DNA from: Bacteroidales bacterium
Lineage (GTDB): Bacteria > Bacteroidota > Bacteroidia > Bacteroidales > WCHB1-69
Direction of reading: 5' to 3'
Assembly (NCBI GenBank): GCA_017651425.1
Contig: JAGCCZ010000041.1
Location: forward strand, 44,767 to 108,766
Length of the DNA: 64,000 bases
Below, piece after piece: positions 1-64,000 of this stretch. The notes beneath the pieces are model-generated. The model did not search any database and was not told the origin of the DNA. It saw only the letters and a program-made list of their open reading frames with translations. How positions within the stretch are numbered: position 1 is the first letter of the stretch; every line of letters starts with the position of its first letter. The translations under genes were made by a program, and so were the position numbers.

Positions 1-438
1 GTCCGGCCCGAAGGTCATGACTGCAATGCCGATAATGGAGATGACGGCACCTAACAGCAGTCTCCAGGATAACGGCTCGTTTTCGGCGAAATACATCGTG
101 ACAGACACGACAATGGGGATGAGTGCGATGATGACCGATGCAAAAGAGGGAGAAACTTGTTGCAAACCGAAATCCTCTCCGATAAAATAGAGGAAGGGCT
201 CGAAAAAGGCCAACCATAGAAATTTCTTCCAGTCGCCTTTTCGCACCTTCTCTAATTTGCCTTGTATTTTGAAAAGGGTGACAAAAATGAGGGAGGCGAG
301 GAGGAGCCGGAAAAAAACAATGGTGAAGACGGGGAAGCCGGCGTTGAGCAGCTGCTTGCTCCATACAAAGCTGAACCCCCAAAAGAGCATGGCGAAGGAA
401 ATGGCGATGTAACCCTTCAGAGTTTTGTCTTGAGTCAT
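1..438 (-). CDS. EamA/DMT-family membrane transporter, N-terminal part (gene runs off the left edge)
   Basis: Not in the ORF track because it has no stop in the window. My translation of the minus strand from the ATG at 438 gives MTQDKTLKGYIAISFAMLFWGFSFVWSKQLLNAGFPVFTIVFFRLLLASLIF..., successive hydrophobic helices in the usual EamA N-terminal pattern. Confidence 0.65.
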   Translation of the reverse strand, partial: MTQDKTLKGYIAISFAMLFWGFSFVWSKQLLNAGFPVFTIVFFRLLLASLIFVTLFKIQGKLEKVRKGDWKKFLWLAFFEPFLYFIGEDFGLQQVSPSFASVIIALIPIVVSVTMYFAENEPLSWRLLLGAVISIIGIAVMTFGPD

Positions 439-450
439 AAAGAGCGGGAA

Positions 451-1125
451 TTAAAAGACGGGTTCGGGCAGAATGTCCTCATCGGAATGCTCGAGAGTCA
501 TGACGGCAGCTGTGGCAACCTCGGCGAGTTGTAACGGCTGGGTTTGGTCGGCTTCGCTGTGCTCAGCCTGTTTTTTGTCTTGAACATTTACTTTAGATTC
601 AGAACCTATGTTGCTGTAAACCACAACGATGTATTTGTATTTGCCATCTGTAAGCATGCGCTCGGCTTCGGCGTTTGCGGAGTGGTCATGAATGTGGGTA
701 TCGCTCATCAGGATGGGAGTGTTGGGGTTGTCGAAAAACTCGACGACCGTTTGTGCCACCTCGTCCAAATGGGGGGTGTCGTCGGACACGATGAAGACGA
801 CATTGTCGCGGAAGGGGGCGATGTTGGCCTCCTCGATGGCTTGGTTGGCGGCCACGATGAGTGCCATCTCGGTGCGGGTGTAGCCATCGCTCCCGAATTC
901 GACCAGTGCCTCGAAAGAGTTGCGAAGATGCGTGTCGTCCACCTTGATGAGGTGGTCGAGATCAACGCCCGCAAGCAGGCCTCTCTGACGCGCCTGTGCC
1001 CAGTCGCTCATGGCTTTGCAGGCGGCATCGGCATTGAATCCCGTCGGGGTGACACCTCCCCGTCCGATGATGATGGCCTCGGATTGCGATGGGGTTTTGC
1101 AGCCGGTATCTTTATGTTTTGTCAT
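451..1125 (-). CDS. hypothetical soluble protein with acidic C-terminal tail
   Basis: 224-aa ORF with composition like its neighbours and a promoter box upstream. I cannot name any catalytic or cofactor motif. Confidence 0.5.
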   Translation of the reverse strand: MTKHKDTGCKTPSQSEAIIIGRGGVTPTGFNADAACKAMSDWAQARQRGLLAGVDLDHLIKVDDTHLRNSFEALVEFGSDGYTRTEMALIVAANQAIEEANIAPFRDNVVFIVSDDTPHLDEVAQTVVEFFDNPNTPILMSDTHIHDHSANAEAERMLTDGKYKYIVVVYSNIGSESKVNVQDKKQAEHSEADQTQPLQLAEVATAAVMTLEHSDEDILPEPVF

Positions 1126-1225
1126 TTTGTATGGAGTGATATTTGTGATATGATTTTTTAAATTATTGTGTATAAATATTTTACTATAAATAATGTGAAT
1201 ATTTTCGCGTAAAATATCAAGGCTG

Positions 1226-1233
1226 CAAAAATA
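1226..1233 (-). promoter_or_regulatory. Bacteroidetes -7 promoter box (TATTTTTG on minus strand)
   Basis: caaaaata on the + strand matches the TAnnTTTG consensus on the minus strand, about 100 nt upstream of the start at 1125. Confidence 0.35.
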
Positions 1234-1335
1234 AAAAAATAGCTAATGATGGAAGGGGCAGGAAAACAGGATATATATGCATCATGCAAAGTATGGATGA
1301 GGTCAGAAAAAAACCGTGTATTTCAAAAAAAAGGT

Positions 1336-1343
1336 TACTTTTG
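1336..1343 (+). promoter_or_regulatory. Bacteroidetes -7 promoter box (TACTTTTG)
   Basis: ggtTACTTTTGcac lies about 97 nt upstream of the ATG at 1440 and matches the TAnnTTTG consensus. Confidence 0.4.
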
Positions 1344-1439
1344 CACACTTTTGAAGAAGAGGTGCATATCCGGGTCGATTTTTTTGCATCTTTTTGAAAA
1401 AGAAACGTTTAAAATGCTAATTCAATAAAAAACACCAAT

Positions 1440-4400
1440 ATGAATCCGAAAAATTTACTCAAGAGAGCACTTCCTCTGATGCTATGTCTAATTGCCTTCA
1501 TTGGCATCTCAAAAGCACAAGTCACCTACACGTTCAGTCAATACCCACAGGGCACGCAGTATGCTCACGACGAGGTCCATGTGTTGGACAATGACATGAC
1601 GATATACACGTATGAGTGCCACTTCACGACCCAGCTTCGTGTCTATTCCAGCAGTTCGCACAATGGTTATTTTTACACTGCTGCACTGCCGTTATATATA
1701 GACTCCATCACTTTCAACATGGGCTACAATGTTGACAATGTGCTTATTTACGGCAGCACGGATGGCCAAACCTGGAACAGTGTGGGCAGCATAGCCGTCA
1801 CGTCGTCGTCATACCGCAACTACACCATCTCTTTCGGTAGCAACAACTACAATTTCTTCAAGTTCGACGTGGAAGGCACGCAGCAGATTCGTGTCGCAAG
1901 CATGACTCTGCACTACAAGTCCTCGGGCCCGTCGGGCAATGTCGCTCAACTGCCGACCTTCACGCCTTCTCAAGGTGTGCTAACCCAGCCCACACAAGTT
2001 TCCATTGCCTGCGGCACGCCGGGCGCTTCCATATACTACACCACCGACGGCACCACGCCAGACAACACTTCAACCCTTTATACTGCACCCATCACCATTT
2101 CACAGTCCACAACACTCAAAGCCATCGCGTACGCCACAGGATACAATCCCAGCTATGTAGCCACCGCGACCTACACCTTCCCGGCCACTGTGGCCAACAT
2201 CGCTGCTTTCAAGGCTCAGACGGACAACAACCCTCCCTACTATTTCAGTAATGATGTCACCTACGTCTTCAAGCAAGGTGCCTACACCTATGTGAAAGAC
2301 GCCACCGGAGGATTGCTCCTTTATGCCGGCCAAATCACGACATCCTATCAAGAGGGCGACCAAATCAGCGGTCTCATGGGCACACGCTCTGTCTATAACG
2401 GCCAAATCGAGCTGACCCCGACGGTGAACACCCCCGTGGCAACCTCCAATACGGGTGCGGTTGCGCCCGTTGTGGTGACGATGGCTGACCTCTTGGCCAA
2501 CTACAGCCAATATGACGCACAGCTCATCACCCTGCAAGGCGTGACATTGCCCAATGGATTTTCTGGCAGCACCACTGCCATTACACAAGGCGGCAACACC
2601 TGTGACATTTATAACCGTTTTGCTTTGGACACTATTTTGCCTGCCGGTACTGTGACCGACGTGACGGGCTTCGCTGCCATTTACAACAGCACCATCCAAA
2701 TTTATCCGCGCTACAACTCTGATTTGGCAACAGCCACGCCTCCCGCACCGCAACCTACCCTTGCCATCGTCTCTCCTGCCGACGGCAGCAACTATTCCAC
2801 ACTCGATACTATGCATGTGGTGCTGAACATCGGGAACTTCACGCTCGGCACCGACGGTTTGCTCAAGGTCGAGTCCAACATCCTGTCCGCCCTTAATATG
2901 CCGAGTCCTTTCTATTTCAATGCTCTCACATGGGCTGCTTTCCAGAACCAGGTGCTGAGTCCGCTGCCGGCGGGCTCGTTCAGCGCCACGGTCTCCTTGG
3001 TGGGCATGGACTCCCTGCCTCTGACACCTGCTGTCAGCGCCACCACGGACTTCACCGTCACGGCTCCTGTGCTGCCCACCCCGACCATCACCGTCACTGG
3101 TGACAATGCCGGCCCGGACACATACTATTTCACGGCAAACGTGACCTTGTCTGTGTCCGAACCCGGTGCTGAAATCCGTTACACCACGGACGGCACCACT
3201 CCGACAGCAACGTCCACGCTCTACACGGCGCCCTTCAATGTGACCACGACCTCTACCGTCAAGGCCATTGCCTTGAAGGCGAACTATGCCAACAGCGATG
3301 TGGCTACCCAGAGCATCACCATTGCCATCCCGGTGGTCGCCACCCCGACCTTGACGCCGGGCACGGGTATTTACGCCGACAGTGTTGTCGTGACGATGGC
3401 CTGCGCCACCACTGATGCGCAAATCCGCTACACTACGGATGGCACGGAACCGACGGCTGCTGCCACGCTTTATACGGCTCCAATCACGTTGACCGCCAAT
3501 ACGACGCTCAAAGCCAAAGCTTTCAAGGCAAACTGGACGACCAGCGAAATGATCACTGCCACCTACACCATTGCTCACGAGCCGGCATTGGCTGTCACAC
3601 CGGGTTCATTGAGCTTTAACAGCACAACATTGACGGGTGTGATTGATGTCACCTCCGCCTTCCTCACCAGTCCCGTAGCGGTGACGTGCAACAACACGCA
3701 TTTCACGCTCTCCACGGCCTCCATTCCGGCAAGCAGCACGTCCGCGCAGGTAACGGTGACTTTTGACGGCACCGAACCCGCCACGGGCACCGTCACCTTC
3801 ACCAGCGACACGCTTACCGCACAGGTCTCCTTGACTGCCACGGCCACATTGCCCACGCCGGTCATTACTCCCGCCACGGGCGCTTCTGACACGATGATTG
3901 CTGTTACGATGAGCTGTGCCAACAGCAACGCCGGTATCTATTACACTACAGACGGCACTGCACCCACAGCCGCTGCCACTTTGTACACGGCTCCTGTTGT
4001 GTTGAACACGCCAGGCTCCCACACCGTCAAGGCCATTGCCATCCTGACCGGATGGGACAACAGCGATGTGGCCACCGCCACCTACACCATCACCGTGCCC
4101 GAGCCGCCTGCACCTGTCTATAACGACACTGTCATTTATTATACCAGCTTCGACTCCACGCAACAGTTTGTCGGTGGCAACAACTTCCAGAACGACCAAG
4201 TTCACTTCACGGGTCCTGCCGGCCAGCAGTGGGGCACCTATCACGGCACGCCGAGCACGACTTCCGCCATCAGCGGCGACCAGTCGATGCAGATGCGTTA
4301 TTATGTCAGCGGTGACCATTTCGCACATATCGGTTACACGTTCACCAACTTCGACTTGAACGATGTCACGCGCGTCACCTTCTCCGCCAAGAGTACCAAC

Positions 4401-5966
4401 GGACTCAATATGACGGTCTCCTACTCTACCGACGGCGGCAACACCTACCAGGGCACGGAGCTCATCAACCTGACGCAGAATGCGCAGAACTACACATATG
4501 TGGTCAGCGACACGGGCGCGTATGCTTTTGTGCGTCTGCGTTTCGCCGTCGCCGCGCCCATCGTCACCCCTAACAGCACATCAAGGGTCATCATCGACAG
4601 TGTGGTGGTCTATGGTGTTCCCGGCATCGTTCACAACAACGTGGCCACTCCGGAAATCACCCCGGCCAGCGGATTTGTGTATGCCGCATCTCAGACGGTG
4701 ACCATCACTTGCGCCACGGCTGGTGCAAGCATCTACTACACCACGGACGGCAGCATTCCGACACAAAACTCCACGCTCTACACGGAACCTTTCACCATCG
4801 ATAGCAATGTCACTATCAAGGCCAAGGCCTTCAAGGATGGAGACATGCCCAGTCTGGTGGCCACCGCCACTTACGAGTTCCCTGTCACTGTGGCCAACAT
4901 TGCCGCCTTCAAGGCTGCCAACACCGCCACCAACAGCACCGTTTACAAGATTGCAGGTGACGTGACCTTTGTCTTCAAGAGCGGCAGCAACATCTATGTG
5001 CAGGATAATACCGCAGGACTGTTAGTGTACGACAATCAGGGCGTTATTACGGGCAGCTATGCAGAGGGCGACGTCATCAGCGGCGGCATCTTCGGCACCT
5101 ACACGCTTTACAACGGCTTGGTGGAAATGGTGCCCACTCACAACTGGGCCGCCTCTACGCAGAACACGGGCACTGTCTCCCCGGTGACCGCCAGCGTGGA
5201 AGACATCGCAGCCTTCTACTATCAATATGAATCCAAGTTGGTCACCCTCACGGGTGTCACCTTCACCGCCGGCGGCCAGTTTACCACCGCCAGCGCCACG
5301 AACCTTGAGATCGAGCAGAACGGCGAGACTATGCAGGTGCGCAACACCCACAAGACCCTTGACATGACCATTCCCGCAGGTAGTGTCGCCGATGTGACGG
5401 GCTTCGTGCTCCAATACAACGGCACCTACCAGATCGCCCCGCGCGACAACAACGACATTGTGCTGCAAGGCACGGAGGCAGTGGCCGACCCGGTCATTGA
5501 TATCCAGCCGCTCACCAACAACATGTCTGCCATCACCATCACGTGTGCCACAGATGGAGCAACCATTCACTACACTTTCGATGGCACCGACCCCGACGAG
5601 AACTCTCCTGTCTATACGGATGTCCTCTCCCAGGAGGGAATTTTCACCATCAAGGCCATCGCTATGAAGGACGGCATGAGCAACAGTAATGTGGTCAGCG
5701 CCACCAACAGCGGCATCTGCGACCGCGAACTGGCCGGCACGATTTCGGTCTATCCGAACCCCGCCACCGACAAGGTGACCCTCAACAGCGAACGCTACAC
5801 CATGGACAAGGTGGTCGTTTACGATATTTTCGGACAACAAGTCCGCACTTTCAATGTGAATGACTTGACTCAGGACATTGACCTGTCTCAATTGCGTCCG
5901 GGCACCTATTTCCTGTATGTATCGACAACCAACGGTATTGCAGTGCAGAAAGTGGTGAAAAAATAA
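1440..5966 (+). CDS. T9SS-secreted 1508-aa multidomain surface protein with chitobiase/beta-hexosaminidase C-terminal (Fn3-associated) repeats and OB-fold-like modules
   Basis: Signal peptide MNPKNLLKRALPLMLCLIAFIGISKAQ. About 8 copies of the motif G(A)SIYYTTDGT.P...STLYT.P....T.KA.A. Two ANIAAFKA...GQIEL/GLVEM...YQI.PR modules. C-terminal type-A sorting domain VYPNPATDKVTLN...GTYFLYVSTTNG..VQKVVKK. Confidence 0.85.
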   Translation: MNPKNLLKRALPLMLCLIAFIGISKAQVTYTFSQYPQGTQYAHDEVHVLDNDMTIYTYECHFTTQLRVYSSSSHNGYFYTAALPLYIDSITFNMGYNVDNVLIYGSTDGQTWNSVGSIAVTSSSYRNYTISFGSNNYNFFKFDVEGTQQIRVASMTLHYKSSGPSGNVAQLPTFTPSQGVLTQPTQVSIACGTPGASIYYTTDGTTPDNTSTLYTAPITISQSTTLKAIAYATGYNPSYVATATYTFPATVANIAAFKAQTDNNPPYYFSNDVTYVFKQGAYTYVKDATGGLLLYAGQITTSYQEGDQISGLMGTRSVYNGQIELTPTVNTPVATSNTGAVAPVVVTMADLLANYSQYDAQLITLQGVTLPNGFSGSTTAITQGGNTCDIYNRFALDTILPAGTVTDVTGFAAIYNSTIQIYPRYNSDLATATPPAPQPTLAIVSPADGSNYSTLDTMHVVLNIGNFTLGTDGLLKVESNILSALNMPSPFYFNALTWAAFQNQVLSPLPAGSFSATVSLVGMDSLPLTPAVSATTDFTVTAPVLPTPTITVTGDNAGPDTYYFTANVTLSVSEPGAEIRYTTDGTTPTATSTLYTAPFNVTTTSTVKAIALKANYANSDVATQSITIAIPVVATPTLTPGTGIYADSVVVTMACATTDAQIRYTTDGTEPTAAATLYTAPITLTANTTLKAKAFKANWTTSEMITATYTIAHEPALAVTPGSLSFNSTTLTGVIDVTSAFLTSPVAVTCNNTHFTLSTASIPASSTSAQVTVTFDGTEPATGTVTFTSDTLTAQVSLTATATLPTPVITPATGASDTMIAVTMSCANSNAGIYYTTDGTAPTAAATLYTAPVVLNTPGSHTVKAIAILTGWDNSDVATATYTITVPEPPAPVYNDTVIYYTSFDSTQQFVGGNNFQNDQVHFTGPAGQQWGTYHGTPSTTSAISGDQSMQMRYYVSGDHFAHIGYTFTNFDLNDVTRVTFSAKSTNGLNMTVSYSTDGGNTYQGTELINLTQNAQNYTYVVSDTGAYAFVRLRFAVAAPIVTPNSTSRVIIDSVVVYGVPGIVHNNVATPEITPASGFVYAASQTVTITCATAGASIYYTTDGSIPTQNSTLYTEPFTIDSNVTIKAKAFKDGDMPSLVATATYEFPVTVANIAAFKAANTATNSTVYKIAGDVTFVFKSGSNIYVQDNTAGLLVYDNQGVITGSYAEGDVISGGIFGTYTLYNGLVEMVPTHNWAASTQNTGTVSPVTASVEDIAAFYYQYESKLVTLTGVTFTAGGQFTTASATNLEIEQNGETMQVRNTHKTLDMTIPAGSVADVTGFVLQYNGTYQIAPRDNNDIVLQGTEAVADPVIDIQPLTNNMSAITITCATDGATIHYTFDGTDPDENSPVYTDVLSQEGIFTIKAIAMKDGMSNSNVVSATNSGICDRELAGTISVYPNPATDKVTLNSERYTMDKVVVYDIFGQQVRTFNVNDLTQDIDLSQLRPGTYFLYVSTTNGIAVQKVVKK

Positions 5967-5977
5967 TTATCCAATGC

Positions 5978-6005
5978 GGGGACGTGCGGTGGCGCGTCCC
6001 CGTTT
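5978..6005 (+). terminator. rho-independent terminator hairpin
   Basis: GGGGACG-tgcggtggcg-CGTCCCC followed by GTTTG, 12 nt after the stop at 5966. Confidence 0.6.
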
Positions 6006-6028
6006 GATTAAAACAGAGGAACAGGACT

Positions 6029-6454
6029 TTGACAAACGACGAATGCCTCGATTTGATGAAAAGGCACGGCATCAGGCCGACCGCGAATCGCATTTTGGTG
6101 ATTAAGGCGTTGGCGGATGCGGGGTGTCCTCTTGCACTCTCCGAGTTGGAAGAGGTTATCAGCACGATTGACAAGTCCGGTATTTTCCGGACTGTGACAC
6201 TCTTCCATGAGCACCATCTCGTCCATGCCATCGAGGATGGCAGTGGTGTCCGTTACGAGCTGTGTCGAAGCCATCACGAGGACTTGGATGACGACTTGCA
6301 CCTCCATTTCCATTGCCAGCGGTGTGGCCGCACATTCTGCCTTGACCAGATTCCGGTGCCGGAAGTGGCATTGCCAGAAGGATATATGCAGCATTCGGCC
6401 AATTATACGATAAAGGGCTTGTGCCCTCGCTGTGCGAAAAGGAACGATGGATAA
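6029..6454 (+). CDS. Fur-family metal-responsive transcriptional regulator
   Basis: Winged-helix N-terminus (GIRPTANRILVIKAL), His-rich metal site (HHEDLDDDLHLHFHC) and two CxxC pairs (CQRC...CPRC). The start is uncertain: TTG at 6029 or ATG at 6056. Confidence 0.8.
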   Translation: MTNDECLDLMKRHGIRPTANRILVIKALADAGCPLALSELEEVISTIDKSGIFRTVTLFHEHHLVHAIEDGSGVRYELCRSHHEDLDDDLHLHFHCQRCGRTFCLDQIPVPEVALPEGYMQHSANYTIKGLCPRCAKRNDG

Positions 6455-6471
6455 CAGAAGCGTTTTTTTTG

Positions 6472-6479
6472 TACTTTTG
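6472..6479 (+). promoter_or_regulatory. Bacteroidetes -7 promoter box (TACTTTTG) for kal-kce
   Basis: gTACTTTTGcac lies 45 nt upstream of the ATG at 6524. Confidence 0.5.
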
Positions 6480-6523
6480 CACCCAAGAAAATGTTTGTAC
6501 AATAACAATTTATAATTACAAAA

Positions 6524-6919
6524 ATGGAAAAGAAAACTTCAATGATTAGACTGAGAATGAGCTCTCAAGACGCTCATTATGGTGGTAATTTGGTGGATGG
6601 CGCACACATGCTCGCCTTGTTCGGTGATGTGGCCACAGAGCTGCTCATCATGCAGGATGGCGACGAGGGCCTGTTCTGCGCATACGACAATGTTGAATTC
6701 TTGGCCCCCGTTTATGCAGGGGACTATATCGAGGCTGTCGGTGAAATCACCCATGTGGGCAATACCTCCCGCAAAATGGTCTTCGAGGCCCGCAAGATTA
6801 TCGTTCCCCGCCCGGATATCAGCGCCTCCGCCGCCGACGTGCTGGAAGAGCCCATCGTGGTGTGCCGCGCTTCCGGCACCTGCGTGACTCCCAAAAAGTG
6901 CCAACGGAAAAACAATTAA
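6524..6919 (+). CDS. kal: 3-aminobutyryl-CoA ammonia-lyase (hot-dog fold, lysine fermentation)
   Basis: 131 aa. [35 protein letters not shown]...[13 protein letters not shown] is typical of Kal proteins, and the gene is adjacent to kce. Confidence 0.75.
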
Positions 6920-6957
6920 TTTATTAAGTCATTAAGATATTAAGTTATTAAATTATC
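6917..6957. repeat. imperfect 8-9 bp ATTAAG tandem repeat beginning at the kal stop codon
   Basis: taatttATTAAGtcATTAAGatATTAAGttATTAAAttatc, with TTAAG cores spaced 9, 8 and 9 bp apart. Confidence 0.7.
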
Positions 6958-7030
6958 AGAGGTTGTTCCTTGCACCCTCGTGGTTTTATAACTTCATTAT
7001 CCAATAGTTTCATAATTTTACAGTATAAAT

Positions 7031-7858
7031 ATGGAAAAACTGATCATCACCGCTGCCATTTGTGGCGCGGAAGTTACAAAGGAACAGAATCCCGCAGTGC
7101 CCTACACCGTTGAGGAGATCGTAAGGGAGGCCAAGTCGGCCGTGGATGCCGGAGCCGCCATCGTACACCTGCATGTCCGCGAGGACGACGGCACGCCCAC
7201 GCAGAGCCGCGCCCGTTTCCAGGAGTGCGAGGATGCCATCTACAAAGTGTGCCCCAACGTCATCCTGATTCCCTCCACGGGCGGAGCCGTCGGCATGAGC
7301 CCCGAAGAGAGACTGCAGTCCACAGACACCACTCCCATTCCGGAGATGGCCACCCTTGACTGCGGCACATGCAATTTCGGAGACGAGATTTTCGACAACA
7401 CCATGCCGACCATGCGTGCTTTCGGCAAACGCATGTTGGAGCGCGGCATCAAACCCGAGTATGAGTGCTTTGAGATGGGACATCTGGACACCATCTTGAC
7501 GATGGCCCGCAAGGGACAGGTTCCCGGTGCCCCCATGCAGTTCAACTTCGTGTTGGGTGTGCCTGGTTGTACCCCTGCCACGGTGGACAATCTCTGCTGG
7601 CTTGTGAAGAACATTCCCGCCGGCTCCACATGGACCAGCACGGGCATCGGTCGCCACGCCTTCACCCTCGCCGCTCCCACTATCGTGATGGGCGGCAATG
7701 TGCGTGTGGGTTTCGAGGACAATCTCTATCTCGAAAAGGGCGTCTTGGCAAAGTCCAACGGAGAACTCGTGGATAAGGTCGTCCGCATGGCCAAATTGTT
7801 AGGCCGCGAGGTGGCCACTTCCGACGAGGCTCGCGTGATTCTTGGCCTCAAGAAGTAG
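7031..7858 (+). CDS. kce: 3-keto-5-aminohexanoate cleavage enzyme (BKACE/DUF849 family)
   Basis: 275 aa. MEKLIITAAICGAEVTKEQNPAVPYTVEEIVREAKSAVDAGAAIVHLHVREDDGTPT is the canonical BKACE N-terminus, including the HLHVR metal site. Confidence 0.85.
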   Translation: MEKLIITAAICGAEVTKEQNPAVPYTVEEIVREAKSAVDAGAAIVHLHVREDDGTPTQSRARFQECEDAIYKVCPNVILIPSTGGAVGMSPEERLQSTDTTPIPEMATLDCGTCNFGDEIFDNTMPTMRAFGKRMLERGIKPEYECFEMGHLDTILTMARKGQVPGAPMQFNFVLGVPGCTPATVDNLCWLVKNIPAGSTWTSTGIGRHAFTLAAPTIVMGGNVRVGFEDNLYLEKGVLAKSNGELVDKVVRMAKLLGREVATSDEARVILGLKK

Positions 7859-7900
7859 TCCAGTCTTTTAACGCAAACAATAAGACTGCCTTTTGTTATA

Positions 7901-7933
7901 AACCCCATAAGTTGGACAAAAACTTATGGGGTT
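7901..7933 (+). terminator. terminator hairpin after kce
   Basis: AACCCCATAAGTT-ggacaaa-AACTTATGGGGTT, a perfect 13-bp stem. Confidence 0.6.
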
Positions 7934-7945
7934 CATATTATACTA

Positions 7946-8224
7946 TTACGTGCTAAGGGACGAGTGAGCAGTGATCAGTGGATTGATGGAGGTTCCGCCA
8001 CACGATTGAGGCAGGTCGTGACCACGGGTGACAGAGTGTGTGGCAGAATGGCAAGCAAGAGGGTGCATTGTGGAGATTCCGCACGACCGACCAGCCCCGC
8101 CAGGGGCTAAAGCCCGGTAGGAAACGGCGGCGATGCGGGTTCCCCGAAGCCCCGTCAGGGGATTCCCAGGACGGTATAATCGGTAGCAGAGCATCGGTGG
8201 TGATTTTGACGTGGCGAATATCAT
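7946..8224 (-). repeat. terminal copy of the cassette-leader hairpin repeat (no Rhs core follows it)
   Basis: Same module order as the leaders at 11.4, 13.3 and 14.9 kb: cgccac..caaaa.caccaccgatg, then CCCC-N4-GGGG hairpins at 8150-8161 and 8093-8108, ending in ctgatcactgctcact. The ORFs called here (7946..8224 -, 8038..8226 +) are translations of the repeat. Confidence 0.75.
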
Positions 8225-8263
8225 AGATTTTCAGATAGTTATATATGAGGATGTTTTGGGGCT

Positions 8264-8875
8264 TTATTCACAATCTTTATAAACTGCACTCGAGTTATAA
8301 TATTGAATTTCCATATATCGTAAGTGGTGTTTCTCATCAAAATACAGATGCATTATCGTATGGTCTTTTTCACCTGTAGAGAAAGATATCTCATAAAAAC
8401 ATTTATGTTTATTTATTCTATGCCTATCATTATATGGTGCAAGACAATATACTTGAGGAGAAGGCATTTCACAATCGAAAACTTCAAGAATATCACGCAG
8501 TAATATCTTATACGATAGCTCGACATTTTTATCTACCTCATATATCCTCAGTCGCTTATTCTTTTTGAAATCCAAATGTTGGAGGCGCACTTTGCCGAAT
8601 TCTTCGAAATAGGCAATACCCTTTCTTCCACTGTAAAAATAATTGACAGTATAACATTCTCGCATAGTACTAAAAGGGTTAGGATGAATATAAAGTTTCA
8701 TATCCTGAATACACTTCCAACTGTATTTTAGGGATAACAATTCGACAGTTTTTCCTTGTATTGGAATTTTTGATTGCAGATTGTCTATATTGATTGTACC
8801 GTTTGGTTTTTTTTGACAGAAACAGACTGCTGCGGTTAGTACTAAGTATATCAAAAATAATAATCTTATTCTCAT
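8264..8875 (-). CDS. putative periplasmic immunity protein for Rhs-CT toxin 1
   Basis: Signal peptide MRIRLLFLIYLVLTAAVCFCQ. The start overlaps the toxin stop by 4 nt. AT-rich, with no recognisable family. Confidence 0.6.
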   Translation of the reverse strand: MRIRLLFLIYLVLTAAVCFCQKKPNGTINIDNLQSKIPIQGKTVELLSLKYSWKCIQDMKLYIHPNPFSTMRECYTVNYFYSGRKGIAYFEEFGKVRLQHLDFKKNKRLRIYEVDKNVELSYKILLRDILEVFDCEMPSPQVYCLAPYNDRHRINKHKCFYEISFSTGEKDHTIMHLYFDEKHHLRYMEIQYYNSSAVYKDCE

Positions 8876-10062
8876 TTTCTCAAAGAATTATCGAAATCTC
8901 CTTGTTTACTTTCCGGGACAGAGAACAATATAACTACAAAAGGATATTGCGCATTGACGTTTTTTGCAGAATAGACTCTTGCTGGATATCTTGACATTGC
9001 ATTATTATAACTACCCCATTCCACAGATGATCTTACCCACAAACTGCCGTTTTTACCTTCAATTGTAGAGGAAGGTGCCAACCACATATCAACAACAATC
9101 TTATCACCGCCCTTAAGAGGAATGGAGACATTACTATATTGTGTTCCACCGTCTTTACTGTAAAAACCAATTATATAATCATTCAAATCCACGCCATATA
9201 TGCCATTGGGCAACGTGGTTCCTTTATTGGCTCCGTACATCAAGGCAAACATGACTTGTGAAGCTTTTTGAGAATCGTTCATTTTGTGCCAATTTCCTTT
9301 TAGCACACTTGAACCATTTGTGGCTTCTTTTACATGTGCCCCTTTGATTATTGCTCCTTCTTTTATTTGTCCAGTTGTGCTTAATTTAGCATTGTTGAAA
9401 ATCTTCGTGCTTATGAGTACTCCATTAGCATCTTTGTATTGTCCATTTGCGTCCCTGCATTCAAATTGTCTGTTGAAGGTGTCAAAACTGTCCCCTTTTT
9501 CCGCTGTGTATGTCACATTCCCGTCCTCATCCAACCCGGGAATCCACCGCCCATCCGGATCAGTAAGTTTCACTGGATTGTCCGCGCAATACACATAGGG
9601 ACTTGAAGAAGGATATTTCGCCGCCATCGGGTCGACGCTGAGCCAGATGCTCAAATCCGAGCTGTAATAGCGTGCGCCAAAGTAGGTTAGACCGGTTTCC
9701 GCATCGCGTTCTTTTGCGGAGAAGGTGTAACGCACTCCGTCGAAATGGCTGGAACGTTGGTTCACAAACTCCTCGCCCCAAGGCAGATAGTGGAGATGCT
9801 GCTTTACCGTGCCGTTGGTGGTGGTGATCCAACTGCTGCTGCCGAGGTGGTCGGGATGGTAGAAATAGAGCGTGGAAACTGCATCCTGCCGGTCGGTGAG
9901 CGTGTCCAAATAGGAGAAGCGGGAGCTTGCCGGAACGGTCAGGGTGGCGGGATGGTCCACCCCGTTTGTCACCGCCTGCAGCTTCACCTGCACGAGGGAG
10001 TCGCTCACCACGGGAGTGTGGACATATGCGTAAAGATGATATGAAAACGCGTTGTTGCTCAT
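8872..10062 (-). CDS. orphan Rhs fragment: distal RHS core (YFYHPDHLGSS...YTFSAKERDAETGLTYFGARYY...NPVKLTDPDG) fused to an unclassified C-terminal toxin domain
   Basis: RHS repeat-associated core motifs lie in aa 65-170, followed by about 225 aa of unrelated sequence that starts with a LysM-like stretch (VTYTAEKGDSFDTFNRQF). The N-terminal Rhs shell is absent. Confidence 0.8.
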   Translation of the reverse strand: MSNNAFSYHLYAYVHTPVVSDSLVQVKLQAVTNGVDHPATLTVPASSRFSYLDTLTDRQDAVSTLYFYHPDHLGSSSWITTTNGTVKQHLHYLPWGEEFVNQRSSHFDGVRYTFSAKERDAETGLTYFGARYYSSDLSIWLSVDPMAAKYPSSSPYVYCADNPVKLTDPDGRWIPGLDEDGNVTYTAEKGDSFDTFNRQFECRDANGQYKDANGVLISTKIFNNAKLSTTGQIKEGAIIKGAHVKEATNGSSVLKGNWHKMNDSQKASQVMFALMYGANKGTTLPNGIYGVDLNDYIIGFYSKDGGTQYSNVSIPLKGGDKIVVDMWLAPSSTIEGKNGSLWVRSSVEWGSYNNAMSRYPARVYSAKNVNAQYPFVVILFSVPESKQGDFDNSLRK

Positions 10063-10092
10063 TACGAGGCAAAGATAACAAATTAAGAACTT

Positions 10093-10506
10093 CTATTTAT
10101 GACCGAAACTGTAGTTAGAACCATCTAATGGGCCTTTTTTGTTCCTTAGTCTTCTGATTTTATGTGTAGAATAGTGATTAACATTTGTCCACCATTCAAC
10201 ATACAATGATTGTATTTGATAATAGTCATATAACGTTAAATTTGAACCGTTTTTACTGCTAAGTATGAGATTATATGTGAAGTGTGGATTTAGTAATCGC
10301 TCAATTGACAGTACTACTTGTGTCCCCAATAAAAATCGTTTAGATGTGGAAGAGTATGGCATTGTACATTCGTCTTGTTGTCCGCCCAATGATATATATT
10401 CGGTTATTCGAGGGATTAGAATTTCTATGCTGTCCTTAATTCTTGTCTGTGACATACCATTTAGATGTATAACACATAGAAAAAGAAGTATAATGACTCT
10501 ATTCAT
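10093..10506 (-). CDS. putative periplasmic immunity protein for Rhs-CT toxin 2
   Basis: Signal peptide MNRVIILLFLCVIHLNGMSQ and a 4-nt overlap with the upstream toxin stop. Confidence 0.6.
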   Translation of the reverse strand: MNRVIILLFLCVIHLNGMSQTRIKDSIEILIPRITEYISLGGQQDECTMPYSSTSKRFLLGTQVVLSIERLLNPHFTYNLILSSKNGSNLTLYDYYQIQSLYVEWWTNVNHYSTHKIRRLRNKKGPLDGSNYSFGHK

Positions 10507-11516
10507 GTTTTTGGAATTGCTTCGTTTTGATTATAATCTTTGTTCTTGTTAGCTGGAATTCTAAAGTATGCTCTACTAGTTTTATGAGACACCCCTTCTG
10601 AATCTTTATACGTATTATAATAATTTGGTGCATCTGGGTGATTAATAGAGATAGGGCCATCTCCACACTTTGCCTTTACTAATGTTGTATAGCCTAGGGG
10701 GTCCACTTCCTCAACAATAGCAGAATGAACAATATACTCGTACACATCATACATGCCATTTTGATTTTCATCATAGTAATAGATCACTCTATCACCTACC
10801 TGATTATTCTCGGTTGGCAACATTTGACGGGCATTTTGTTCAATAATGTCTTGTGTCGGATCCTCATTCCATCGAGGTAAAATAAAAGCATAGTTATTAC
10901 GAATATTTATTCCCCAAGGAACGCAGTCCCCAGACAGTATCAGCCCTAAATAATTTATCTGTTTGGAATTTTTACTGCCACATGCATTATTCCAAGCATA
11001 CGAATGGCAATTATAGCAAGAAATAAAATTATTTATGGAGTACCCTATTGTTCTTCCTTTTGAATCGTAAACATATTCATAGTATGTTGCTGTATTTGGT
11101 ATATATGTAACACCTCGGTCTTTGCATGGATTGAACGGTCTATCTTTTTTCCCGTCGGCATCAACTAAAATTATCGGATTATTACTGCAATAAACATATC
11201 CTGATTGGTGAGGATATTTGTAACTCATCGGGTCAACGCTGAGCCAGATGCTCAAATCGGAGGAATAATATCTTGAACCAAAGTAGCTTAAGCCGGTTTC
11301 TGTGTCGCGTTCTTTTGCGGAGAAGGTGTAAGACGAGTGAACAGTGATCAGTGAAGAGTGATCAGATGGGGATTGGGTAAGGAAATGCGCTGCGGTGGCT
11401 ACAACCGCCCATCCATCCCCGTTAGGGGATACATATCTGTAGCCGAGGGTGTTCCCGCGAGAGGCACAAATCCCCGTTAGGGGATTCATTTGACAGCATG
11501 TACGACGGCGGTTCAT
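10503..11516 (-). CDS. orphan Rhs-CT toxin 2: RHS core tail plus papain-fold (NlpC/P60/CHAP-like) cysteine peptidase/amidase domain
   Basis: YTFSAKERDTETGLSYFGSRYYSSDLSIWLSVDPM...NPIILVDADG is followed by a candidate catalytic Cys in YNCHSYAW (codon 11007-11009) and His in GDRVIYYYD...YIVHSAIV (codon 10725-10727). This is the NlpC/P60 order GD...H after C. Confidence 0.65.
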   Translation of the reverse strand: MNRRRTCCQMNPLTGICASRGNTLGYRYVSPNGDGWAVVATAAHFLTQSPSDHSSLITVHSSYTFSAKERDTETGLSYFGSRYYSSDLSIWLSVDPMSYKYPHQSGYVYCSNNPIILVDADGKKDRPFNPCKDRGVTYIPNTATYYEYVYDSKGRTIGYSINNFISCYNCHSYAWNNACGSKNSKQINYLGLILSGDCVPWGINIRNNYAFILPRWNEDPTQDIIEQNARQMLPTENNQVGDRVIYYYDENQNGMYDVYEYIVHSAIVEEVDPLGYTTLVKAKCGDGPISINHPDAPNYYNTYKDSEGVSHKTSRAYFRIPANKNKDYNQNEAIPKT

Positions 11517-11625
11517 CGGCGGTGGTTTTGGAGGTGGCGAAAATACGAAAAATTCCGAATATGACGGAGGCTTCCACCTCCTTGCCGTTGATGTAGATGT
11601 TTACCCCGCAGGCTGCTCTTATGAT
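11337..11625 (-). repeat. cassette-leader hairpin repeat, copy A
   Basis: AGTGATC-type heptamers (11337-11365), hairpins ATCCCC-gtta-GGGGAT (11415-11430) and AATCCCC-gtta-GGGGATT (11469-11486), then cgaaaatacgaaaaa and GGAGGC-ttcc-ACCTCC. It carries an extra T at 11553-11554 relative to copy C. Confidence 0.8.
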
Positions 11626-11721
11626 AGCATCAGCTTTTATCATTCAGCTTCCCGCGATGACGAGGAAATCTTAGAAACGAAAAAGGAAATGTTTGCATCA
11701 TCAAACAGGATCTATCAGTTA

Positions 11722-12369
11722 TTATTGTTGTACAGTTGTCTCATCCTTGAGATGTCTTTTGGCGTATTCTTTCTGATAGTGCTTCAGCACTCTTTTTGCA
11801 TCACGAGCGTTTGGGTAGTGATGGTTGCGAGGCTTCCATTTTCCGTCAACCAACATAAACCCTGCGTACACCACTTGCGGATCCAAACAGTCGTATATTC
11901 GGACAGCAGACAACTTGCCGTAGAAACCATAATCGGAGATGCACAGGAAATCTCTTTTTTTATAGTGAATTATCCAACTTTCAAGTTCCACAAATCCAAA
12001 CATGTCATAGTAAATGCATTGGGAATCTGTACACTCCCCAAAATAATAATGCTTTTCATTCTGCAATCTACCATTTGAATGAAAAATCAACGCTTTGCCG
12101 TGAAGCAGTCCGTTCAGATAATTGTACTGTTTGTATAACTGCCCATTGGGATAATACGTTTGCACTAACGAATCATAACCTAACGTATCATAAAGTATCT
12201 TGGTGTACTGTAGTAAGTCTGCTGTTATTTTATAATTGGTTTCAGAAAGAGTCATTTCAAACATTTGACTTTTCGACAAGGAATCCGGCGTTTGAGCCTC
12301 AGCATCGCTCATGGCGCAAAAAAAACAAAAAAGAAGAGGTGATAGGGATCTCATGCTTACTTTCTTCAT
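11722..12369 (-). CDS. YwqK-family (MORN-repeat variant) immunity/antitoxin protein with signal peptide
   Basis: MKKVSMRSLSPLLFCFFCAMSDAEAQ signal peptide. MORN-variant repeats TYYPNGQLYKQYNYLNGLLHGKALIFHSNGRLQNEKHYYFG. Lies directly downstream of toxin 3. Confidence 0.65.
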   Translation of the reverse strand: MKKVSMRSLSPLLFCFFCAMSDAEAQTPDSLSKSQMFEMTLSETNYKITADLLQYTKILYDTLGYDSLVQTYYPNGQLYKQYNYLNGLLHGKALIFHSNGRLQNEKHYYFGECTDSQCIYYDMFGFVELESWIIHYKKRDFLCISDYGFYGKLSAVRIYDCLDPQVVYAGFMLVDGKWKPRNHHYPNARDAKRVLKHYQKEYAKRHLKDETTVQQ

Positions 12370-12402
12370 AACAGTATTTAAAATGACGGTCAATGTTATT
12401 GA

Positions 12403-13464
12403 TTAATAGCTACGTTCCCAATCATGTGCTTCCTGACCAGAAGGATTCAATTCCACATTGTTTTCATCTTTCAAATGGCCAGTACGAGCAGACTGATTGC
12501 CATTTTTCATTAACCAAATAGCATATTCAACTGGGAAAGTTACTTCATAAAAAATATGTCCTCCTTCATGGGCAAAAGATTTTCCAACTTGATCAGAATA
12601 CCGTGGGTTGATTATCAGTTTCACGCCATTCATTGAGAATATTTCATTTTTATAATCAATCAATGGAAAAAAATGGATTCCACCTAATAACATACTTGGA
12701 TGATGACTAAAGAAATGTTGTATTTCAGATTGGCCTGTGTATATGCCGCTGTTAAGATAATAATTTACAAATACATACACGTCAACAATGCCACTTGGTG
12801 AATGAAGATGATTCAACTTGTTGTACATTTCAGGGCTATGATTTTTAAAATCTGTTATAATCTTTTGCACACAATCATACTTTTTTTTAATCAAATAGTA
12901 TTGGGTGTACTTTTCTTTATAGTCTTGTTTTGCTAAAAAATATAGTTTGTCGCGTTTGGACAAACTATTAAAGAATACTTTTGCTTGTTGCATTTTTTCT
13001 GTAGCAGAAATCAAGGCATTTGAATACCCGTTTATTATTGAATCCCCATTCGGATCCACCAGCTTCACTGGGTTGTCCGCGCAGTACACATACGGGCTCA
13101 ACGAAGGATATTTCGAAGCCATCGGGTCCACGCTCAGCCAAATAGAGAGTTCGGAGGAATAATAGCGTGCGCCAAAGTAAGATAGCCCGGTTTCGGAGTC
13201 CTTTTCTTTTGCGGAGAAGGTGTAAGAGGAGTGAACAGTGATCAGTGAAGAGTGATCAGTATGGGAGTGGGTGACGGAGTATGTCACAGGAAACCCATCC
13301 CCGTCAGGGGATGCATATCTGTAGCCCGGATCGGTTGCGCATGCGGGCCAAATCCCCGTGAGGGGATTCATTTGACAATATGGTCGGCGGCGGTTCATCG
13401 GCGGCGGTTTTGATGGGGCGAAAGTGCAAAAAAATAGTTGTTCCTGCTCTTTATTTATAATCAA
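12403..13464 (-). CDS. orphan Rhs-CT toxin 3: RHS core tail plus HExxH zinc-metallopeptidase-like domain
   Basis: YTFSAKEKDSETGLSYFGARYYSSELSIWLSVDPM...NPVKLVDPNG is followed by a unique domain with SFAHEGGHIFYEV (HEGGH encoded at 12556-12570). The N-terminal 80 aa are read through the repeat leader, so the true start is unknown. Confidence 0.7.
   Translation of the reverse strand: MIINKEQEQLFFCTFAPSKPPPMNRRRPYCQMNPLTGIWPACATDPGYRYASPDGDGFPVTYSVTHSHTDHSSLITVHSSYTFSAKEKDSETGLSYFGARYYSSELSIWLSVDPMASKYPSLSPYVYCADNPVKLVDPNGDSIINGYSNALISATEKMQQAKVFFNSLSKRDKLYFLAKQDYKEKYTQYYLIKKKYDCVQKIITDFKNHSPEMYNKLNHLHSPSGIVDVYVFVNYYLNSGIYTGQSEIQHFFSHHPSMLLGGIHFFPLIDYKNEIFSMNGVKLIINPRYSDQVGKSFAHEGGHIFYEVTFPVEYAIWLMKNGNQSARTGHLKDENNVELNPSGQEAHDWERSY
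13231..13430 (-). repeat. cassette-leader hairpin repeat, copy B
   Basis: Near-identical to copy C over gtgaacagtgatcagtgaagagtgatcagtatgggagtgggtgacggagtatgtcacaggaaacCCATCCCCgtcaGGGGATGcatatctgtagcc...AATCCCCgtgaGGGGATTcat. Confidence 0.8.
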
Positions 13465-13988
13465 GATCCCACATAAAATAAATCTTTAATGGAATCAGAA
13501 ACCACCACCCGAAATTTTGGTGTCCTTGATCCAATAAAAACTTTTTTCCCATTCGTGAAAAATTCAAAAGTTCGGTCCAAGTAATCTGTGCGCCATAGTA
13601 TGTCATTATCACCTACCGACTTTAGACGTAGATCGTACCATGCCCCAATTTGAAGAGGAGAAGAACAGTCAAGGGAGTCTTCGCAGAAAGTTACTATCGA
13701 GAACATAAAACGTTCCGTTCTGTCAGTTACATGTATCAAATTGTATTTTTTAGAATCTTCTATGAGATTTCCTGGATTTGTATCTATCGCAACTACTTTG
13801 TACATACAAAGAATGGAATCATAAATGGCCTCTTCAAAGACAATGGTGTCAATGTTTTCATGTAATATCCAATAGTATTTTTCCGTTTCTAAAATGCAGG
13901 TGTCCGCAGTTTGTGCAGAACATGATTTCGAATAAGGCATAAAGGATGTCAAAACGGTGAACAATATGATTCTAAACGTAAACTTCAT
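13461..13988 (-). CDS. putative periplasmic immunity protein for Rhs-CT toxin 4
   Basis: Signal peptide MKFTFRIILFTVLTSFMPYSKSCSAQ and a 4-nt overlap with the toxin 4 stop. Confidence 0.6.
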   Translation of the reverse strand: MKFTFRIILFTVLTSFMPYSKSCSAQTADTCILETEKYYWILHENIDTIVFEEAIYDSILCMYKVVAIDTNPGNLIEDSKKYNLIHVTDRTERFMFSIVTFCEDSLDCSSPLQIGAWYDLRLKSVGDNDILWRTDYLDRTFEFFTNGKKVFIGSRTPKFRVVVSDSIKDLFYVGS

Positions 13989-15070
13989 GGCCTAATCCTT
14001 TTTTCGATAAATAAATCATACATCAATGTCGAACAGTTGAATGTATTACAAAACATGTTTCTGATCTCACTTTTGTTATAAGGCTGAGATATTGCATTGT
14101 CATGTGAGATTCGATAAAAATCATTGTAATAATACGGATCTTGTCCCTTTATCCACTCTGCAGGTGAAGCATGAAATTGCCTCTCTATAGAAAGTAACCC
14201 TCCAAGATAAGATTCAGTTAATTCATGCGCAATCAGTTTGCCTCTTGCATTAGAATAATAATTCTGTATGACCTTTTTTTTGTTAATAAATTGAGAGGTA
14301 AACGCCATACTCTTATCATCAGAAAGCACATTCCCTCCAAAAGCTGCAGACATATTTATTTCAAAATTGCCCATAGATGTTTGAACATAATCAGTTTCTC
14401 CCACTAACATGTTAACAATGACAGTGTTTGAGTTAATTGCATCATAAATTAGCTTTTCGTCTTCGGACAAAGACGATATATCATCAACATTAGTGTGCAG
14501 CCTGCCGAATTTATCGCGTGTGATATTAAGCCCTTGATAAGAGTCTGACAGTTGTTTAGTAACCCATTCCGCCCCTTCGCCTGTGATAAATACATCATAT
14601 TCTTCCCCATTCGGATCCACCAACTTCACCGGGTTGTCCGCGCAATACACATACGGGCTTAGGGAGGGATATTTCGAAGCCATCGGGTCAACGCTGAGCC
14701 AGATAGACAAATCGCTGCTGTAATAGCGTGCACCAAAGTAAGATAGGCCCGTTTCGGAGTCCTTTTCTTTCGCGGAGAAGGTGTAAGAGGAGTGAAGAGT
14801 GATCAGTGAAGAGTGATCAGTATGGGAGTGGGTGACGGAGTATGTCACAGGAAACCCATCCCCGTCAGGGGATGCATATCTGTAGCCACGGGCGTTTCCG
14901 TATGCGGGCCAAATCCCCGTGAGGGGATTCATAAGGTGATATGGTCGGTGACGGTTCATCGGCGGTGGTTTTGGAGGTGGCGAAAATACGAAAAATCCGA
15001 ATATGACGGAGGCCTCCGCCTCCTTGCCGTTGATGTAGATGGTTACCCTGCGGGTGCTGCTCTTTGCCAT
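13985..15070 (-). CDS. orphan Rhs-CT toxin 4: RHS core tail plus unclassified domain with a possible HExxE/zincin-like motif
   Basis: YTFSAKEKDSETGLSYFGARYYSSDLSIWLSVDPM...NPVKLVDPNG is followed by a unique 205-aa domain containing LIAHELTESYLGG (14213-14227). The ORF is open from an ATG at 15070 through the whole leader repeat. Confidence 0.65.
   Translation of the reverse strand: MAKSSTRRVTIYINGKEAEASVIFGFFVFSPPPKPPPMNRHRPYHLMNPLTGIWPAYGNARGYRYASPDGDGFPVTYSVTHSHTDHSSLITLHSSYTFSAKEKDSETGLSYFGARYYSSDLSIWLSVDPMASKYPSLSPYVYCADNPVKLVDPNGEEYDVFITGEGAEWVTKQLSDSYQGLNITRDKFGRLHTNVDDISSLSEDEKLIYDAINSNTVIVNMLVGETDYVQTSMGNFEINMSAAFGGNVLSDDKSMAFTSQFINKKKVIQNYYSNARGKLIAHELTESYLGGLLSIERQFHASPAEWIKGQDPYYYNDFYRISHDNAISQPYNKSEIRNMFCNTFNCSTLMYDLFIEKRIRP
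14791..15060 (-). repeat. cassette-leader hairpin repeat, copy C (most complete)
   Basis: Heptamers agtgaagagtgatcagtgaagagtgatcag, hairpins CATCCCC-gtca-GGGGATG and AATCCCC-gtga-GGGGATT, cgaaaatacgaaaaa, GGAGGC-ctcc-GCCTCC and ACCC-tgc-GGGT. Confidence 0.8.
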
Positions 15071-15263
15071 AGACCTGTAGTTTGTGGCAAAAATGGCCTA
15101 AACGTCCGTCACGGATAGGTATAGGTCAAGCCACCCAGCCTGTCCCGACAATTCCAAATCGAGCGTTTTTAATTCATACGGCTTTTGTGAAAAGACCCGA
15201 TTTTTCGATTTTCAAGAGGGAATAAAACAGTTCTCGGATAGCCTCCCCTCCACATATCCAATC

Positions 15264-15770
15264 CTATAAAACCATATATGAAGTCAAGTTGATTTCAGAA
15301 ATTACATTTTTTGGATGATTTTTTTTTACTGTTCTCCTTTTAATAATTGAGTCTGCTCGTATGCAATATGATATAATTTTGCGTAAATAAATTTGCTGTT
15401 GGATTGTTATTTCCATCTTGAAAATTTGTCGAATAATGAATGAGCCTCCACCATAAGAGATTATTAAATCAATCCCATGACGTGTTTTTCTAATACTGTC
15501 AAAAGAAAAATTTTTAACTTCTTCATCTGGAATAGGCAAATGTATTGTTACATGGTTTGTATCAAATATTAAAATGATTTTCCAAGTAGAATCTATTTGT
15601 CTTCCATTTTCAGCCAAATCAATCGTCTGAATAATTTTACAGCTAATGCCATTATTGTAATTTACAATAAAATTTGACAATGTATCCTGACGATTGTAGT
15701 GGAATGATGATTGTCCACGGCTCAACAGCATACAAGAGCCTATACACACTAATAGCAAAGTTTGTTTCAT
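15264..15770 (-). CDS. orphan immunity-like secreted protein (no intact cognate toxin)
   Basis: Signal peptide MKQTLLLVCIGSCMLLSRGQ. AT-rich, and preceded only by a 35-codon ORF coupled through TGATG. Confidence 0.5.
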   Translation of the reverse strand: MKQTLLLVCIGSCMLLSRGQSSFHYNRQDTLSNFIVNYNNGISCKIIQTIDLAENGRQIDSTWKIILIFDTNHVTIHLPIPDEEVKNFSFDSIRKTRHGIDLIISYGGGSFIIRQIFKMEITIQQQIYLRKIISYCIRADSIIKRRTVKKNHPKNVISEINLTSYMVL

Positions 15771-15877
15771 CAGTCAGTTGAAATTTTCCAAAAAATCGTT
15801 CTACCAACATTTCCGACGGCCTCAATTCTTCTGTTTACATTTACTTCTGTTTTATAATAAAATCCTTTCTCGTTCAT
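15770..15877 (-). pseudogene. possible 3' remnant of a deleted toxin gene (35 codons), translationally coupled to the downstream immunity-like gene
   Basis: My translation is MNEKGFYYKTEVNVNRRIEAVGNVGRTIFWKISTD. Its stop TGA (15772-15770) shares one base with the ATG at 15770. Confidence 0.3.
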
Positions 15878-15906
15878 GTTTTTTTTATTCTAAACATCAC
15901 ACGAGA

Positions 15907-16266
15907 CTATTCTTTGTAATCTTGAAATTCCCAATGTCCGTAATAACTAAGTTTCCGACATATGTCATCCCAATTATCTCCTTCTACACAAAAACAGGAT
16001 ATCAGTTTTTTACATAATAATGAATAATTGTAATGTGTCATAATAAGATGATGCAATCCAATTAATATATTACATTTATTTTTGTCCATCATTGATTGTA
16101 TCCAATTCGGACTACAAACACACAATTGAAAACTTTCTCCACTATCAGTTCCTTGGATTCCAACGATTATAGTAATCCAAAAACCAAAACAAGTTGGATT
16201 TTCGGGGCGATAATTTTGAATATCCAATACATCAGCACTGCAAATATCTTTGATTTCTGATTTCAT
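15907..16266 (-). CDS. cytoplasmic immunity protein, Imm8-like (orphan)
   Basis: 119 aa with no signal peptide. The pattern ...NYRPENPTCFGFWITIIVGIQGTDSGESFQLCVCSPNWI...GLHHLIM..YNY...WDDICRKLSYYGHWEFQDY matches my memory of the Imm8 family, including the C-terminal WEF.DY. Confidence 0.5.
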   Translation of the reverse strand: MKSEIKDICSADVLDIQNYRPENPTCFGFWITIIVGIQGTDSGESFQLCVCSPNWIQSMMDKNKCNILIGLHHLIMTHYNYSLLCKKLISCFCVEGDNWDDICRKLSYYGHWEFQDYKE

Positions 16267-16268
16267 AA

Positions 16269-16346
16269 CTACATATTTACGTCTAAGTGACCGTTATTTA
16301 TCCATTCCCCACTGTTTGTGTTTCTTGATTCAAAGTTGGCCTGGTA
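16269..16346 (-). pseudogene. toxin 3' remnant abutting the inverted leader repeat
   Basis: The last roughly 25 codons of ORF 16269..16532 (...QANFESRNTNSGEWINNGHLDVNM) are AT-rich, are not part of the repeat, and end 2 nt before the Imm8-like start. Confidence 0.3.
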
Positions 16347-24473: not shown

Positions 24474-24580
24474 TTAAGACTTAAGACTTGAGACTTTAGA
24501 CTTGAGACTTAATTTCTTAATTTCTTAATTTCTTAGTTTCTTAGTTTCTTAATATCTTAATATTTTAATATCTTAATTAT
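24474..24580. repeat. tandem heptamers (TTAAGAC x5) followed by tandem octamers (TTAATTTC x9)
   Basis: ttaagac ttaagac ttgagac tttagac ttgagac | ttaatttc x3, ttagtttc x2, ttaatatc, ttaatatt, ttaatatc, ttaattat. The last unit contains the DUF4249 stop codon. Confidence 0.9.
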
Positions 24581-25538
24581 AGTACCCCACCGTATCTTCC
24601 CAGAATATCTTGTCAATCTTGGAGGCGAAGCCGCACCATGCGCCTAAAACGTTCTCGCCCTCGATGTTGGAGACCACAGGCGCGGGGTTGGTGAAGGGGT
24701 TTGACCCGAGGATGGCCTCGGTGCCGCCAGTCACCATGAAACGGTAGGTGTTGTAGTCCATCAGACTGTGTTTCACGTAAATGGTGTCGCCGGGACGAAA
24801 GGTGAGGCGTCTGCAGGCTTGGCTCTGCGCTTCGCTCATCCCGAAGGTGTGCAGCATCGTGATGCCATAGCGCTCCAGCTCGTAGTTGAACGTGAGCCCG
24901 TTGAAGGTCTTGTCGTCGAAGGCCACCGGCACGGTGCTGACCCACAGCCGGTCGGTGAACTTGGGGCAGCTGACCTTGACCTGGAAACGGTAGTAGTTGG
25001 CCTCCGCACCGTTGTCGCTCATCAGCACGCGCACGGTGCGCATCGTGTCCTTGTTGAGGATTTCGGACAGATAGCTGAACCAGATGGAGTCAAGGTCGAA
25101 GGTGTGGGGGATGGTCGTCACGGCGCTGTACTCTTTGCCCTCATAGCTGACGGTGAGCGTGTAGGAGGTGTTCTCGCGCCCCCGCAGGGTCGGACTGACG
25201 TATGCAATCATCAGGGGCGAATCGGGGCAAAACTGCAAGGTCAGCGAGTCGCGCTCCCCGTCGGAGGAGGTGACAATCAACGACGCGTCACCGATGAACA
25301 GGTTGTTCATGATGTATTGCATATCCATTTCGGCGAAGTAGGGGATGCTGCGCGTCAGCGTCACGATGGCGGGTTGGCCGTTCTCAATGGTGCCTTCGAT
25401 GACTATCTTCGGCTCGTAATCCGGCAAATCCACCTCAATCTCGGTCTCGCACGCCCCGAAAAGCAACGTCGCGACCAGCACCGGCAAAACCATCCGAATG
25501 CGCCTCCACCAAACCTCAAACAAACCAATATTTATCAT
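24573..25538 (-). CDS. DUF4249-family lipoprotein (partner of the upstream TonB-dependent receptor)
   Basis: Lipobox LLFGAC. About 320 aa, located directly downstream of a CarboxypepD_reg-type TBDR, which is the usual DUF4249 arrangement. Confidence 0.7.
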   Translation of the reverse strand: MINIGLFEVWWRRIRMVLPVLVATLLFGACETEIEVDLPDYEPKIVIEGTIENGQPAIVTLTRSIPYFAEMDMQYIMNNLFIGDASLIVTSSDGERDSLTLQFCPDSPLMIAYVSPTLRGRENTSYTLTVSYEGKEYSAVTTIPHTFDLDSIWFSYLSEILNKDTMRTVRVLMSDNGAEANYYRFQVKVSCPKFTDRLWVSTVPVAFDDKTFNGLTFNYELERYGITMLHTFGMSEAQSQACRRLTFRPGDTIYVKHSLMDYNTYRFMVTGGTEAILGSNPFTNPAPVVSNIEGENVLGAWCGFASKIDKIFWEDTVGYYN

Positions 25539-25546
25539 AATTCCAA

Positions 25547-25610
25547 TTAATTTCTTAATTTCTTAGTTTCTTAATTTCTTAATAGTTTAATAGTTTAATA
25601 ACTTAATAAT
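25547..25610. repeat. tandem octamers (TTAATTTC family x8) filling the TBDR-DUF4249 spacer
   Basis: ttaatttc ttaatttc ttagtttc ttaatttc ttaatagt ttaatagt ttaataac ttaataat. Confidence 0.9.
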
Positions 25611-28019
25611 CTAAAACTTAAAGTTCCACGTCACCGACGGAATAATCGGGAACAGACTCATCTGGTAGGCCTTGTTGTCGATGGAGAAATTGGTCTCTCC
25701 CGGCTCTATGTTGGCGTGGGTTTCCAAATAGATGAAGAAGGGGTTCTTGCGGTTATAGACGTTATAGACGGAGAAGTTGAGCCCGGTCTCGAACTTGCTG
25801 GTCTTCTTGATGGTCCAGTTTACGGCAAGGTCGAGGCGGTGGTAGGGTGGCATCCGGTAGCCGTTGCGCTCGCTGTATTCGGTGATGTAGGAGCCCATAT
25901 AGAAGTAGTACCCGAGAGGGATGGTCATCGTGTTGCCCGTCTGATAGACCCACAGCGCGGAGACACTCAGCTTGTTGCGCAGGATCTCGTAGGTGAGGTT
26001 GATGGAGACATCGTGGCGGCGGTCGTACTTGGCCCAGTAAGGATTGCCGTTGTTGAGGTCGTCAAACTGTCTCCGGGTGTAGCCCAACGTGTAGCCGATG
26101 AAGCCGGTGAACTTGCCCCGCGTCTTCTTGAAGAAGAATTCCGCACCTGCTGACCAGCCCTGCCCGAAAACATACAGTTGGTCGGGGTTGAGGACTACTG
26201 CACCCAAGTCGAGTCCGTCGCGGTACTCGGCCAGGTTGTACATCTTCTTATAGTAAAGGTCCACATAGCTCTCGAACATGTGGTGGTAGAAGTTGCGGAA
26301 CACGCCCAAGGAGACCTGCACCACCGTCTGCGGCTTCATCAGGTCGGTGCTGGGCATCCACACATCCGTGGGCAGCGAGATGGAGGCGATGGAGATCTGG
26401 TGCAAAAATTGGTAGTTCAGGGTGGCGGAGGCCTTCAGGGAGGTCATCGAGTCGATGAGGAAGCGGACCGAGAACCGAGGCTCCACCTTGTTGTACTGGC
26501 TGACGATCTCGCCGGGCTTGTATTGGATGGAATCGACGACATTGCCGAAGTCGTCCGTTACATAGCGGGTGAAAGCTCCGATATGGCAGAAGTTGGTGTA
26601 CCGCAGGCCGAAGCTGAGTTTCCAGCGGCGCGATATGTCGAACTCGTCGTGCGCGTAGATGCTCAGTTCGTTGGCGAAGTAGGGCTGCACTTTGGGCAGG
26701 GCGAAGTCCACCCCCTCGCCGGCCTGCACCGCATATTGTCCGGGGATGCACTGGTGCAGCAACTCGTGTACGCCGAACCGCAGGTTGTGCTTCGGCGTCG
26801 GCATCCACGTCAGCTCGCTCTTCAGCCCGTAGTCGCGTATGCCCGACCCGAGTTTGAATTGGAAGACGTCCATGCCCATCTCCGTGTTGAAGTCATAGTA
26901 GCTGAAGGTGGCGGACGTGTTGAGGAAGAGCTTCGGACTGATGATGTAGTTCCATCTCGCCGAGGCCGTCGCGTTGTACCACTTGAAGGTGGCACGTGTC
27001 ATCCCCGACGACGACTTGAACCCATACACATCGCCCCCGTAATAGGCGCCGAAATAGAGCCTGTGTTTGTCGTTGACGATGACATTGAACTTCGCGTTGA
27101 GATCGTAAAAGTAGAAGTCCATACCCTTGAGGGGCGATTTGGGCTTGAGGAAGGGCTGGATGAGCGCGTCAGCGTAGGTGCGCCGCCCCGAGATGATGAA
27201 GGAGGCTTTGTTCTTCTTTAAAGGTCCCTGCACGGTGAGGTGCGAGAAGATGAGCCCGATGCCTCCGTCCACCCCGAATCGCTTCAGGTCGCCCTCTTTT
27301 TGGTAAACATTCAGTATCGAGGCGGCGCGCCCTCCGTAGTAGGCGGGCATTCCCGACTTGATCATGTCTATGTCCTTCACCGCATCGGCGTTGAAGATGG
27401 AGAAGAAACCGAAGAGGTGGCTGGTGTTATAGACGGTGGCCTCGTCGAGTAGCACCAGGTTCTGGTCGGTGCCGCCGCCGCGCACGTAGTAGCCGCTGTT
27501 GCCCTCACCGCCCGACATCACGCCCGGCAGCAGCTGGATCGACTTGATGATGTCGGCCTCGCCCATCAGCGCGGGCATCGCCTTGATGGCCTCGATCTTC
27601 ATCTCCATACGGCCTACGTCCGCGGAGGCGATGTTGCGGTCGGTACGCTCGCCCTGGATTACCACCTCCTCGCCCGCAATCGCCGCGGGTTCCATGTCAA
27701 ACGAACGGCTGACCGTCTTGTCCAGCACTAAAATCTCCTCGATGGTCTTGTATGACAAATAGCTGACAGACAGCTTGTAGGTACTTCTTGGCACGGAGAT
27801 GGAGTAGAATCCCGCCTGGTTGGTGACACATCCCTGGCTCTCCTGCGGTCTTGTGGTGTCAGTGAGAATCACGTAGACGCCCATCAAGGACTCGCCGCTG
27901 GATGCGTCGCGTACGGTGCCCGACAAGGTCACACGCTGCCCCTGCGCCCAGACATTTTGGACGTTGCAGAAAAAAGAGACGATGGCCAACAGCAGGAGTA
28001 GAATTTTTCTTCTCATCAA
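25611..28019 (-). CDS. TonB-dependent outer-membrane receptor with N-terminal carboxypeptidase-regulatory-like domain
   Basis: Signal peptide, VTLSGTVRDASSGESLMGVYVIL (CarboxypepD_reg), a plug region, a beta-barrel rich in alternating aromatic residues, and a C-terminal ...TWNFKF. Confidence 0.85.
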   Translation of the reverse strand: MMRRKILLLLLAIVSFFCNVQNVWAQGQRVTLSGTVRDASSGESLMGVYVILTDTTRPQESQGCVTNQAGFYSISVPRSTYKLSVSYLSYKTIEEILVLDKTVSRSFDMEPAAIAGEEVVIQGERTDRNIASADVGRMEMKIEAIKAMPALMGEADIIKSIQLLPGVMSGGEGNSGYYVRGGGTDQNLVLLDEATVYNTSHLFGFFSIFNADAVKDIDMIKSGMPAYYGGRAASILNVYQKEGDLKRFGVDGGIGLIFSHLTVQGPLKKNKASFIISGRRTYADALIQPFLKPKSPLKGMDFYFYDLNAKFNVIVNDKHRLYFGAYYGGDVYGFKSSSGMTRATFKWYNATASARWNYIISPKLFLNTSATFSYYDFNTEMGMDVFQFKLGSGIRDYGLKSELTWMPTPKHNLRFGVHELLHQCIPGQYAVQAGEGVDFALPKVQPYFANELSIYAHDEFDISRRWKLSFGLRYTNFCHIGAFTRYVTDDFGNVVDSIQYKPGEIVSQYNKVEPRFSVRFLIDSMTSLKASATLNYQFLHQISIASISLPTDVWMPSTDLMKPQTVVQVSLGVFRNFYHHMFESYVDLYYKKMYNLAEYRDGLDLGAVVLNPDQLYVFGQGWSAGAEFFFKKTRGKFTGFIGYTLGYTRRQFDDLNNGNPYWAKYDRRHDVSINLTYEILRNKLSVSALWVYQTGNTMTIPLGYYFYMGSYITEYSERNGYRMPPYHRLDLAVNWTIKKTSKFETGLNFSVYNVYNRKNPFFIYLETHANIEPGETNFSIDNKAYQMSLFPIIPSVTWNFKF

Positions 28020-28198
28020 ATAATCCTTGATATGCAGGCTTTTTAACGATACTTTTGTTACTTTATTTTATACAATAATTGTGACAATGGAAGTTTCTAA
28101 GGATTGAATGAAAACACCATTGGAATCATGTTCAAAAAAAGATTGGATAAATGGCGTTTTTATGTTCAAAAAAATTTTGATATGTTCCAAGAATTATT

Positions 28199-28206
28199 TA
28201 CTTTTG
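28199..28206 (+). promoter_or_regulatory. -7 promoter box (TACTTTTG) for pgi
   Basis: ttTACTTTTGcacc lies 64 nt upstream of the ATG at 28270. Confidence 0.45.
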
Positions 28207-28269
28207 CACCGTTAATTGCGTCAATTTTTGTCGCAATGAAAATGGATTATAAATTAAAAAACTGATTAT

Positions 28270-29568
28270 ATGGAATTTAAATTCAATGACGCTCTGTTTG
28301 CGGTCTCAATGGAAGAACTCCAAGGTCATGCATCCTTGGCCGAGGCTGCTTATCAAACTGCCGTTCAGAAAAATGGACGCGGTAATGATTTTTTGGGTTG
28401 GATAGACCTCCCCGCCGAGATTTCGGACGAAGATTTCAAAGCCGTGGAGGCGTGCGCTTCCGACATGGCTGCCCAGTCTGACGTGGTGGTGGTTATTGGC
28501 ATCGGAGGCTCCTACCTCGGTGCTCGCGCCGTCATCGAGGCCCTGCAGCACAGCTTCCGCCCGATGCTGCCCGATCAGAAACCGACTGTCCTCTATGCGG
28601 GCAACAGCATGAGCGAGGATTATCTGCACGATTTGCTTGATGTTTTGGACAAGAAAGACTACTCTTTGGTGGTCATTTCCAAGTCGGGTACGACGACGGA
28701 ACCCGCCTTGGCGTTCCGAATCCTCAAGCAGCATTGCGAGCGGAAGTATGGTCTTGACAACGCCCGCAAGCGTATTGTGGCCGTCACCGACCGCGCACGC
28801 GGTGCCCTCAAGACCCTGGCCACCGAGGAGGGCTATCCTACCTTTGTGATTCCCGATGACGTGGGCGGACGCTACTCTGTGCTGACACCTGTGGGACTGC
28901 TTCCGATTGCTGCTGCCGGATTCTCCGTGCGCAAGCTTGTGGAAGGCGCCAAGTCCATGCGTGCTCAACTGCTGGAAGCTGGGAAATTCGACGCCAATCC
29001 CGCCATGCAGTACGCCTTGTTGCGCTATATGCTCTACAATCAAGGTCTTAAACTGGAGTTGATGACCTCCTTTGAACCCAAACTTTTCTATTTTGTCGAG
29101 TGGTTCAAGCAACTTTTCGGCGAAAGCGAAGGCAAGGAGCACAAAGGCATATTCCCCGCCGGGGCTATCTTCTCCACCGACCTGCACTCTCTGGGCCAGT
29201 ACATCCAGGAGGGCACGCGCCAAATTTTTGAAACTGTGCTCACTGTGGAGAACGCCCATCACAAGGTGGCCATTCCCGCCGATGAGAAAAACACCGACGG
29301 ACTCAACTACCTGCAGCACCGCTCCATCAACGAGATCAACCACATTGCCCAGCAGGGCACCTGCATGGCCCATGTGGATGGCCATGTACCCAATCTTCAG
29401 GTTTCCATCCCTGAAATCAACGAGTTCCACCTTGGCGAGTTGATTTACTTCTTTGAGATGAGTTGCGCTATCAGCGGCTACATGCTCAATGTCAACCCCT
29501 TCGACCAGCCCGGCGTGGAGGCTTACAAGCGCAATATGTTCAAACTACTCGGCAAGCCCGGCTTCTAA
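28270..29568 (+). CDS. pgi: glucose-6-phosphate isomerase
   Basis: 432 aa with VVVIGIGGSYLGARAVIEAL, ISKSGTTTEP and GGRYSVLTPVGLLP, the hallmark PGI motifs. Confidence 0.9.
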   Translation: MEFKFNDALFAVSMEELQGHASLAEAAYQTAVQKNGRGNDFLGWIDLPAEISDEDFKAVEACASDMAAQSDVVVVIGIGGSYLGARAVIEALQHSFRPMLPDQKPTVLYAGNSMSEDYLHDLLDVLDKKDYSLVVISKSGTTTEPALAFRILKQHCERKYGLDNARKRIVAVTDRARGALKTLATEEGYPTFVIPDDVGGRYSVLTPVGLLPIAAAGFSVRKLVEGAKSMRAQLLEAGKFDANPAMQYALLRYMLYNQGLKLELMTSFEPKLFYFVEWFKQLFGESEGKEHKGIFPAGAIFSTDLHSLGQYIQEGTRQIFETVLTVENAHHKVAIPADEKNTDGLNYLQHRSINEINHIAQQGTCMAHVDGHVPNLQVSIPEINEFHLGELIYFFEMSCAISGYMLNVNPFDQPGVEAYKRNMFKLLGKPGF

Positions 29569-29571
29569 ACC

Positions 29572-31074
29572 TTGCACATGTCCGGCTTCATATTTGCGTT
29601 TTTTGTGTTCTATGTGGCGATGCTGTTTCTGATAACAGGCATCACCTCTCGCAAGGCCGACAACCAGACCTATTTCACCGGTAACCGGAAATCCCCTTGG
29701 TTCGTGGTGGCGTATGGCATGATTGGCAGCTCCCTGTCGGGCGTGACCTTCATGTCCGTGCCCGGTGACGTTTATACCACACAATTCACCTATTTCGGGG
29801 TTGTGTTGGGCTATATTTTGGGATATATCGTCATCGGCTGCCTCCTGCTGCCGCTTTACTACAAAATCAATGTCACCTCCGTCTATGAGTACCTCGGCAT
29901 GCGTTTCGGCAAGGAGGCGCACAAGACCGGCTCGGTGCTCTTTTTCATCTCCCGTCTGCTGGGCTCGGCGCTGCGGATGTACTTGGTCATCTTCGTGCTT
30001 CAGATCTTCGTCTTCGACGGCTGGCACATCCCCATTTGGCTCACCGCCATTGTGATGATCTCCATCATCCTGCTATACACGATGCGAGGCGGCATCAAGA
30101 CGGTGGTGTGGACGGACCTGCTACAGACCACTTTCCTTATTGGGGCTCTGGTTATTACGATTATCGTGATCATGCGCAACACGGGCGGCTCCTTCTCCGA
30201 CCTCTGGGATGGCATGGCCACCGCCGGCAAGGACGGCACCGACTGCCGTACGGTTTTCAACCTCGACTGGCGCAACAACAGTTATTTCCTGAAGCAGATC
30301 ATCGGCGGCATGTTCATCACCATTGCGATGACGGGCTTGGACCAGGATATGATGCAGAAGAACCTGTCTTGCAAGTCGCTGCGCGATGCACAGCGCAATA
30401 TGCTCTCGTTCACTTCAATTCTTGTGATTGTGAACATTCTCTTCCTGACGTTGGGTGGTATGTTGTTAGTCTTTGCCCAGCGCAACGGCATTGACATCTC
30501 CAATATGCCCACCGACCGTATCTATCCGGAGATCGCCTTCAACTACCTCGGCAAGGTAGGTGCGATGGTCTTCGTGTTCGGCCTCATTTCGGCTGGATTT
30601 TCCTCCGCTGACGGGACCTTCACGGCACTCACGACAACGGTGTGCTACGATATTCTCCGCATCGAGGGACGGTTCCCCACGGAGGCGCAGCAGACCCGCG
30701 TGCGCCGTATTGTCCATGTGCTCATATCGCTGCTCTTCCTGATGGTCATCATCATTGTCTCCAGCCACCACAACGACGCGCTTATCCGCATCATCTTCAT
30801 GGTGGCCTCCTACACGTACGGACCGCTGTTGGGTCTCTTTATGTTCGGTATCTTCACCAAACGCGAGGTGCCAGTCAACCGGCGTTGGCTGATTCCGGTG
30901 ATTGCCCTGCTGGTCCCCACATTCTGCTACATCCTCTCGTCGCATTCGCAGCAATGGCTGTGTGGTTACAAATTCGGCTACGAGCTGCTCATCGTCAACG
31001 GCCTGCTCGTCTTTGCTTGCCTGATGGCCGTGAGCGGAAGGAAAAGTGGAGAGTTTTATGAATTAAGAAATTAA
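29572..31074 (+). CDS. sodium:solute symporter (SSS family)
   Basis: About 13 TM helices, with an N-terminal ...YFTGNRKSPWFVVAYGMIGSSLSGVTFMSVPG pattern typical of SSS transporters. Confidence 0.8.
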   Translation: MHMSGFIFAFFVFYVAMLFLITGITSRKADNQTYFTGNRKSPWFVVAYGMIGSSLSGVTFMSVPGDVYTTQFTYFGVVLGYILGYIVIGCLLLPLYYKINVTSVYEYLGMRFGKEAHKTGSVLFFISRLLGSALRMYLVIFVLQIFVFDGWHIPIWLTAIVMISIILLYTMRGGIKTVVWTDLLQTTFLIGALVITIIVIMRNTGGSFSDLWDGMATAGKDGTDCRTVFNLDWRNNSYFLKQIIGGMFITIAMTGLDQDMMQKNLSCKSLRDAQRNMLSFTSILVIVNILFLTLGGMLLVFAQRNGIDISNMPTDRIYPEIAFNYLGKVGAMVFVFGLISAGFSSADGTFTALTTTVCYDILRIEGRFPTEAQQTRVRRIVHVLISLLFLMVIIIVSSHHNDALIRIIFMVASYTYGPLLGLFMFGIFTKREVPVNRRWLIPVIALLVPTFCYILSSHSQQWLCGYKFGYELLIVNGLLVFACLMAVSGRKSGEFYELRN

Positions 31075-31127
31075 GAAACTAAGAAATTAATCGTCTTATC
31101 GCAAACCGCAAATCGAAAATCGAAAAA
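31061..31127. repeat. tandem octamers (AATTAAGA x4) then heptamers (CGCAAAC/CGAAAAT x4) overlapping the symporter stop
   Basis: aattaaga aattaaga aactaaga aattaatc ... cgcaaac cgcaaat cgaaaat cgaaaaa. This is the reverse-complement orientation of the TTAATTTC family. Confidence 0.85.
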
Positions 31128-31154
31128 TAAACCCTTATTACTAACCAAAATTAC

Positions 31155-31874
31155 ATGCTTATGAAAAAGTATTTCGCTGAATTGGTCGGAACTTTTGTTC
31201 TGACGCTCCTTGGCTGCGGAACAGCCATGTTCATCGGTTGCGCTACTCCTGCAGGAGTGGTCGGCACGGCCATTGCATTCGGTCTCACCGTCGTGGCGAT
31301 GGCTTACACGATTGGTGGCATTTCCGGTTGCCACATCAACCCGGCAATTACCTTTGCCGTGGCACTCTCCAAGCGCATGAGCTGGAAGGATGCTTGTGGC
31401 TACTGGATTGGACAAGTCCTCGGCGGCATCCTTGCCGGTGCTGTGCTGTTGCTGCTTGTCAATGTGGTTACACCTGGTGCAGGTGGATGCATGTTCGGCG
31501 TTGACATCGCTGAAAACATGCAAGGCCTCGGCACCAATGGCGTGGCCAACGCAGGTGGTGCTGGCGGCGCTTTCCTCGTGGAGGTGATTGCCACGTTCAT
31601 CTTCGTCCTGGTGGTGCTCGGAACGACCGACGAGAAGGTGGGTGCCGGCAACCTCGCTGGTCTCGCCATCGGCTTGACGCTGATTCTCGTCCACCTTGTC
31701 TGCATCAACCTGACCGGTACTTCCGTCAACCCGGCTCGTTCCATCGGACCGGCTCTGTTCGCTGGCGGCCAGGCTCTGTGCGACCTCTGGGTCTTCATCT
31801 GCGCTCCGCTCGTGGGTGCCGCTTTGTCCGCCCTCGTGTGGAAATGCTTCAGCTGCACCAAGAAGGCCGAATAA
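31155..31874 (+). CDS. aqpZ: aquaporin Z / MIP-family water channel
   Basis: Two NPA boxes (HINPAITFA and SVNPARSIGPA) and six TM helices. Confidence 0.9.
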   Translation: MLMKKYFAELVGTFVLTLLGCGTAMFIGCATPAGVVGTAIAFGLTVVAMAYTIGGISGCHINPAITFAVALSKRMSWKDACGYWIGQVLGGILAGAVLLLLVNVVTPGAGGCMFGVDIAENMQGLGTNGVANAGGAGGAFLVEVIATFIFVLVVLGTTDEKVGAGNLAGLAIGLTLILVHLVCINLTGTSVNPARSIGPALFAGGQALCDLWVFICAPLVGAALSALVWKCFSCTKKAE

Positions 31875-31902
31875 TCTTCGGTTATTCTATTCTACACAAA
31901 AA

Positions 31903-31930
31903 GGGACCGTCTTCTGGCGGTCCCTTTTTT
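31903..31930. terminator. bidirectional rho-independent terminator
   Basis: aaaaaGGGACCG-tcttctgg-CGGTCCCtttttt lies between the convergent aqpZ and GNAT genes. Confidence 0.7.
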
Positions 31931-31950
31931 ATGATATGGCAAAATGCCTC

Positions 31951-32397
31951 CTAATATTCCGTCTGCTCCGCGTTTTTGAAGCTGTAATAGTTGAGGTCGT
32001 CGCGTTCCGTCCATCCTTGCGAGCGCCAGAAGATGTTCCCGATCTCGTTCCGCTTCATGACCAGCAGGCCGCTCTTCTTGATGCCCTCTTTTTCAACCGC
32101 TTCGTAAACGGCATGCAGCAGGGCCTTGCCGATGCCTTGGTTGCGTAGGTCGGTGCGGACCACGGTGTGGTAAATGTAGGCGCGACGGCCGTCCATGCCG
32201 CACAGGATCACCCCGACCAGCTCGTCGCCGCGCAAGGCTACAAAGTTCGAGGTCGGATTTTTCTTGAGGAAACGGGCGATGCCCTCGGAAGAATCATCGT
32301 ACCCCCGCATGGCCATGCCGTCCGTGATAGTCCAGAGATTATAAACTTGTGGATAGTCCTCCACTGTCATCAGTCGTATGGAAATGTCTGGATTCAT
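31951..32397 (-). CDS. GNAT-family N-acetyltransferase
   Basis: Start at MNPDISIRLMTVEDY. The acetyl-CoA binding motif is TVVRTDLRNQGIGKALL (Q/RxxGxG/A). Confidence 0.8.
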   Translation of the reverse strand: MNPDISIRLMTVEDYPQVYNLWTITDGMAMRGYDDSSEGIARFLKKNPTSNFVALRGDELVGVILCGMDGRRAYIYHTVVRTDLRNQGIGKALLHAVYEAVEKEGIKKSGLLVMKRNEIGNIFWRSQGWTERDDLNYYSFKNAEQTEY

Positions 32398-32494
32398 AGT
32401 TTTTTTCTTGTGAATGAATAAGTTGAGATTTCTTGAAATGTTTTGTCCCAAATTGGAAATAACTGTAACTCGAACGGCCTGTATTTGCGCCGTT

Positions 32495-32920
32495 TTAATA
32501 GGATGCTCTCGAGTTCATGTGGATTTCCCAGTGGTTGCCTTCAGGATCCGTGTAGTCATAGATGAGTTCTCGCTTCGTCAATTTCTGAAGGTTTGCCAAA
32601 TATGAGTAATGGTATCCCAAGAGCGTGAAGTTCATTTCTATGGACTTGTTCCTGTTGCGTAAAATCCAGTATCCGGACGTGGACTCGCGGATTAGTCCGT
32701 TGTAGGAGGCCATCACGTTCAATACGCAGTCGGCATAGATGTAGTAGAAGGTGCCGGGCCGATTGGCAAAGTAATCCGTTTCCGTGATTTCTTCGCCATT
32801 CAGATAGGTGTGTGTGATCTGCCACGGCTTGACGATGCGGTATTCCGGTTCGTTGTAGCACGAGGTGGCCAATAAGGAGGCGAAGCCCAACAGGAGTATG
32901 ATGGTGAATTTGCGGAACAT
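32495..32920 (-). CDS. small lipoprotein, lipocalin-like
   Basis: Lipobox LLATSC. About 120 aa mature, with beta-rich W/Y-rich sequence. Confidence 0.5.
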   Translation of the reverse strand: MFRKFTIILLLGFASLLATSCYNEPEYRIVKPWQITHTYLNGEEITETDYFANRPGTFYYIYADCVLNVMASYNGLIRESTSGYWILRNRNKSIEMNFTLLGYHYSYLANLQKLTKRELIYDYTDPEGNHWEIHMNSRASY

Positions 32921-32998
32921 TATTTGCGAACTATAAGATTGGTTGAAAAAACGGTTTTACAATCGTGGACAAAACAGGGGATTGGATAAAGATGAATC

Positions 32999-33682
32999 CT
33001 ATTCAGTGAGGGTTTTGAACAGTTGCCGCATGCCGGAGGTGGCGACATCCTTGATGAAGTGGACGTGGCGGCTGATGGGCTGCACGTCTTTGGGGTCGAT
33101 AACGTAGATGGGCGTGTTGGAAGGGGCGTAGTAGAGCAGTCCTGCGGCGGGATAGACGTTGAGGGAGGTGCCGATGATGATGAGGATGTCGGCTTGCTCG
33201 ACGGCCTTGACGGCCTCGTCCATCATGGGGACAGCCTCGCCAAACCAGACGATGAAGGGCCTCATGCGGGCGCCGTCGGGGGTGCGCTCGTCGTTGCCCA
33301 CGGCGCGATAGCCGATGTCCTGGACGAAGCGCTTGCCGTTCTCGCTGCACACCTTGGTAGCCTCGCCGTGGAGGTGGATGATGTGGTGGGAGCCGCCCCG
33401 CTCGTGGAGGTCGTCGATGTTCTGCGTCACCACGGTGACATCGTAGTATTTCTCCAGCTCGGCCACGAGCTTGTGGGCCTCGTTGGGCTGCGCCTTCTCC
33501 AGCTGGGCACGCCGCTCGTTATAGAATTTCGTCATCAAGTCGGGGTTGCGGTACCAGCCGTCAATGCTGGCCACCTCCTCCACGTTGTAGTTTTCCCAGA
33601 GACCGTCACTGTCCCTGAAGGTGCTGATTCCACTTTCGGCGCTGATGCCAGCGCCCGAAAGGACGACAAGTTTCTTTTTCAT
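32999..33682 (-). CDS. cobB: NAD-dependent protein deacylase (Sir2 family)
   Basis: Start at MKKKLVVLSGAGISAESGISTFRDSDGLWENY, with QNIDDLHERGG and GTSLNVYPAAG. Confidence 0.85.
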   Translation of the reverse strand: MKKKLVVLSGAGISAESGISTFRDSDGLWENYNVEEVASIDGWYRNPDLMTKFYNERRAQLEKAQPNEAHKLVAELEKYYDVTVVTQNIDDLHERGGSHHIIHLHGEATKVCSENGKRFVQDIGYRAVGNDERTPDGARMRPFIVWFGEAVPMMDEAVKAVEQADILIIIGTSLNVYPAAGLLYYAPSNTPIYVIDPKDVQPISRHVHFIKDVATSGMRQLFKTLTE

Positions 33683-33696
33683 ATATTCTAAATTTT

Positions 33697-33745
33697 TAAC
33701 TCTCAACTCTTAACTCTTAACTCTCAACTCTTAATTCTCAACTCT
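33697..33745. repeat. tandem heptamers (YAACTCT x7) overlapping the pfkA stop
   Basis: taactct caactct taactct taactct caactct taattct caactct. The last pfkA codons (E-E-S-stop) are encoded within the array. Confidence 0.9.
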
Positions 33746-34850
33746 CTTCGTCTCCAAAGCAAATCCCCACGCCTTTGGCCGCGTGTACGAGGAAGTCCTT
33801 GTCGGGCTGCACCAAGTGCGGGCTGCGCACGGCCTCCTCGATGGGCACATAGGAGATGTCGTTGTTGCGATAGACCACGAGGTTGCCGTATAGGTGCTCC
33901 TTGACGAGCTCGAAGGCCTTGACGCCGAACTGGGTGGCCAGGATGCGGTCGTAGGCCACAGGGGTGCCGCCGCGCTGCAGGTGGCCGAGCACCGTGACAC
34001 GGATGTCGTGTTCCACGCCGCAATCGAGGAGCTCATGCCGAAGCACGTCACCCACGCCGCCAAGCTTGATGTGCGGGTCGCCGGCCGCGGTGGGGGCACT
34101 GCCGGTCACCTTGCCGTCGGCTTTCTTGGCGCCTTCGGCGATGACGATGTTGCAGAAGCCCATCCCGTTCTTGTAGCGGGTCTCTATTTTCTGGGCGATG
34201 ATTCTGGGGTCGTAGGGGATTTCGGGGATGATGCAGACCTCGGCGCCGCCGGCCAGGGCGGTGTGCAAGGCAATCCATCCCGCATCGCGTCCCATGACTT
34301 CCATGATGAAGACGCGGTTGTGGCTCTCAGCGGTGGTCACCAGCTTGTCGAAGGCCTCCGTGGCGATCTGCACGGCCGTCTGGAAGCCAAAGGTGAAGTC
34401 GGTGCTTGACAAGTCGTTGTCAATGGTCTTGGGCACGCCCACGACGTTGAGTCCCATCTCTGCCAATTGCAGGGAAATGCGTTGCGAACCGTCGCCGCCG
34501 ATGTTGACGATGGCCTCGATGCCTAATTGTTCCAAGCGCTCCTTCATCAGCCGGGAGCGGTCTTCTATCACCCACGAGCCGTCGGGTTGGCGCACAGGAA
34601 AGTGGAAGGGACCGCCCTTGTTGGTGGTCTTGATAATGGTGCCGCCCTTGACGTGCAGGCCGGAAACCATCTCTTCGGTGAGCTCCACAATCTCAATGTC
34701 GTCCTTCAGAATGCCGTTGAAGGACTCGATGCAACCATAGATTTTCCAATCTTCGTCATCGAGGTGCGCGCGTTTGACAAGGCCGCGAATCACGGCGTTC
34801 AATCCGGGGCAGTCGCCGCCGCCCGTGGCTACTAATATCTTGTGTGTCAT
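33738..34850 (-). CDS. pfkA: 6-phosphofructokinase
   Basis: Start at MTHKILVATGGGDCPGLNAVIRGL, with NIGGDGS, GVPKTIDNDL and VMGRDAGWIAL. Confidence 0.85.
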   Translation of the reverse strand: MTHKILVATGGGDCPGLNAVIRGLVKRAHLDDEDWKIYGCIESFNGILKDDIEIVELTEEMVSGLHVKGGTIIKTTNKGGPFHFPVRQPDGSWVIEDRSRLMKERLEQLGIEAIVNIGGDGSQRISLQLAEMGLNVVGVPKTIDNDLSSTDFTFGFQTAVQIATEAFDKLVTTAESHNRVFIMEVMGRDAGWIALHTALAGGAEVCIIPEIPYDPRIIAQKIETRYKNGMGFCNIVIAEGAKKADGKVTGSAPTAAGDPHIKLGGVGDVLRHELLDCGVEHDIRVTVLGHLQRGGTPVAYDRILATQFGVKAFELVKEHLYGNLVVYRNNDISYVPIEEAVRSPHLVQPDKDFLVHAAKGVGICFGDEES

Positions 34851-34871
34851 TATCTGTTTTTTTAAAAAAAG

Positions 34872-34879
34872 CAAAAGTA
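34872..34879 (-). promoter_or_regulatory. -7 promoter box (TACTTTTG on minus strand) for pfkA
   Basis: gCAAAAGTAc lies about 22 nt upstream of the ATG at 34850. Confidence 0.4.
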
Positions 34880-34916
34880 CAAAAAATAACGATTGATGTC
34901 GGATTTTGTGAACCAC

Positions 34917-36287
34917 TTATTTACCGATGCAGAATTTTGAGAAAACATGGTCAAGCAGATCATCCGAGGAGATGGTGCCGGTGAGCAGCCCTATGTCGTG
35001 CAGGGCTGCGCGCACCTCCTCGGCCACCAGGTCCGTGGGGAGCTGCATCTCCAGTCCGTCATGGATGCGCCCGATAGCGGTCTCGATGTCGCACAGAAGG
35101 GCATAGTGGCGTTCGTTGGTCAGCAGTGACAAGTCTTGTATGTGGTGTCTCTTTACATAGTCGGCGAGCCGTTCCTCGATGTCGCCGAGGTTCACGCGCC
35201 GCTTGGCAGAGACGAAGAGTGTGCCCATATCGTGCCACTCTTTGTAGTCGGCGGGCAGCGATTCGAGCTCGTCGATCTTGTTGGCGACAATGACAAGCTC
35301 TTTGTCCTGAAGGCCTGCATTTTCGCTGAATTCCCGCATTTCAGCGCGTGCGGCGTCAAGGGTTGTGTTGGAGGCATCCACGAGATAAAGCACGACGGTG
35401 GCCTGCTCGACAGCTCGGCGCGTGCGCTCGATGCCGATGTTTTCGATGGTGTCCTCGGATTGCCGAAGGCCGGCGGTGTCGATGAAACGGAACAGTGTGC
35501 CGTCGATGGTGAAGGTCTCCTCCACAGTGTCGCGGGTGGTGCCGGGGATGGGGGAGACGATGGCTCTGTCCTGTTGCAAGATGGCGTTGAGCAGTGTTGA
35601 TTTCCCTACGTTGGGCCGCCCCACGATGGCGACCGGGATGCCTCTTTTGAGCACGTTCCCTAATTTGAAGGATCGTATCAGACGCGACACTTCCTCGCTG
35701 ATTTCGTCCAGGAGCGCCTTCAGTTCACTGCGGTCGGCAAATTCCAGGTCCTCTTCGCTGAAATCGAGTTCCAGTTCCAACAGCGAGGCAATATGCACGA
35801 AACGCTCTCGGAGCTGGCGCATGCGGTTGGAAAATTCGCCTCGCAGTTGATGGATGGCCAGTCTGTGGGTGGTCTCCGATTGCGATTCGATCAGGTCGGC
35901 GACAGCCTCCGCCTGCGGGAGGTCGAGTTTGCCGTTGAGAAAAGCGCGCTGGGTGAATTCCCCCGGTTCGGCTAAACGACAACCTTTTTCTACAAGTAAT
36001 TCAACGATGTGTTTTTGAATGAAGATAGAGCCGTGGCAGGAGATCTCCACCATGTCTTCGCCCGTGTATGATTTGGGCGCGGCAAATTTGGTGACCACCA
36101 CTTGGTCGAGTAGCTGCCCGTTGTCAAAGAGCTGTGCGAAACGGGCGTTTTGAGGCGGCAAGGCGAGCAAGTCCAATTGGGGGAATAATTGTGCCGCGAT
36201 GGGGAAAGAATCCGTGCCCGAAGTGCGGACAATGGCAATGGCCCCGATGCCGGGAGGCGTGGAAATGGCGCAGATGGTCTCTTTCAT
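34917..36287 (-). CDS. mnmE: tRNA modification GTPase MnmE
   Basis: Start at MKETICAISTPPGIGAIAIVRTSG. G1 motif GRPNVGKSTLLN, DTAGLR, and the C-terminal CIGK. Confidence 0.9.
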   Translation of the reverse strand: MKETICAISTPPGIGAIAIVRTSGTDSFPIAAQLFPQLDLLALPPQNARFAQLFDNGQLLDQVVVTKFAAPKSYTGEDMVEISCHGSIFIQKHIVELLVEKGCRLAEPGEFTQRAFLNGKLDLPQAEAVADLIESQSETTHRLAIHQLRGEFSNRMRQLRERFVHIASLLELELDFSEEDLEFADRSELKALLDEISEEVSRLIRSFKLGNVLKRGIPVAIVGRPNVGKSTLLNAILQQDRAIVSPIPGTTRDTVEETFTIDGTLFRFIDTAGLRQSEDTIENIGIERTRRAVEQATVVLYLVDASNTTLDAARAEMREFSENAGLQDKELVIVANKIDELESLPADYKEWHDMGTLFVSAKRRVNLGDIEERLADYVKRHHIQDLSLLTNERHYALLCDIETAIGRIHDGLEMQLPTDLVAEEVRAALHDIGLLTGTISSDDLLDHVFSKFCIGK

Positions 36288-36315
36288 AGCATGGAATTTT
36301 GGACGGCAAACATAC

Positions 36316-36341
36316 AAAAAAAAGCAGCGGATTGCCGCTGC
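36316..36341 (-). terminator. rho-independent terminator of the lipoprotein gene
   Basis: On the minus strand, GCAGCGG-caat-CCGCTGC is followed by TTTTTTTT. Confidence 0.65.
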
Positions 36342-36373
36342 TTTTTGCATTTATTTTCAAGATGACTCACAGA

Positions 36374-36784
36374 TTATTCTGTCACGTTGTCAACCTCATC
36401 GGTGGAAGCGAAGTCTCCATCTTCATCGATGTAGAATTTCGTCTTTTCCAGCAGAGAGTTGTCTTTCCTGTACAGGCAGTAGTAGAAATAGTCGTTGGCG
36501 CCCATGTGAGCTTTGATTTCGTTGCCGTGGGCCAGGATGGCGAGCTTGGACTCGACATATTTGGTCTCGGCCTTCACATCGGTATAACCTTCATCGTTGC
36601 CGGTGAAGGTGTACTCACCGTTCCAGTACAGGTTGATGGTGCCCAAAACAGCCTTTGCGGCAATGACATCGTCATTGTTGGCGAACTCGAAGTCGGTGGT
36701 CGTGTAGTAGGAGTGTTGGTCTCTGTTGCAGCTGGTGAAAATCATGGTGCAACAAACAATTGCAAATAAAGCGATCTTTTTCAT
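36374..36784 (-). CDS. hypothetical lipoprotein
   Basis: Lipobox MIFTSC, 136 aa, no recognisable domain. Confidence 0.55.
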   Translation of the reverse strand: MKKIALFAIVCCTMIFTSCNRDQHSYYTTTDFEFANNDDVIAAKAVLGTINLYWNGEYTFTGNDEGYTDVKAETKYVESKLAILAHGNEIKAHMGANDYFYYCLYRKDNSLLEKTKFYIDEDGDFASTDEVDNVTE

Positions 36785-36859
36785 TTTTAGTTGGGTTTAG
36801 TTAATAATAATGTGGTGTGGTATAAACGATTGCAATGTAAAAATAGTATCGTTGTCTTG

Positions 36860-38050
36860 TTATTTTATCACGCCGAGTTCCTTTCCGATCTTGGTGAAGG
36901 CTGCGATGCACTTGTCAAGATGCTCGGGCTCGTGGGCGGCAGAGATTTGGACGCGGATACGGGCCTGGTCTTTCGGAACCACGGGGTAGTAGAATCCGGT
37001 CACATAGATGCCTTCCTCCTGCAGCTTGGCGGCCATCACCTGGGAGAGTTTTGCGTCATAGAGCATGACGGCGCAGATGGCAGACTCGGTCGGCTTGATG
37101 TCGAAACCGGCGGCTTTCATCTTGGCCACGAAATAGTCGGTGTTGCTGTGCAGCTTGTCTTGCAGCTCGTTGGTCTCCGACATAATATCGACCATCTTGC
37201 AACCGGCAGCGGCGACCATGGGAGGAATAGAGTTGGAGAAGAGGTACGGACGGGAGCGTTGACGCAGCATGTCGATGATTTCCTTCTTGCCGGTGGTGAA
37301 ACCGCCGATGGCGCCGCCGAAAGCTTTGCCGAGGGTGCCGGTCAGGATCTCGATCTTGCCGCGCAGGTTGTAGCGCTCGGTCACGCCGCGGCCGGTCTGG
37401 CCGACCACGCCGGCGGAGTGGCTCTCATCCACCATAACCATGGCGTCATATTTCTGGGCCAATTCATAGATCTTGTCGAGCGGGCAGACGTTGCCGTCCA
37501 TGCTGAACACACCGTCGGTGACGATGATGCGGAAACGCTGTGCCTGAGCGGCCTTGAGTTGTTCCTCGAGGTCAGCCATGTCGGCGTTTTTATAGCGATA
37601 GCGCACGGCCTTGCAGAGACGCACGCCGTCGATGATAGAAGCGTGGTTGAGGGCGTCGGAGATGATGGCGTCCTGGTCGGTGAGCAGGGGCTCGAAGACA
37701 CCGCCGTTGGCGTCGAAGCAGGCGGCGTAGAGGATGGTGTCCTCAGTGCCGAAAAAGTCGGCGATCTTCTGCTCCAAGGCCTTGTGCAGGTCGGAGCAGC
37801 CGCAAATGAAGCGGACAGAGGCCATGCCGTAGCCGTGGGTGTCGAGGGCTTCCTTGGCGGCAGCGATCAGCTTGGGGTTGTTGGCCAGGCCGAGATAGTT
37901 GTTGGCGCAGAAGTTCAGCACGTGGCTGCCGTCTTGCAGCACGATCTCGCCGCTTTGCGGGGAGACGATGATGCGTTCGTTTTTGTACAGGCCGGCTTCC
38001 TTGATGTCGGCTATTTCTTTCTGAAGATGTTGTTGGAAATTGGTGTACAT
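36860..38050 (-). CDS. kbl: glycine C-acetyltransferase (2-amino-3-ketobutyrate CoA ligase)
   Basis: 396 aa with NFCANNYLGLANNP, VDESHSAGVVGQTGRG and the PLP-lysine context GTLGKAFGG. Confidence 0.85.
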   Translation of the reverse strand: MYTNFQQHLQKEIADIKEAGLYKNERIIVSPQSGEIVLQDGSHVLNFCANNYLGLANNPKLIAAAKEALDTHGYGMASVRFICGCSDLHKALEQKIADFFGTEDTILYAACFDANGGVFEPLLTDQDAIISDALNHASIIDGVRLCKAVRYRYKNADMADLEEQLKAAQAQRFRIIVTDGVFSMDGNVCPLDKIYELAQKYDAMVMVDESHSAGVVGQTGRGVTERYNLRGKIEILTGTLGKAFGGAIGGFTTGKKEIIDMLRQRSRPYLFSNSIPPMVAAAGCKMVDIMSETNELQDKLHSNTDYFVAKMKAAGFDIKPTESAICAVMLYDAKLSQVMAAKLQEEGIYVTGFYYPVVPKDQARIRVQISAAHEPEHLDKCIAAFTKIGKELGVIK

Positions 38051-38076
38051 TTGTTTTGTTTATTTTATTGTTTAAT

Positions 38077-38190
38077 AGTGATCAGTGATCAGTGAACAGT
38101 TTCCTTGAGCAGCCCCGATAGGGGCAAGAGCTCGGTAGCATGTCAATGAGCATTTCCTTGAACGGCCCCGATAGGGGCAAGAGCAAATTA
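38077..38190 (+). repeat. AGTGATC heptamers x3 followed by two copies of a REP-like unit TTCCTTGA.C.GCCCC-gata-GGGGCAAGAGC
   Basis: agtgatc agtgatc agtgaac, then hairpins GCCCCgataGGGGC at 38112-38125 and 38165-38178. An inverted copy lies at 45068-45110. Confidence 0.8.
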
Positions 38191-38248
38191 TACATCTGTT
38201 TTGTAAACAGCGGTGCAAAAGTACAATATTTTTATTCACGAAAACGCA

Positions 38249-38270
38249 GGGGCGAAATTTTTTTCGCCCC
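38249..38270 (-). terminator. terminator hairpin after the A2M gene
   Basis: GGGGCGAAA-tttt-TTTCGCCCC lies 21 nt beyond the stop at 38291. Confidence 0.55.
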
Positions 38271-38290
38271 TACAAATATCATTTACCCAT

Positions 38291-41200
38291 TTACCGCACC
38301 GTTACCCTCGCTCCGCTGCCCTGCGCGCGGTACTCCGGTGCATACATGCACTCCACGGTGGTCGCGCCGGCGGAGAAGTCGCCGGACTGCGTGGCGAAGA
38401 CGTCGTATTCCAAAACAACCGTGCCCTGCGGGAACTTGTTGAAGAAGAAGCAGACGGAGGCGTCTCTCGGACTCTCCACCCACCAGGTGCCGCCCTGCCA
38501 GCCGTTGCGCTCATGGATGTTGACGGGCTCGAAAGCCGCCGCCCGCGGATCCTTGAGCTGCACGTACTCCAGGTCGCGGTCGCTGGTGACGACAATCTTC
38601 ACGGTGATGCGCTCGCCCAGTCGGACGGGGTTGTCGGCTGTTACCGGCTCGGCAGTGCGACCGTCGCCGATTGCCGGCTGGTGGTAGAGCGTGCGCCGCA
38701 CCGTCAGCCCGCTGCCGCTGGCCTCCACTTGGTCGGGAACCTCCAAGTATTGCCAGTAGGTCGCCCCGAAAGTGGGATGCACACTGTCAGTGCGCACGGT
38801 GATGTCGGCCAATGCGGGCGACATGTTCTCGGGATTCCAAACGCGTTGCACGTAGCCGGTGCCGGCCTCGGCAGTTGCTGCTTCCGTGGCCGTAATATTT
38901 TCACCTCCCACCGCGACGACTGTCGAGGAGGGTTGCAACAAGTCGGCGGGAGCATCAAGCAGCAGCGCATAGACGGCCTCCGCCGTGGCTTTCGTGTTGC
39001 TCCAGCGGTTACTCTCCTTCTGCATGAGTAGCCACTGCTTCATCATCGTCAATTCGTCCTGGCGCGGGGCGATTTCGGTGAACGCCTCAATCAGCAACGC
39101 CTGCCGCTCAATCGGAGCCTCGTACCAGCGATAGTAGTAGCCGCTGTACTCCTTGTGCCAATACATGCCCTTCTCGCGGTCGATGAGAGCTTGCTGGCGG
39201 ATGCGTTCCATGATTTGCTGCGCTTTGAGCTTGTCATTTTTGTCGCCGGTACGGTAAAGAATCAGTGCCACTTCCGCCTGACGGGTGAACTTCTCCCTTT
39301 CCAACTTCTCCGTCATCAGTTTCATCAGATTCTGTACGTAAGGCTGAGACAGCCAGACAGAATCATACGGAGCAAATGAACGGGCATACAAATAATGCAC
39401 ATCTTCTTCAGTGAAATAGAAAACCGCATCCGGCTCCAATTGTTCTTTTCGATGCAGATACATCTGGTACTTTCTTTCCTGATAAAAATCGGCGGCGTGG
39501 ACGGCCTTTTCCAACATCTTGTCTGCCTGCGGAATCTCCCCCCCGAGCCGTCGCAGCTTGTAGAAGCCCGCCACGATGTGGTCGGTGATGTACGGGGAGT
39601 ATTTCCAGCGTCCGTACCAGTCCCAACCGCCGCTTGGCAGCTGGTTATGCAACAGTTTGTTGATACTCTTGTCCAACTGTTGTTGCAGGTTCTCGTCTGC
39701 GAAAAGCTCAGCAGTTTCATGCCGTTGCCGCGACTCGTTCTGCGCGGCCCGCAGCCATGGGGTCTCCTCCAAAAGCATACTCTTCAACGACTCGTTCTTG
39801 AGCAGCGGGGAGGCTAAAGAGTTGTTGACCGTATCGTTAAGCCAGCTGTCGAATACCTTGCGGAGACCGGGGTTCTGCGCGATAGCGTGTTGCACGGTGG
39901 CCGCCGCGAACAGCTTGCTGAAGGTCTGTTCGTTGCACTCATATGGATAGTGCATGAGATAGGGTAGGGCGCGGATGGCGAGCCACGCGGGGTTGGTGGT
40001 GACTTCCACGGTGTAGCTCAGCGGCTGCATCGTGGGCGTGGCGTGTGTGCGGTAGCGGCGGAACGTGACGACCGTGTCGCTGCCCGCGGGCACCACGAAC
40101 GGACAGGATTCCGTCACCAACATCTTGTTCGGCAGCACAGGCAGGAGGCGTTCCTCGCCGTCACCGTAGTTGCCGGCGCGGGCCACCATCCGGTAACCGA
40201 TGGCGGGGATGCCATCTGGGACGAGGATGCGGAATTGGACCGTCTGGGCGGTGCCGGCCATTACGGAAAATTGGGATTTCCCATCCGTAGAGACGCGGCG
40301 CGCCGCGTCTCTACCGACACCGTTAATTACCATTTCTATCGGTTGCCCGTCCTCCGCATTGAAAAATTCCACCGTCACCACACCGTTCAAATCCGCATCG
40401 CTGCGGTTGGTGATCTTGGCGCGGAGGGTGAGGGTGTCGCCCTCGCGGAAAAAGCGCGGCGCGTTGCTCTGCAGCATCAGCGTGCGGCGGCTCTGCAACA
40501 CGGCGTGGAGACCGGTCATGGTGGCCTTTCTCGTGTGCCCGTAGGCGTAGAATTCCCAGCCGGTGTATTGGTCGGGCAGGGTGAAGTCGATGTGTACGCG
40601 GCCGCTGTCGTCGGGATGCAGGTTCGGGTAGAAGAAGGCCGTCTCCACGAAGTTGCTGCGCGGGGTTGCGTCGGGCGACAAGGACGGCTCGTAACCCTCG
40701 TCCTCCTTTGTACCGAAGGTGACTGTCGGCTCGTTCGAGACCCGCACACCGTCCACGATAGTCTGCTGGCCGTCGCTGCGGTTGCCCCGTACGGGGGCTG
40801 TAGCCCCATCTAAGGCAGTTACGCCCTCCAGACTTGCCAAAGCAGAACTTACGGAACGGCCGGGCGTCGTGCGGATGGCTTCTCCCGACAGACGGTTTGC
40901 GGAAGTTGTGTTGTCCATGCTGAACGCCGGCGGTTCCCAGGCGATGACCACCTCTTGAAGTTCCCCATCAAAGTGATAAGATGGAACATAATAACTGTGA
41001 GACAGCTGCAGACTCGGATATTTCAGCACCGATTTCTCATGGGTGGATATGCGGTAGCGGAAATAGTCGTTGTAGGATTTCGTAAGGTCGCTACAGGAGA
41101 TTCTGTATCGGCGGGTGCGGAACGAGCGCGGCAGCTTTTTGGTTTTGGCAAGCCAGTGGGGACCGATTGTCGTACTCGGCTTGTTCATCCCCAATTCGTA

Positions 41201-44200
41201 GAGGCTGCCGTCGAACATCCAGGCTAACAGTTCCGCATCGTGCACGGCCTTTTGCTTCGCGTCGGTGAGGGTGATCTCCCAGTGTTCGCCGCTGCCGGGT
41301 TCGGTCTCGCTACGCCAGTGGGTCAGCTCCGCATTCAGCAGCAACTTTTCGTAGGAACGGAAATATCGTTCCGCCTTTTTGGCCTCCCAGGGGATGACGG
41401 TGTCAAGGGAAACGGTATGGAGTTCGCCGTTCTGCACGATGCGGGCGATGAGGTTGATGCCTCTTGTGCCCGTGGTGCGCGTCTTCACCGTGAAAGTCTC
41501 CTGCTCAAGATTAAGCGGGATGCGGCGGGTTTTGAGGTGTTTCTTTCCTTGATAGACATCGCAGATCATCACGGCGTTGCGCAAGCAGCTGCCGACGCTG
41601 AGCGTGAGCGGCTTGCCTCTCTTCTCCGGCATCGAGGCCACCGCCAGATGGATGGGCTTCATTGGAGCGAATTCCTGCATCCGGGAACTGTAGATTGTGA
41701 ATTCTTTCATCGCTGTCACCTTTTTCCCCGATTTGTCTGTGGCGGTGGCGATAATCCTGTAATCGCCAGGATTCCAACCTTGTACATTTACCTTTAATGT
41801 TGAATCCGGCACGAGGATTTTCTCAGTGCGGAACACCGTGTCGGACGCAGGCCAGTAGGCGGGGGAATTAGGGTGGGTTTCAAATGTGAGATGCGGGAAC
41901 TCTTTTGCATACTCTTCATTGCTGTGGAGCGGCATCCAGAAGGTGGGCTCTTTCTCGAAAACGGGAACCTTGTACTCGGTGGGTGACAGCAAACGCACCA
42001 CGGCAACCTGTATGGGCACCGGCTGCTTGACGTTGTTGAAGTTGAGTGCCCGCAACATCCAAACAGCAGTGTCGTTCGTCGCCAAATCCACATCATTGTT
42101 GCCGGAAATCTTGACCTTCAACAGCTGGGGCGGAAGGAACACGAAAGAGGTGTCGCGGTGGGTCTCGCCATTCAAGTCGGTGACAATGGCCTCAATGTCA
42201 ACCCGGACCGGATCGTGCGAAGCCAGCACGGGGTGCCGGTGCTCAAAACTGCCGTCGCGCTCGGTGGCAATCTCGAAACGGTCGCTACGGCCGAACATGC
42301 GCACATGCAACGACACGGCGGCGTTTGCGACGGGTAGCCCGTTGAGCGCGGTCACTGTGCCCCGTATCGTAAGCGTGTCGCCTGCGGCCGCCTGCAACGT
42401 GTCGGACAGCAGTTTGACCTTGAAGGTGGGCAGCTTGTACTCCGCAATCTCAAGATATCGCTCGCTGCTGGAGTATTTGCCGGAGCGTGCTGGATAACGG
42501 ACTATCAAATAGTAGCGGCCCACATTCGGCGGCAAAGTCAGTTCCCCGTCCACACTGCCATACTTCGATGTGACCAACCGCAGCGTGTCTGACACGCCAT
42601 TCCAATTTTTTCCAAAAAGGTAAACCTCGACTGGCACATTACGCCTTACCTTGCCCTTTTTCAGCAGCAGCACCTTGAAATGCAGGGTTTGCCCGGGACG
42701 GTAAAGCGTCCGGTCGGTGTGAATCTGCGTGAGTGTACCTTTCGAATAGCGCCTGTAGTAGCGTGACCGGTAATGCCACCGGTCATACGGGTTGGAATAT
42801 TCATCTAAAACTGTAGCGTATACCGTATGGTGGTCGTAAATCTCAAAAAATAAATCTCCAAAGGGACGAAGTCCTGCACGAGTCTCGCCAAAACGGTTGG
42901 TGTATAAGTTCCAAATTCCGTCTTTTGTCCGCATGCGGGGCAGCGGCTCGCCCGTGTGTGCGTCACTCACACCCACGTATGCTTTGTTGCACACACCCCA
43001 ATTGGCGATCTTGAGGCGAGTGACGCAAAACTCCATCTTCGTCAGCAGCCCGACGGAGTCGATGGTCGGGCTGAGATGGAAAAAGAACTCGTAGTTTCCG
43101 ATAGGCAGCGAATCGACCCACAATTCCGTTGTGTTGAAGCGGCTTTTCCTGTTCCCACTGAGTATAAACTGTTGGGTATGGACTGGCTCCCCCATCCGTT
43201 TCAACATTTTTTCGAAACTGGAATAATAGTTGTATCTATAACGGAAATCCGCCTCTCTGTTGTCTGGCCGTCCCCGTTGGTATGAAGATGCAATCATATA
43301 ATCATCTTTGAATACGGTGAGATAGACTGTGTCGAGGTTGCTGTACTGCACGGGGATGCGCAGCTTGTGCCCGAGGGGCAGCTCGGTCTGCGCCTTGGAG
43401 GGGATAATGCTCGGCATGGTCAGCCGGTCGATATAGTAGTTGGCGTTTTGGTAGTAATGCAGCATTATTGGATCGTGGCGGCCGTCAGCTTCATACTGTT
43501 GGAGCACTTTGTTGAAATACTCCAATGCGCGGGCCGTGTAGTCGGTCTCCCGCTCGGTGAGCTGGTCGGCGGCGGCGAGCAGCAGCCCGCGCTCGTAGTC
43601 GAAGACGAGGTCGGGACCGTATGCGTTCTCCAATGAGTCGAGCAATTTCCACGCAGCTGAGGCATCCACATCCTCCTCGGGTTCGGGAAAGCGATAGTGC
43701 AGCCGTTGTATCTCGTAGTCGATGAGGATGTCGCGTTCCGTATGGGCGGACATGGCCTCGTCTGTCAGCGCGATGGCCAGGTCGGGGTCGTCTTCGCTGA
43801 ATATCCGGATGCAGTTCTGGTAGAGCACATCGTTGAGGGTCGGGCGCAGCGGACGGGTGGCGGGGACGTTCTCAACCAGGAAGTCCCAACGTTGTGTGAG
43901 GGAGATGTCGCGGGGCAATCTGTCGAAGCAGGCGAGGAACTCCGCCTTTGCGGCCTCGCGGTAGTTCTTCACCGACCATTCCTCCATGTTTTGGAAGGTG
44001 GCGTCGTGCAAGGTGGCCGTATTCGGATCGTAGGGCCATGCCTTGCTTAGCAGCATGCCGATTAAATAGTGATATATCGACTGATAAACCATGCTGTCGG
44101 GATCGCCCCAGCGGGCACCGTCGTCGCGTCGCCGCAGCGAGTCGAGCCACAGCACCGACTGCTGCACGGTCTTGTCGCTGTACGGCGGGTGGTCAACCAG

Positions 44201-44437
44201 CAAACGCTTGTGGTTCACAATGAAAAGTTGGTAGGCGTTGTTCTCCGCCTCGGCTTTCCAGCCAATGGTGTCGAGCATCGCCAGTCGGTCGCGCACGTGA
44301 TACACCCGAATGCCGTTGTAAAGCGTCCACAGATTGTCGAACGAGCGGCTGTCGTGGCGTTGTGCGTGGGATGTGAGGGTTATGCCTGCGAACACCACGA
44401 GCAATAATAATCTGGAAATGTGATGGTTACCTCTCAT
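38291..44437 (-). CDS. alpha-2-macroglobulin family protein with intact thioester motif
   Basis: Start at MRGNHHISRLLLLVVFAGITLTSHAQ (2048 aa). Thioester CxEQ in LMHYPYECNEQTFSKL (CNEQ encoded at 39926-39937). MG-domain-like beta-rich repeats throughout. Confidence 0.85.
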   Translation of the reverse strand: MRGNHHISRLLLLVVFAGITLTSHAQRHDSRSFDNLWTLYNGIRVYHVRDRLAMLDTIGWKAEAENNAYQLFIVNHKRLLVDHPPYSDKTVQQSVLWLDSLRRRDDGARWGDPDSMVYQSIYHYLIGMLLSKAWPYDPNTATLHDATFQNMEEWSVKNYREAAKAEFLACFDRLPRDISLTQRWDFLVENVPATRPLRPTLNDVLYQNCIRIFSEDDPDLAIALTDEAMSAHTERDILIDYEIQRLHYRFPEPEEDVDASAAWKLLDSLENAYGPDLVFDYERGLLLAAADQLTERETDYTARALEYFNKVLQQYEADGRHDPIMLHYYQNANYYIDRLTMPSIIPSKAQTELPLGHKLRIPVQYSNLDTVYLTVFKDDYMIASSYQRGRPDNREADFRYRYNYYSSFEKMLKRMGEPVHTQQFILSGNRKSRFNTTELWVDSLPIGNYEFFFHLSPTIDSVGLLTKMEFCVTRLKIANWGVCNKAYVGVSDAHTGEPLPRMRTKDGIWNLYTNRFGETRAGLRPFGDLFFEIYDHHTVYATVLDEYSNPYDRWHYRSRYYRRYSKGTLTQIHTDRTLYRPGQTLHFKVLLLKKGKVRRNVPVEVYLFGKNWNGVSDTLRLVTSKYGSVDGELTLPPNVGRYYLIVRYPARSGKYSSSERYLEIAEYKLPTFKVKLLSDTLQAAAGDTLTIRGTVTALNGLPVANAAVSLHVRMFGRSDRFEIATERDGSFEHRHPVLASHDPVRVDIEAIVTDLNGETHRDTSFVFLPPQLLKVKISGNNDVDLATNDTAVWMLRALNFNNVKQPVPIQVAVVRLLSPTEYKVPVFEKEPTFWMPLHSNEEYAKEFPHLTFETHPNSPAYWPASDTVFRTEKILVPDSTLKVNVQGWNPGDYRIIATATDKSGKKVTAMKEFTIYSSRMQEFAPMKPIHLAVASMPEKRGKPLTLSVGSCLRNAVMICDVYQGKKHLKTRRIPLNLEQETFTVKTRTTGTRGINLIARIVQNGELHTVSLDTVIPWEAKKAERYFRSYEKLLLNAELTHWRSETEPGSGEHWEITLTDAKQKAVHDAELLAWMFDGSLYELGMNKPSTTIGPHWLAKTKKLPRSFRTRRYRISCSDLTKSYNDYFRYRISTHEKSVLKYPSLQLSHSYYVPSYHFDGELQEVVIAWEPPAFSMDNTTSANRLSGEAIRTTPGRSVSSALASLEGVTALDGATAPVRGNRSDGQQTIVDGVRVSNEPTVTFGTKEDEGYEPSLSPDATPRSNFVETAFFYPNLHPDDSGRVHIDFTLPDQYTGWEFYAYGHTRKATMTGLHAVLQSRRTLMLQSNAPRFFREGDTLTLRAKITNRSDADLNGVVTVEFFNAEDGQPIEMVINGVGRDAARRVSTDGKSQFSVMAGTAQTVQFRILVPDGIPAIGYRMVARAGNYGDGEERLLPVLPNKMLVTESCPFVVPAGSDTVVTFRRYRTHATPTMQPLSYTVEVTTNPAWLAIRALPYLMHYPYECNEQTFSKLFAAATVQHAIAQNPGLRKVFDSWLNDTVNNSLASPLLKNESLKSMLLEETPWLRAAQNESRQRHETAELFADENLQQQLDKSINKLLHNQLPSGGWDWYGRWKYSPYITDHIVAGFYKLRRLGGEIPQADKMLEKAVHAADFYQERKYQMYLHRKEQLEPDAVFYFTEEDVHYLYARSFAPYDSVWLSQPYVQNLMKLMTEKLEREKFTRQAEVALILYRTGDKNDKLKAQQIMERIRQQALIDREKGMYWHKEYSGYYYRWYEAPIERQALLIEAFTEIAPRQDELTMMKQWLLMQKESNRWSNTKATAEAVYALLLDAPADLLQPSSTVVAVGGENITATEAATAEAGTGYVQRVWNPENMSPALADITVRTDSVHPTFGATYWQYLEVPDQVEASGSGLTVRRTLYHQPAIGDGRTAEPVTADNPVRLGERITVKIVVTSDRDLEYVQLKDPRAAAFEPVNIHERNGWQGGTWWVESPRDASVCFFFNKFPQGTVVLEYDVFATQSGDFSAGATTVECMYAPEYRAQGSGARVTVR

Positions 44438-44638
44438 GATCGTTTTCTGCAAATACAATTTATATAATGATACGAAAAATCCAAATGGTTGCACATTGTT
44501 GATGTTATTTCCTTATGCCGTTGTTTCCGCCGGCAATAACCTCGCAGAACACGACGCCGTGATAGTTCGTAATATATTTCCTTTCACTGGTTGGTATAGT
44601 GGTGAACGTCACAATGGTGAAAATTCTGGATTAAGGTG

Positions 44639-44646
44639 CAAAGATA
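44639..44646 (-). promoter_or_regulatory. -7 promoter box (TATCTTTG on minus strand) for the A2M gene
   Basis: ggtgCAAAGATActg lies about 200 nt upstream of the ATG at 44437. Confidence 0.4.
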
Positions 44647-45016
44647 CTGTTTTTTACGGTCCAACATACCGTTGGTTCCGATTTTTTATTTGGGCGTGCC
44701 GGCGCGGCGGCGCGGAATCACGTTACATTCGCATTCGCCATCAAATGCCGCCGCGCCGTCGGGCTTTCCGTTCCAATGATTTTGGCTTAGAACCCACCAC
44801 CATTCCGCGAGACGCGAAGCGTCAAGCGGAACCTTTGTCTCGCCAGGGAACGCATTTCCACCAAAATCATTTCCACTGCAATCCCTCACGCAGGCTCGTC
44901 GGACCCCACACCCGTTTCGCGGCGAGCAACCCACAACCTCGTCTCAATGTTCTCCCGCACCGCGATTGTCATTATGCGCACGCACCCATCCCCAGACTGC
45001 ACTGCGTTTAGTCTGG

Positions 45017-45183
45017 GGTTATTGAGATTTTGTCCCTCCGGGACTGCTTAAGGAAGATTATTATCAATTATTCTACCGAGCTTTTGCCCCTGTCGGGGCA
45101 GCTCAAGGAAAACCATAAACTCTTAACTCTTATCTCTTAACTCTTATCTCTATTGTCCCGGAGGGACACCCTCTCAATAACCC
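45017..45183. repeat. composite REP region: 30-bp inverted repeat arms enclosing a TGCCCC-tgtc-GGGGCA unit and AACTCT/ATCTCT heptamers
   Basis: ggttattgagattttGTCCCtccGGGAC (45017-45044) pairs with GTCCCggaGGGACaccctctcaataacc (45155-45182). The inner hairpin is at 45085-45100 and the heptamers at 45117-45151. Confidence 0.75.
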
Positions 45184-45243
45184 CGCACAAGCGACGAAGG
45201 AGCGGTGTGGGGTGGAACGACGGCACCGACACTCTCTCGCGGC

Positions 45244-45774
45244 TCATTCCACGATGATATTGCTGTGCCCTTTGCGGATTTGCTCGTCGGTGGGGAACAA
45301 TTCCGTGATGGTGTCCACATTGATGATGACGGGGCGGCCGTGGATTGGCTCGGGCTTCTTGTCCGTATGAGGCTTTGTGGATGTGCGGGCAGCAGGTTGG
45401 GGTGCCTCCTCCATGACAGACGGAGTGGTGTTTCGGGGCGTGCGGGCAACTGCAGGCTGCAGTTGCGGAGATGCGGGGACATCAACTGTTGTCGGCAGGG
45501 TGTCTTCGGAGACGGCATTGGAGTCGGCTGTGACGACAGCGACCTCCGCGTGTGCCGGTTCGGCAGGGGTGGGGGAGGAGGCGGTGTGACGGACTACACC
45601 CCAGGTGACGAGGGCGGCCACGGCCACTCCGGTGAGGGAGATGGCTGCAATCCGGCCGCCCGTGAGGGCAGTGTGCAAACCGCTGCGGCGGAGGAATCGC
45701 CTCCATGCAGCATGGCGGTAAGGGTAGTCGGCCTGCTCGACCTTTTGCTTGAGTAGTTCGTCAAATTCAGTCAT
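45244..45774 (-). CDS. putative single-pass anti-sigma factor
   Basis: Lies 12 nt downstream of the ECF sigma gene. Short cytoplasmic N-terminus, one TM helix (IAAISLTGVAVAALVTWGVV) and a Pro/Thr/Ala-rich external region. Confidence 0.5.
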   Translation of the reverse strand: MTEFDELLKQKVEQADYPYRHAAWRRFLRRSGLHTALTGGRIAAISLTGVAVAALVTWGVVRHTASSPTPAEPAHAEVAVVTADSNAVSEDTLPTTVDVPASPQLQPAVARTPRNTTPSVMEEAPQPAARTSTKPHTDKKPEPIHGRPVIINVDTITELFPTDEQIRKGHSNIIVE

Positions 45775-45786
45775 ACGCTTCTGTCT

Positions 45787-46347
45787 TTAGTCGTTGTTGA
45801 GTTGTTGAATCTGGGTCTTGATGCGGGTGCGGGCGGTGTTGACGTGCCACGCGGAGGTGCCCTCGCTGATGTTCAGCTGCTTGGCAATCTCAGCGTGCGA
45901 GAAGCCGTCGAACACGAAGAGGTTGAAGACCGTTCGCGTGGCAGGGGGCAACTGCCGCACCAAAGCCATCACGTCGTCTGCGCTCATGCGCCCCATGGCG
46001 GCGTTGATATCGTAGCCCGCATCCGCGCTGTCAGCCACCTCCTCCAGGTCGGTGAATCCCACCTTGGCGTCGTACTTGCGCCGATGATCCAAGGCGGCGT
46101 TCACCATCACCCGCTTCATCCAAGATTCAAAAGAACCAGTCGTTTCATACTTTCCGATGTTCGTGAACACCTTCATGAAACCTTCGCTGAGCATGTCCTC
46201 CGCCTCGTCGGTGCTGTCCGCATAGCGCATGCACAAACGGAGCATCGGGCTGTAAAAATGCTTGAACAGCTTGTGCTGCGCACGACGGCTGCCTTCTTTG
46301 CAACCATCTATCCAGCGGGCTAACTCTTCATTTTTACGTTCGCTCAT
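45787..46347 (-). CDS. ECF-type RNA polymerase sigma-70 factor
   Basis: 186 aa. Region 2 (LFKHFYSPMLRLCMRYADSTDEAEDMLSEGFMKVF) and a region 4 helix-turn-helix (SHAEIAKQLNISEGTSAWHVNTARTRIK). Confidence 0.85.
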   Translation of the reverse strand: MSERKNEELARWIDGCKEGSRRAQHKLFKHFYSPMLRLCMRYADSTDEAEDMLSEGFMKVFTNIGKYETTGSFESWMKRVMVNAALDHRRKYDAKVGFTDLEEVADSADAGYDINAAMGRMSADDVMALVRQLPPATRTVFNLFVFDGFSHAEIAKQLNISEGTSAWHVNTARTRIKTQIQQLNND

Positions 46348-46400
46348 TTAGTATAACGCAATTTGAAAAACAAATCTTGGGTCGAAAATGTTTTTTTTGA

Positions 46401-46423
46401 GAAAATAAAACGGAGGCTTCCGT
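46401..46423 (-). terminator. terminator after the SDR gene
   Basis: On the minus strand, ACGGA-agcc-TCCGT is followed by TTTTATTTT. Confidence 0.5.
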
Positions 46424-46468
46424 CCTTTATTATTCAGATGTTCATTTTGCGGTCGATATCTGGCATTC

Positions 46469-47923
46469 CTACTGGTATATGTTATCCTCGTCGTGCCGGT
46501 GGTTCGCGTACCATGCCTGCGCAAAGAAGGGGTTGTGCTTTGCCTGGTGGTCGTAGTTCCAGACAGGCGGCAAACATTCGGAGCAGAAATGGCCGCCCCA
46601 TAGCATCAGCTTGGGCGACATGCGGTAGCGGTGCCCGTCGTGGCACTCCCATTCCAACTGCTTCTCGGGGTTGCCGTCATATTCGGGGGATATCAGCTTG
46701 GAGCCTCGGAACAAGCCTGCCTGCCGCAGCTCTTCGGTGGTGAGCTGCTCCAGCGGCTTGCTCTCGTCGTAGCCGTGATCCATCCGTTGGGCATTGACGG
46801 GGTCTTTTGACACGGAGAGGTTCATCTCCTTCCACTTGGGAATACGCTCCCATTGCTCGCGTCCACCGTAGAAGGCATTGATGCGTGGCTCGTCACCGTG
46901 CTTGAGCCACCACTGGGTGCCGTATTTCTTCTTGTACGCCATCGGCAGCATAGCAGCCTTGATGACGGGGGCGGGCACGATGCCCGCCAACTTGAAGTAC
47001 TTGGGCAGCCGGTCGCCCATCTGCCGGAAATAGTCGTCCACGGGCACATTGGCGCGAAAGTGAAGGTATTCGTCCAACCTGTCGGCATCCAGGTAGAATT
47101 GCCCGTGGAAGTTGCGCAGCACGAACCACTTGGGGGTGAAGATCTTCTCGGGGCCGGGACAGTGGATGGCCTTTAGAAGCCTGGTCTCGAACTCATAGTT
47201 GCTCATGCGGTACTCGGGACCGCTGCTGATGTTGTAGAACTGGTTCCAGAATTCGTCGGGCAGGTCCAGGGTGCAGAGATTGGCTAACAGCCGCCCCGAG
47301 TCCTCGATGGTGGCCCACTCCAATACGCCCATGATGGGCACGTGGAACATGATGGGGTCGTATTTCTTGAGGATGCCGGGGTAGAGAATGCCCGACTGTC
47401 GCAGGCTGACCCAGTGTTTTAGGCCTGCATCTGCGAATGTGCGCTCTGCAATGATCTTGCTGACGCTGTAGTAGTCATAGACGCTTGCGCAGACGGGGTC
47501 GCCGGTGCGCCCCCAGCGTGTGCCGGCCCCGCGGTCGGAGGTCTGTGCCACCGAGCCGATATAGACCGCACGGATCTCGTCGGCATTGGGCTGCGCTTGG
47601 ATAGCCTTCACCACATTTTCGGCTGACGTGACATTCACTTTCAGCGTCTTCTCGGGGTGATAGTCAGCCTCAGGTGAGACCATGCCCCCCACATGAAGCA
47701 CATAGTCCGCACCTGTCACACCCTTCAGGACATCCTCATAGTTCATCAAGTCGCCCCATACGATTTGGATGCGGCCTTGCAAAGGGGCCAACTTCTTGAT
47801 GTTCTTTTCACTTTGTCGTGCCAATATGACGATGTCAAGCAGGTCTTCGTGCTTCAGCATCTCCTGTAATCCGGCCCAGCCCATGAGCCCTGTCGCACCT
47901 GTCAGGAAAACTCTTTTTTTCAT
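46469..47923 (-). CDS. NAD-dependent epimerase/dehydratase (extended SDR) with extra Cys/His-rich C-terminal domain
   Basis: MKKRVFLTGATGLMGW Rossmann motif. The C-terminal roughly 150 aa contain ECHDGHRYRMSPKLMLWGGHFCSEC. Confidence 0.7.
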   Translation of the reverse strand: MKKRVFLTGATGLMGWAGLQEMLKHEDLLDIVILARQSEKNIKKLAPLQGRIQIVWGDLMNYEDVLKGVTGADYVLHVGGMVSPEADYHPEKTLKVNVTSAENVVKAIQAQPNADEIRAVYIGSVAQTSDRGAGTRWGRTGDPVCASVYDYYSVSKIIAERTFADAGLKHWVSLRQSGILYPGILKKYDPIMFHVPIMGVLEWATIEDSGRLLANLCTLDLPDEFWNQFYNISSGPEYRMSNYEFETRLLKAIHCPGPEKIFTPKWFVLRNFHGQFYLDADRLDEYLHFRANVPVDDYFRQMGDRLPKYFKLAGIVPAPVIKAAMLPMAYKKKYGTQWWLKHGDEPRINAFYGGREQWERIPKWKEMNLSVSKDPVNAQRMDHGYDESKPLEQLTTEELRQAGLFRGSKLISPEYDGNPEKQLEWECHDGHRYRMSPKLMLWGGHFCSECLPPVWNYDHQAKHNPFFAQAWYANHRHDEDNIYQ

Positions 47924-47941
47924 GTTGAACAGAAAAAATGG

Positions 47942-50848
47942 TTAGTATCCGAAAATATCCTCCAACGTCAACTTCGTGACGGGGCCGAACTGCTTGGCAA
48001 TGGCATCGAGATTGACCTCGCCGTCGGTGGCAAGGATCATGTAGGTCTTGGGCTTGTCCTTGATATATTGCTTGTTGAATTTGACGATATCGTTGAGGGT
48101 AAAGCCGTTGATGAGTTCGTAGAAGTCCTTGCGATAGTCGTGGTCGAGGCCCATGCGGCGGTTGTTGAGGTAGGTGGTGAGGATGGCCATCTTGGTGATG
48201 CGGTTGGTGGCGATGCTGTTTCGTGCGCCCTCTTTGGCCAAGTCGAAGGCACTCTGCGACACCGGCATGGCATTGAACAGTGAATCGAAAGCGGTCAAGG
48301 CATCCATGATTTTGTCGTTCTGGGTGCCGATGAAGGAGTAATTGTACATGTAGTCCGCCGTGTCAGAGGGGATTATGAACGAGGACTGGGCAGTGTAAGC
48401 TAAAGAGCGTTTCTCGCGCATCTCTTGGAAAACGATGGCGTTCATGCTGCCGCCGAAGTATTGGTTGTACATCCGTACAATGGGAATGAGCTTAGTGTCG
48501 AGCTTGCCGGCACGGTTGATGGTGATGAGGCGCGACTGCTTGGCAGGATAGGGAGCGTAATAAACCACGTTCCGATCGGTGGGAAGCCGGTCGAACTTCT
48601 TGGCTGGCGGCGGCGTGCCGAAACTCTTGGGCAGCTTGTAGCTGGCGGAGAGCGACTTCTTGAGCTGCTTCACGGTGGCGGGACCGTAATAGAGAATTTC
48701 CGGCTTGTAGGTGAAAAGCTGGCGCAAGGATTTGAGCAGCTGCTCGCCCGTGAGCTTCTGCAATTGTTCGTCGCTGAGTTGGTACTGCACCAGATCGGGG
48801 CCATACTCGCAATAGGTGCGCAAGCAGTTCATGACGCTGTTTTGCGAGGACTTGGCATTCTTGCGTTGCAACAGGACATCATCGACAAGGTTCTGTAGAG
48901 CTTTGGCATCGGGTTGGGCGTTGCGCACTACGTCCATCATCAGCTTGAGCGCCTTGTTCATGTTGTGGTCAAGGCCGCTGAGCGACACGTAGGTCTCGTC
49001 GTCGGAACAGGAGATGCTGTAGTTGCAGGCTAATGTGTAGAAATCGGTCTTGATTTGCTCTACACTGCGGTCGGGAGTGGCCAGATTGCTGATGTAGCGG
49101 GCGGCATACGGCAGCAGGATGTCGTTCATCTCACCGGCAGGGAAGACTATGCGCAGGGTGAAGGTCTGGTCTTCGTCGTTGTGCAGGTAGTCGATGGGCA
49201 CACCCTTGTACTGGTCGAAGGTGATGGCCTGTTGGAAATCTACGAACACGGGCTCGATAGGCTTGACGGGACGTGCCTTGAGCTTGGTGAAGAAGTCGGA
49301 CTCGGCGTCCCTGTTCACCTGGATGGCGGTGATGGCGGGCTTTGTGACCTTGGCGGTCTCCTGCGGCTCACCCTGACGTTTAAAGACAACGACATAGTTG
49401 TTGTCGCCAAAATAGCGGTTCGCGAACTTGACGATGTCCTCCTTGGTGACTTTCTTGTAGTATTCGAGTTCTTGGGTGACGTGGTACCAGTCGATGTCGT
49501 TCTCAAAGGCGTGTGCCATGGCGTTGGCACGTGAGCGATTGTTTTCGAGCTGGCGCATTTGCGAGGCCTCGATGTTGTTGATGGCGGCCTGCAGCAGCGA
49601 TTCGTCGAATTGGCCCTTCTTGACAAGCTCAAGTTGGCCAAGCATCAGGTCGCGCACCTCTTCGAGCGTCTGTCCGTCGTTGGGACGGCCGCTGAGCACG
49701 TATGCCGAGTTGTCGCACAGCCCGTAAAGGTATGATGAGGCGCGGGCTGCCAAATGTTTCTGGTTGATGTTGAGGTCTATAAGGCCGCAGCGACCGTTGC
49801 TGAGGATGTTGTCGAGCATCTCCGCAATGTAGAGGTCTCGGTGGTTTGCAGGCAGGTCGAGCCGGAAGGAGACCGTCACAAACTCGGCTTCATGTCCTGT
49901 CACTTCACGCACAACAGGAGAGGTGATAGGTCTCTCTTTGGGCACGGCGTAGTGAGGCAGTTCCTTGCTCTTGAGTTGCCCGAAGTGTTTGTCAATGATG
50001 GCGATGGCCTCGTCATAGTCGAAGTCGCCGGCCAGACAGACGGCCATGTTGTTTGGCACATAGTAGGTGTCGAAGAAGCGGCGGATGTTGGTCAGTGAGG
50101 GGTTCTTGAGGTGCTCGGCGCTGCCGAGAGTGGTCTGCTGCCCGTAGGGGTTGTTGGGGAAAAGGGCATTGAGCATCGCTTCGTTGGCTTTGCGGCTGTC
50201 ACTGGACAGCGATCGGTTTTTCTCCTCATAGACAGTTTCCAACTCGGTGTGGAAGATGCGGAACACGGGGTGCGCAAAACGGTCGGCCTGGATGTATGCC
50301 CAGTTTTCCAATTGGTTGGCGGGGATGTCCTCGATATAGACGGTGTAGTCGTTCGATGTCGCGGCGTTGGTGCCCTGCGAGCCGATGAATTTCATCATCT
50401 TGTCGTACTCGTTGGGGATGGCATAGCCCGACGCAACGTAGGAGAGACTGTCGATGATACGGTAGATGCTGTCACGGTCCCGTTTCTCATGGGTGCGGCG
50501 ATAGACCTCGAACTGGTGCTCGATTTCGTCGAGAAGAGGCTTCTCGGCATCGTAATCAAGGGTTCCGAAATGCTGGGTGCCCTTGAACATGAGGTGCTCG
50601 AGATAGTGTGCCAAGCCGGTGGTCTCGGCAGGGTCGTTCTTGCTGCCCACGCGCACAGGGATGAGCGTCTGGATACGTGGCGCGTCTTTGTAAACAGAGA
50701 GATAGACCTTGAGCCCGTTGTCCAACGTGTAAATGCGCACGTTCATGGCATCGTTCGAGTAGCTGATGTAGTCGTAGTGCTTCTGAGCCGTCAGGAACAT
50801 CGGGACCATCAGGAAAAACATCGTGAAAAGGAGGAGAGATCGTTTCAT
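47942..50848 (-). CDS. M16 (pitrilysin/insulinase) family zinc peptidase
   Basis: Signal peptide and the inverted zinc motif GLAHYLEHLMFKGT (HxxEH). 968 aa, the two-lobed M16 size. Confidence 0.85.
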   Translation of the reverse strand: MKRSLLLFTMFFLMVPMFLTAQKHYDYISYSNDAMNVRIYTLDNGLKVYLSVYKDAPRIQTLIPVRVGSKNDPAETTGLAHYLEHLMFKGTQHFGTLDYDAEKPLLDEIEHQFEVYRRTHEKRDRDSIYRIIDSLSYVASGYAIPNEYDKMMKFIGSQGTNAATSNDYTVYIEDIPANQLENWAYIQADRFAHPVFRIFHTELETVYEEKNRSLSSDSRKANEAMLNALFPNNPYGQQTTLGSAEHLKNPSLTNIRRFFDTYYVPNNMAVCLAGDFDYDEAIAIIDKHFGQLKSKELPHYAVPKERPITSPVVREVTGHEAEFVTVSFRLDLPANHRDLYIAEMLDNILSNGRCGLIDLNINQKHLAARASSYLYGLCDNSAYVLSGRPNDGQTLEEVRDLMLGQLELVKKGQFDESLLQAAINNIEASQMRQLENNRSRANAMAHAFENDIDWYHVTQELEYYKKVTKEDIVKFANRYFGDNNYVVVFKRQGEPQETAKVTKPAITAIQVNRDAESDFFTKLKARPVKPIEPVFVDFQQAITFDQYKGVPIDYLHNDEDQTFTLRIVFPAGEMNDILLPYAARYISNLATPDRSVEQIKTDFYTLACNYSISCSDDETYVSLSGLDHNMNKALKLMMDVVRNAQPDAKALQNLVDDVLLQRKNAKSSQNSVMNCLRTYCEYGPDLVQYQLSDEQLQKLTGEQLLKSLRQLFTYKPEILYYGPATVKQLKKSLSASYKLPKSFGTPPPAKKFDRLPTDRNVVYYAPYPAKQSRLITINRAGKLDTKLIPIVRMYNQYFGGSMNAIVFQEMREKRSLAYTAQSSFIIPSDTADYMYNYSFIGTQNDKIMDALTAFDSLFNAMPVSQSAFDLAKEGARNSIATNRITKMAILTTYLNNRRMGLDHDYRKDFYELINGFTLNDIVKFNKQYIKDKPKTYMILATDGEVNLDAIAKQFGPVTKLTLEDIFGY

Positions 50849-50892
50849 TCGAGAGGATTTTAGGGGTTAATGGTTATTTTTAAACATTGCTG

Positions 50893-50900
50893 CAAAAATA
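50893..50900 (-). promoter_or_regulatory. -7 promoter box (TATTTTTG on minus strand) for the M16 peptidase gene
   Basis: tgCAAAAATAc lies about 45 nt upstream of the ATG at 50848. Confidence 0.4.
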
Positions 50901-51026
50901 CATTTTTTGTTGGATAATTGTTTCCGTATGGTGCCGATTGTACAAACAATCACGGAACAATCGCGGGAACGAATACCAATATTATCACATTTCGGCATCA
51001 TACCCTTGGCGTATCCATTATTTGAT

Positions 51027-51034
51027 TATTTTTG
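51027..51034 (+). promoter_or_regulatory. -7 promoter box (TATTTTTG)
   Basis: gatTATTTTTGcaac lies 22 nt upstream of the ATG at 51056. The ORF-track TTG start at 32 falls inside this box. Confidence 0.45.
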
Positions 51035-51055
51035 CAACCTCCAAACTGCCTCGTT

Positions 51056-52459
51056 ATGTTGTCGCCTGATGCCTTGAAATACACGGTGAACCATTTGCTG
51101 TCGGTCGCGCTCCCCACGGGAACACCCCTCCAATGTCGCATGGAGCGCGGCGAGGGTGATGCGTCCCTGCACATCGCGGATTGGCGTCTCCGTGTCGCCT
51201 TGCTCGACGACGGCGATGTGGATTCGTTGTTGGCGGGCAAGCTTGCTCCCGAGACCATCGCTTCTGCGGATGGATGCGAGAAGTTGCCTCTCTTCCGGGG
51301 AACGCAGGCGACTCGCTCGCAGTCCACGGATATAGTCTTTAACCCCGACCTCCGTGAACTCTATGTCCCTTACGATATCATCACCCCCAGTTTCCTCATG
51401 CTTTCCCGATGGGAAGAGTACCAAGAGTCGCCCCGCGACCAGCATAATCGTTTCCCTTACGTTTCAAGCATGGCTGCCCACTATGGCTTTATCCACCTGC
51501 CGATAGTGGACGAGTATGCGATGCTGCTGCGACAATGGATCACCGAACAGGTGCATCCCGACATTGTGCTGCGCCCCCGAGCGCCCCGTGTGGTGCCCAC
51601 GCACGACATTGACCACCTCTGCCGCTATACCGGTACCTTCCAGGCCCTGCGCTCCATTTTTGGCCGGGACCTGCTCATCAACCGTAGCTTGCCCCTTGTG
51701 CGGCAATCGTGGCAAGAGTACCGCGAGTGGTGCATCGACAAGCGGCAAGACCCCTACATCCTCGCCATTGCGGAGTTGATAGATCATGCCCGCAGGCACG
51801 GTGAACAAGCCGTGTTCTTCATCAAAGCTCAAGTGCAGGGGGAATATGACTGCACATATGACATCCAAGACCCGTTGGTGAACCACGTTGTGGACATGAT
51901 CCAAAAAAATGGCATGGAAGTAGGCCTGCATGGCAGCTATCGGAGCTATGACGATCCTGAACTGTATCTGCAAGAGAAGAATAGATTGGAGAAAATAACA
52001 GGGGAGGCCGTGACTGTCGGGCGGCAGCATTTCCTGCGCTTCAATCTCCTGAAAAACTATGTCAATGCGGGGTACTCGACCTACGGTGGTCAAGACTCGC
52101 GCCAGATGATGGAGGTTACCCGCCCCAGCACCCTTGAGATGTGGCAGGCGGTGGGCCTTGGCGACGACTACACGCTGGGCTACGCCGAGCAGCCCGGTTT
52201 CCGTTGCGGCACCTGCCATCCCTTCAGGCTCTATAATCTCTTTGAAGACCGGCCCACGGATATCGTGGAACATCCGCTTGTCTTGATGGACGGTTCCCTT
52301 TTTGACTATCTCGAACTTGATATTGGGCAGAGCAGGACACTCTTCAAACGTTTGCGTGAGCGTTGCAATGCCGTGGAGGGCGATTTTGTCTATCTCTGGC
52401 ATAACCACACCGTGGGGCGGAATTACCGGGAGATGTACGAAAGGGTCGTGGTGAATTAA
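51056..52459 (+). CDS. polysaccharide-deacetylase-like protein (family assignment tentative)
   Basis: 467 aa from the ATG at 51056. His/Asp-rich motif VVPTHDIDHL and an (alpha/beta)-barrel-like central region. Recognised only weakly. Confidence 0.4.
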   Translation: MLSPDALKYTVNHLLSVALPTGTPLQCRMERGEGDASLHIADWRLRVALLDDGDVDSLLAGKLAPETIASADGCEKLPLFRGTQATRSQSTDIVFNPDLRELYVPYDIITPSFLMLSRWEEYQESPRDQHNRFPYVSSMAAHYGFIHLPIVDEYAMLLRQWITEQVHPDIVLRPRAPRVVPTHDIDHLCRYTGTFQALRSIFGRDLLINRSLPLVRQSWQEYREWCIDKRQDPYILAIAELIDHARRHGEQAVFFIKAQVQGEYDCTYDIQDPLVNHVVDMIQKNGMEVGLHGSYRSYDDPELYLQEKNRLEKITGEAVTVGRQHFLRFNLLKNYVNAGYSTYGGQDSRQMMEVTRPSTLEMWQAVGLGDDYTLGYAEQPGFRCGTCHPFRLYNLFEDRPTDIVEHPLVLMDGSLFDYLELDIGQSRTLFKRLRERCNAVEGDFVYLWHNHTVGRNYREMYERVVVN

Positions 52460-52496
52460 ACGGTCGGATGAAGGGGCGTTTTGCCTGCGGGCTTGG

Positions 52497-53264
52497 TTAT
52501 TTCTTCTTTTTCTTTCTCTCTTTCATCTTGGCCACGGCTTTGAGGTAGCGTTCGTGGCATCCTTGGATGTAATCCTTGTCGAATCGTGGGTTCCCATACC
52601 GGGCCATGCGCCCTTGAATGACGGAGGCATTGTGCGACAGGTGTCCTGACGGGCGGGCAGGGTTGCGTTTGAGCGGAGCCGGGTAGCACGCCGTGATCAA
52701 GGCGGCTTGATGGGCGCTCAAGTGCTTGGCGCTGCAGTGGAAATAGTGTTGCGCGGCCGCCTCGGCACCGTAGATGCCGGGACCCATTTCGATGACGTTC
52801 AGATAGACCTCCATGATGCGCTCTTTCGGCCAGAACAGCTCGATGAGGAACGTATAGTATGTTTCCACGCCTTTGCGAATCCAGGAACTGCGGGGCCAGC
52901 AGAAAACATTCTTGGCCGTTTGCTGGGAAATGGTGCTGCCGCCGCGCTTGCGAGTCCCGCTTTTGCGCTCCTTCAGCACTTGATCCAGCGCTATGACATC
53001 AAAACCGTTGTGCCCCAGGAAATAGTTGTCCTCCGAGGCGATGGCCGCGCGTACCATGTAGGGTGAGATCTCCTCAAGAGGCTTCCATTTCTTTTCAATG
53101 CTGTACCCGTGCTGCACTTTCCGGATAACCATGAGCGGCGTCACAGGCGGGTTGACCCATCGGTATATGAAGGGGAAGAATATGCTCATCAAAAAGCATA
53201 TCAACAAAATATAGCCAACTGTTTTCCAAAATCCGCGCTTTTTTTTGCTGCCGTTTTTTGCCAT
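52497..53264 (-). CDS. mtgA: monofunctional biosynthetic peptidoglycan transglycosylase
   Basis: N-terminal TM anchor and GT51 motifs AIASEDNYFLGHNGFD and RGGSTISQQTAKNVF. Confidence 0.85.
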   Translation of the reverse strand: MAKNGSKKKRGFWKTVGYILLICFLMSIFFPFIYRWVNPPVTPLMVIRKVQHGYSIEKKWKPLEEISPYMVRAAIASEDNYFLGHNGFDVIALDQVLKERKSGTRKRGGSTISQQTAKNVFCWPRSSWIRKGVETYYTFLIELFWPKERIMEVYLNVIEMGPGIYGAEAAAQHYFHCSAKHLSAHQAALITACYPAPLKRNPARPSGHLSHNASVIQGRMARYGNPRFDKDYIQGCHERYLKAVAKMKERKKKKK

Positions 53265-53335
53265 GCTGTTTTTTATTATAGTATTAATCAGAATTTTATG
53301 ATAAAATGTCGTCTTTATAAACGGCGCGGCAAAGG

Positions 53336-53372
53336 TAAAAAAAAAAGCCGCCGTGCGGGGCGGCGGCTTTTT
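53336..53372. terminator. bidirectional terminator
   Basis: aaaaaaaaaGCCGCCG-tgcgggg-CGGCGGCttttt lies just downstream of the GH57 stop (53379, minus strand). Confidence 0.7.
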
Positions 53373-53378
53373 AAGGCA

Positions 53379-54569
53379 TTATTTCTTTTCCAATTGTATC
53401 TTGATATCGTTCAGAACATTCATGTAATTGATGAATGCCTGATACGGGGATGGATAGACTTCAAAATTTCGTTTGACGAAACGGTGTCCGAACCACTTGG
53501 AACTCATGAAGTTGAAGTGGTCGGCACCTTGCAGTCGAAGCCAGCTGAGCTTGGCCTCCTTGTTTTTGGACTTCTTGTACAGCGGCTCGAGCTTGAAGAG
53601 CTGGTTGAAAGCCTCTTGCTGGAGCACGTTGCCGACCCACTCGTTGGTGTCCTTCTCTTCGCCGGAGCATGAGATGGGCCACGGTGCATGCATGGTGGCA
53701 GGGTTGTCATCCATTTTGAGCACCTCCTTGGGCGTGATGAAGCTGTAGTTCGGGTTAGCGGAGAGTTGGTCGATGAGATTGCGGAAAAAGTCGAATATGC
53801 CGGTGTCGGCGGTGTAATGCTCGCCGATGGTCTCATAGTCCCAATAAAGGTTGATGAAGGGGGCGTCGCCGCTGGTGTTGGTGCTGTCAAGGAACTTGAT
53901 GTATTTCTCGGCGGTCAGGGGATACTGATCCCAGCTGTGGTCGTTGAACCGCAGGGTCACATCGTCGCAAAGACGGTAGGAACGCAGCAGCAGGCGCACA
54001 TCGGTCTGGTAAGGGTTGCAGTAGAGATATTGCGGGCTCTTCCAGCCGAGGATGTGTCGTGCGCCCTCCGTGAGGACCACTTCGTAGCCAGCCTCGCCAA
54101 GCCACTCGCCGATTTCGTCGGAGTAGATGACCTCGGTATTGCAGAAAGAGACGGGCTTGACGCCAAAGGTCTCCTTCAAAAGCTTCTCTTGGAGGTGAAC
54201 CTGCTCCAAGAAGGCATCCTTGCCGTGCAGGGAGGCGATGCTGTGGGTGAAGGTGTTGCCCGTGATTTCGACACAACCCGTGGCGATGAGCTCCTTGAAG
54301 CTCTCGATCACTTCAGGACAGTAGTTCTTGAAGAGCATGATGGAACTGCCTGCAATACTGAAGCTGAGCTTGAAGCTCTTCGGATGCTTGCGGATGAGTT
54401 CCAGCATCATCTTGTTGGCGGGAAGATAGCATCTTTCCGCAAGACGCTGTGCCAAATAGTGATTCTGATAGTCGTCGAAATAATCGTGGTTTTGGTTGAT
54501 GTCAAAAAAACGATAGGTGCGCAACCGGAAGGGTTGGCTAATCTGGAAATGGAAACATATTCTATTCAT
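53379..54569 (-). CDS. glycoside hydrolase family 57 alpha-amylase/branching-type enzyme
   Basis: MNRICFHFQISQPFRLRTYRFFDI... is the GH57 N-terminal signature. The ATG overlaps the upstream stop (ATGAATAG). An alternative start is at 54587. Confidence 0.75.
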   Translation of the reverse strand: MNRICFHFQISQPFRLRTYRFFDINQNHDYFDDYQNHYLAQRLAERCYLPANKMMLELIRKHPKSFKLSFSIAGSSIMLFKNYCPEVIESFKELIATGCVEITGNTFTHSIASLHGKDAFLEQVHLQEKLLKETFGVKPVSFCNTEVIYSDEIGEWLGEAGYEVVLTEGARHILGWKSPQYLYCNPYQTDVRLLLRSYRLCDDVTLRFNDHSWDQYPLTAEKYIKFLDSTNTSGDAPFINLYWDYETIGEHYTADTGIFDFFRNLIDQLSANPNYSFITPKEVLKMDDNPATMHAPWPISCSGEEKDTNEWVGNVLQQEAFNQLFKLEPLYKKSKNKEAKLSWLRLQGADHFNFMSSKWFGHRFVKRNFEVYPSPYQAFINYMNVLNDIKIQLEKK

Positions 54570-55851
54570 AGTGGAGCGTTTTTTCATAAATGACTTTGAG
54601 TTTCTTGGCTACGTTTTCCCATTTGAGGTTGTTGACCTCTTCCTCGCCCTTGTCGGCGAAAAGCTTGGAGAGGGCAGGGTAGTGCAGCAGGCCGTAGATG
54701 GCGTCGGCGGTGGCGTCGATGTCCCAAAAATCGACCTTGATGGCATGTTGGAGCACCTCGGCGACACCGGATTGCTTGGAGATGACCACGGGCACCTTGG
54801 CACGCATGGCCTCCAGCGGGGAGATGCCGAACGGCTCCGAAATGGAGGGCATCACATAGACGTCACTCATGCCGAACATCTTGTCGATGTCGGCGCCGCG
54901 CAGGAAGCCCGTGAAGTGGAAGCGGTCAGAGATGCCCAGCTCGGCCACGCGCTCGATGACATGCTGCATCATGTCGCCGTCGCCGGCCAGCACGAAGCGC
55001 ACGTTCGGGTCCTTGTCAAGCACCCTCTTGGCAGTTTCCACGAAATAGTCGGGACCTTTCTGGAAGGTGACGCGCCCGAGGAAGGTGACGATCTTCTCGT
55101 CAACGTTCTTCTCGCGCTCCACCTTCTTGTCAGTGGGCACAACGGCGTTGTGGAGGGTGAAGACCTTGTGGGCGGGGATACCGTATTTCTCGATGACGAT
55201 GTTGCGGGTAAGGTCGCTGACGGCGCAGACGGCATCGGCGGCCATCATGCCCTCGCGCTCCATCCCATAGACGATGTCGTTGCGGTTGTGCTCGCCAGAA
55301 CGGTCGTACTCGGTGGCATGGATGTGGACCACCAAGGGCTTGCCGCTGACTCTCTTGGCGGCGATGCCGGCGCGGTAGGTGAGCCAGTCGTGGGCATGGA
55401 TGAGGTCGAACTCCTCGCTCTTGGCGATCTCGGCGGCGACTTGCGCATAGAGGTTGACCTCCTGCATAAGGTTCTTGCCGTAGCCGGAAGAGAAGGTGTG
55501 CTTGCGCCGCGAGCCCGTGAACTCCTGCTCCAATGTGCCGCTGCTCATCTGGTCGATGACGTTGTAGTAGCCTTCCAGCCCCACATAGGGCACCAGCCGC
55601 GAGTTGACCTGGATGTAGCTCACGCCGGGGAAAATGTGCTCACGATAGGTGACGCTGCTGGTGTCGATTTCCACGTCGGAGGCGTTGCGGATCTTGACAT
55701 AGTGTTCGTCTTCGTCACCCGAGGCATGAGGCATCACGAAGGTGACATCCACCCCGTTGAGGGCGAGTCCCTTGGTCAGACCGTAACAGGCCGTTCCCAA
55801 GCCTCCCGAGATATGTGGTGGGAACTCCCACCCGAACATCAATACTTTCAT
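54562..55851 (-). CDS. glycogen/alpha-glucan synthase-type glycosyltransferase (GT4/GT5-like)
   Basis: MKVLMFGWEFPPHISGGLGTACYGL N-terminus, a C-terminal E-x7-E region (PSISEPFGISPLEAM), and location in a glycogen cluster. Confidence 0.75.
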   Translation of the reverse strand: MKVLMFGWEFPPHISGGLGTACYGLTKGLALNGVDVTFVMPHASGDEDEHYVKIRNASDVEIDTSSVTYREHIFPGVSYIQVNSRLVPYVGLEGYYNVIDQMSSGTLEQEFTGSRRKHTFSSGYGKNLMQEVNLYAQVAAEIAKSEEFDLIHAHDWLTYRAGIAAKRVSGKPLVVHIHATEYDRSGEHNRNDIVYGMEREGMMAADAVCAVSDLTRNIVIEKYGIPAHKVFTLHNAVVPTDKKVEREKNVDEKIVTFLGRVTFQKGPDYFVETAKRVLDKDPNVRFVLAGDGDMMQHVIERVAELGISDRFHFTGFLRGADIDKMFGMSDVYVMPSISEPFGISPLEAMRAKVPVVISKQSGVAEVLQHAIKVDFWDIDATADAIYGLLHYPALSKLFADKGEEEVNNLKWENVAKKLKVIYEKTLHYE

Positions 55852-55930
55852 AATCTATTTATATTCTCTCTAATATTTTTTTCCGTTTATAGAGACGCGA
55901 TGCATCGCGTCTCTACATTAATTTTATAAC

Positions 55931-57868
55931 TCACTTTTGTTCCACCCTCCATTTCATATATAGTAATGCGGCAACGCTCCATGCTTGGGAGATGCATCCG
56001 TTGGGTTTGTATGGGGGGTCGCCGTCGGTGATCTCGGCCACGGTGGAGATGCCGTAGGAGGTCATGCAGCTGTCGAAGTTGTAGAGCAGCTTGCGAAGTA
56101 CGGGGATGGCTTGCTCCTGATAGACGGCGAGCATGCCGTCGGTGAAGGGATAGAGCAGCCAGGGCCAGCAGGTGCCCTGGTGGTAGGCTTTGTCACGCTC
56201 GGCTTGGTTGCCGTGATAGTGGCCCTTGTAGTCGGGGTCGTTGGGCGAGAGCGTGCGGATGCCCTTCTCGGTGAGCAGCTCCTCGCAAGTGCGCTTCAGG
56301 ATAAGCTGGCGGATCTTCTCGCTGATGGGCGAGAAGGGCAGGGAGGCTGCAATCATCATGTTGGGGCGCACCTGGAAATTCTTGTAGTCGCCATCCACAT
56401 AGTCGGCCAGATAACCCAGGTCCTTGGACCAGAAGGTCTCCTTGAAAACGGTGGGGAAGTCGTGGATGAGCGGTTCCCATTCGTCGGTGAAAGCGGTGTC
56501 CTTGGCCACGCGGGCAAGGTCCAGACAGAACTTGACGGCGTTGTACCAAAGGGCGTTGATCTCGACTTGGCAGCCGGTGCGCGGGGTGACGGGACGGCCG
56601 TCCACGACGGCATCCATCCAGGTCAGGGCCAGGCCGGGACCGCCAGAATAGATAAGTCCGTTGTCTAAGCGGCGGATGTGGTTGAGCGTACCGTAACGGT
56701 ATGCGTCGAGAATCTTGCGCATCACGTCCCCATACTCTTCCCATATTTTGCGCTTTGCACGGGTCTTCTCCGAGTAGAGCTGCAGGGCGCGGAAGAACCA
56801 GAGGGGCGCATCTACGGAGTTGTAGGCGGCATTGTCACCGATGCCGATGTTGGGAAAGAGGCCGTCGTGCATGTCGGCGATCATGTCATCCATGATCTCC
56901 TTGCAGAGCTGATGGCGCCCCAAGGCGAGCGTGAGGCCCGGCAGGGCGATGAAGGTGTCGCGGCCCCAGCGGCCGAACCACGGGTAGCCGGCGATGACGA
57001 AGGTCTTGCCGTTGCGCTGCACGATGAACTGCTCGGCGGCGTTTTGCAGGCAGTTGAAGAATGAGGAGCGGGCAGTGTGGCGCTTGCTCTCGGCTTTGTA
57101 CAGCTTGGCGATCTCGGCAGGGTCCATAGGCTCAGTGCCCAAGGTGATGTAAAGCTCCTTGTTGGCCACCTTTGCTGTGATGCGGCCTGGCACAAACAGG
57201 TCCTCGTGCCCCTCATAGCCGCGGTTAAGCTCTTCTTCGTACTCCACGCCCTCGTGCCAGTGCGGGTCGTGCTGGTAGGTGATCTCTTCGGAACACTGGA
57301 TATAGACGGGCGTGTAGCCGTCGTAGAGACGGAAGCCCACCCCGTGCTCGACAGGATGCGGCTGGCCGTTGGCCGCGTCGTTGCGATGGGTCAGCGCATG
57401 CATGTTGCGGAACGCCAGCATCGGCTCGAACTGGAAGGCCGCCGACTCGTAATCGTCAAGAATGGTGTATTTGATGATCACCCGGTCGGCCTCGTTGAGC
57501 AACAGGAACTCCTTGGTGAAGTTGAACTTGCCCACACGGTATTGGTAGAGGGGGATGTTGTCGGCGGCGAAGTGCTGCAAGTACTTGTTGCCTTTGGGGT
57601 TGACGACACCGCCCTTGTATTGGTGTACGCTGACGTGGAAATCCATGTCGTTGATGACAATGGTCTCGTTCAGGTTGGAGACAAGCACATGGCGCTCTCC
57701 ACCAAAGTTGTCTTGCGGCACAATGAAAAGTCCGTGATATTTGCGGGTGTTCAAACCCGCCAATGTGGTCGTGGCAAAGGTGCCCGTGCGACTGCATCGG
57801 AGAATTTCCTTGTTTTTCGTAAAATTCAGGTTCACCAATGCGTTTTTGTCAAATTCTATATAGCTCAT
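55931..57868 (-). CDS. glycogen debranching enzyme family protein (amylo-alpha-1,6-glucosidase type)
   Basis: Start at MSYIEFDK. GLNTRKYHGLFIV N-terminal domain and a C-terminal (alpha/alpha)6 region with GYPWFGRWGRDTFIAL and CISQAWSVA. Confidence 0.8.
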   Translation of the reverse strand: MSYIEFDKNALVNLNFTKNKEILRCSRTGTFATTTLAGLNTRKYHGLFIVPQDNFGGERHVLVSNLNETIVINDMDFHVSVHQYKGGVVNPKGNKYLQHFAADNIPLYQYRVGKFNFTKEFLLLNEADRVIIKYTILDDYESAAFQFEPMLAFRNMHALTHRNDAANGQPHPVEHGVGFRLYDGYTPVYIQCSEEITYQHDPHWHEGVEYEEELNRGYEGHEDLFVPGRITAKVANKELYITLGTEPMDPAEIAKLYKAESKRHTARSSFFNCLQNAAEQFIVQRNGKTFVIAGYPWFGRWGRDTFIALPGLTLALGRHQLCKEIMDDMIADMHDGLFPNIGIGDNAAYNSVDAPLWFFRALQLYSEKTRAKRKIWEEYGDVMRKILDAYRYGTLNHIRRLDNGLIYSGGPGLALTWMDAVVDGRPVTPRTGCQVEINALWYNAVKFCLDLARVAKDTAFTDEWEPLIHDFPTVFKETFWSKDLGYLADYVDGDYKNFQVRPNMMIAASLPFSPISEKIRQLILKRTCEELLTEKGIRTLSPNDPDYKGHYHGNQAERDKAYHQGTCWPWLLYPFTDGMLAVYQEQAIPVLRKLLYNFDSCMTSYGISTVAEITDGDPPYKPNGCISQAWSVAALLYMKWRVEQK

Positions 57869-57937
57869 ATTTTTAACGATTTCATAATAAGTTAGGGCAT
57901 GTTGCAGGGTGCAAAACATGCCTTCTGTTTAAGTTTG

Positions 57938-57945
57938 CAAAAATA
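57938..57945 (-). promoter_or_regulatory. -7 promoter box (TATTTTTG on minus strand) for the glycogen operon
   Basis: ttgCAAAAATAg lies 70 nt upstream of the ATG at 57868. Confidence 0.4.
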
Positions 57946-57990
57946 GTTTTTTTTCAGAGTTTGTCAATAGGACAATATTATTTTTTTGTC

Positions 57991-57998
57991 TATTTTTG
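57991..57998 (+). promoter_or_regulatory. -7 promoter box (TATTTTTG)
   Basis: gtcTATTTTTGcag lies 128 nt upstream of the ATG at 58126. Confidence 0.35.
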
Positions 57999-58125
57999 CA
58001 GCCTGAAAAAAAAACGAAAAAAAACTGCAACATTTTTTTTTGAAATTCGTTAGGCAATTTGTTTGAAAGTCTTTTTGTGTTAGGACAAGCCGTTGAACCT
58101 TTTTGACAATGAAATTTTTTGAAAT

Positions 58126-60375
58126 ATGAAAAAAGTCTTTGCTGCTCTGATGACCTTCCTGCTGTTGCTGATAACCGCGGCGGTTGTAAACGGACAAAGT
58201 TCACCTTGCGGTGCCAATGCGATTCACCCGTTCACCACAGGTTCAAATCCCTTTGGCATCACATATACGTCAAGCACAACGGGCACAGCCACGTTCTTTG
58301 TGGACGGCGCAAGCCCGGGATGTCTTGGCTCCACACCAGGCCCTAACTGGTACTATTTTCAGAAACGTATACCAGGGGATATTCTGATTTATATCCAGCA
58401 ACCGCAAGGTGATGTGGATTATGCCTGCTGGGGTCCGTTTAAGACCCCGAACGACGAGCCAGGCGAATTCTTGAGCACTCTTTGCAGCAATGGTTATAAC
58501 ACCAACAGCAATAACTGCTACTACCATCTTTTCACGGGAGACGGCAGCCAGTCAAGTCTTGGCAGCGGTCCGGGCAGCCACAGGCCTTCCAACGGCAACC
58601 ACACTAATAATCTGGGTGGGTGGCCGTATCCCGACGCGTCTGGTCATCCGGACTGGGCATCTGGAAACACGAACCATAATATTCCGATGGTGGACTGCAG
58701 CTATTATGCAGATGCGACGGAATGGTGTTATATTCCGGCGGATTGTGGTGACCCCGGAGAGTTCTTCCTGCTGCTTATTTGCAATTATAGTCGTCAGCCA
58801 GGCTCCTATACTTTCACGCAAACTGGCGGCAATGCTTCCACATCGGGCGATATTTTCGTGCAGGTGCGTGGCGCAGAGGATTCCAGGTGTGAGGGCGATT
58901 TTCTCACCTTGACCTATCACGAATGGTTACCCTACCATAACCCGACCTATCAATGGATTTTGCCGGACGGAAGCACTCTTCCGGGTACACGTAACGCCTC
59001 TGACGATGTTGTGCTGGAAATACCCAATGTCACCCCTGCCAATGGCGGACGTTACCGCTTGCGCAAAACTTTTACAGGTGTCACGACGCACGAGGATGTG
59101 TTTTCCGATTCCCTTGTCGTTAAACCGGCTCCGATGCCGACCTTCAGCGTCGCACCCGGTACCACATTTTGCGAGGGGGATACCCTCGCCCTGGTTGTGA
59201 CAAGTGCTTTCCAAAATACCTTCTTTGACACCTTGTCACAGGATCCCGACTGGACTTATATCGTCCCGGGAACTCCCTCCAACAGATTTGTCTTTCCCCC
59301 CATTGCCATGACGGGAGATGTGAGTTACCGCCTTTTTGCCTCTACCAGCTCCATGTACGGCTTGGGTTGTGAGGTGGACACGGTAGTTACTTTCTATTGT
59401 GCGCGTACCAGTTCGGGAGAGATTCCGGACACCATCTGCGTGGGAGATTCCTATAATCGCTATGATTTCACCCTGCCGGTGCAGACACGGGCGGGCGATA
59501 CGCTGCTGGTGCGGAGTGGCCTGATCAATTCTGCGAACTGCGACAGCACCTCCGTGGTCCATCTCTACGTGATGCCCAACCCCAAGATCGAGACCTTGGC
59601 CAAGGGACCGGAACACTGCGGCGGCGCTGCTGAGGACGGATTCCTGCACCTCATCGTCACTGAGGCAATGCGCCCGTTTGAGTATGTCTGGAATACGCCT
59701 GTGACATTGGATGTGGACAGCGTTGCGGGTGACACTACGTTCTTGTTCATGGACAACATCCATGGCCAAACCTATACTCTGACCGTGACCGATACCATCG
59801 GCTGCGAGTCGTCCTTCACCGTCGAGGTGCCCGTGCTGCCCAATCCGGTGGCCTGCTTCTCCCTGATTCCCGAAGCCCCGTCTTATCTCGTCGGCGAGAA
59901 CATTGTCTTTAACAACTGCTCCCAATACTACAATCTCTGCCATTGGGATTTCGGCGATATTTCCGGAAGCACACTCCCTGCCCCGTCCCACATTTATTCT
60001 GAAATAGGCACGTATGACATCACGCTCCATATCTCCGACACCTCTGCCGGATGCGACGACACTTTCGAGAAAACGATTATTGTACACGAAAAGACGCGTT
60101 TCTATCTGCCCAACAGCTTCACCCCCAACGGTGACAACGTGAACGACGTCTTCATTCCTGTCCAGATGGAGGTCAAGGAGGATTCCTATACGATGCTTAT
60201 TTTCGACCGGCATGGCATGTTGGTGTTCAAAACCACAGACCTGAACCAGGGCTGGGACGGCACCGTGAACGGCAAGCTTGCGCCCGCAGGCGACACATAC
60301 GTCTATCGCGTCTCCTACCAGGATTTCGATGGCAATGTGTTTGATAAAAACGGCAAGGTTACAGTGGTGTACTAA
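58126..60375 (+). CDS. T9SS type-B (gliding-motility-associated) C-terminal-domain protein with PKD domain and Cys-rich N-terminal domain
   Basis: Signal peptide. PKD-like CHWDFGDISGS...HIYSEIGTYDITLHISD. Type-B sorting domain FYLPNSFTPNGDNVNDVFIPV...WDGTVNGK.APAGDTYVYRVSY. Confidence 0.8.
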   Translation: MKKVFAALMTFLLLLITAAVVNGQSSPCGANAIHPFTTGSNPFGITYTSSTTGTATFFVDGASPGCLGSTPGPNWYYFQKRIPGDILIYIQQPQGDVDYACWGPFKTPNDEPGEFLSTLCSNGYNTNSNNCYYHLFTGDGSQSSLGSGPGSHRPSNGNHTNNLGGWPYPDASGHPDWASGNTNHNIPMVDCSYYADATEWCYIPADCGDPGEFFLLLICNYSRQPGSYTFTQTGGNASTSGDIFVQVRGAEDSRCEGDFLTLTYHEWLPYHNPTYQWILPDGSTLPGTRNASDDVVLEIPNVTPANGGRYRLRKTFTGVTTHEDVFSDSLVVKPAPMPTFSVAPGTTFCEGDTLALVVTSAFQNTFFDTLSQDPDWTYIVPGTPSNRFVFPPIAMTGDVSYRLFASTSSMYGLGCEVDTVVTFYCARTSSGEIPDTICVGDSYNRYDFTLPVQTRAGDTLLVRSGLINSANCDSTSVVHLYVMPNPKIETLAKGPEHCGGAAEDGFLHLIVTEAMRPFEYVWNTPVTLDVDSVAGDTTFLFMDNIHGQTYTLTVTDTIGCESSFTVEVPVLPNPVACFSLIPEAPSYLVGENIVFNNCSQYYNLCHWDFGDISGSTLPAPSHIYSEIGTYDITLHISDTSAGCDDTFEKTIIVHEKTRFYLPNSFTPNGDNVNDVFIPVQMEVKEDSYTMLIFDRHGMLVFKTTDLNQGWDGTVNGKLAPAGDTYVYRVSYQDFDGNVFDKNGKVTVVY

Positions 60376-60388
60376 CCACCTTCAACGG

Positions 60389-61744
60389 CTAACCAGCTAT
60401 CATCTTCCCGATTTCCGGCACCAGCCGGTCAATGTCTCCTGCACCGATGGTGAGGAGCACCTCTTGCGGGTGGGCGGCCAAGTAGGGGAGAAGTTCCTCT
60501 TTTTGTAGGACAATCTTGTGCGGGTTGTCGATAAGGGATAGCAGATACTCGGAGTCGATGCCGGGGATGGGCTGCTCGCGGGCAGGGTATATGGGCAACA
60601 GGATCACTTGGTCCAACGGGGCGAGCACGTCGGCGAAGTCCTGCGCAAAATCGCGGGTGCGGCTGTAGAGATGCGGTTGGAAAATACCCGTGATGTGTTT
60701 GTCCGGATAGATTTTGCGAACGGCCGTGATGAAGGAGTGCATCTCTTCGGGGTGGTGGGCATAGTCGTCGATAAAGACCACCCTCTTGTTGTCCACGATG
60801 TAGTCGAAACGGCGCTTCACTCCCGCAAAGGAGTTGAGTTTCTCCCGGATAAGTCCCTCGGTGAAATTATCATGCACAGGGCCATTGCTGTGGCTCTCCT
60901 CCATCAGGGCGGCCACGGCGGCGGTGGCGTTGAGCACGTTGTACAGGCCGTTGGCATGCAATTGCAAGTCCGTCAGTGTGCCGCTGGGCGTGCGCAGGTC
61001 GAATGTCGCGCTGTTGGGGGATAATGTAATATTGTATGCCTGATAGTCTGCGTCGGAACCAACACCATATACCCGTTTGTTGGGGTGCTGAATGTGACTG
61101 GCGACATTTTCTTCGACGATTACGGTCTTGGACTGCCGGGCGAATTGCTGGAAAGCCGCGATAAGGTTCTCGTGTGTGCCGTAGATGTCCAGATGGTCGG
61201 CATCCATCGCCGTGATGATGGCGACGGAGGGGTGCAGGGTCAGGAAGGAGCGGTCGTACTCGTCGGCTTCGGCCACGGCCATGACAGGCTGCGGGGCGAG
61301 CACAAGGTTGTCGTTGAAGTTCTTGGCAATGCCGCCGATGAAGGCGACAATGTGTACCTGCGGGGAGAGCAGATGCGACACCATGGAGGTTGTGGTGGTC
61401 TTGCCGTGCGTGCCGGCCACGGCGATGGAAGGCATCCTCTCAGTGATAGAGCCCAGCACTTGGGACCGTTTGTACAAGAGAATTCCTTTCTCCAACAAAT
61501 ACTGGAACTCCGCATTGCTTCGGGGCACCGCCGGCGTATAAATGGCAAAGTCCAGCGTTTGGGGTATCTTTTGGATGTTGTCGTCAAAATGGATGACGGC
61601 ACCCTTCTCTTCCAGCATTTTGGTGATGGGGGATGGCGTGAGGTCATAGCCATATACGGCAGCGCCCTCGGACAGGAAATACTGCGCCAAGGCACTCATG
61701 CCGATGCCTCCGATGCCTAAAAAGTAGATTCGCTTATTTTTCAT
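60389..61744 (-). CDS. murC: UDP-N-acetylmuramate--L-alanine ligase
   Basis: Start at MKNKRIYFLGIGGIGMSALAQYF, with GTHGKTTTTSMV and a Mur ligase C-terminal domain. The upstream 63 codons of the ORF overlap the preceding gene and were discarded. Confidence 0.75.
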   Translation of the reverse strand: MKNKRIYFLGIGGIGMSALAQYFLSEGAAVYGYDLTPSPITKMLEEKGAVIHFDDNIQKIPQTLDFAIYTPAVPRSNAEFQYLLEKGILLYKRSQVLGSITERMPSIAVAGTHGKTTTTSMVSHLLSPQVHIVAFIGGIAKNFNDNLVLAPQPVMAVAEADEYDRSFLTLHPSVAIITAMDADHLDIYGTHENLIAAFQQFARQSKTVIVEENVASHIQHPNKRVYGVGSDADYQAYNITLSPNSATFDLRTPSGTLTDLQLHANGLYNVLNATAAVAALMEESHSNGPVHDNFTEGLIREKLNSFAGVKRRFDYIVDNKRVVFIDDYAHHPEEMHSFITAVRKIYPDKHITGIFQPHLYSRTRDFAQDFADVLAPLDQVILLPIYPAREQPIPGIDSEYLLSLIDNPHKIVLQKEELLPYLAAHPQEVLLTIGAGDIDRLVPEIGKMIAG

Positions 61745-63752
61745 AGATGAGGAAGACGGTTCTGCGGTTCTTGGCGCGTCCGGCGGCGGTCCCGTTGTCG
61801 GCGATGGGCTGCGACTCGCCATAGCCCTTGTAGCGCAACCGGTCGGCAGGGACGCCCTTCCCGATGACGTAGTCGTAAACCGCCTTGGCACGCTGGTCAG
61901 AGAGCTTGAGATTGGCATCGTCGTTGCCCACATTGTCAGTGTGACCTTGGATCTCCACCTTCACTGTAGGGTTCTCCTTGAGGAATTCGATAAAGAGGGC
62001 CAACACGATCTTGGAGTTGGCAGTGAGCTGGTAGGAGTTGGTCTCATAGTAGATGTCGCGCAGGTCGCACACCTTGCCGGTCTCGATGGCCTTCACCTCG
62101 GCGTCTTTGACGATGACGGGCTCTTCGAGTTGCTCGGGGGTGACCACCTGCGAGTCGAAGGAGTGTCCCTCCTTCTTGACGGTGACGATGAGCGGCTGCG
62201 GGTTGTCCTTCTTGACTTCGGCGGCCACGGCGTATTGCTGGTTGTTGGCGCTGACCACGCCGGTGGCGACCACGTTGGCTGCGGTGTCGCGCACCTCGAC
62301 GGTGGCGCCTTCCAGGTCGCCGTCGTCAGCAGTGACGGTTCCCTTGATGATGGCCATTGTGTGCGGACGGGCATCCTCGTAAAGCTCAAATTGGTAGAAA
62401 TTCCAGTCACCGCCTTCGATCTTTCGGGAGCAGAAATAGCCGGTCTTGCCGTCCAAGCTGACGAAAAAGTTCACGTCGTCGCCTTCGGAGTTGATTGGAT
62501 AGCCGATGTTCGTGGGCTTTTCCCAATTCTTGTTTTCGTTAAGTTTGGAGAAGAAGATGTCCTGTCCGCCGATGCAGTCGTGCCCGTTGGAGGAGAAGTA
62601 TAGCGTCTTGCTGTCGGTATGCAGGAAAGGGGAACGCTCGTCGAGTTCGGTGTTGATGACAGGGCCGAGGTTGATGGGCTTGCGCCAGGTGCCGTCGCTG
62701 TTGCGACGGGTGTACCAGATGTCGGATCCCCCGATGCTGCCGGGACGGTCGGAGGCGAAGAAGAGCAACTTGCCGTCTGAGCTGAGTGAGGGTTGCGACT
62801 CCCACGAGTCCGGACGGTTGATGTTGTCGCTGAGACTTTTAGGCTCAGTCCAATAGCCATCGATGAGCTCGGAATAATAGAGGTCGTAGTTGTTGTAGCT
62901 GTGCCCTTTGATGGTGGTGGGCACCAGTTTGGCGAAGATGAGGAGGTCGTTGGTGATGTTGACGGTGGGGCTGCCTTCGCCCTTGGAGTTGTTGAAGGGC
63001 TCGTCAAGTGGCTTGCCGGCAGGGAAATGGCCGTTCTTCTTCTCGCTGCAGCTGAAGAACTCCTTTTTGGTCTTCTCGCTGCCGAAGAAGCTGTCCTCGT
63101 TGACCTCCTGCCGGCGGGTGAAGTAGAAGAGGCTGCCGTCGGGCGAGAGGGTGCCCAAGTATTCGTCGGCCTTGGTGGAGATGCCCTCCACAGCTTTCGG
63201 GTCGAAAGGCACGGGGTTGTTGAGCACCTTGTCGAAAAAGGTGGCGCGGCGGATGAGAATCTTGCTCTCCTGCAGCATGGTGTCCTTGGTGCCCGTGAAG
63301 GCATCGGGATTGTCCACAATCACCTGTGCGAACTTGATGGCCTCTGGGAAGCGCTCGTTGGCGTAGGCCAGACGCATGGCGTAGTAGTTGCAGTGGATCT
63401 TGTAATACGGACAGACATCGTACATGCGGTTGAACGCCGCCAGAGCCTTGTTTACGTCCGATTTGTCCTTGGTCCTCGACTGCAAGTTGTTGGCCTCCAA
63501 AGGTAAATAGAGTCCGAGGGCATAGTAGTAATTGACATCCAAATACTCTGGATGCTCCTCTAAAATCTCGTCATAGAGTTCGTAGGCTTCGTCTTTCTTG
63601 CCGCTTTTGTGCAGGTCCCGGGCCTTCTTGTAGAGTTTCTCGCTGGCCTTGTCCATCGTTTGGGTGCAGGGGTCCTCTTCTTGCGCGCATACGGGCAAGA
63701 CAAGAAACGTGAACCACACGCCGAACAGCATCGGGAACCAGAACTTTATCAT
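61734..63752 (-). CDS. OmpA-family protein with TPR and TolB-like beta-propeller repeats
   Basis: Signal peptide, N-terminal TPR-like helices, repeated SPDG/SSDGK..FFAS WD40-like blades, and the C-terminal OmpA motif VEIQGHTDNVGNDDANLKLSDQRAKAV...NRRTVF. Confidence 0.85.
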   Translation of the reverse strand: MIKFWFPMLFGVWFTFLVLPVCAQEEDPCTQTMDKASEKLYKKARDLHKSGKKDEAYELYDEILEEHPEYLDVNYYYALGLYLPLEANNLQSRTKDKSDVNKALAAFNRMYDVCPYYKIHCNYYAMRLAYANERFPEAIKFAQVIVDNPDAFTGTKDTMLQESKILIRRATFFDKVLNNPVPFDPKAVEGISTKADEYLGTLSPDGSLFYFTRRQEVNEDSFFGSEKTKKEFFSCSEKKNGHFPAGKPLDEPFNNSKGEGSPTVNITNDLLIFAKLVPTTIKGHSYNNYDLYYSELIDGYWTEPKSLSDNINRPDSWESQPSLSSDGKLLFFASDRPGSIGGSDIWYTRRNSDGTWRKPINLGPVINTELDERSPFLHTDSKTLYFSSNGHDCIGGQDIFFSKLNENKNWEKPTNIGYPINSEGDDVNFFVSLDGKTGYFCSRKIEGGDWNFYQFELYEDARPHTMAIIKGTVTADDGDLEGATVEVRDTAANVVATGVVSANNQQYAVAAEVKKDNPQPLIVTVKKEGHSFDSQVVTPEQLEEPVIVKDAEVKAIETGKVCDLRDIYYETNSYQLTANSKIVLALFIEFLKENPTVKVEIQGHTDNVGNDDANLKLSDQRAKAVYDYVIGKGVPADRLRYKGYGESQPIADNGTAAGRAKNRRTVFLIYEK

Positions 63753-63794
63753 CTTGAGAGGGTGCTCAAAGGTGATTAACGTCGGATTGTGCTT

Positions 63795-64000
63795 TTAATT
63801 GTCCTTGATGACCGTCTCGCCGGCCTCGATGATCTTGACGAAGTCGTCGGCCTTGAGGGAGGCGCCGCCGATGAGGCCGCCGTCCACGTCTTGTTGGGAG
63901 AAGAGCTCGAGGGCGTTTTTGGCATTGCAGCTGCCGCCATAAAGGATGTAGGTGTTCACCGCCATCTCGGTGCCGAACTTCTTCTCGATAGCGCTGCGGA
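63795..64000 (-). CDS. tpiA: triosephosphate isomerase, C-terminal part (gene continues beyond window end)
   Basis: My translation of the minus strand gives ...[50 protein letters not shown]-stop, the conserved TIM C-terminus. Confidence 0.8.

What the first reader, a model, noticed from the sequence alone, without database searches (positions are those of the whole stretch)
11337..15060. Modular GC-rich hairpin repeat forms the 5' leader of the cassettes and stays in an open reading frame
Cassettes 2, 3 and 4 are each preceded by the same 200-290 bp element (11337-11625, 13231-13430, 14791-15060). The element is built from AGTGATC-type heptamers, two CCCC-N4-GGGG hairpins (CATCCCC-gtca-GGGGATG and AATCCCC-gtga-GGGGATT), a cgaaaatacgaaaaa tract and, in two copies, GGAGGC-ctcc-GCCTCC. 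It joins the Rhs core at exactly the same point in all three (…HSSLIT[VL]HSS|YTFSAKE). The frame through it is open (MNR.RP...MNPLTGI....YRY.SP.GDG...), and in copy C it is open from an ATG with a promoter-like cATTTTTG box just upstream. Copy A carries a 1-nt indel (extra T at 11553-11554) that breaks the upstream frame. The same hairpin units also occur in plainly non-coding DNA elsewhere in the window. This argues that the element is a REP-like DNA/RNA structure rather than a protein domain. It could be the homology substrate for cassette exchange, a transcription/translation gate on silent toxins, or both.
Basis: seen in the sequence. Interest (0 to 1): 0.7.

Follow-up and report, generated by a model that had tools for sequence, protein, structure and literature searches.

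The report
Translated repeat bounding Rhs toxin cassettes
The GC-rich hairpin repeat in front of each toxin cassette is real; it marks the exact point where Rhs toxin tips get swapped, and it supplies an in-frame start codon, so it appears to be translated rather than purely non-coding.

Summary
Copies A, B and C sit where stated and abut the Rhs core at the same nucleotide. There are two further copies: D (7946-8224, diverged, ends the array) and E (16340-16760, inverted).

In 57 related loci from uncultured rumen Bacteroidales, 38 of 52 assessable element copies abut the same Rhs-core position. The frame in phase with the toxin carries 0 stops in 905 tail codons, against 30 and 29 in the other two frames. 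Tail lengths are multiples of 3 across about 8 unrelated tail types. Substitutions show no codon-position bias. The frame is therefore kept but the peptide sequence is not. This fits a translated leader that supplies a start codon, built from REP-like hairpins and heptamer repeats.

The element's 3' edge is a precise recombination point. Identical core-plus-tip cassettes occur behind unrelated left partners, with the break at the junction (interval 14 nt or less in one case). In relatives, a tyrosine recombinase lies 284-301 bp from the first junction and next to a ~3000-aa Rhs gene. This suggests shufflon- or integron-like tip switching. The window has no recombinase and no full-length rhs. 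The mechanism is inferred from related loci, not shown.

The parts
14786..15064 (-). Element copy C, the leader of cassette 4. T-rich box 14981-14995. ATG(MNR) 14957-14959. ATG(MNPLTGI) 14930-14932. Hairpin 1 at 14912-14929. CTACAGA box 14879-14885. Hairpin 2 at 14857-14874. Heptamers 14791-14821. The upstream 5' module with the GGAGGCCTCC palindrome is in frame from ATG 15070.
   Evidence: folding z-score -3.4 as RNA and -3.1 as DNA
13225..13433 (-). Element copy B, the leader of cassette 3. It lacks the 5' module. ATG(MNR) 13396-13398. Hairpins at 13351-13368 and 13296-13313. Heptamers 13230-13260.
11331..11620 (-). Element copy A, the leader of cassette 2. ATG(MNR) 11514-11516. Hairpins at 11469-11486 and 11414-11431. 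Heptamers 11336-11365. A 1-nt insertion at 11553-11554 puts the 5' module out of frame.
7946..8224 (-). Element copy D. It is the diverged terminal copy after the last cassette. Its second hairpin carries a compensatory T-A to G-C change. It is not joined to Rhs and is followed by a terminator-like hairpin at 7905-7935.
16340..16760 (+). Element copy E, inverted relative to the array. It has the full core (16351-16487) and a 94-bp hairpin-plus-heptamer unit repeated 2.3 times (16459-16676). Three consecutive CTGATCA units close all three frames. It abuts the 3' end of the thioredoxin-like gene. In a relative (L058), the orthologous copy is the direct terminal copy of an oppositely oriented array.
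14606..14785 (-). Rhs core fragment of cassette 4 (YTFSAKE...VDPNG). Its first 14 nt (TACACCTTCTCCGC) are the inferred recombination core site. The toxin ORF ends at 13985. The immunity ORF 13461-13988 overlaps it by ATGA.
13045..13224 (-). Rhs core fragment of cassette 3. Toxin ORF runs to 12403. Immunity-like ORF is 11722-12393.
11151..11330 (-). Rhs core fragment of cassette 2. Toxin ORF runs to 10503. Immunity ORF 10093-10506 overlaps it by ATGA.
8264..10062 (-). Cassette 1. It has a longer Rhs fragment (121 codons upstream of the same Y codon at 9729, with no element), then the toxin (to 8872) and immunity ORF 8264-8875.
15264..16266 (-). Two toxin-less ORFs at the upstream end of the array: Imm8 family (15907-16266) and an unassigned 168-aa ORF (15264-15770).

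Best explanation
The element is the conserved inter-cassette module of an array of Rhs C-terminal toxin/immunity cassettes, in an uncultured rumen Bacteroidales lineage. It appears to have two roles.

(1) Boundary. Its 3' edge, where the heptamer tract ends, is the left side of a precise recombination junction. The conserved right side is the first ~14 nt of the retained Rhs core fragment (YACACCTTCTCCGC). Cassettes consisting of core fragment, toxin, immunity gene and element are moved between positions by breakage and joining exactly there. The positions are the full-length rhs gene, a recombinase-proximal slot, and element-led orphan slots. In related genomes the most likely agent is a dedicated tyrosine recombinase encoded beside the array. 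The process resembles a shufflon or an integron.

(2) Leader. The element provides an in-frame ATG (MNR.. and/or MNPLTGI..) and possibly a promoter, so that each stored toxin ORF is translated. The peptide sequence itself is unconstrained. The likely benefit is expression of the translationally coupled immunity gene of every stored cassette.

The hairpins and heptamers are drawn from a REP-like repeat family of the host genome. Their own role (recombinase architecture, insulation or termination, translation control) is not resolved.

Shown: the repeat, the fixed junction, the conserved frame, the precise exchange breakpoints, and recombinase synteny in relatives.

Inferred: that the recombinase catalyses the exchange, that the leader is actually translated, and the immunity-coupling rationale. 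The window itself has no recombinase and no full-length rhs, so its array would depend on factors in trans or be a relic.
For: Fixed junction. 68 unique junctions from the window and related loci sit at the same nucleotide before [Y/H/F]TFSAKE. The left partners are unrelated: at least 8 heptamer-tail types, a 19-codon recombinase-proximal leader, or continuous Rhs sequence.

Frame.
- 31 of 34 element-to-Rhs joins are in frame. One of these 31 (L057) is the compensated 155-nt tail listed below; two tails (L039, L015) stay out of frame.
- In-frame tail lengths are 72, 81, 84, 114, 150 and 162 nt.
- There are 0 in-frame stops in 905 codons, against 30 and 29 in the other frames.
- Non-joined copies have 16, 21 and 14 stops across the three frames.
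- One tail that lost a heptamer (155 nt) is compensated by +1 nt in the core.
- Leaders with a different hairpin type (L067) are also open for 76-86 codons.
- The recombinase-proximal leader always has an ATG exactly 19 codons before the junction.

No amino-acid constraint. Variability at codon positions 1, 2 and 3 is 0.24, 0.16 and 0.24. AlphaFold2 predicts coil.

Precise exchange.
- The Rhs N-terminal part L037:1-2128 equals L019:3834-5961 (100%). In L037 it is joined to tip Y. In L019 it is joined to tip X.
- Tip X is 99.95% identical over 2002 nt to L017:1540-3540. There it sits behind the recombinase-proximal leader, on the same contig as L037.
- The crossover interval is 14 nt or less.
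- Two more pairs break exactly at the junction.
- An empty site (L030) compared with occupied sites (L035, L007) differs by one cassette plus one element copy.

Recombinase. A 374-aa protein with PF00589 and PF02899 is present in 11 of the pattern-fetched loci. In the eight loci measured it is divergent and 284-301 bp from the first junction. It lies next to LytTR, DUF8202 and a ~3000-aa Rhs gene in L063-L067.

Nucleotide-level constraint. Four-fold degenerate sites in core codons 2 and 4 have entropy 0.71 and 0.63, against about 1.4-1.9 elsewhere.

Coupling. Three of four toxin/immunity pairs in the window overlap by ATGA.
Against: - The window has no tyrosine recombinase (tblastn; family-profile hmmsearch at E up to 10) and no full-length rhs. 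Copy D is decayed.
- Translation is not observed directly. The protein database holds only 19 small ORFs that match the leader.
- Hairpin stems are almost invariant, so they give little covariation.
- One cassette pair breaks at the end of the core. The L030/L035 crossover falls in a 36-nt identical stretch. Homologous recombination therefore also acts, or could explain some events.
- Three of 34 tails deviate from a multiple of 3; one of them (L057) is restored in frame by the +1 insertion, so two joins stay out of frame.
- The reciprocal product of the proposed inversion (recombinase-proximal leader joined to tip Y) was not recovered.
- All comparative data are metagenome assemblies.
Confidence: 0.6

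Rival explanations
1. Purely non-coding REP/BIME-like repeat. On this view the open frame is a by-product of GC-rich sequence, and the orphan toxins are silent until they recombine into a main rhs gene.
For: - Hairpin units occur outside the array.
- Copy E has stops in all frames.
- There is no codon-position bias.
- The element is modular, with a 94-bp unit that is not a multiple of 3.
- Both strands fold well.
Against: The frame is kept across about 8 unrelated tail types: 0 stops against 30 and 29. All in-frame tail lengths are multiples of 3. One frameshift is compensated. Non-joined copies serve as a control and show no frame preference. Other leader types also carry in-frame ATGs.
Confidence: 0.1
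2. The leader is a genuine N-terminal protein domain of stand-alone small toxins, for example a targeting or secretion signal.
For: A conserved open frame and conserved motifs MNPLTGI and SPDGDG.
Against: - The conserved residues are exactly the hairpin stems.
- Codon positions 1 and 3 vary equally.
- Tails are unrelated in sequence and length.
- Other leader families replace it.
- AlphaFold2 gives pLDDT 32-49 and coil, though on a shallow alignment.
- Pfam and NCBIfam find no domain.
Confidence: 0.07
3. The element is only a duplicated boundary. Arrays grow and shrink by ordinary homologous recombination between repeated leaders and Rhs cores. The neighbouring integrase in relatives merely belongs to a mobile island.
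For: - The classical Rhs C-terminal displacement model (own knowledge).
- The L053/L035 pair breaks inside or after the core.
- The L030/L035 crossover lies in the longest identical stretch.
- There is no recombinase in the window.
Against: - Three exchanges break exactly at the junction, with no left-side homology, and one has an interval of 14 nt or less.
- The same nucleotide is used with unrelated left partners.
- The spacing between recombinase and first junction is constant at 284-301 bp, next to a conserved 19-codon leader.
- A recombinase only 43% identical keeps the same synteny.
Confidence: 0.2
4. The heptamer tract is a slipped-strand phase-variation switch that turns individual orphan toxins ON or OFF by frameshifting. 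This could be an additional role.
For: - The 7-nt units lie between the start codon and the toxin.
- Copy number differs among related copies (L042/L051 at 162 nt, L057 at 155 nt, L015 at 103 nt).
- Three of 34 tails deviate from a multiple of 3, and protein P0011 has one extra heptamer.
Against: The repeats are imperfect and short (3-5 units). Most copies are ON. Similar 7-8-nt tandem repeats lie in ordinary intergenic DNA of this genome, so they may be a general mutational feature.
Confidence: 0.1

Closest known systems
Shufflons: tyrosine-recombinase inversion systems that swap gene 3' ends (R64 Rci/sfx for PilV; hsdS inversion systems)
   Same: In relatives, a tyrosine recombinase is encoded beside the locus. 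Recombination points lie inside a coding sequence. An inverted silent cassette faces the expressed gene. The same N-terminal part is found joined to alternative C-terminal tips, with exact breakpoints. The sites have a conserved right side and a variable left side. The asymmetry of sfx sites is from my own knowledge.
   Different: Here each cassette is a toxin plus immunity gene. Cassettes also stand in direct tandem arrays separated by a 200-290-bp leader. Each silent cassette has its own in-frame start codon. Inversion itself, and its reciprocal product, were not observed. The window lacks the recombinase and the expressed gene.
rAID-1, recombinase-associated acquired interbacterial defence arrays of Bacteroidales (Ross et al., bioRxiv 10.1101/471110; PMC12247911)
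   Same: Both occur in Bacteroidales. Both are AT-rich arrays of short co-oriented genes with conserved repetitive intergenic sequences and an associated XerD-like tyrosine recombinase. Orphan immunity genes are present (Imm8 at 15907-16266).
   Different: rAID is defined by a recombinase placed 5' of and co-directional with the array, and by immunity-only genes. Here the recombinase (in relatives) is divergent. The cassettes carry complete toxin domains with an Rhs core fragment. The array is linked to a full-length rhs gene. Identity to BF9343_RS08045 could not be tested.
Integron gene cassettes (IntI, attI, attC)
   Same: The recombinase is divergent from the array. A special first site lies next to the recombinase. 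A structured repeat bounds each cassette. Cassettes all begin with the same short sequence. An empty site and an occupied site differ by one cassette plus one repeat.
   Different: The recombinase is not an integron integrase: TIGR02249 scores 33.7 bits against a cutoff of 265. The repeat is 5' of the coding part and is translated. It has no R/L-box attC architecture. Cassettes hold two genes.
Classical Rhs/CDI orphan toxin-immunity modules (C-terminal displacement by homologous recombination)
   Same: Each cassette is a core fragment, a polymorphic toxin and an immunity gene, arranged in tandem.
   Different: The extent of core retained is constant to the nucleotide. An in-frame ATG is conserved. 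Breakpoints lack left-side homology. A recombinase is associated.
REP/BIME extragenic palindromes
   Same: Short GC-rich palindromes with a conserved flanking box (CTACMGA), combined in a modular way, partly in tandem, and also found between ordinary genes.
   Different: Most copies here are fused in frame to a gene. The CTAC box is 7 nt upstream on the element strand rather than a 5' GTAG. No RAYT transposase was seen.

Membership tests
REP/BIME elements | Many dispersed extragenic copies of a short imperfect palindrome | tested here: inconclusive
   The window has 9 CTACMGA-N7-CCCC-N4-GGGG units. Seven are inside the array and two are elsewhere. Only 64 kb of the genome is available.
REP/BIME elements | Conserved GTAG tetranucleotide at the 5' foot of the palindrome, plus a cognate RAYT (Y1 transposase) | tested here: not met
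   The box is CTAC, 7 nt upstream on the element strand. No RAYT was seen in the window or loci; the whole genome is not available.
Integron (attC / IntI) | Integron-type integrase | tested here: not met
   TIGR02249 scores 33.7 bits (cutoff 265) and NF011946 scores 16.9 bits (cutoff 435) for the recombinase of related loci. The window has none.
Integron (attC / IntI) | Recombinase divergent from the cassette array, with a dedicated first site | tested here: met
   In the eight recombinase-bearing related loci measured, spacing is 284-301 bp and a conserved 19-codon leader is present. Not met in the window itself.
Integron (attC / IntI) | attC with R''-L''/L'-R' boxes at the 3' end of single-ORF promoterless cassettes | tested here: not met
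   The element has two separate CCCC-N4-GGGG hairpins plus heptamers and is translated into the next ORF. Cassettes hold two genes.
rAID-1 | 5' XerD-like recombinase at least 44% identical to BF9343_RS08045 | not testable with these tools
   The reference sequence is not retrievable here. The window has no recombinase. Homologues of the relatives' recombinase at about 45% identity are prophage integrases.
rAID-1 | Two or more co-directional downstream genes with GC of 41% or less | tested here: inconclusive
   GC is low (35-43% across 8-16 kb, against about 55% in the host). In relatives the main array is divergent from the recombinase. L030 and L053 also have a co-directional array.
rAID-1 | Conserved repetitive intergenic motifs | tested here: met
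   The element lies between cassettes.
rAID-1 | Array content is orphan immunity genes | tested here: not met
   Cassettes carry an Rhs core fragment plus full toxin ORFs of 337-396 aa, each followed by an immunity gene. Only 15264-16266 is immunity-only.
Shufflon-type C-terminal switching | Adjacent site-specific recombinase and inverted sites inside the coding sequence | tested here: met
   In L017, L063, L064, L065 and L067, an inverted cassette junction and the main-rhs junction flank the recombinase. Not met in the window.
Shufflon-type C-terminal switching | Alternative arrangements of the same locus with exact breakpoints | tested here: inconclusive
   The same Rhs N-terminal part is joined to tip X or to tip Y, and tip X is also found at the recombinase-proximal slot. 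The break interval is 14 nt or less. The reciprocal product and within-population heterogeneity were not seen.
Classical Rhs orphan modules | Core fragment, toxin and immunity gene downstream of a main rhs | tested here: inconclusive
   Cassette structure is met. No main rhs lies within the 64-kb window. One is present in L067.
Classical Rhs orphan modules | Orphans lack initiation signals, and their core homology has variable extent | tested here: not met
   In-frame ATGs are conserved. The junction nucleotide is identical in 68 unique junctions.

The most novel reading that the evidence does not exclude
Giant Rhs toxins of rumen Bacteroidales change their toxic tip by conservative site-specific recombination at a fixed ~14-nt site inside the Rhs core. 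The reaction is driven by a dedicated tyrosine recombinase, using arrays of stored toxin/immunity cassettes on both sides of an invertible segment. Every stored cassette is kept translatable by a REP-derived leader, so that the cell stays immune to all tips its siblings may display. This would be a hybrid of shufflon and integron for polymorphic toxins. It could also be the biogenesis mechanism behind rAID-like arrays.
Probability: 0.4. Interest if true: 0.85.

Novelty: new variant of a known kind. Interest (0 to 1): 0.72.

Why it matters
Rhs and CDI toxin diversification is generally attributed to homologous recombination, with silent orphan cassettes. Here the orphan boundary is fixed to the nucleotide, and exchange breakpoints have no left-side homology. 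A tyrosine recombinase is syntenic in relatives, and the stored cassettes keep an in-frame start.

If confirmed, three things follow:
- It would be a programmed mechanism for switching and capturing toxin tips.
- It would make directly testable how recombinase-associated immunity arrays (rAID) are built. PMC12247911 calls this an area of active research.
- It would be an example of intergenic repeat DNA recruited as a translated leader under selection for frame only.

Tried and rejected
- Known structured RNA. Rfam gave no hit at gathering thresholds over the whole window. At E up to 1 over 14700-16800 it gave only a chance mir-46 match.
- 3' half of a group I or group II intron, or a trans-splicing leader. 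I considered this because of the exact junction. I dropped it because the hairpin unit also occurs in ordinary intergenic DNA, there is no Rfam match, and DNA-level exchange explains the junction.
- Folded protein domain. Pfam and NCBIfam find nothing in the leader. AlphaFold2 gives low confidence.
- Promoter. The sigma-70 scan is not informative for Bacteroidetes. The conserved TTTTTCGTATTTTCG resembles the Bacteroidetes -7 box TAnnTTTG only imperfectly (own knowledge), so the promoter role stays unverified.
- Covariation in the hairpins. Stems are nearly invariant, partly because my search pattern required them. Only D and L058 show single compensatory changes.
- rAID-1 membership. The reference recombinase could not be obtained. 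More distant homologues (42-48% identity) turned out to be prophage integrases.
- Terminal inverted repeats of a transposon (D against E). This is unlikely because L058 shows the E-like copy as a direct terminal copy of an array.
- Literature. Searches for recombinase-driven or inversion-driven Rhs switching found nothing.

Full report
**The observation.** The cassettes lie on the minus strand. Copies A (11331-11620), B (13225-13433) and C (14786-15064) align with each other. Each contains, in order:
- a T-rich box;
- an ATG (MNR..);
- a second ATG directly before hairpin 1 (AATCCCC-N4-GGGGATT);
- a CTACAGA box;
- hairpin 2 ([CT]ATCCCC-N4-GGGGATG);
- a variable spacer;
- CACTGAT-type heptamers.

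The four Rhs core fragments become homologous exactly at the TAC codon of YTFSAKE. TIGR03696 matches cassettes 2-4 only from profile position 12-13. The 1-nt insertion in copy A is real.

Two more copies exist. D (7946-8224) is diverged and follows the last cassette. E (16340-16760) is inverted, 92.6% identical to C, and carries a 94-bp unit repeated 2.3 times. The host DNA is about 55% GC, while the cassette island (8-16 kb) is 35-43% GC, so the 'GC-rich' element has host-like composition.

**Where else it occurs.** A leader-peptide query found only 19 small hypothetical ORFs from Bacteroidales MAGs and metagenomes. Several are fused to the Rhs core at the same point. A two-hairpin DNA pattern retrieved 13 loci from species-representative genomes and 44 from metagenomes. 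Nearly all are uncultured rumen Bacteroidales. Of 52 assessable unique full-length copies:
- 38 abut the canonical Rhs core fragment;
- 2 abut other Rhs positions;
- 4 are terminal copies of arrays.

The element is therefore not scattered at random. Rfam has no match.

**Coding or not.** The distance from hairpin 2 to the junction is 72, 81, 84, 114, 150 or 162 nt across about 8 unrelated tail types. The span from hairpin 1 to hairpin 2 is 72 or 69 nt. In 28 unique Rhs-joined tails (905 codons), the frame in phase with the toxin has 0 stops, while the other frames have 30 and 29. Copies not joined to Rhs have 16, 21 and 14 stops. One tail that lost a heptamer (155 nt) is compensated by an extra C at the start of the core. 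Two tails are out of frame.

Other leader families behave the same way:
- The recombinase-proximal leader always has an ATG 19 codons before the junction.
- The L067 leaders use a different hairpin (CGCAC-N9-GTGCG) but have the same layout of GCTACC box plus heptamers. They are open for 76-86 codons.

Substitutions show no codon-position bias (0.24, 0.16 and 0.24 at positions 1, 2 and 3). The invariant residues are simply the hairpin stems. AlphaFold2 gives coil at pLDDT below 50. My conclusion is that the frame is selected and the peptide is not. This fits a translated leader that supplies a start codon. Three of the four toxin/immunity pairs in the window overlap by ATGA. From this I infer that translating the stored toxin ORF serves expression of the coupled immunity gene.

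**The element as a cassette boundary.** L030 carries a solo element at a site where L035 and L007 carry element-cassette-element. The solo copy matches the left copy up to the heptamers and the right copy from there on. L058 is orthologous to the window's right flank (91% identity across the thioredoxin-like gene). It has the array in the opposite orientation, with the E-like copy as its direct terminal copy.

All 68 unique junctions use the same nucleotide, whatever lies on the left.

Cassettes with 100% identical core and tip occur behind unrelated left partners, with the break exactly at the junction:
- L004 against L018;
- L030 against L035;
- most tellingly, L037, L019 and L017.

In that last set, the Rhs N-terminal part L037:1-2128 is 100% identical to L019:3834-5961. 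L037 continues into tip Y and L019 into tip X. Tip X is 99.95% identical over 2002 nt to L017:1540-3540. L017 lies on the same contig as L037, and there tip X sits behind the recombinase-proximal leader. The crossover interval is 14 nt or less, within CACACCTTCTCCGC. Four-fold degenerate sites in core codons 2 and 4 are unusually conserved. One pair breaks at the end of the core instead, so homologous recombination also acts.

**Recombinase and main gene.** A 374-aa tyrosine recombinase (PF00589 plus PF02899, XerC/D-like, below family cutoffs) is present in 11 of the pattern-fetched loci. In the eight loci measured it is divergent and 284-301 bp from the first junction. Longer loci show this order:
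- one or more inverted cassettes;
- the recombinase;
- a LytTR regulator;
- an ORF of about 160 aa;
- DUF8202 with a T9SS C-terminal domain;
- a Rhs protein of about 3000 aa (SpvB / TcdB_mid / RHS);
- an immunity gene;
- a direct orphan array with leaders.

This geometry would let inversion between the main-gene site and the inverted cassette site swap tips. Direct sites would allow excision and insertion.

The window has no such recombinase and no full-length rhs. Its array would depend on a factor in trans or be a relic.

**Comparison with known systems.** The closest described system is rAID-1: a XerD-like recombinase, AT-rich arrays and repetitive intergenic motifs 'reminiscent of integrons', with an unknown biogenesis mechanism. 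That system is defined by a co-directional recombinase and immunity-only genes. Shufflons and integrons are the closest mechanistic analogues. The integron-integrase models are not met. I found no paper describing recombinase-driven Rhs tip switching.

**Verdict.** I class this as a new variant of a known kind. The recombinase role and the translation of the leader are inferences. They need read-level, biochemical and Ribo-seq tests.

Noticed in passing
window 6915-6956, 24474-24578, 25547-25625, 31061-31090, 33696-33746, 45118-45151: Short intergenic tandem repeats of 7-8 nt (ATTAAGTT, TTAAGAC, CTTAATTT, AATTAAGA, AACTCTC/T). They sit directly between ordinary genes, several immediately upstream of start codons. 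They have the same kind of unit as the element's heptamer tails but different sequences.
   Followed up: partly
window 38077-38190 (-) and 45020-45151 (+): Small REP-like modules outside the array. Each is 'CTACCGAGCT..GCCCC-N4-GGGGC..TCAAGGAAA' (twice at 38.1 kb) followed by heptamers. The first lies between a terminator-like hairpin and the start of an aminotransferase class I/II (Kbl-like) gene, 36860-38050.
   Followed up: partly
window 15264-16266 (-): An Imm8-family immunity gene (15907-16266) and a 168-aa ORF with no toxin gene in front of them. They lie at the upstream end of the array, next to the inverted copy E.
   Followed up: no
window 15000-15070 and 11560-11643 (-): An extra 5' module in copies A and C (peptide ..RVTIYINGKE[AV]EASVIFG, with a GGAGGCCTCC palindrome followed by a T-rich run). 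It recurs in other genomes (P0002-P0005, P0019, L001, L004), in varying frames relative to the leader. It is possibly a terminator for the preceding immunity gene. Its origin is unknown.
   Followed up: partly
L066 (GCA_018396375.1 contig VKOM0100001565.1): A recombinase only 43% identical keeps the same synteny (cassettes, recombinase, LytTR, DUF8202, Rhs of 2970 aa). Its neighbouring cassettes match the core query only from residue 19-20. A different junction position may therefore be used in that lineage.
   Followed up: no
L061, L062, L059, L060: Homologues of the array recombinase at 42-48% identity are prophage-type integrases. They lie next to DNA methylase genes and, in L061 and L062, a reverse transcriptase (RVT_1) beside a Fib_succ_major protein (possibly a diversity-generating retroelement).
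   Followed up: no
L057 versus L042/L051/L052: A leader tail that lost exactly one heptamer (155 nt against 162 nt) carries an extra C at the first core codon (CACACCC). This restores the frame into a full-length toxin ORF of 368 codons.
   Followed up: yes
window 1440-5966 (+) and 38291-44494 (-): Two large neighbouring genes. One is a 1508-aa protein with six CHB_HEX_C_1/Fn3_assoc repeats, DUF5689 and a T9SS sorting domain. The other is a 2067-aa alpha-2-macroglobulin-like protein. Neither is related to the array.
   Followed up: no
window 8872-15070 (-), the four toxin domains: None of the four C-terminal toxin domains or their immunity partners matches Pfam or NCBIfam. The one exception is a weak MORN_2 hit in 11722-12393.
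   Followed up: no
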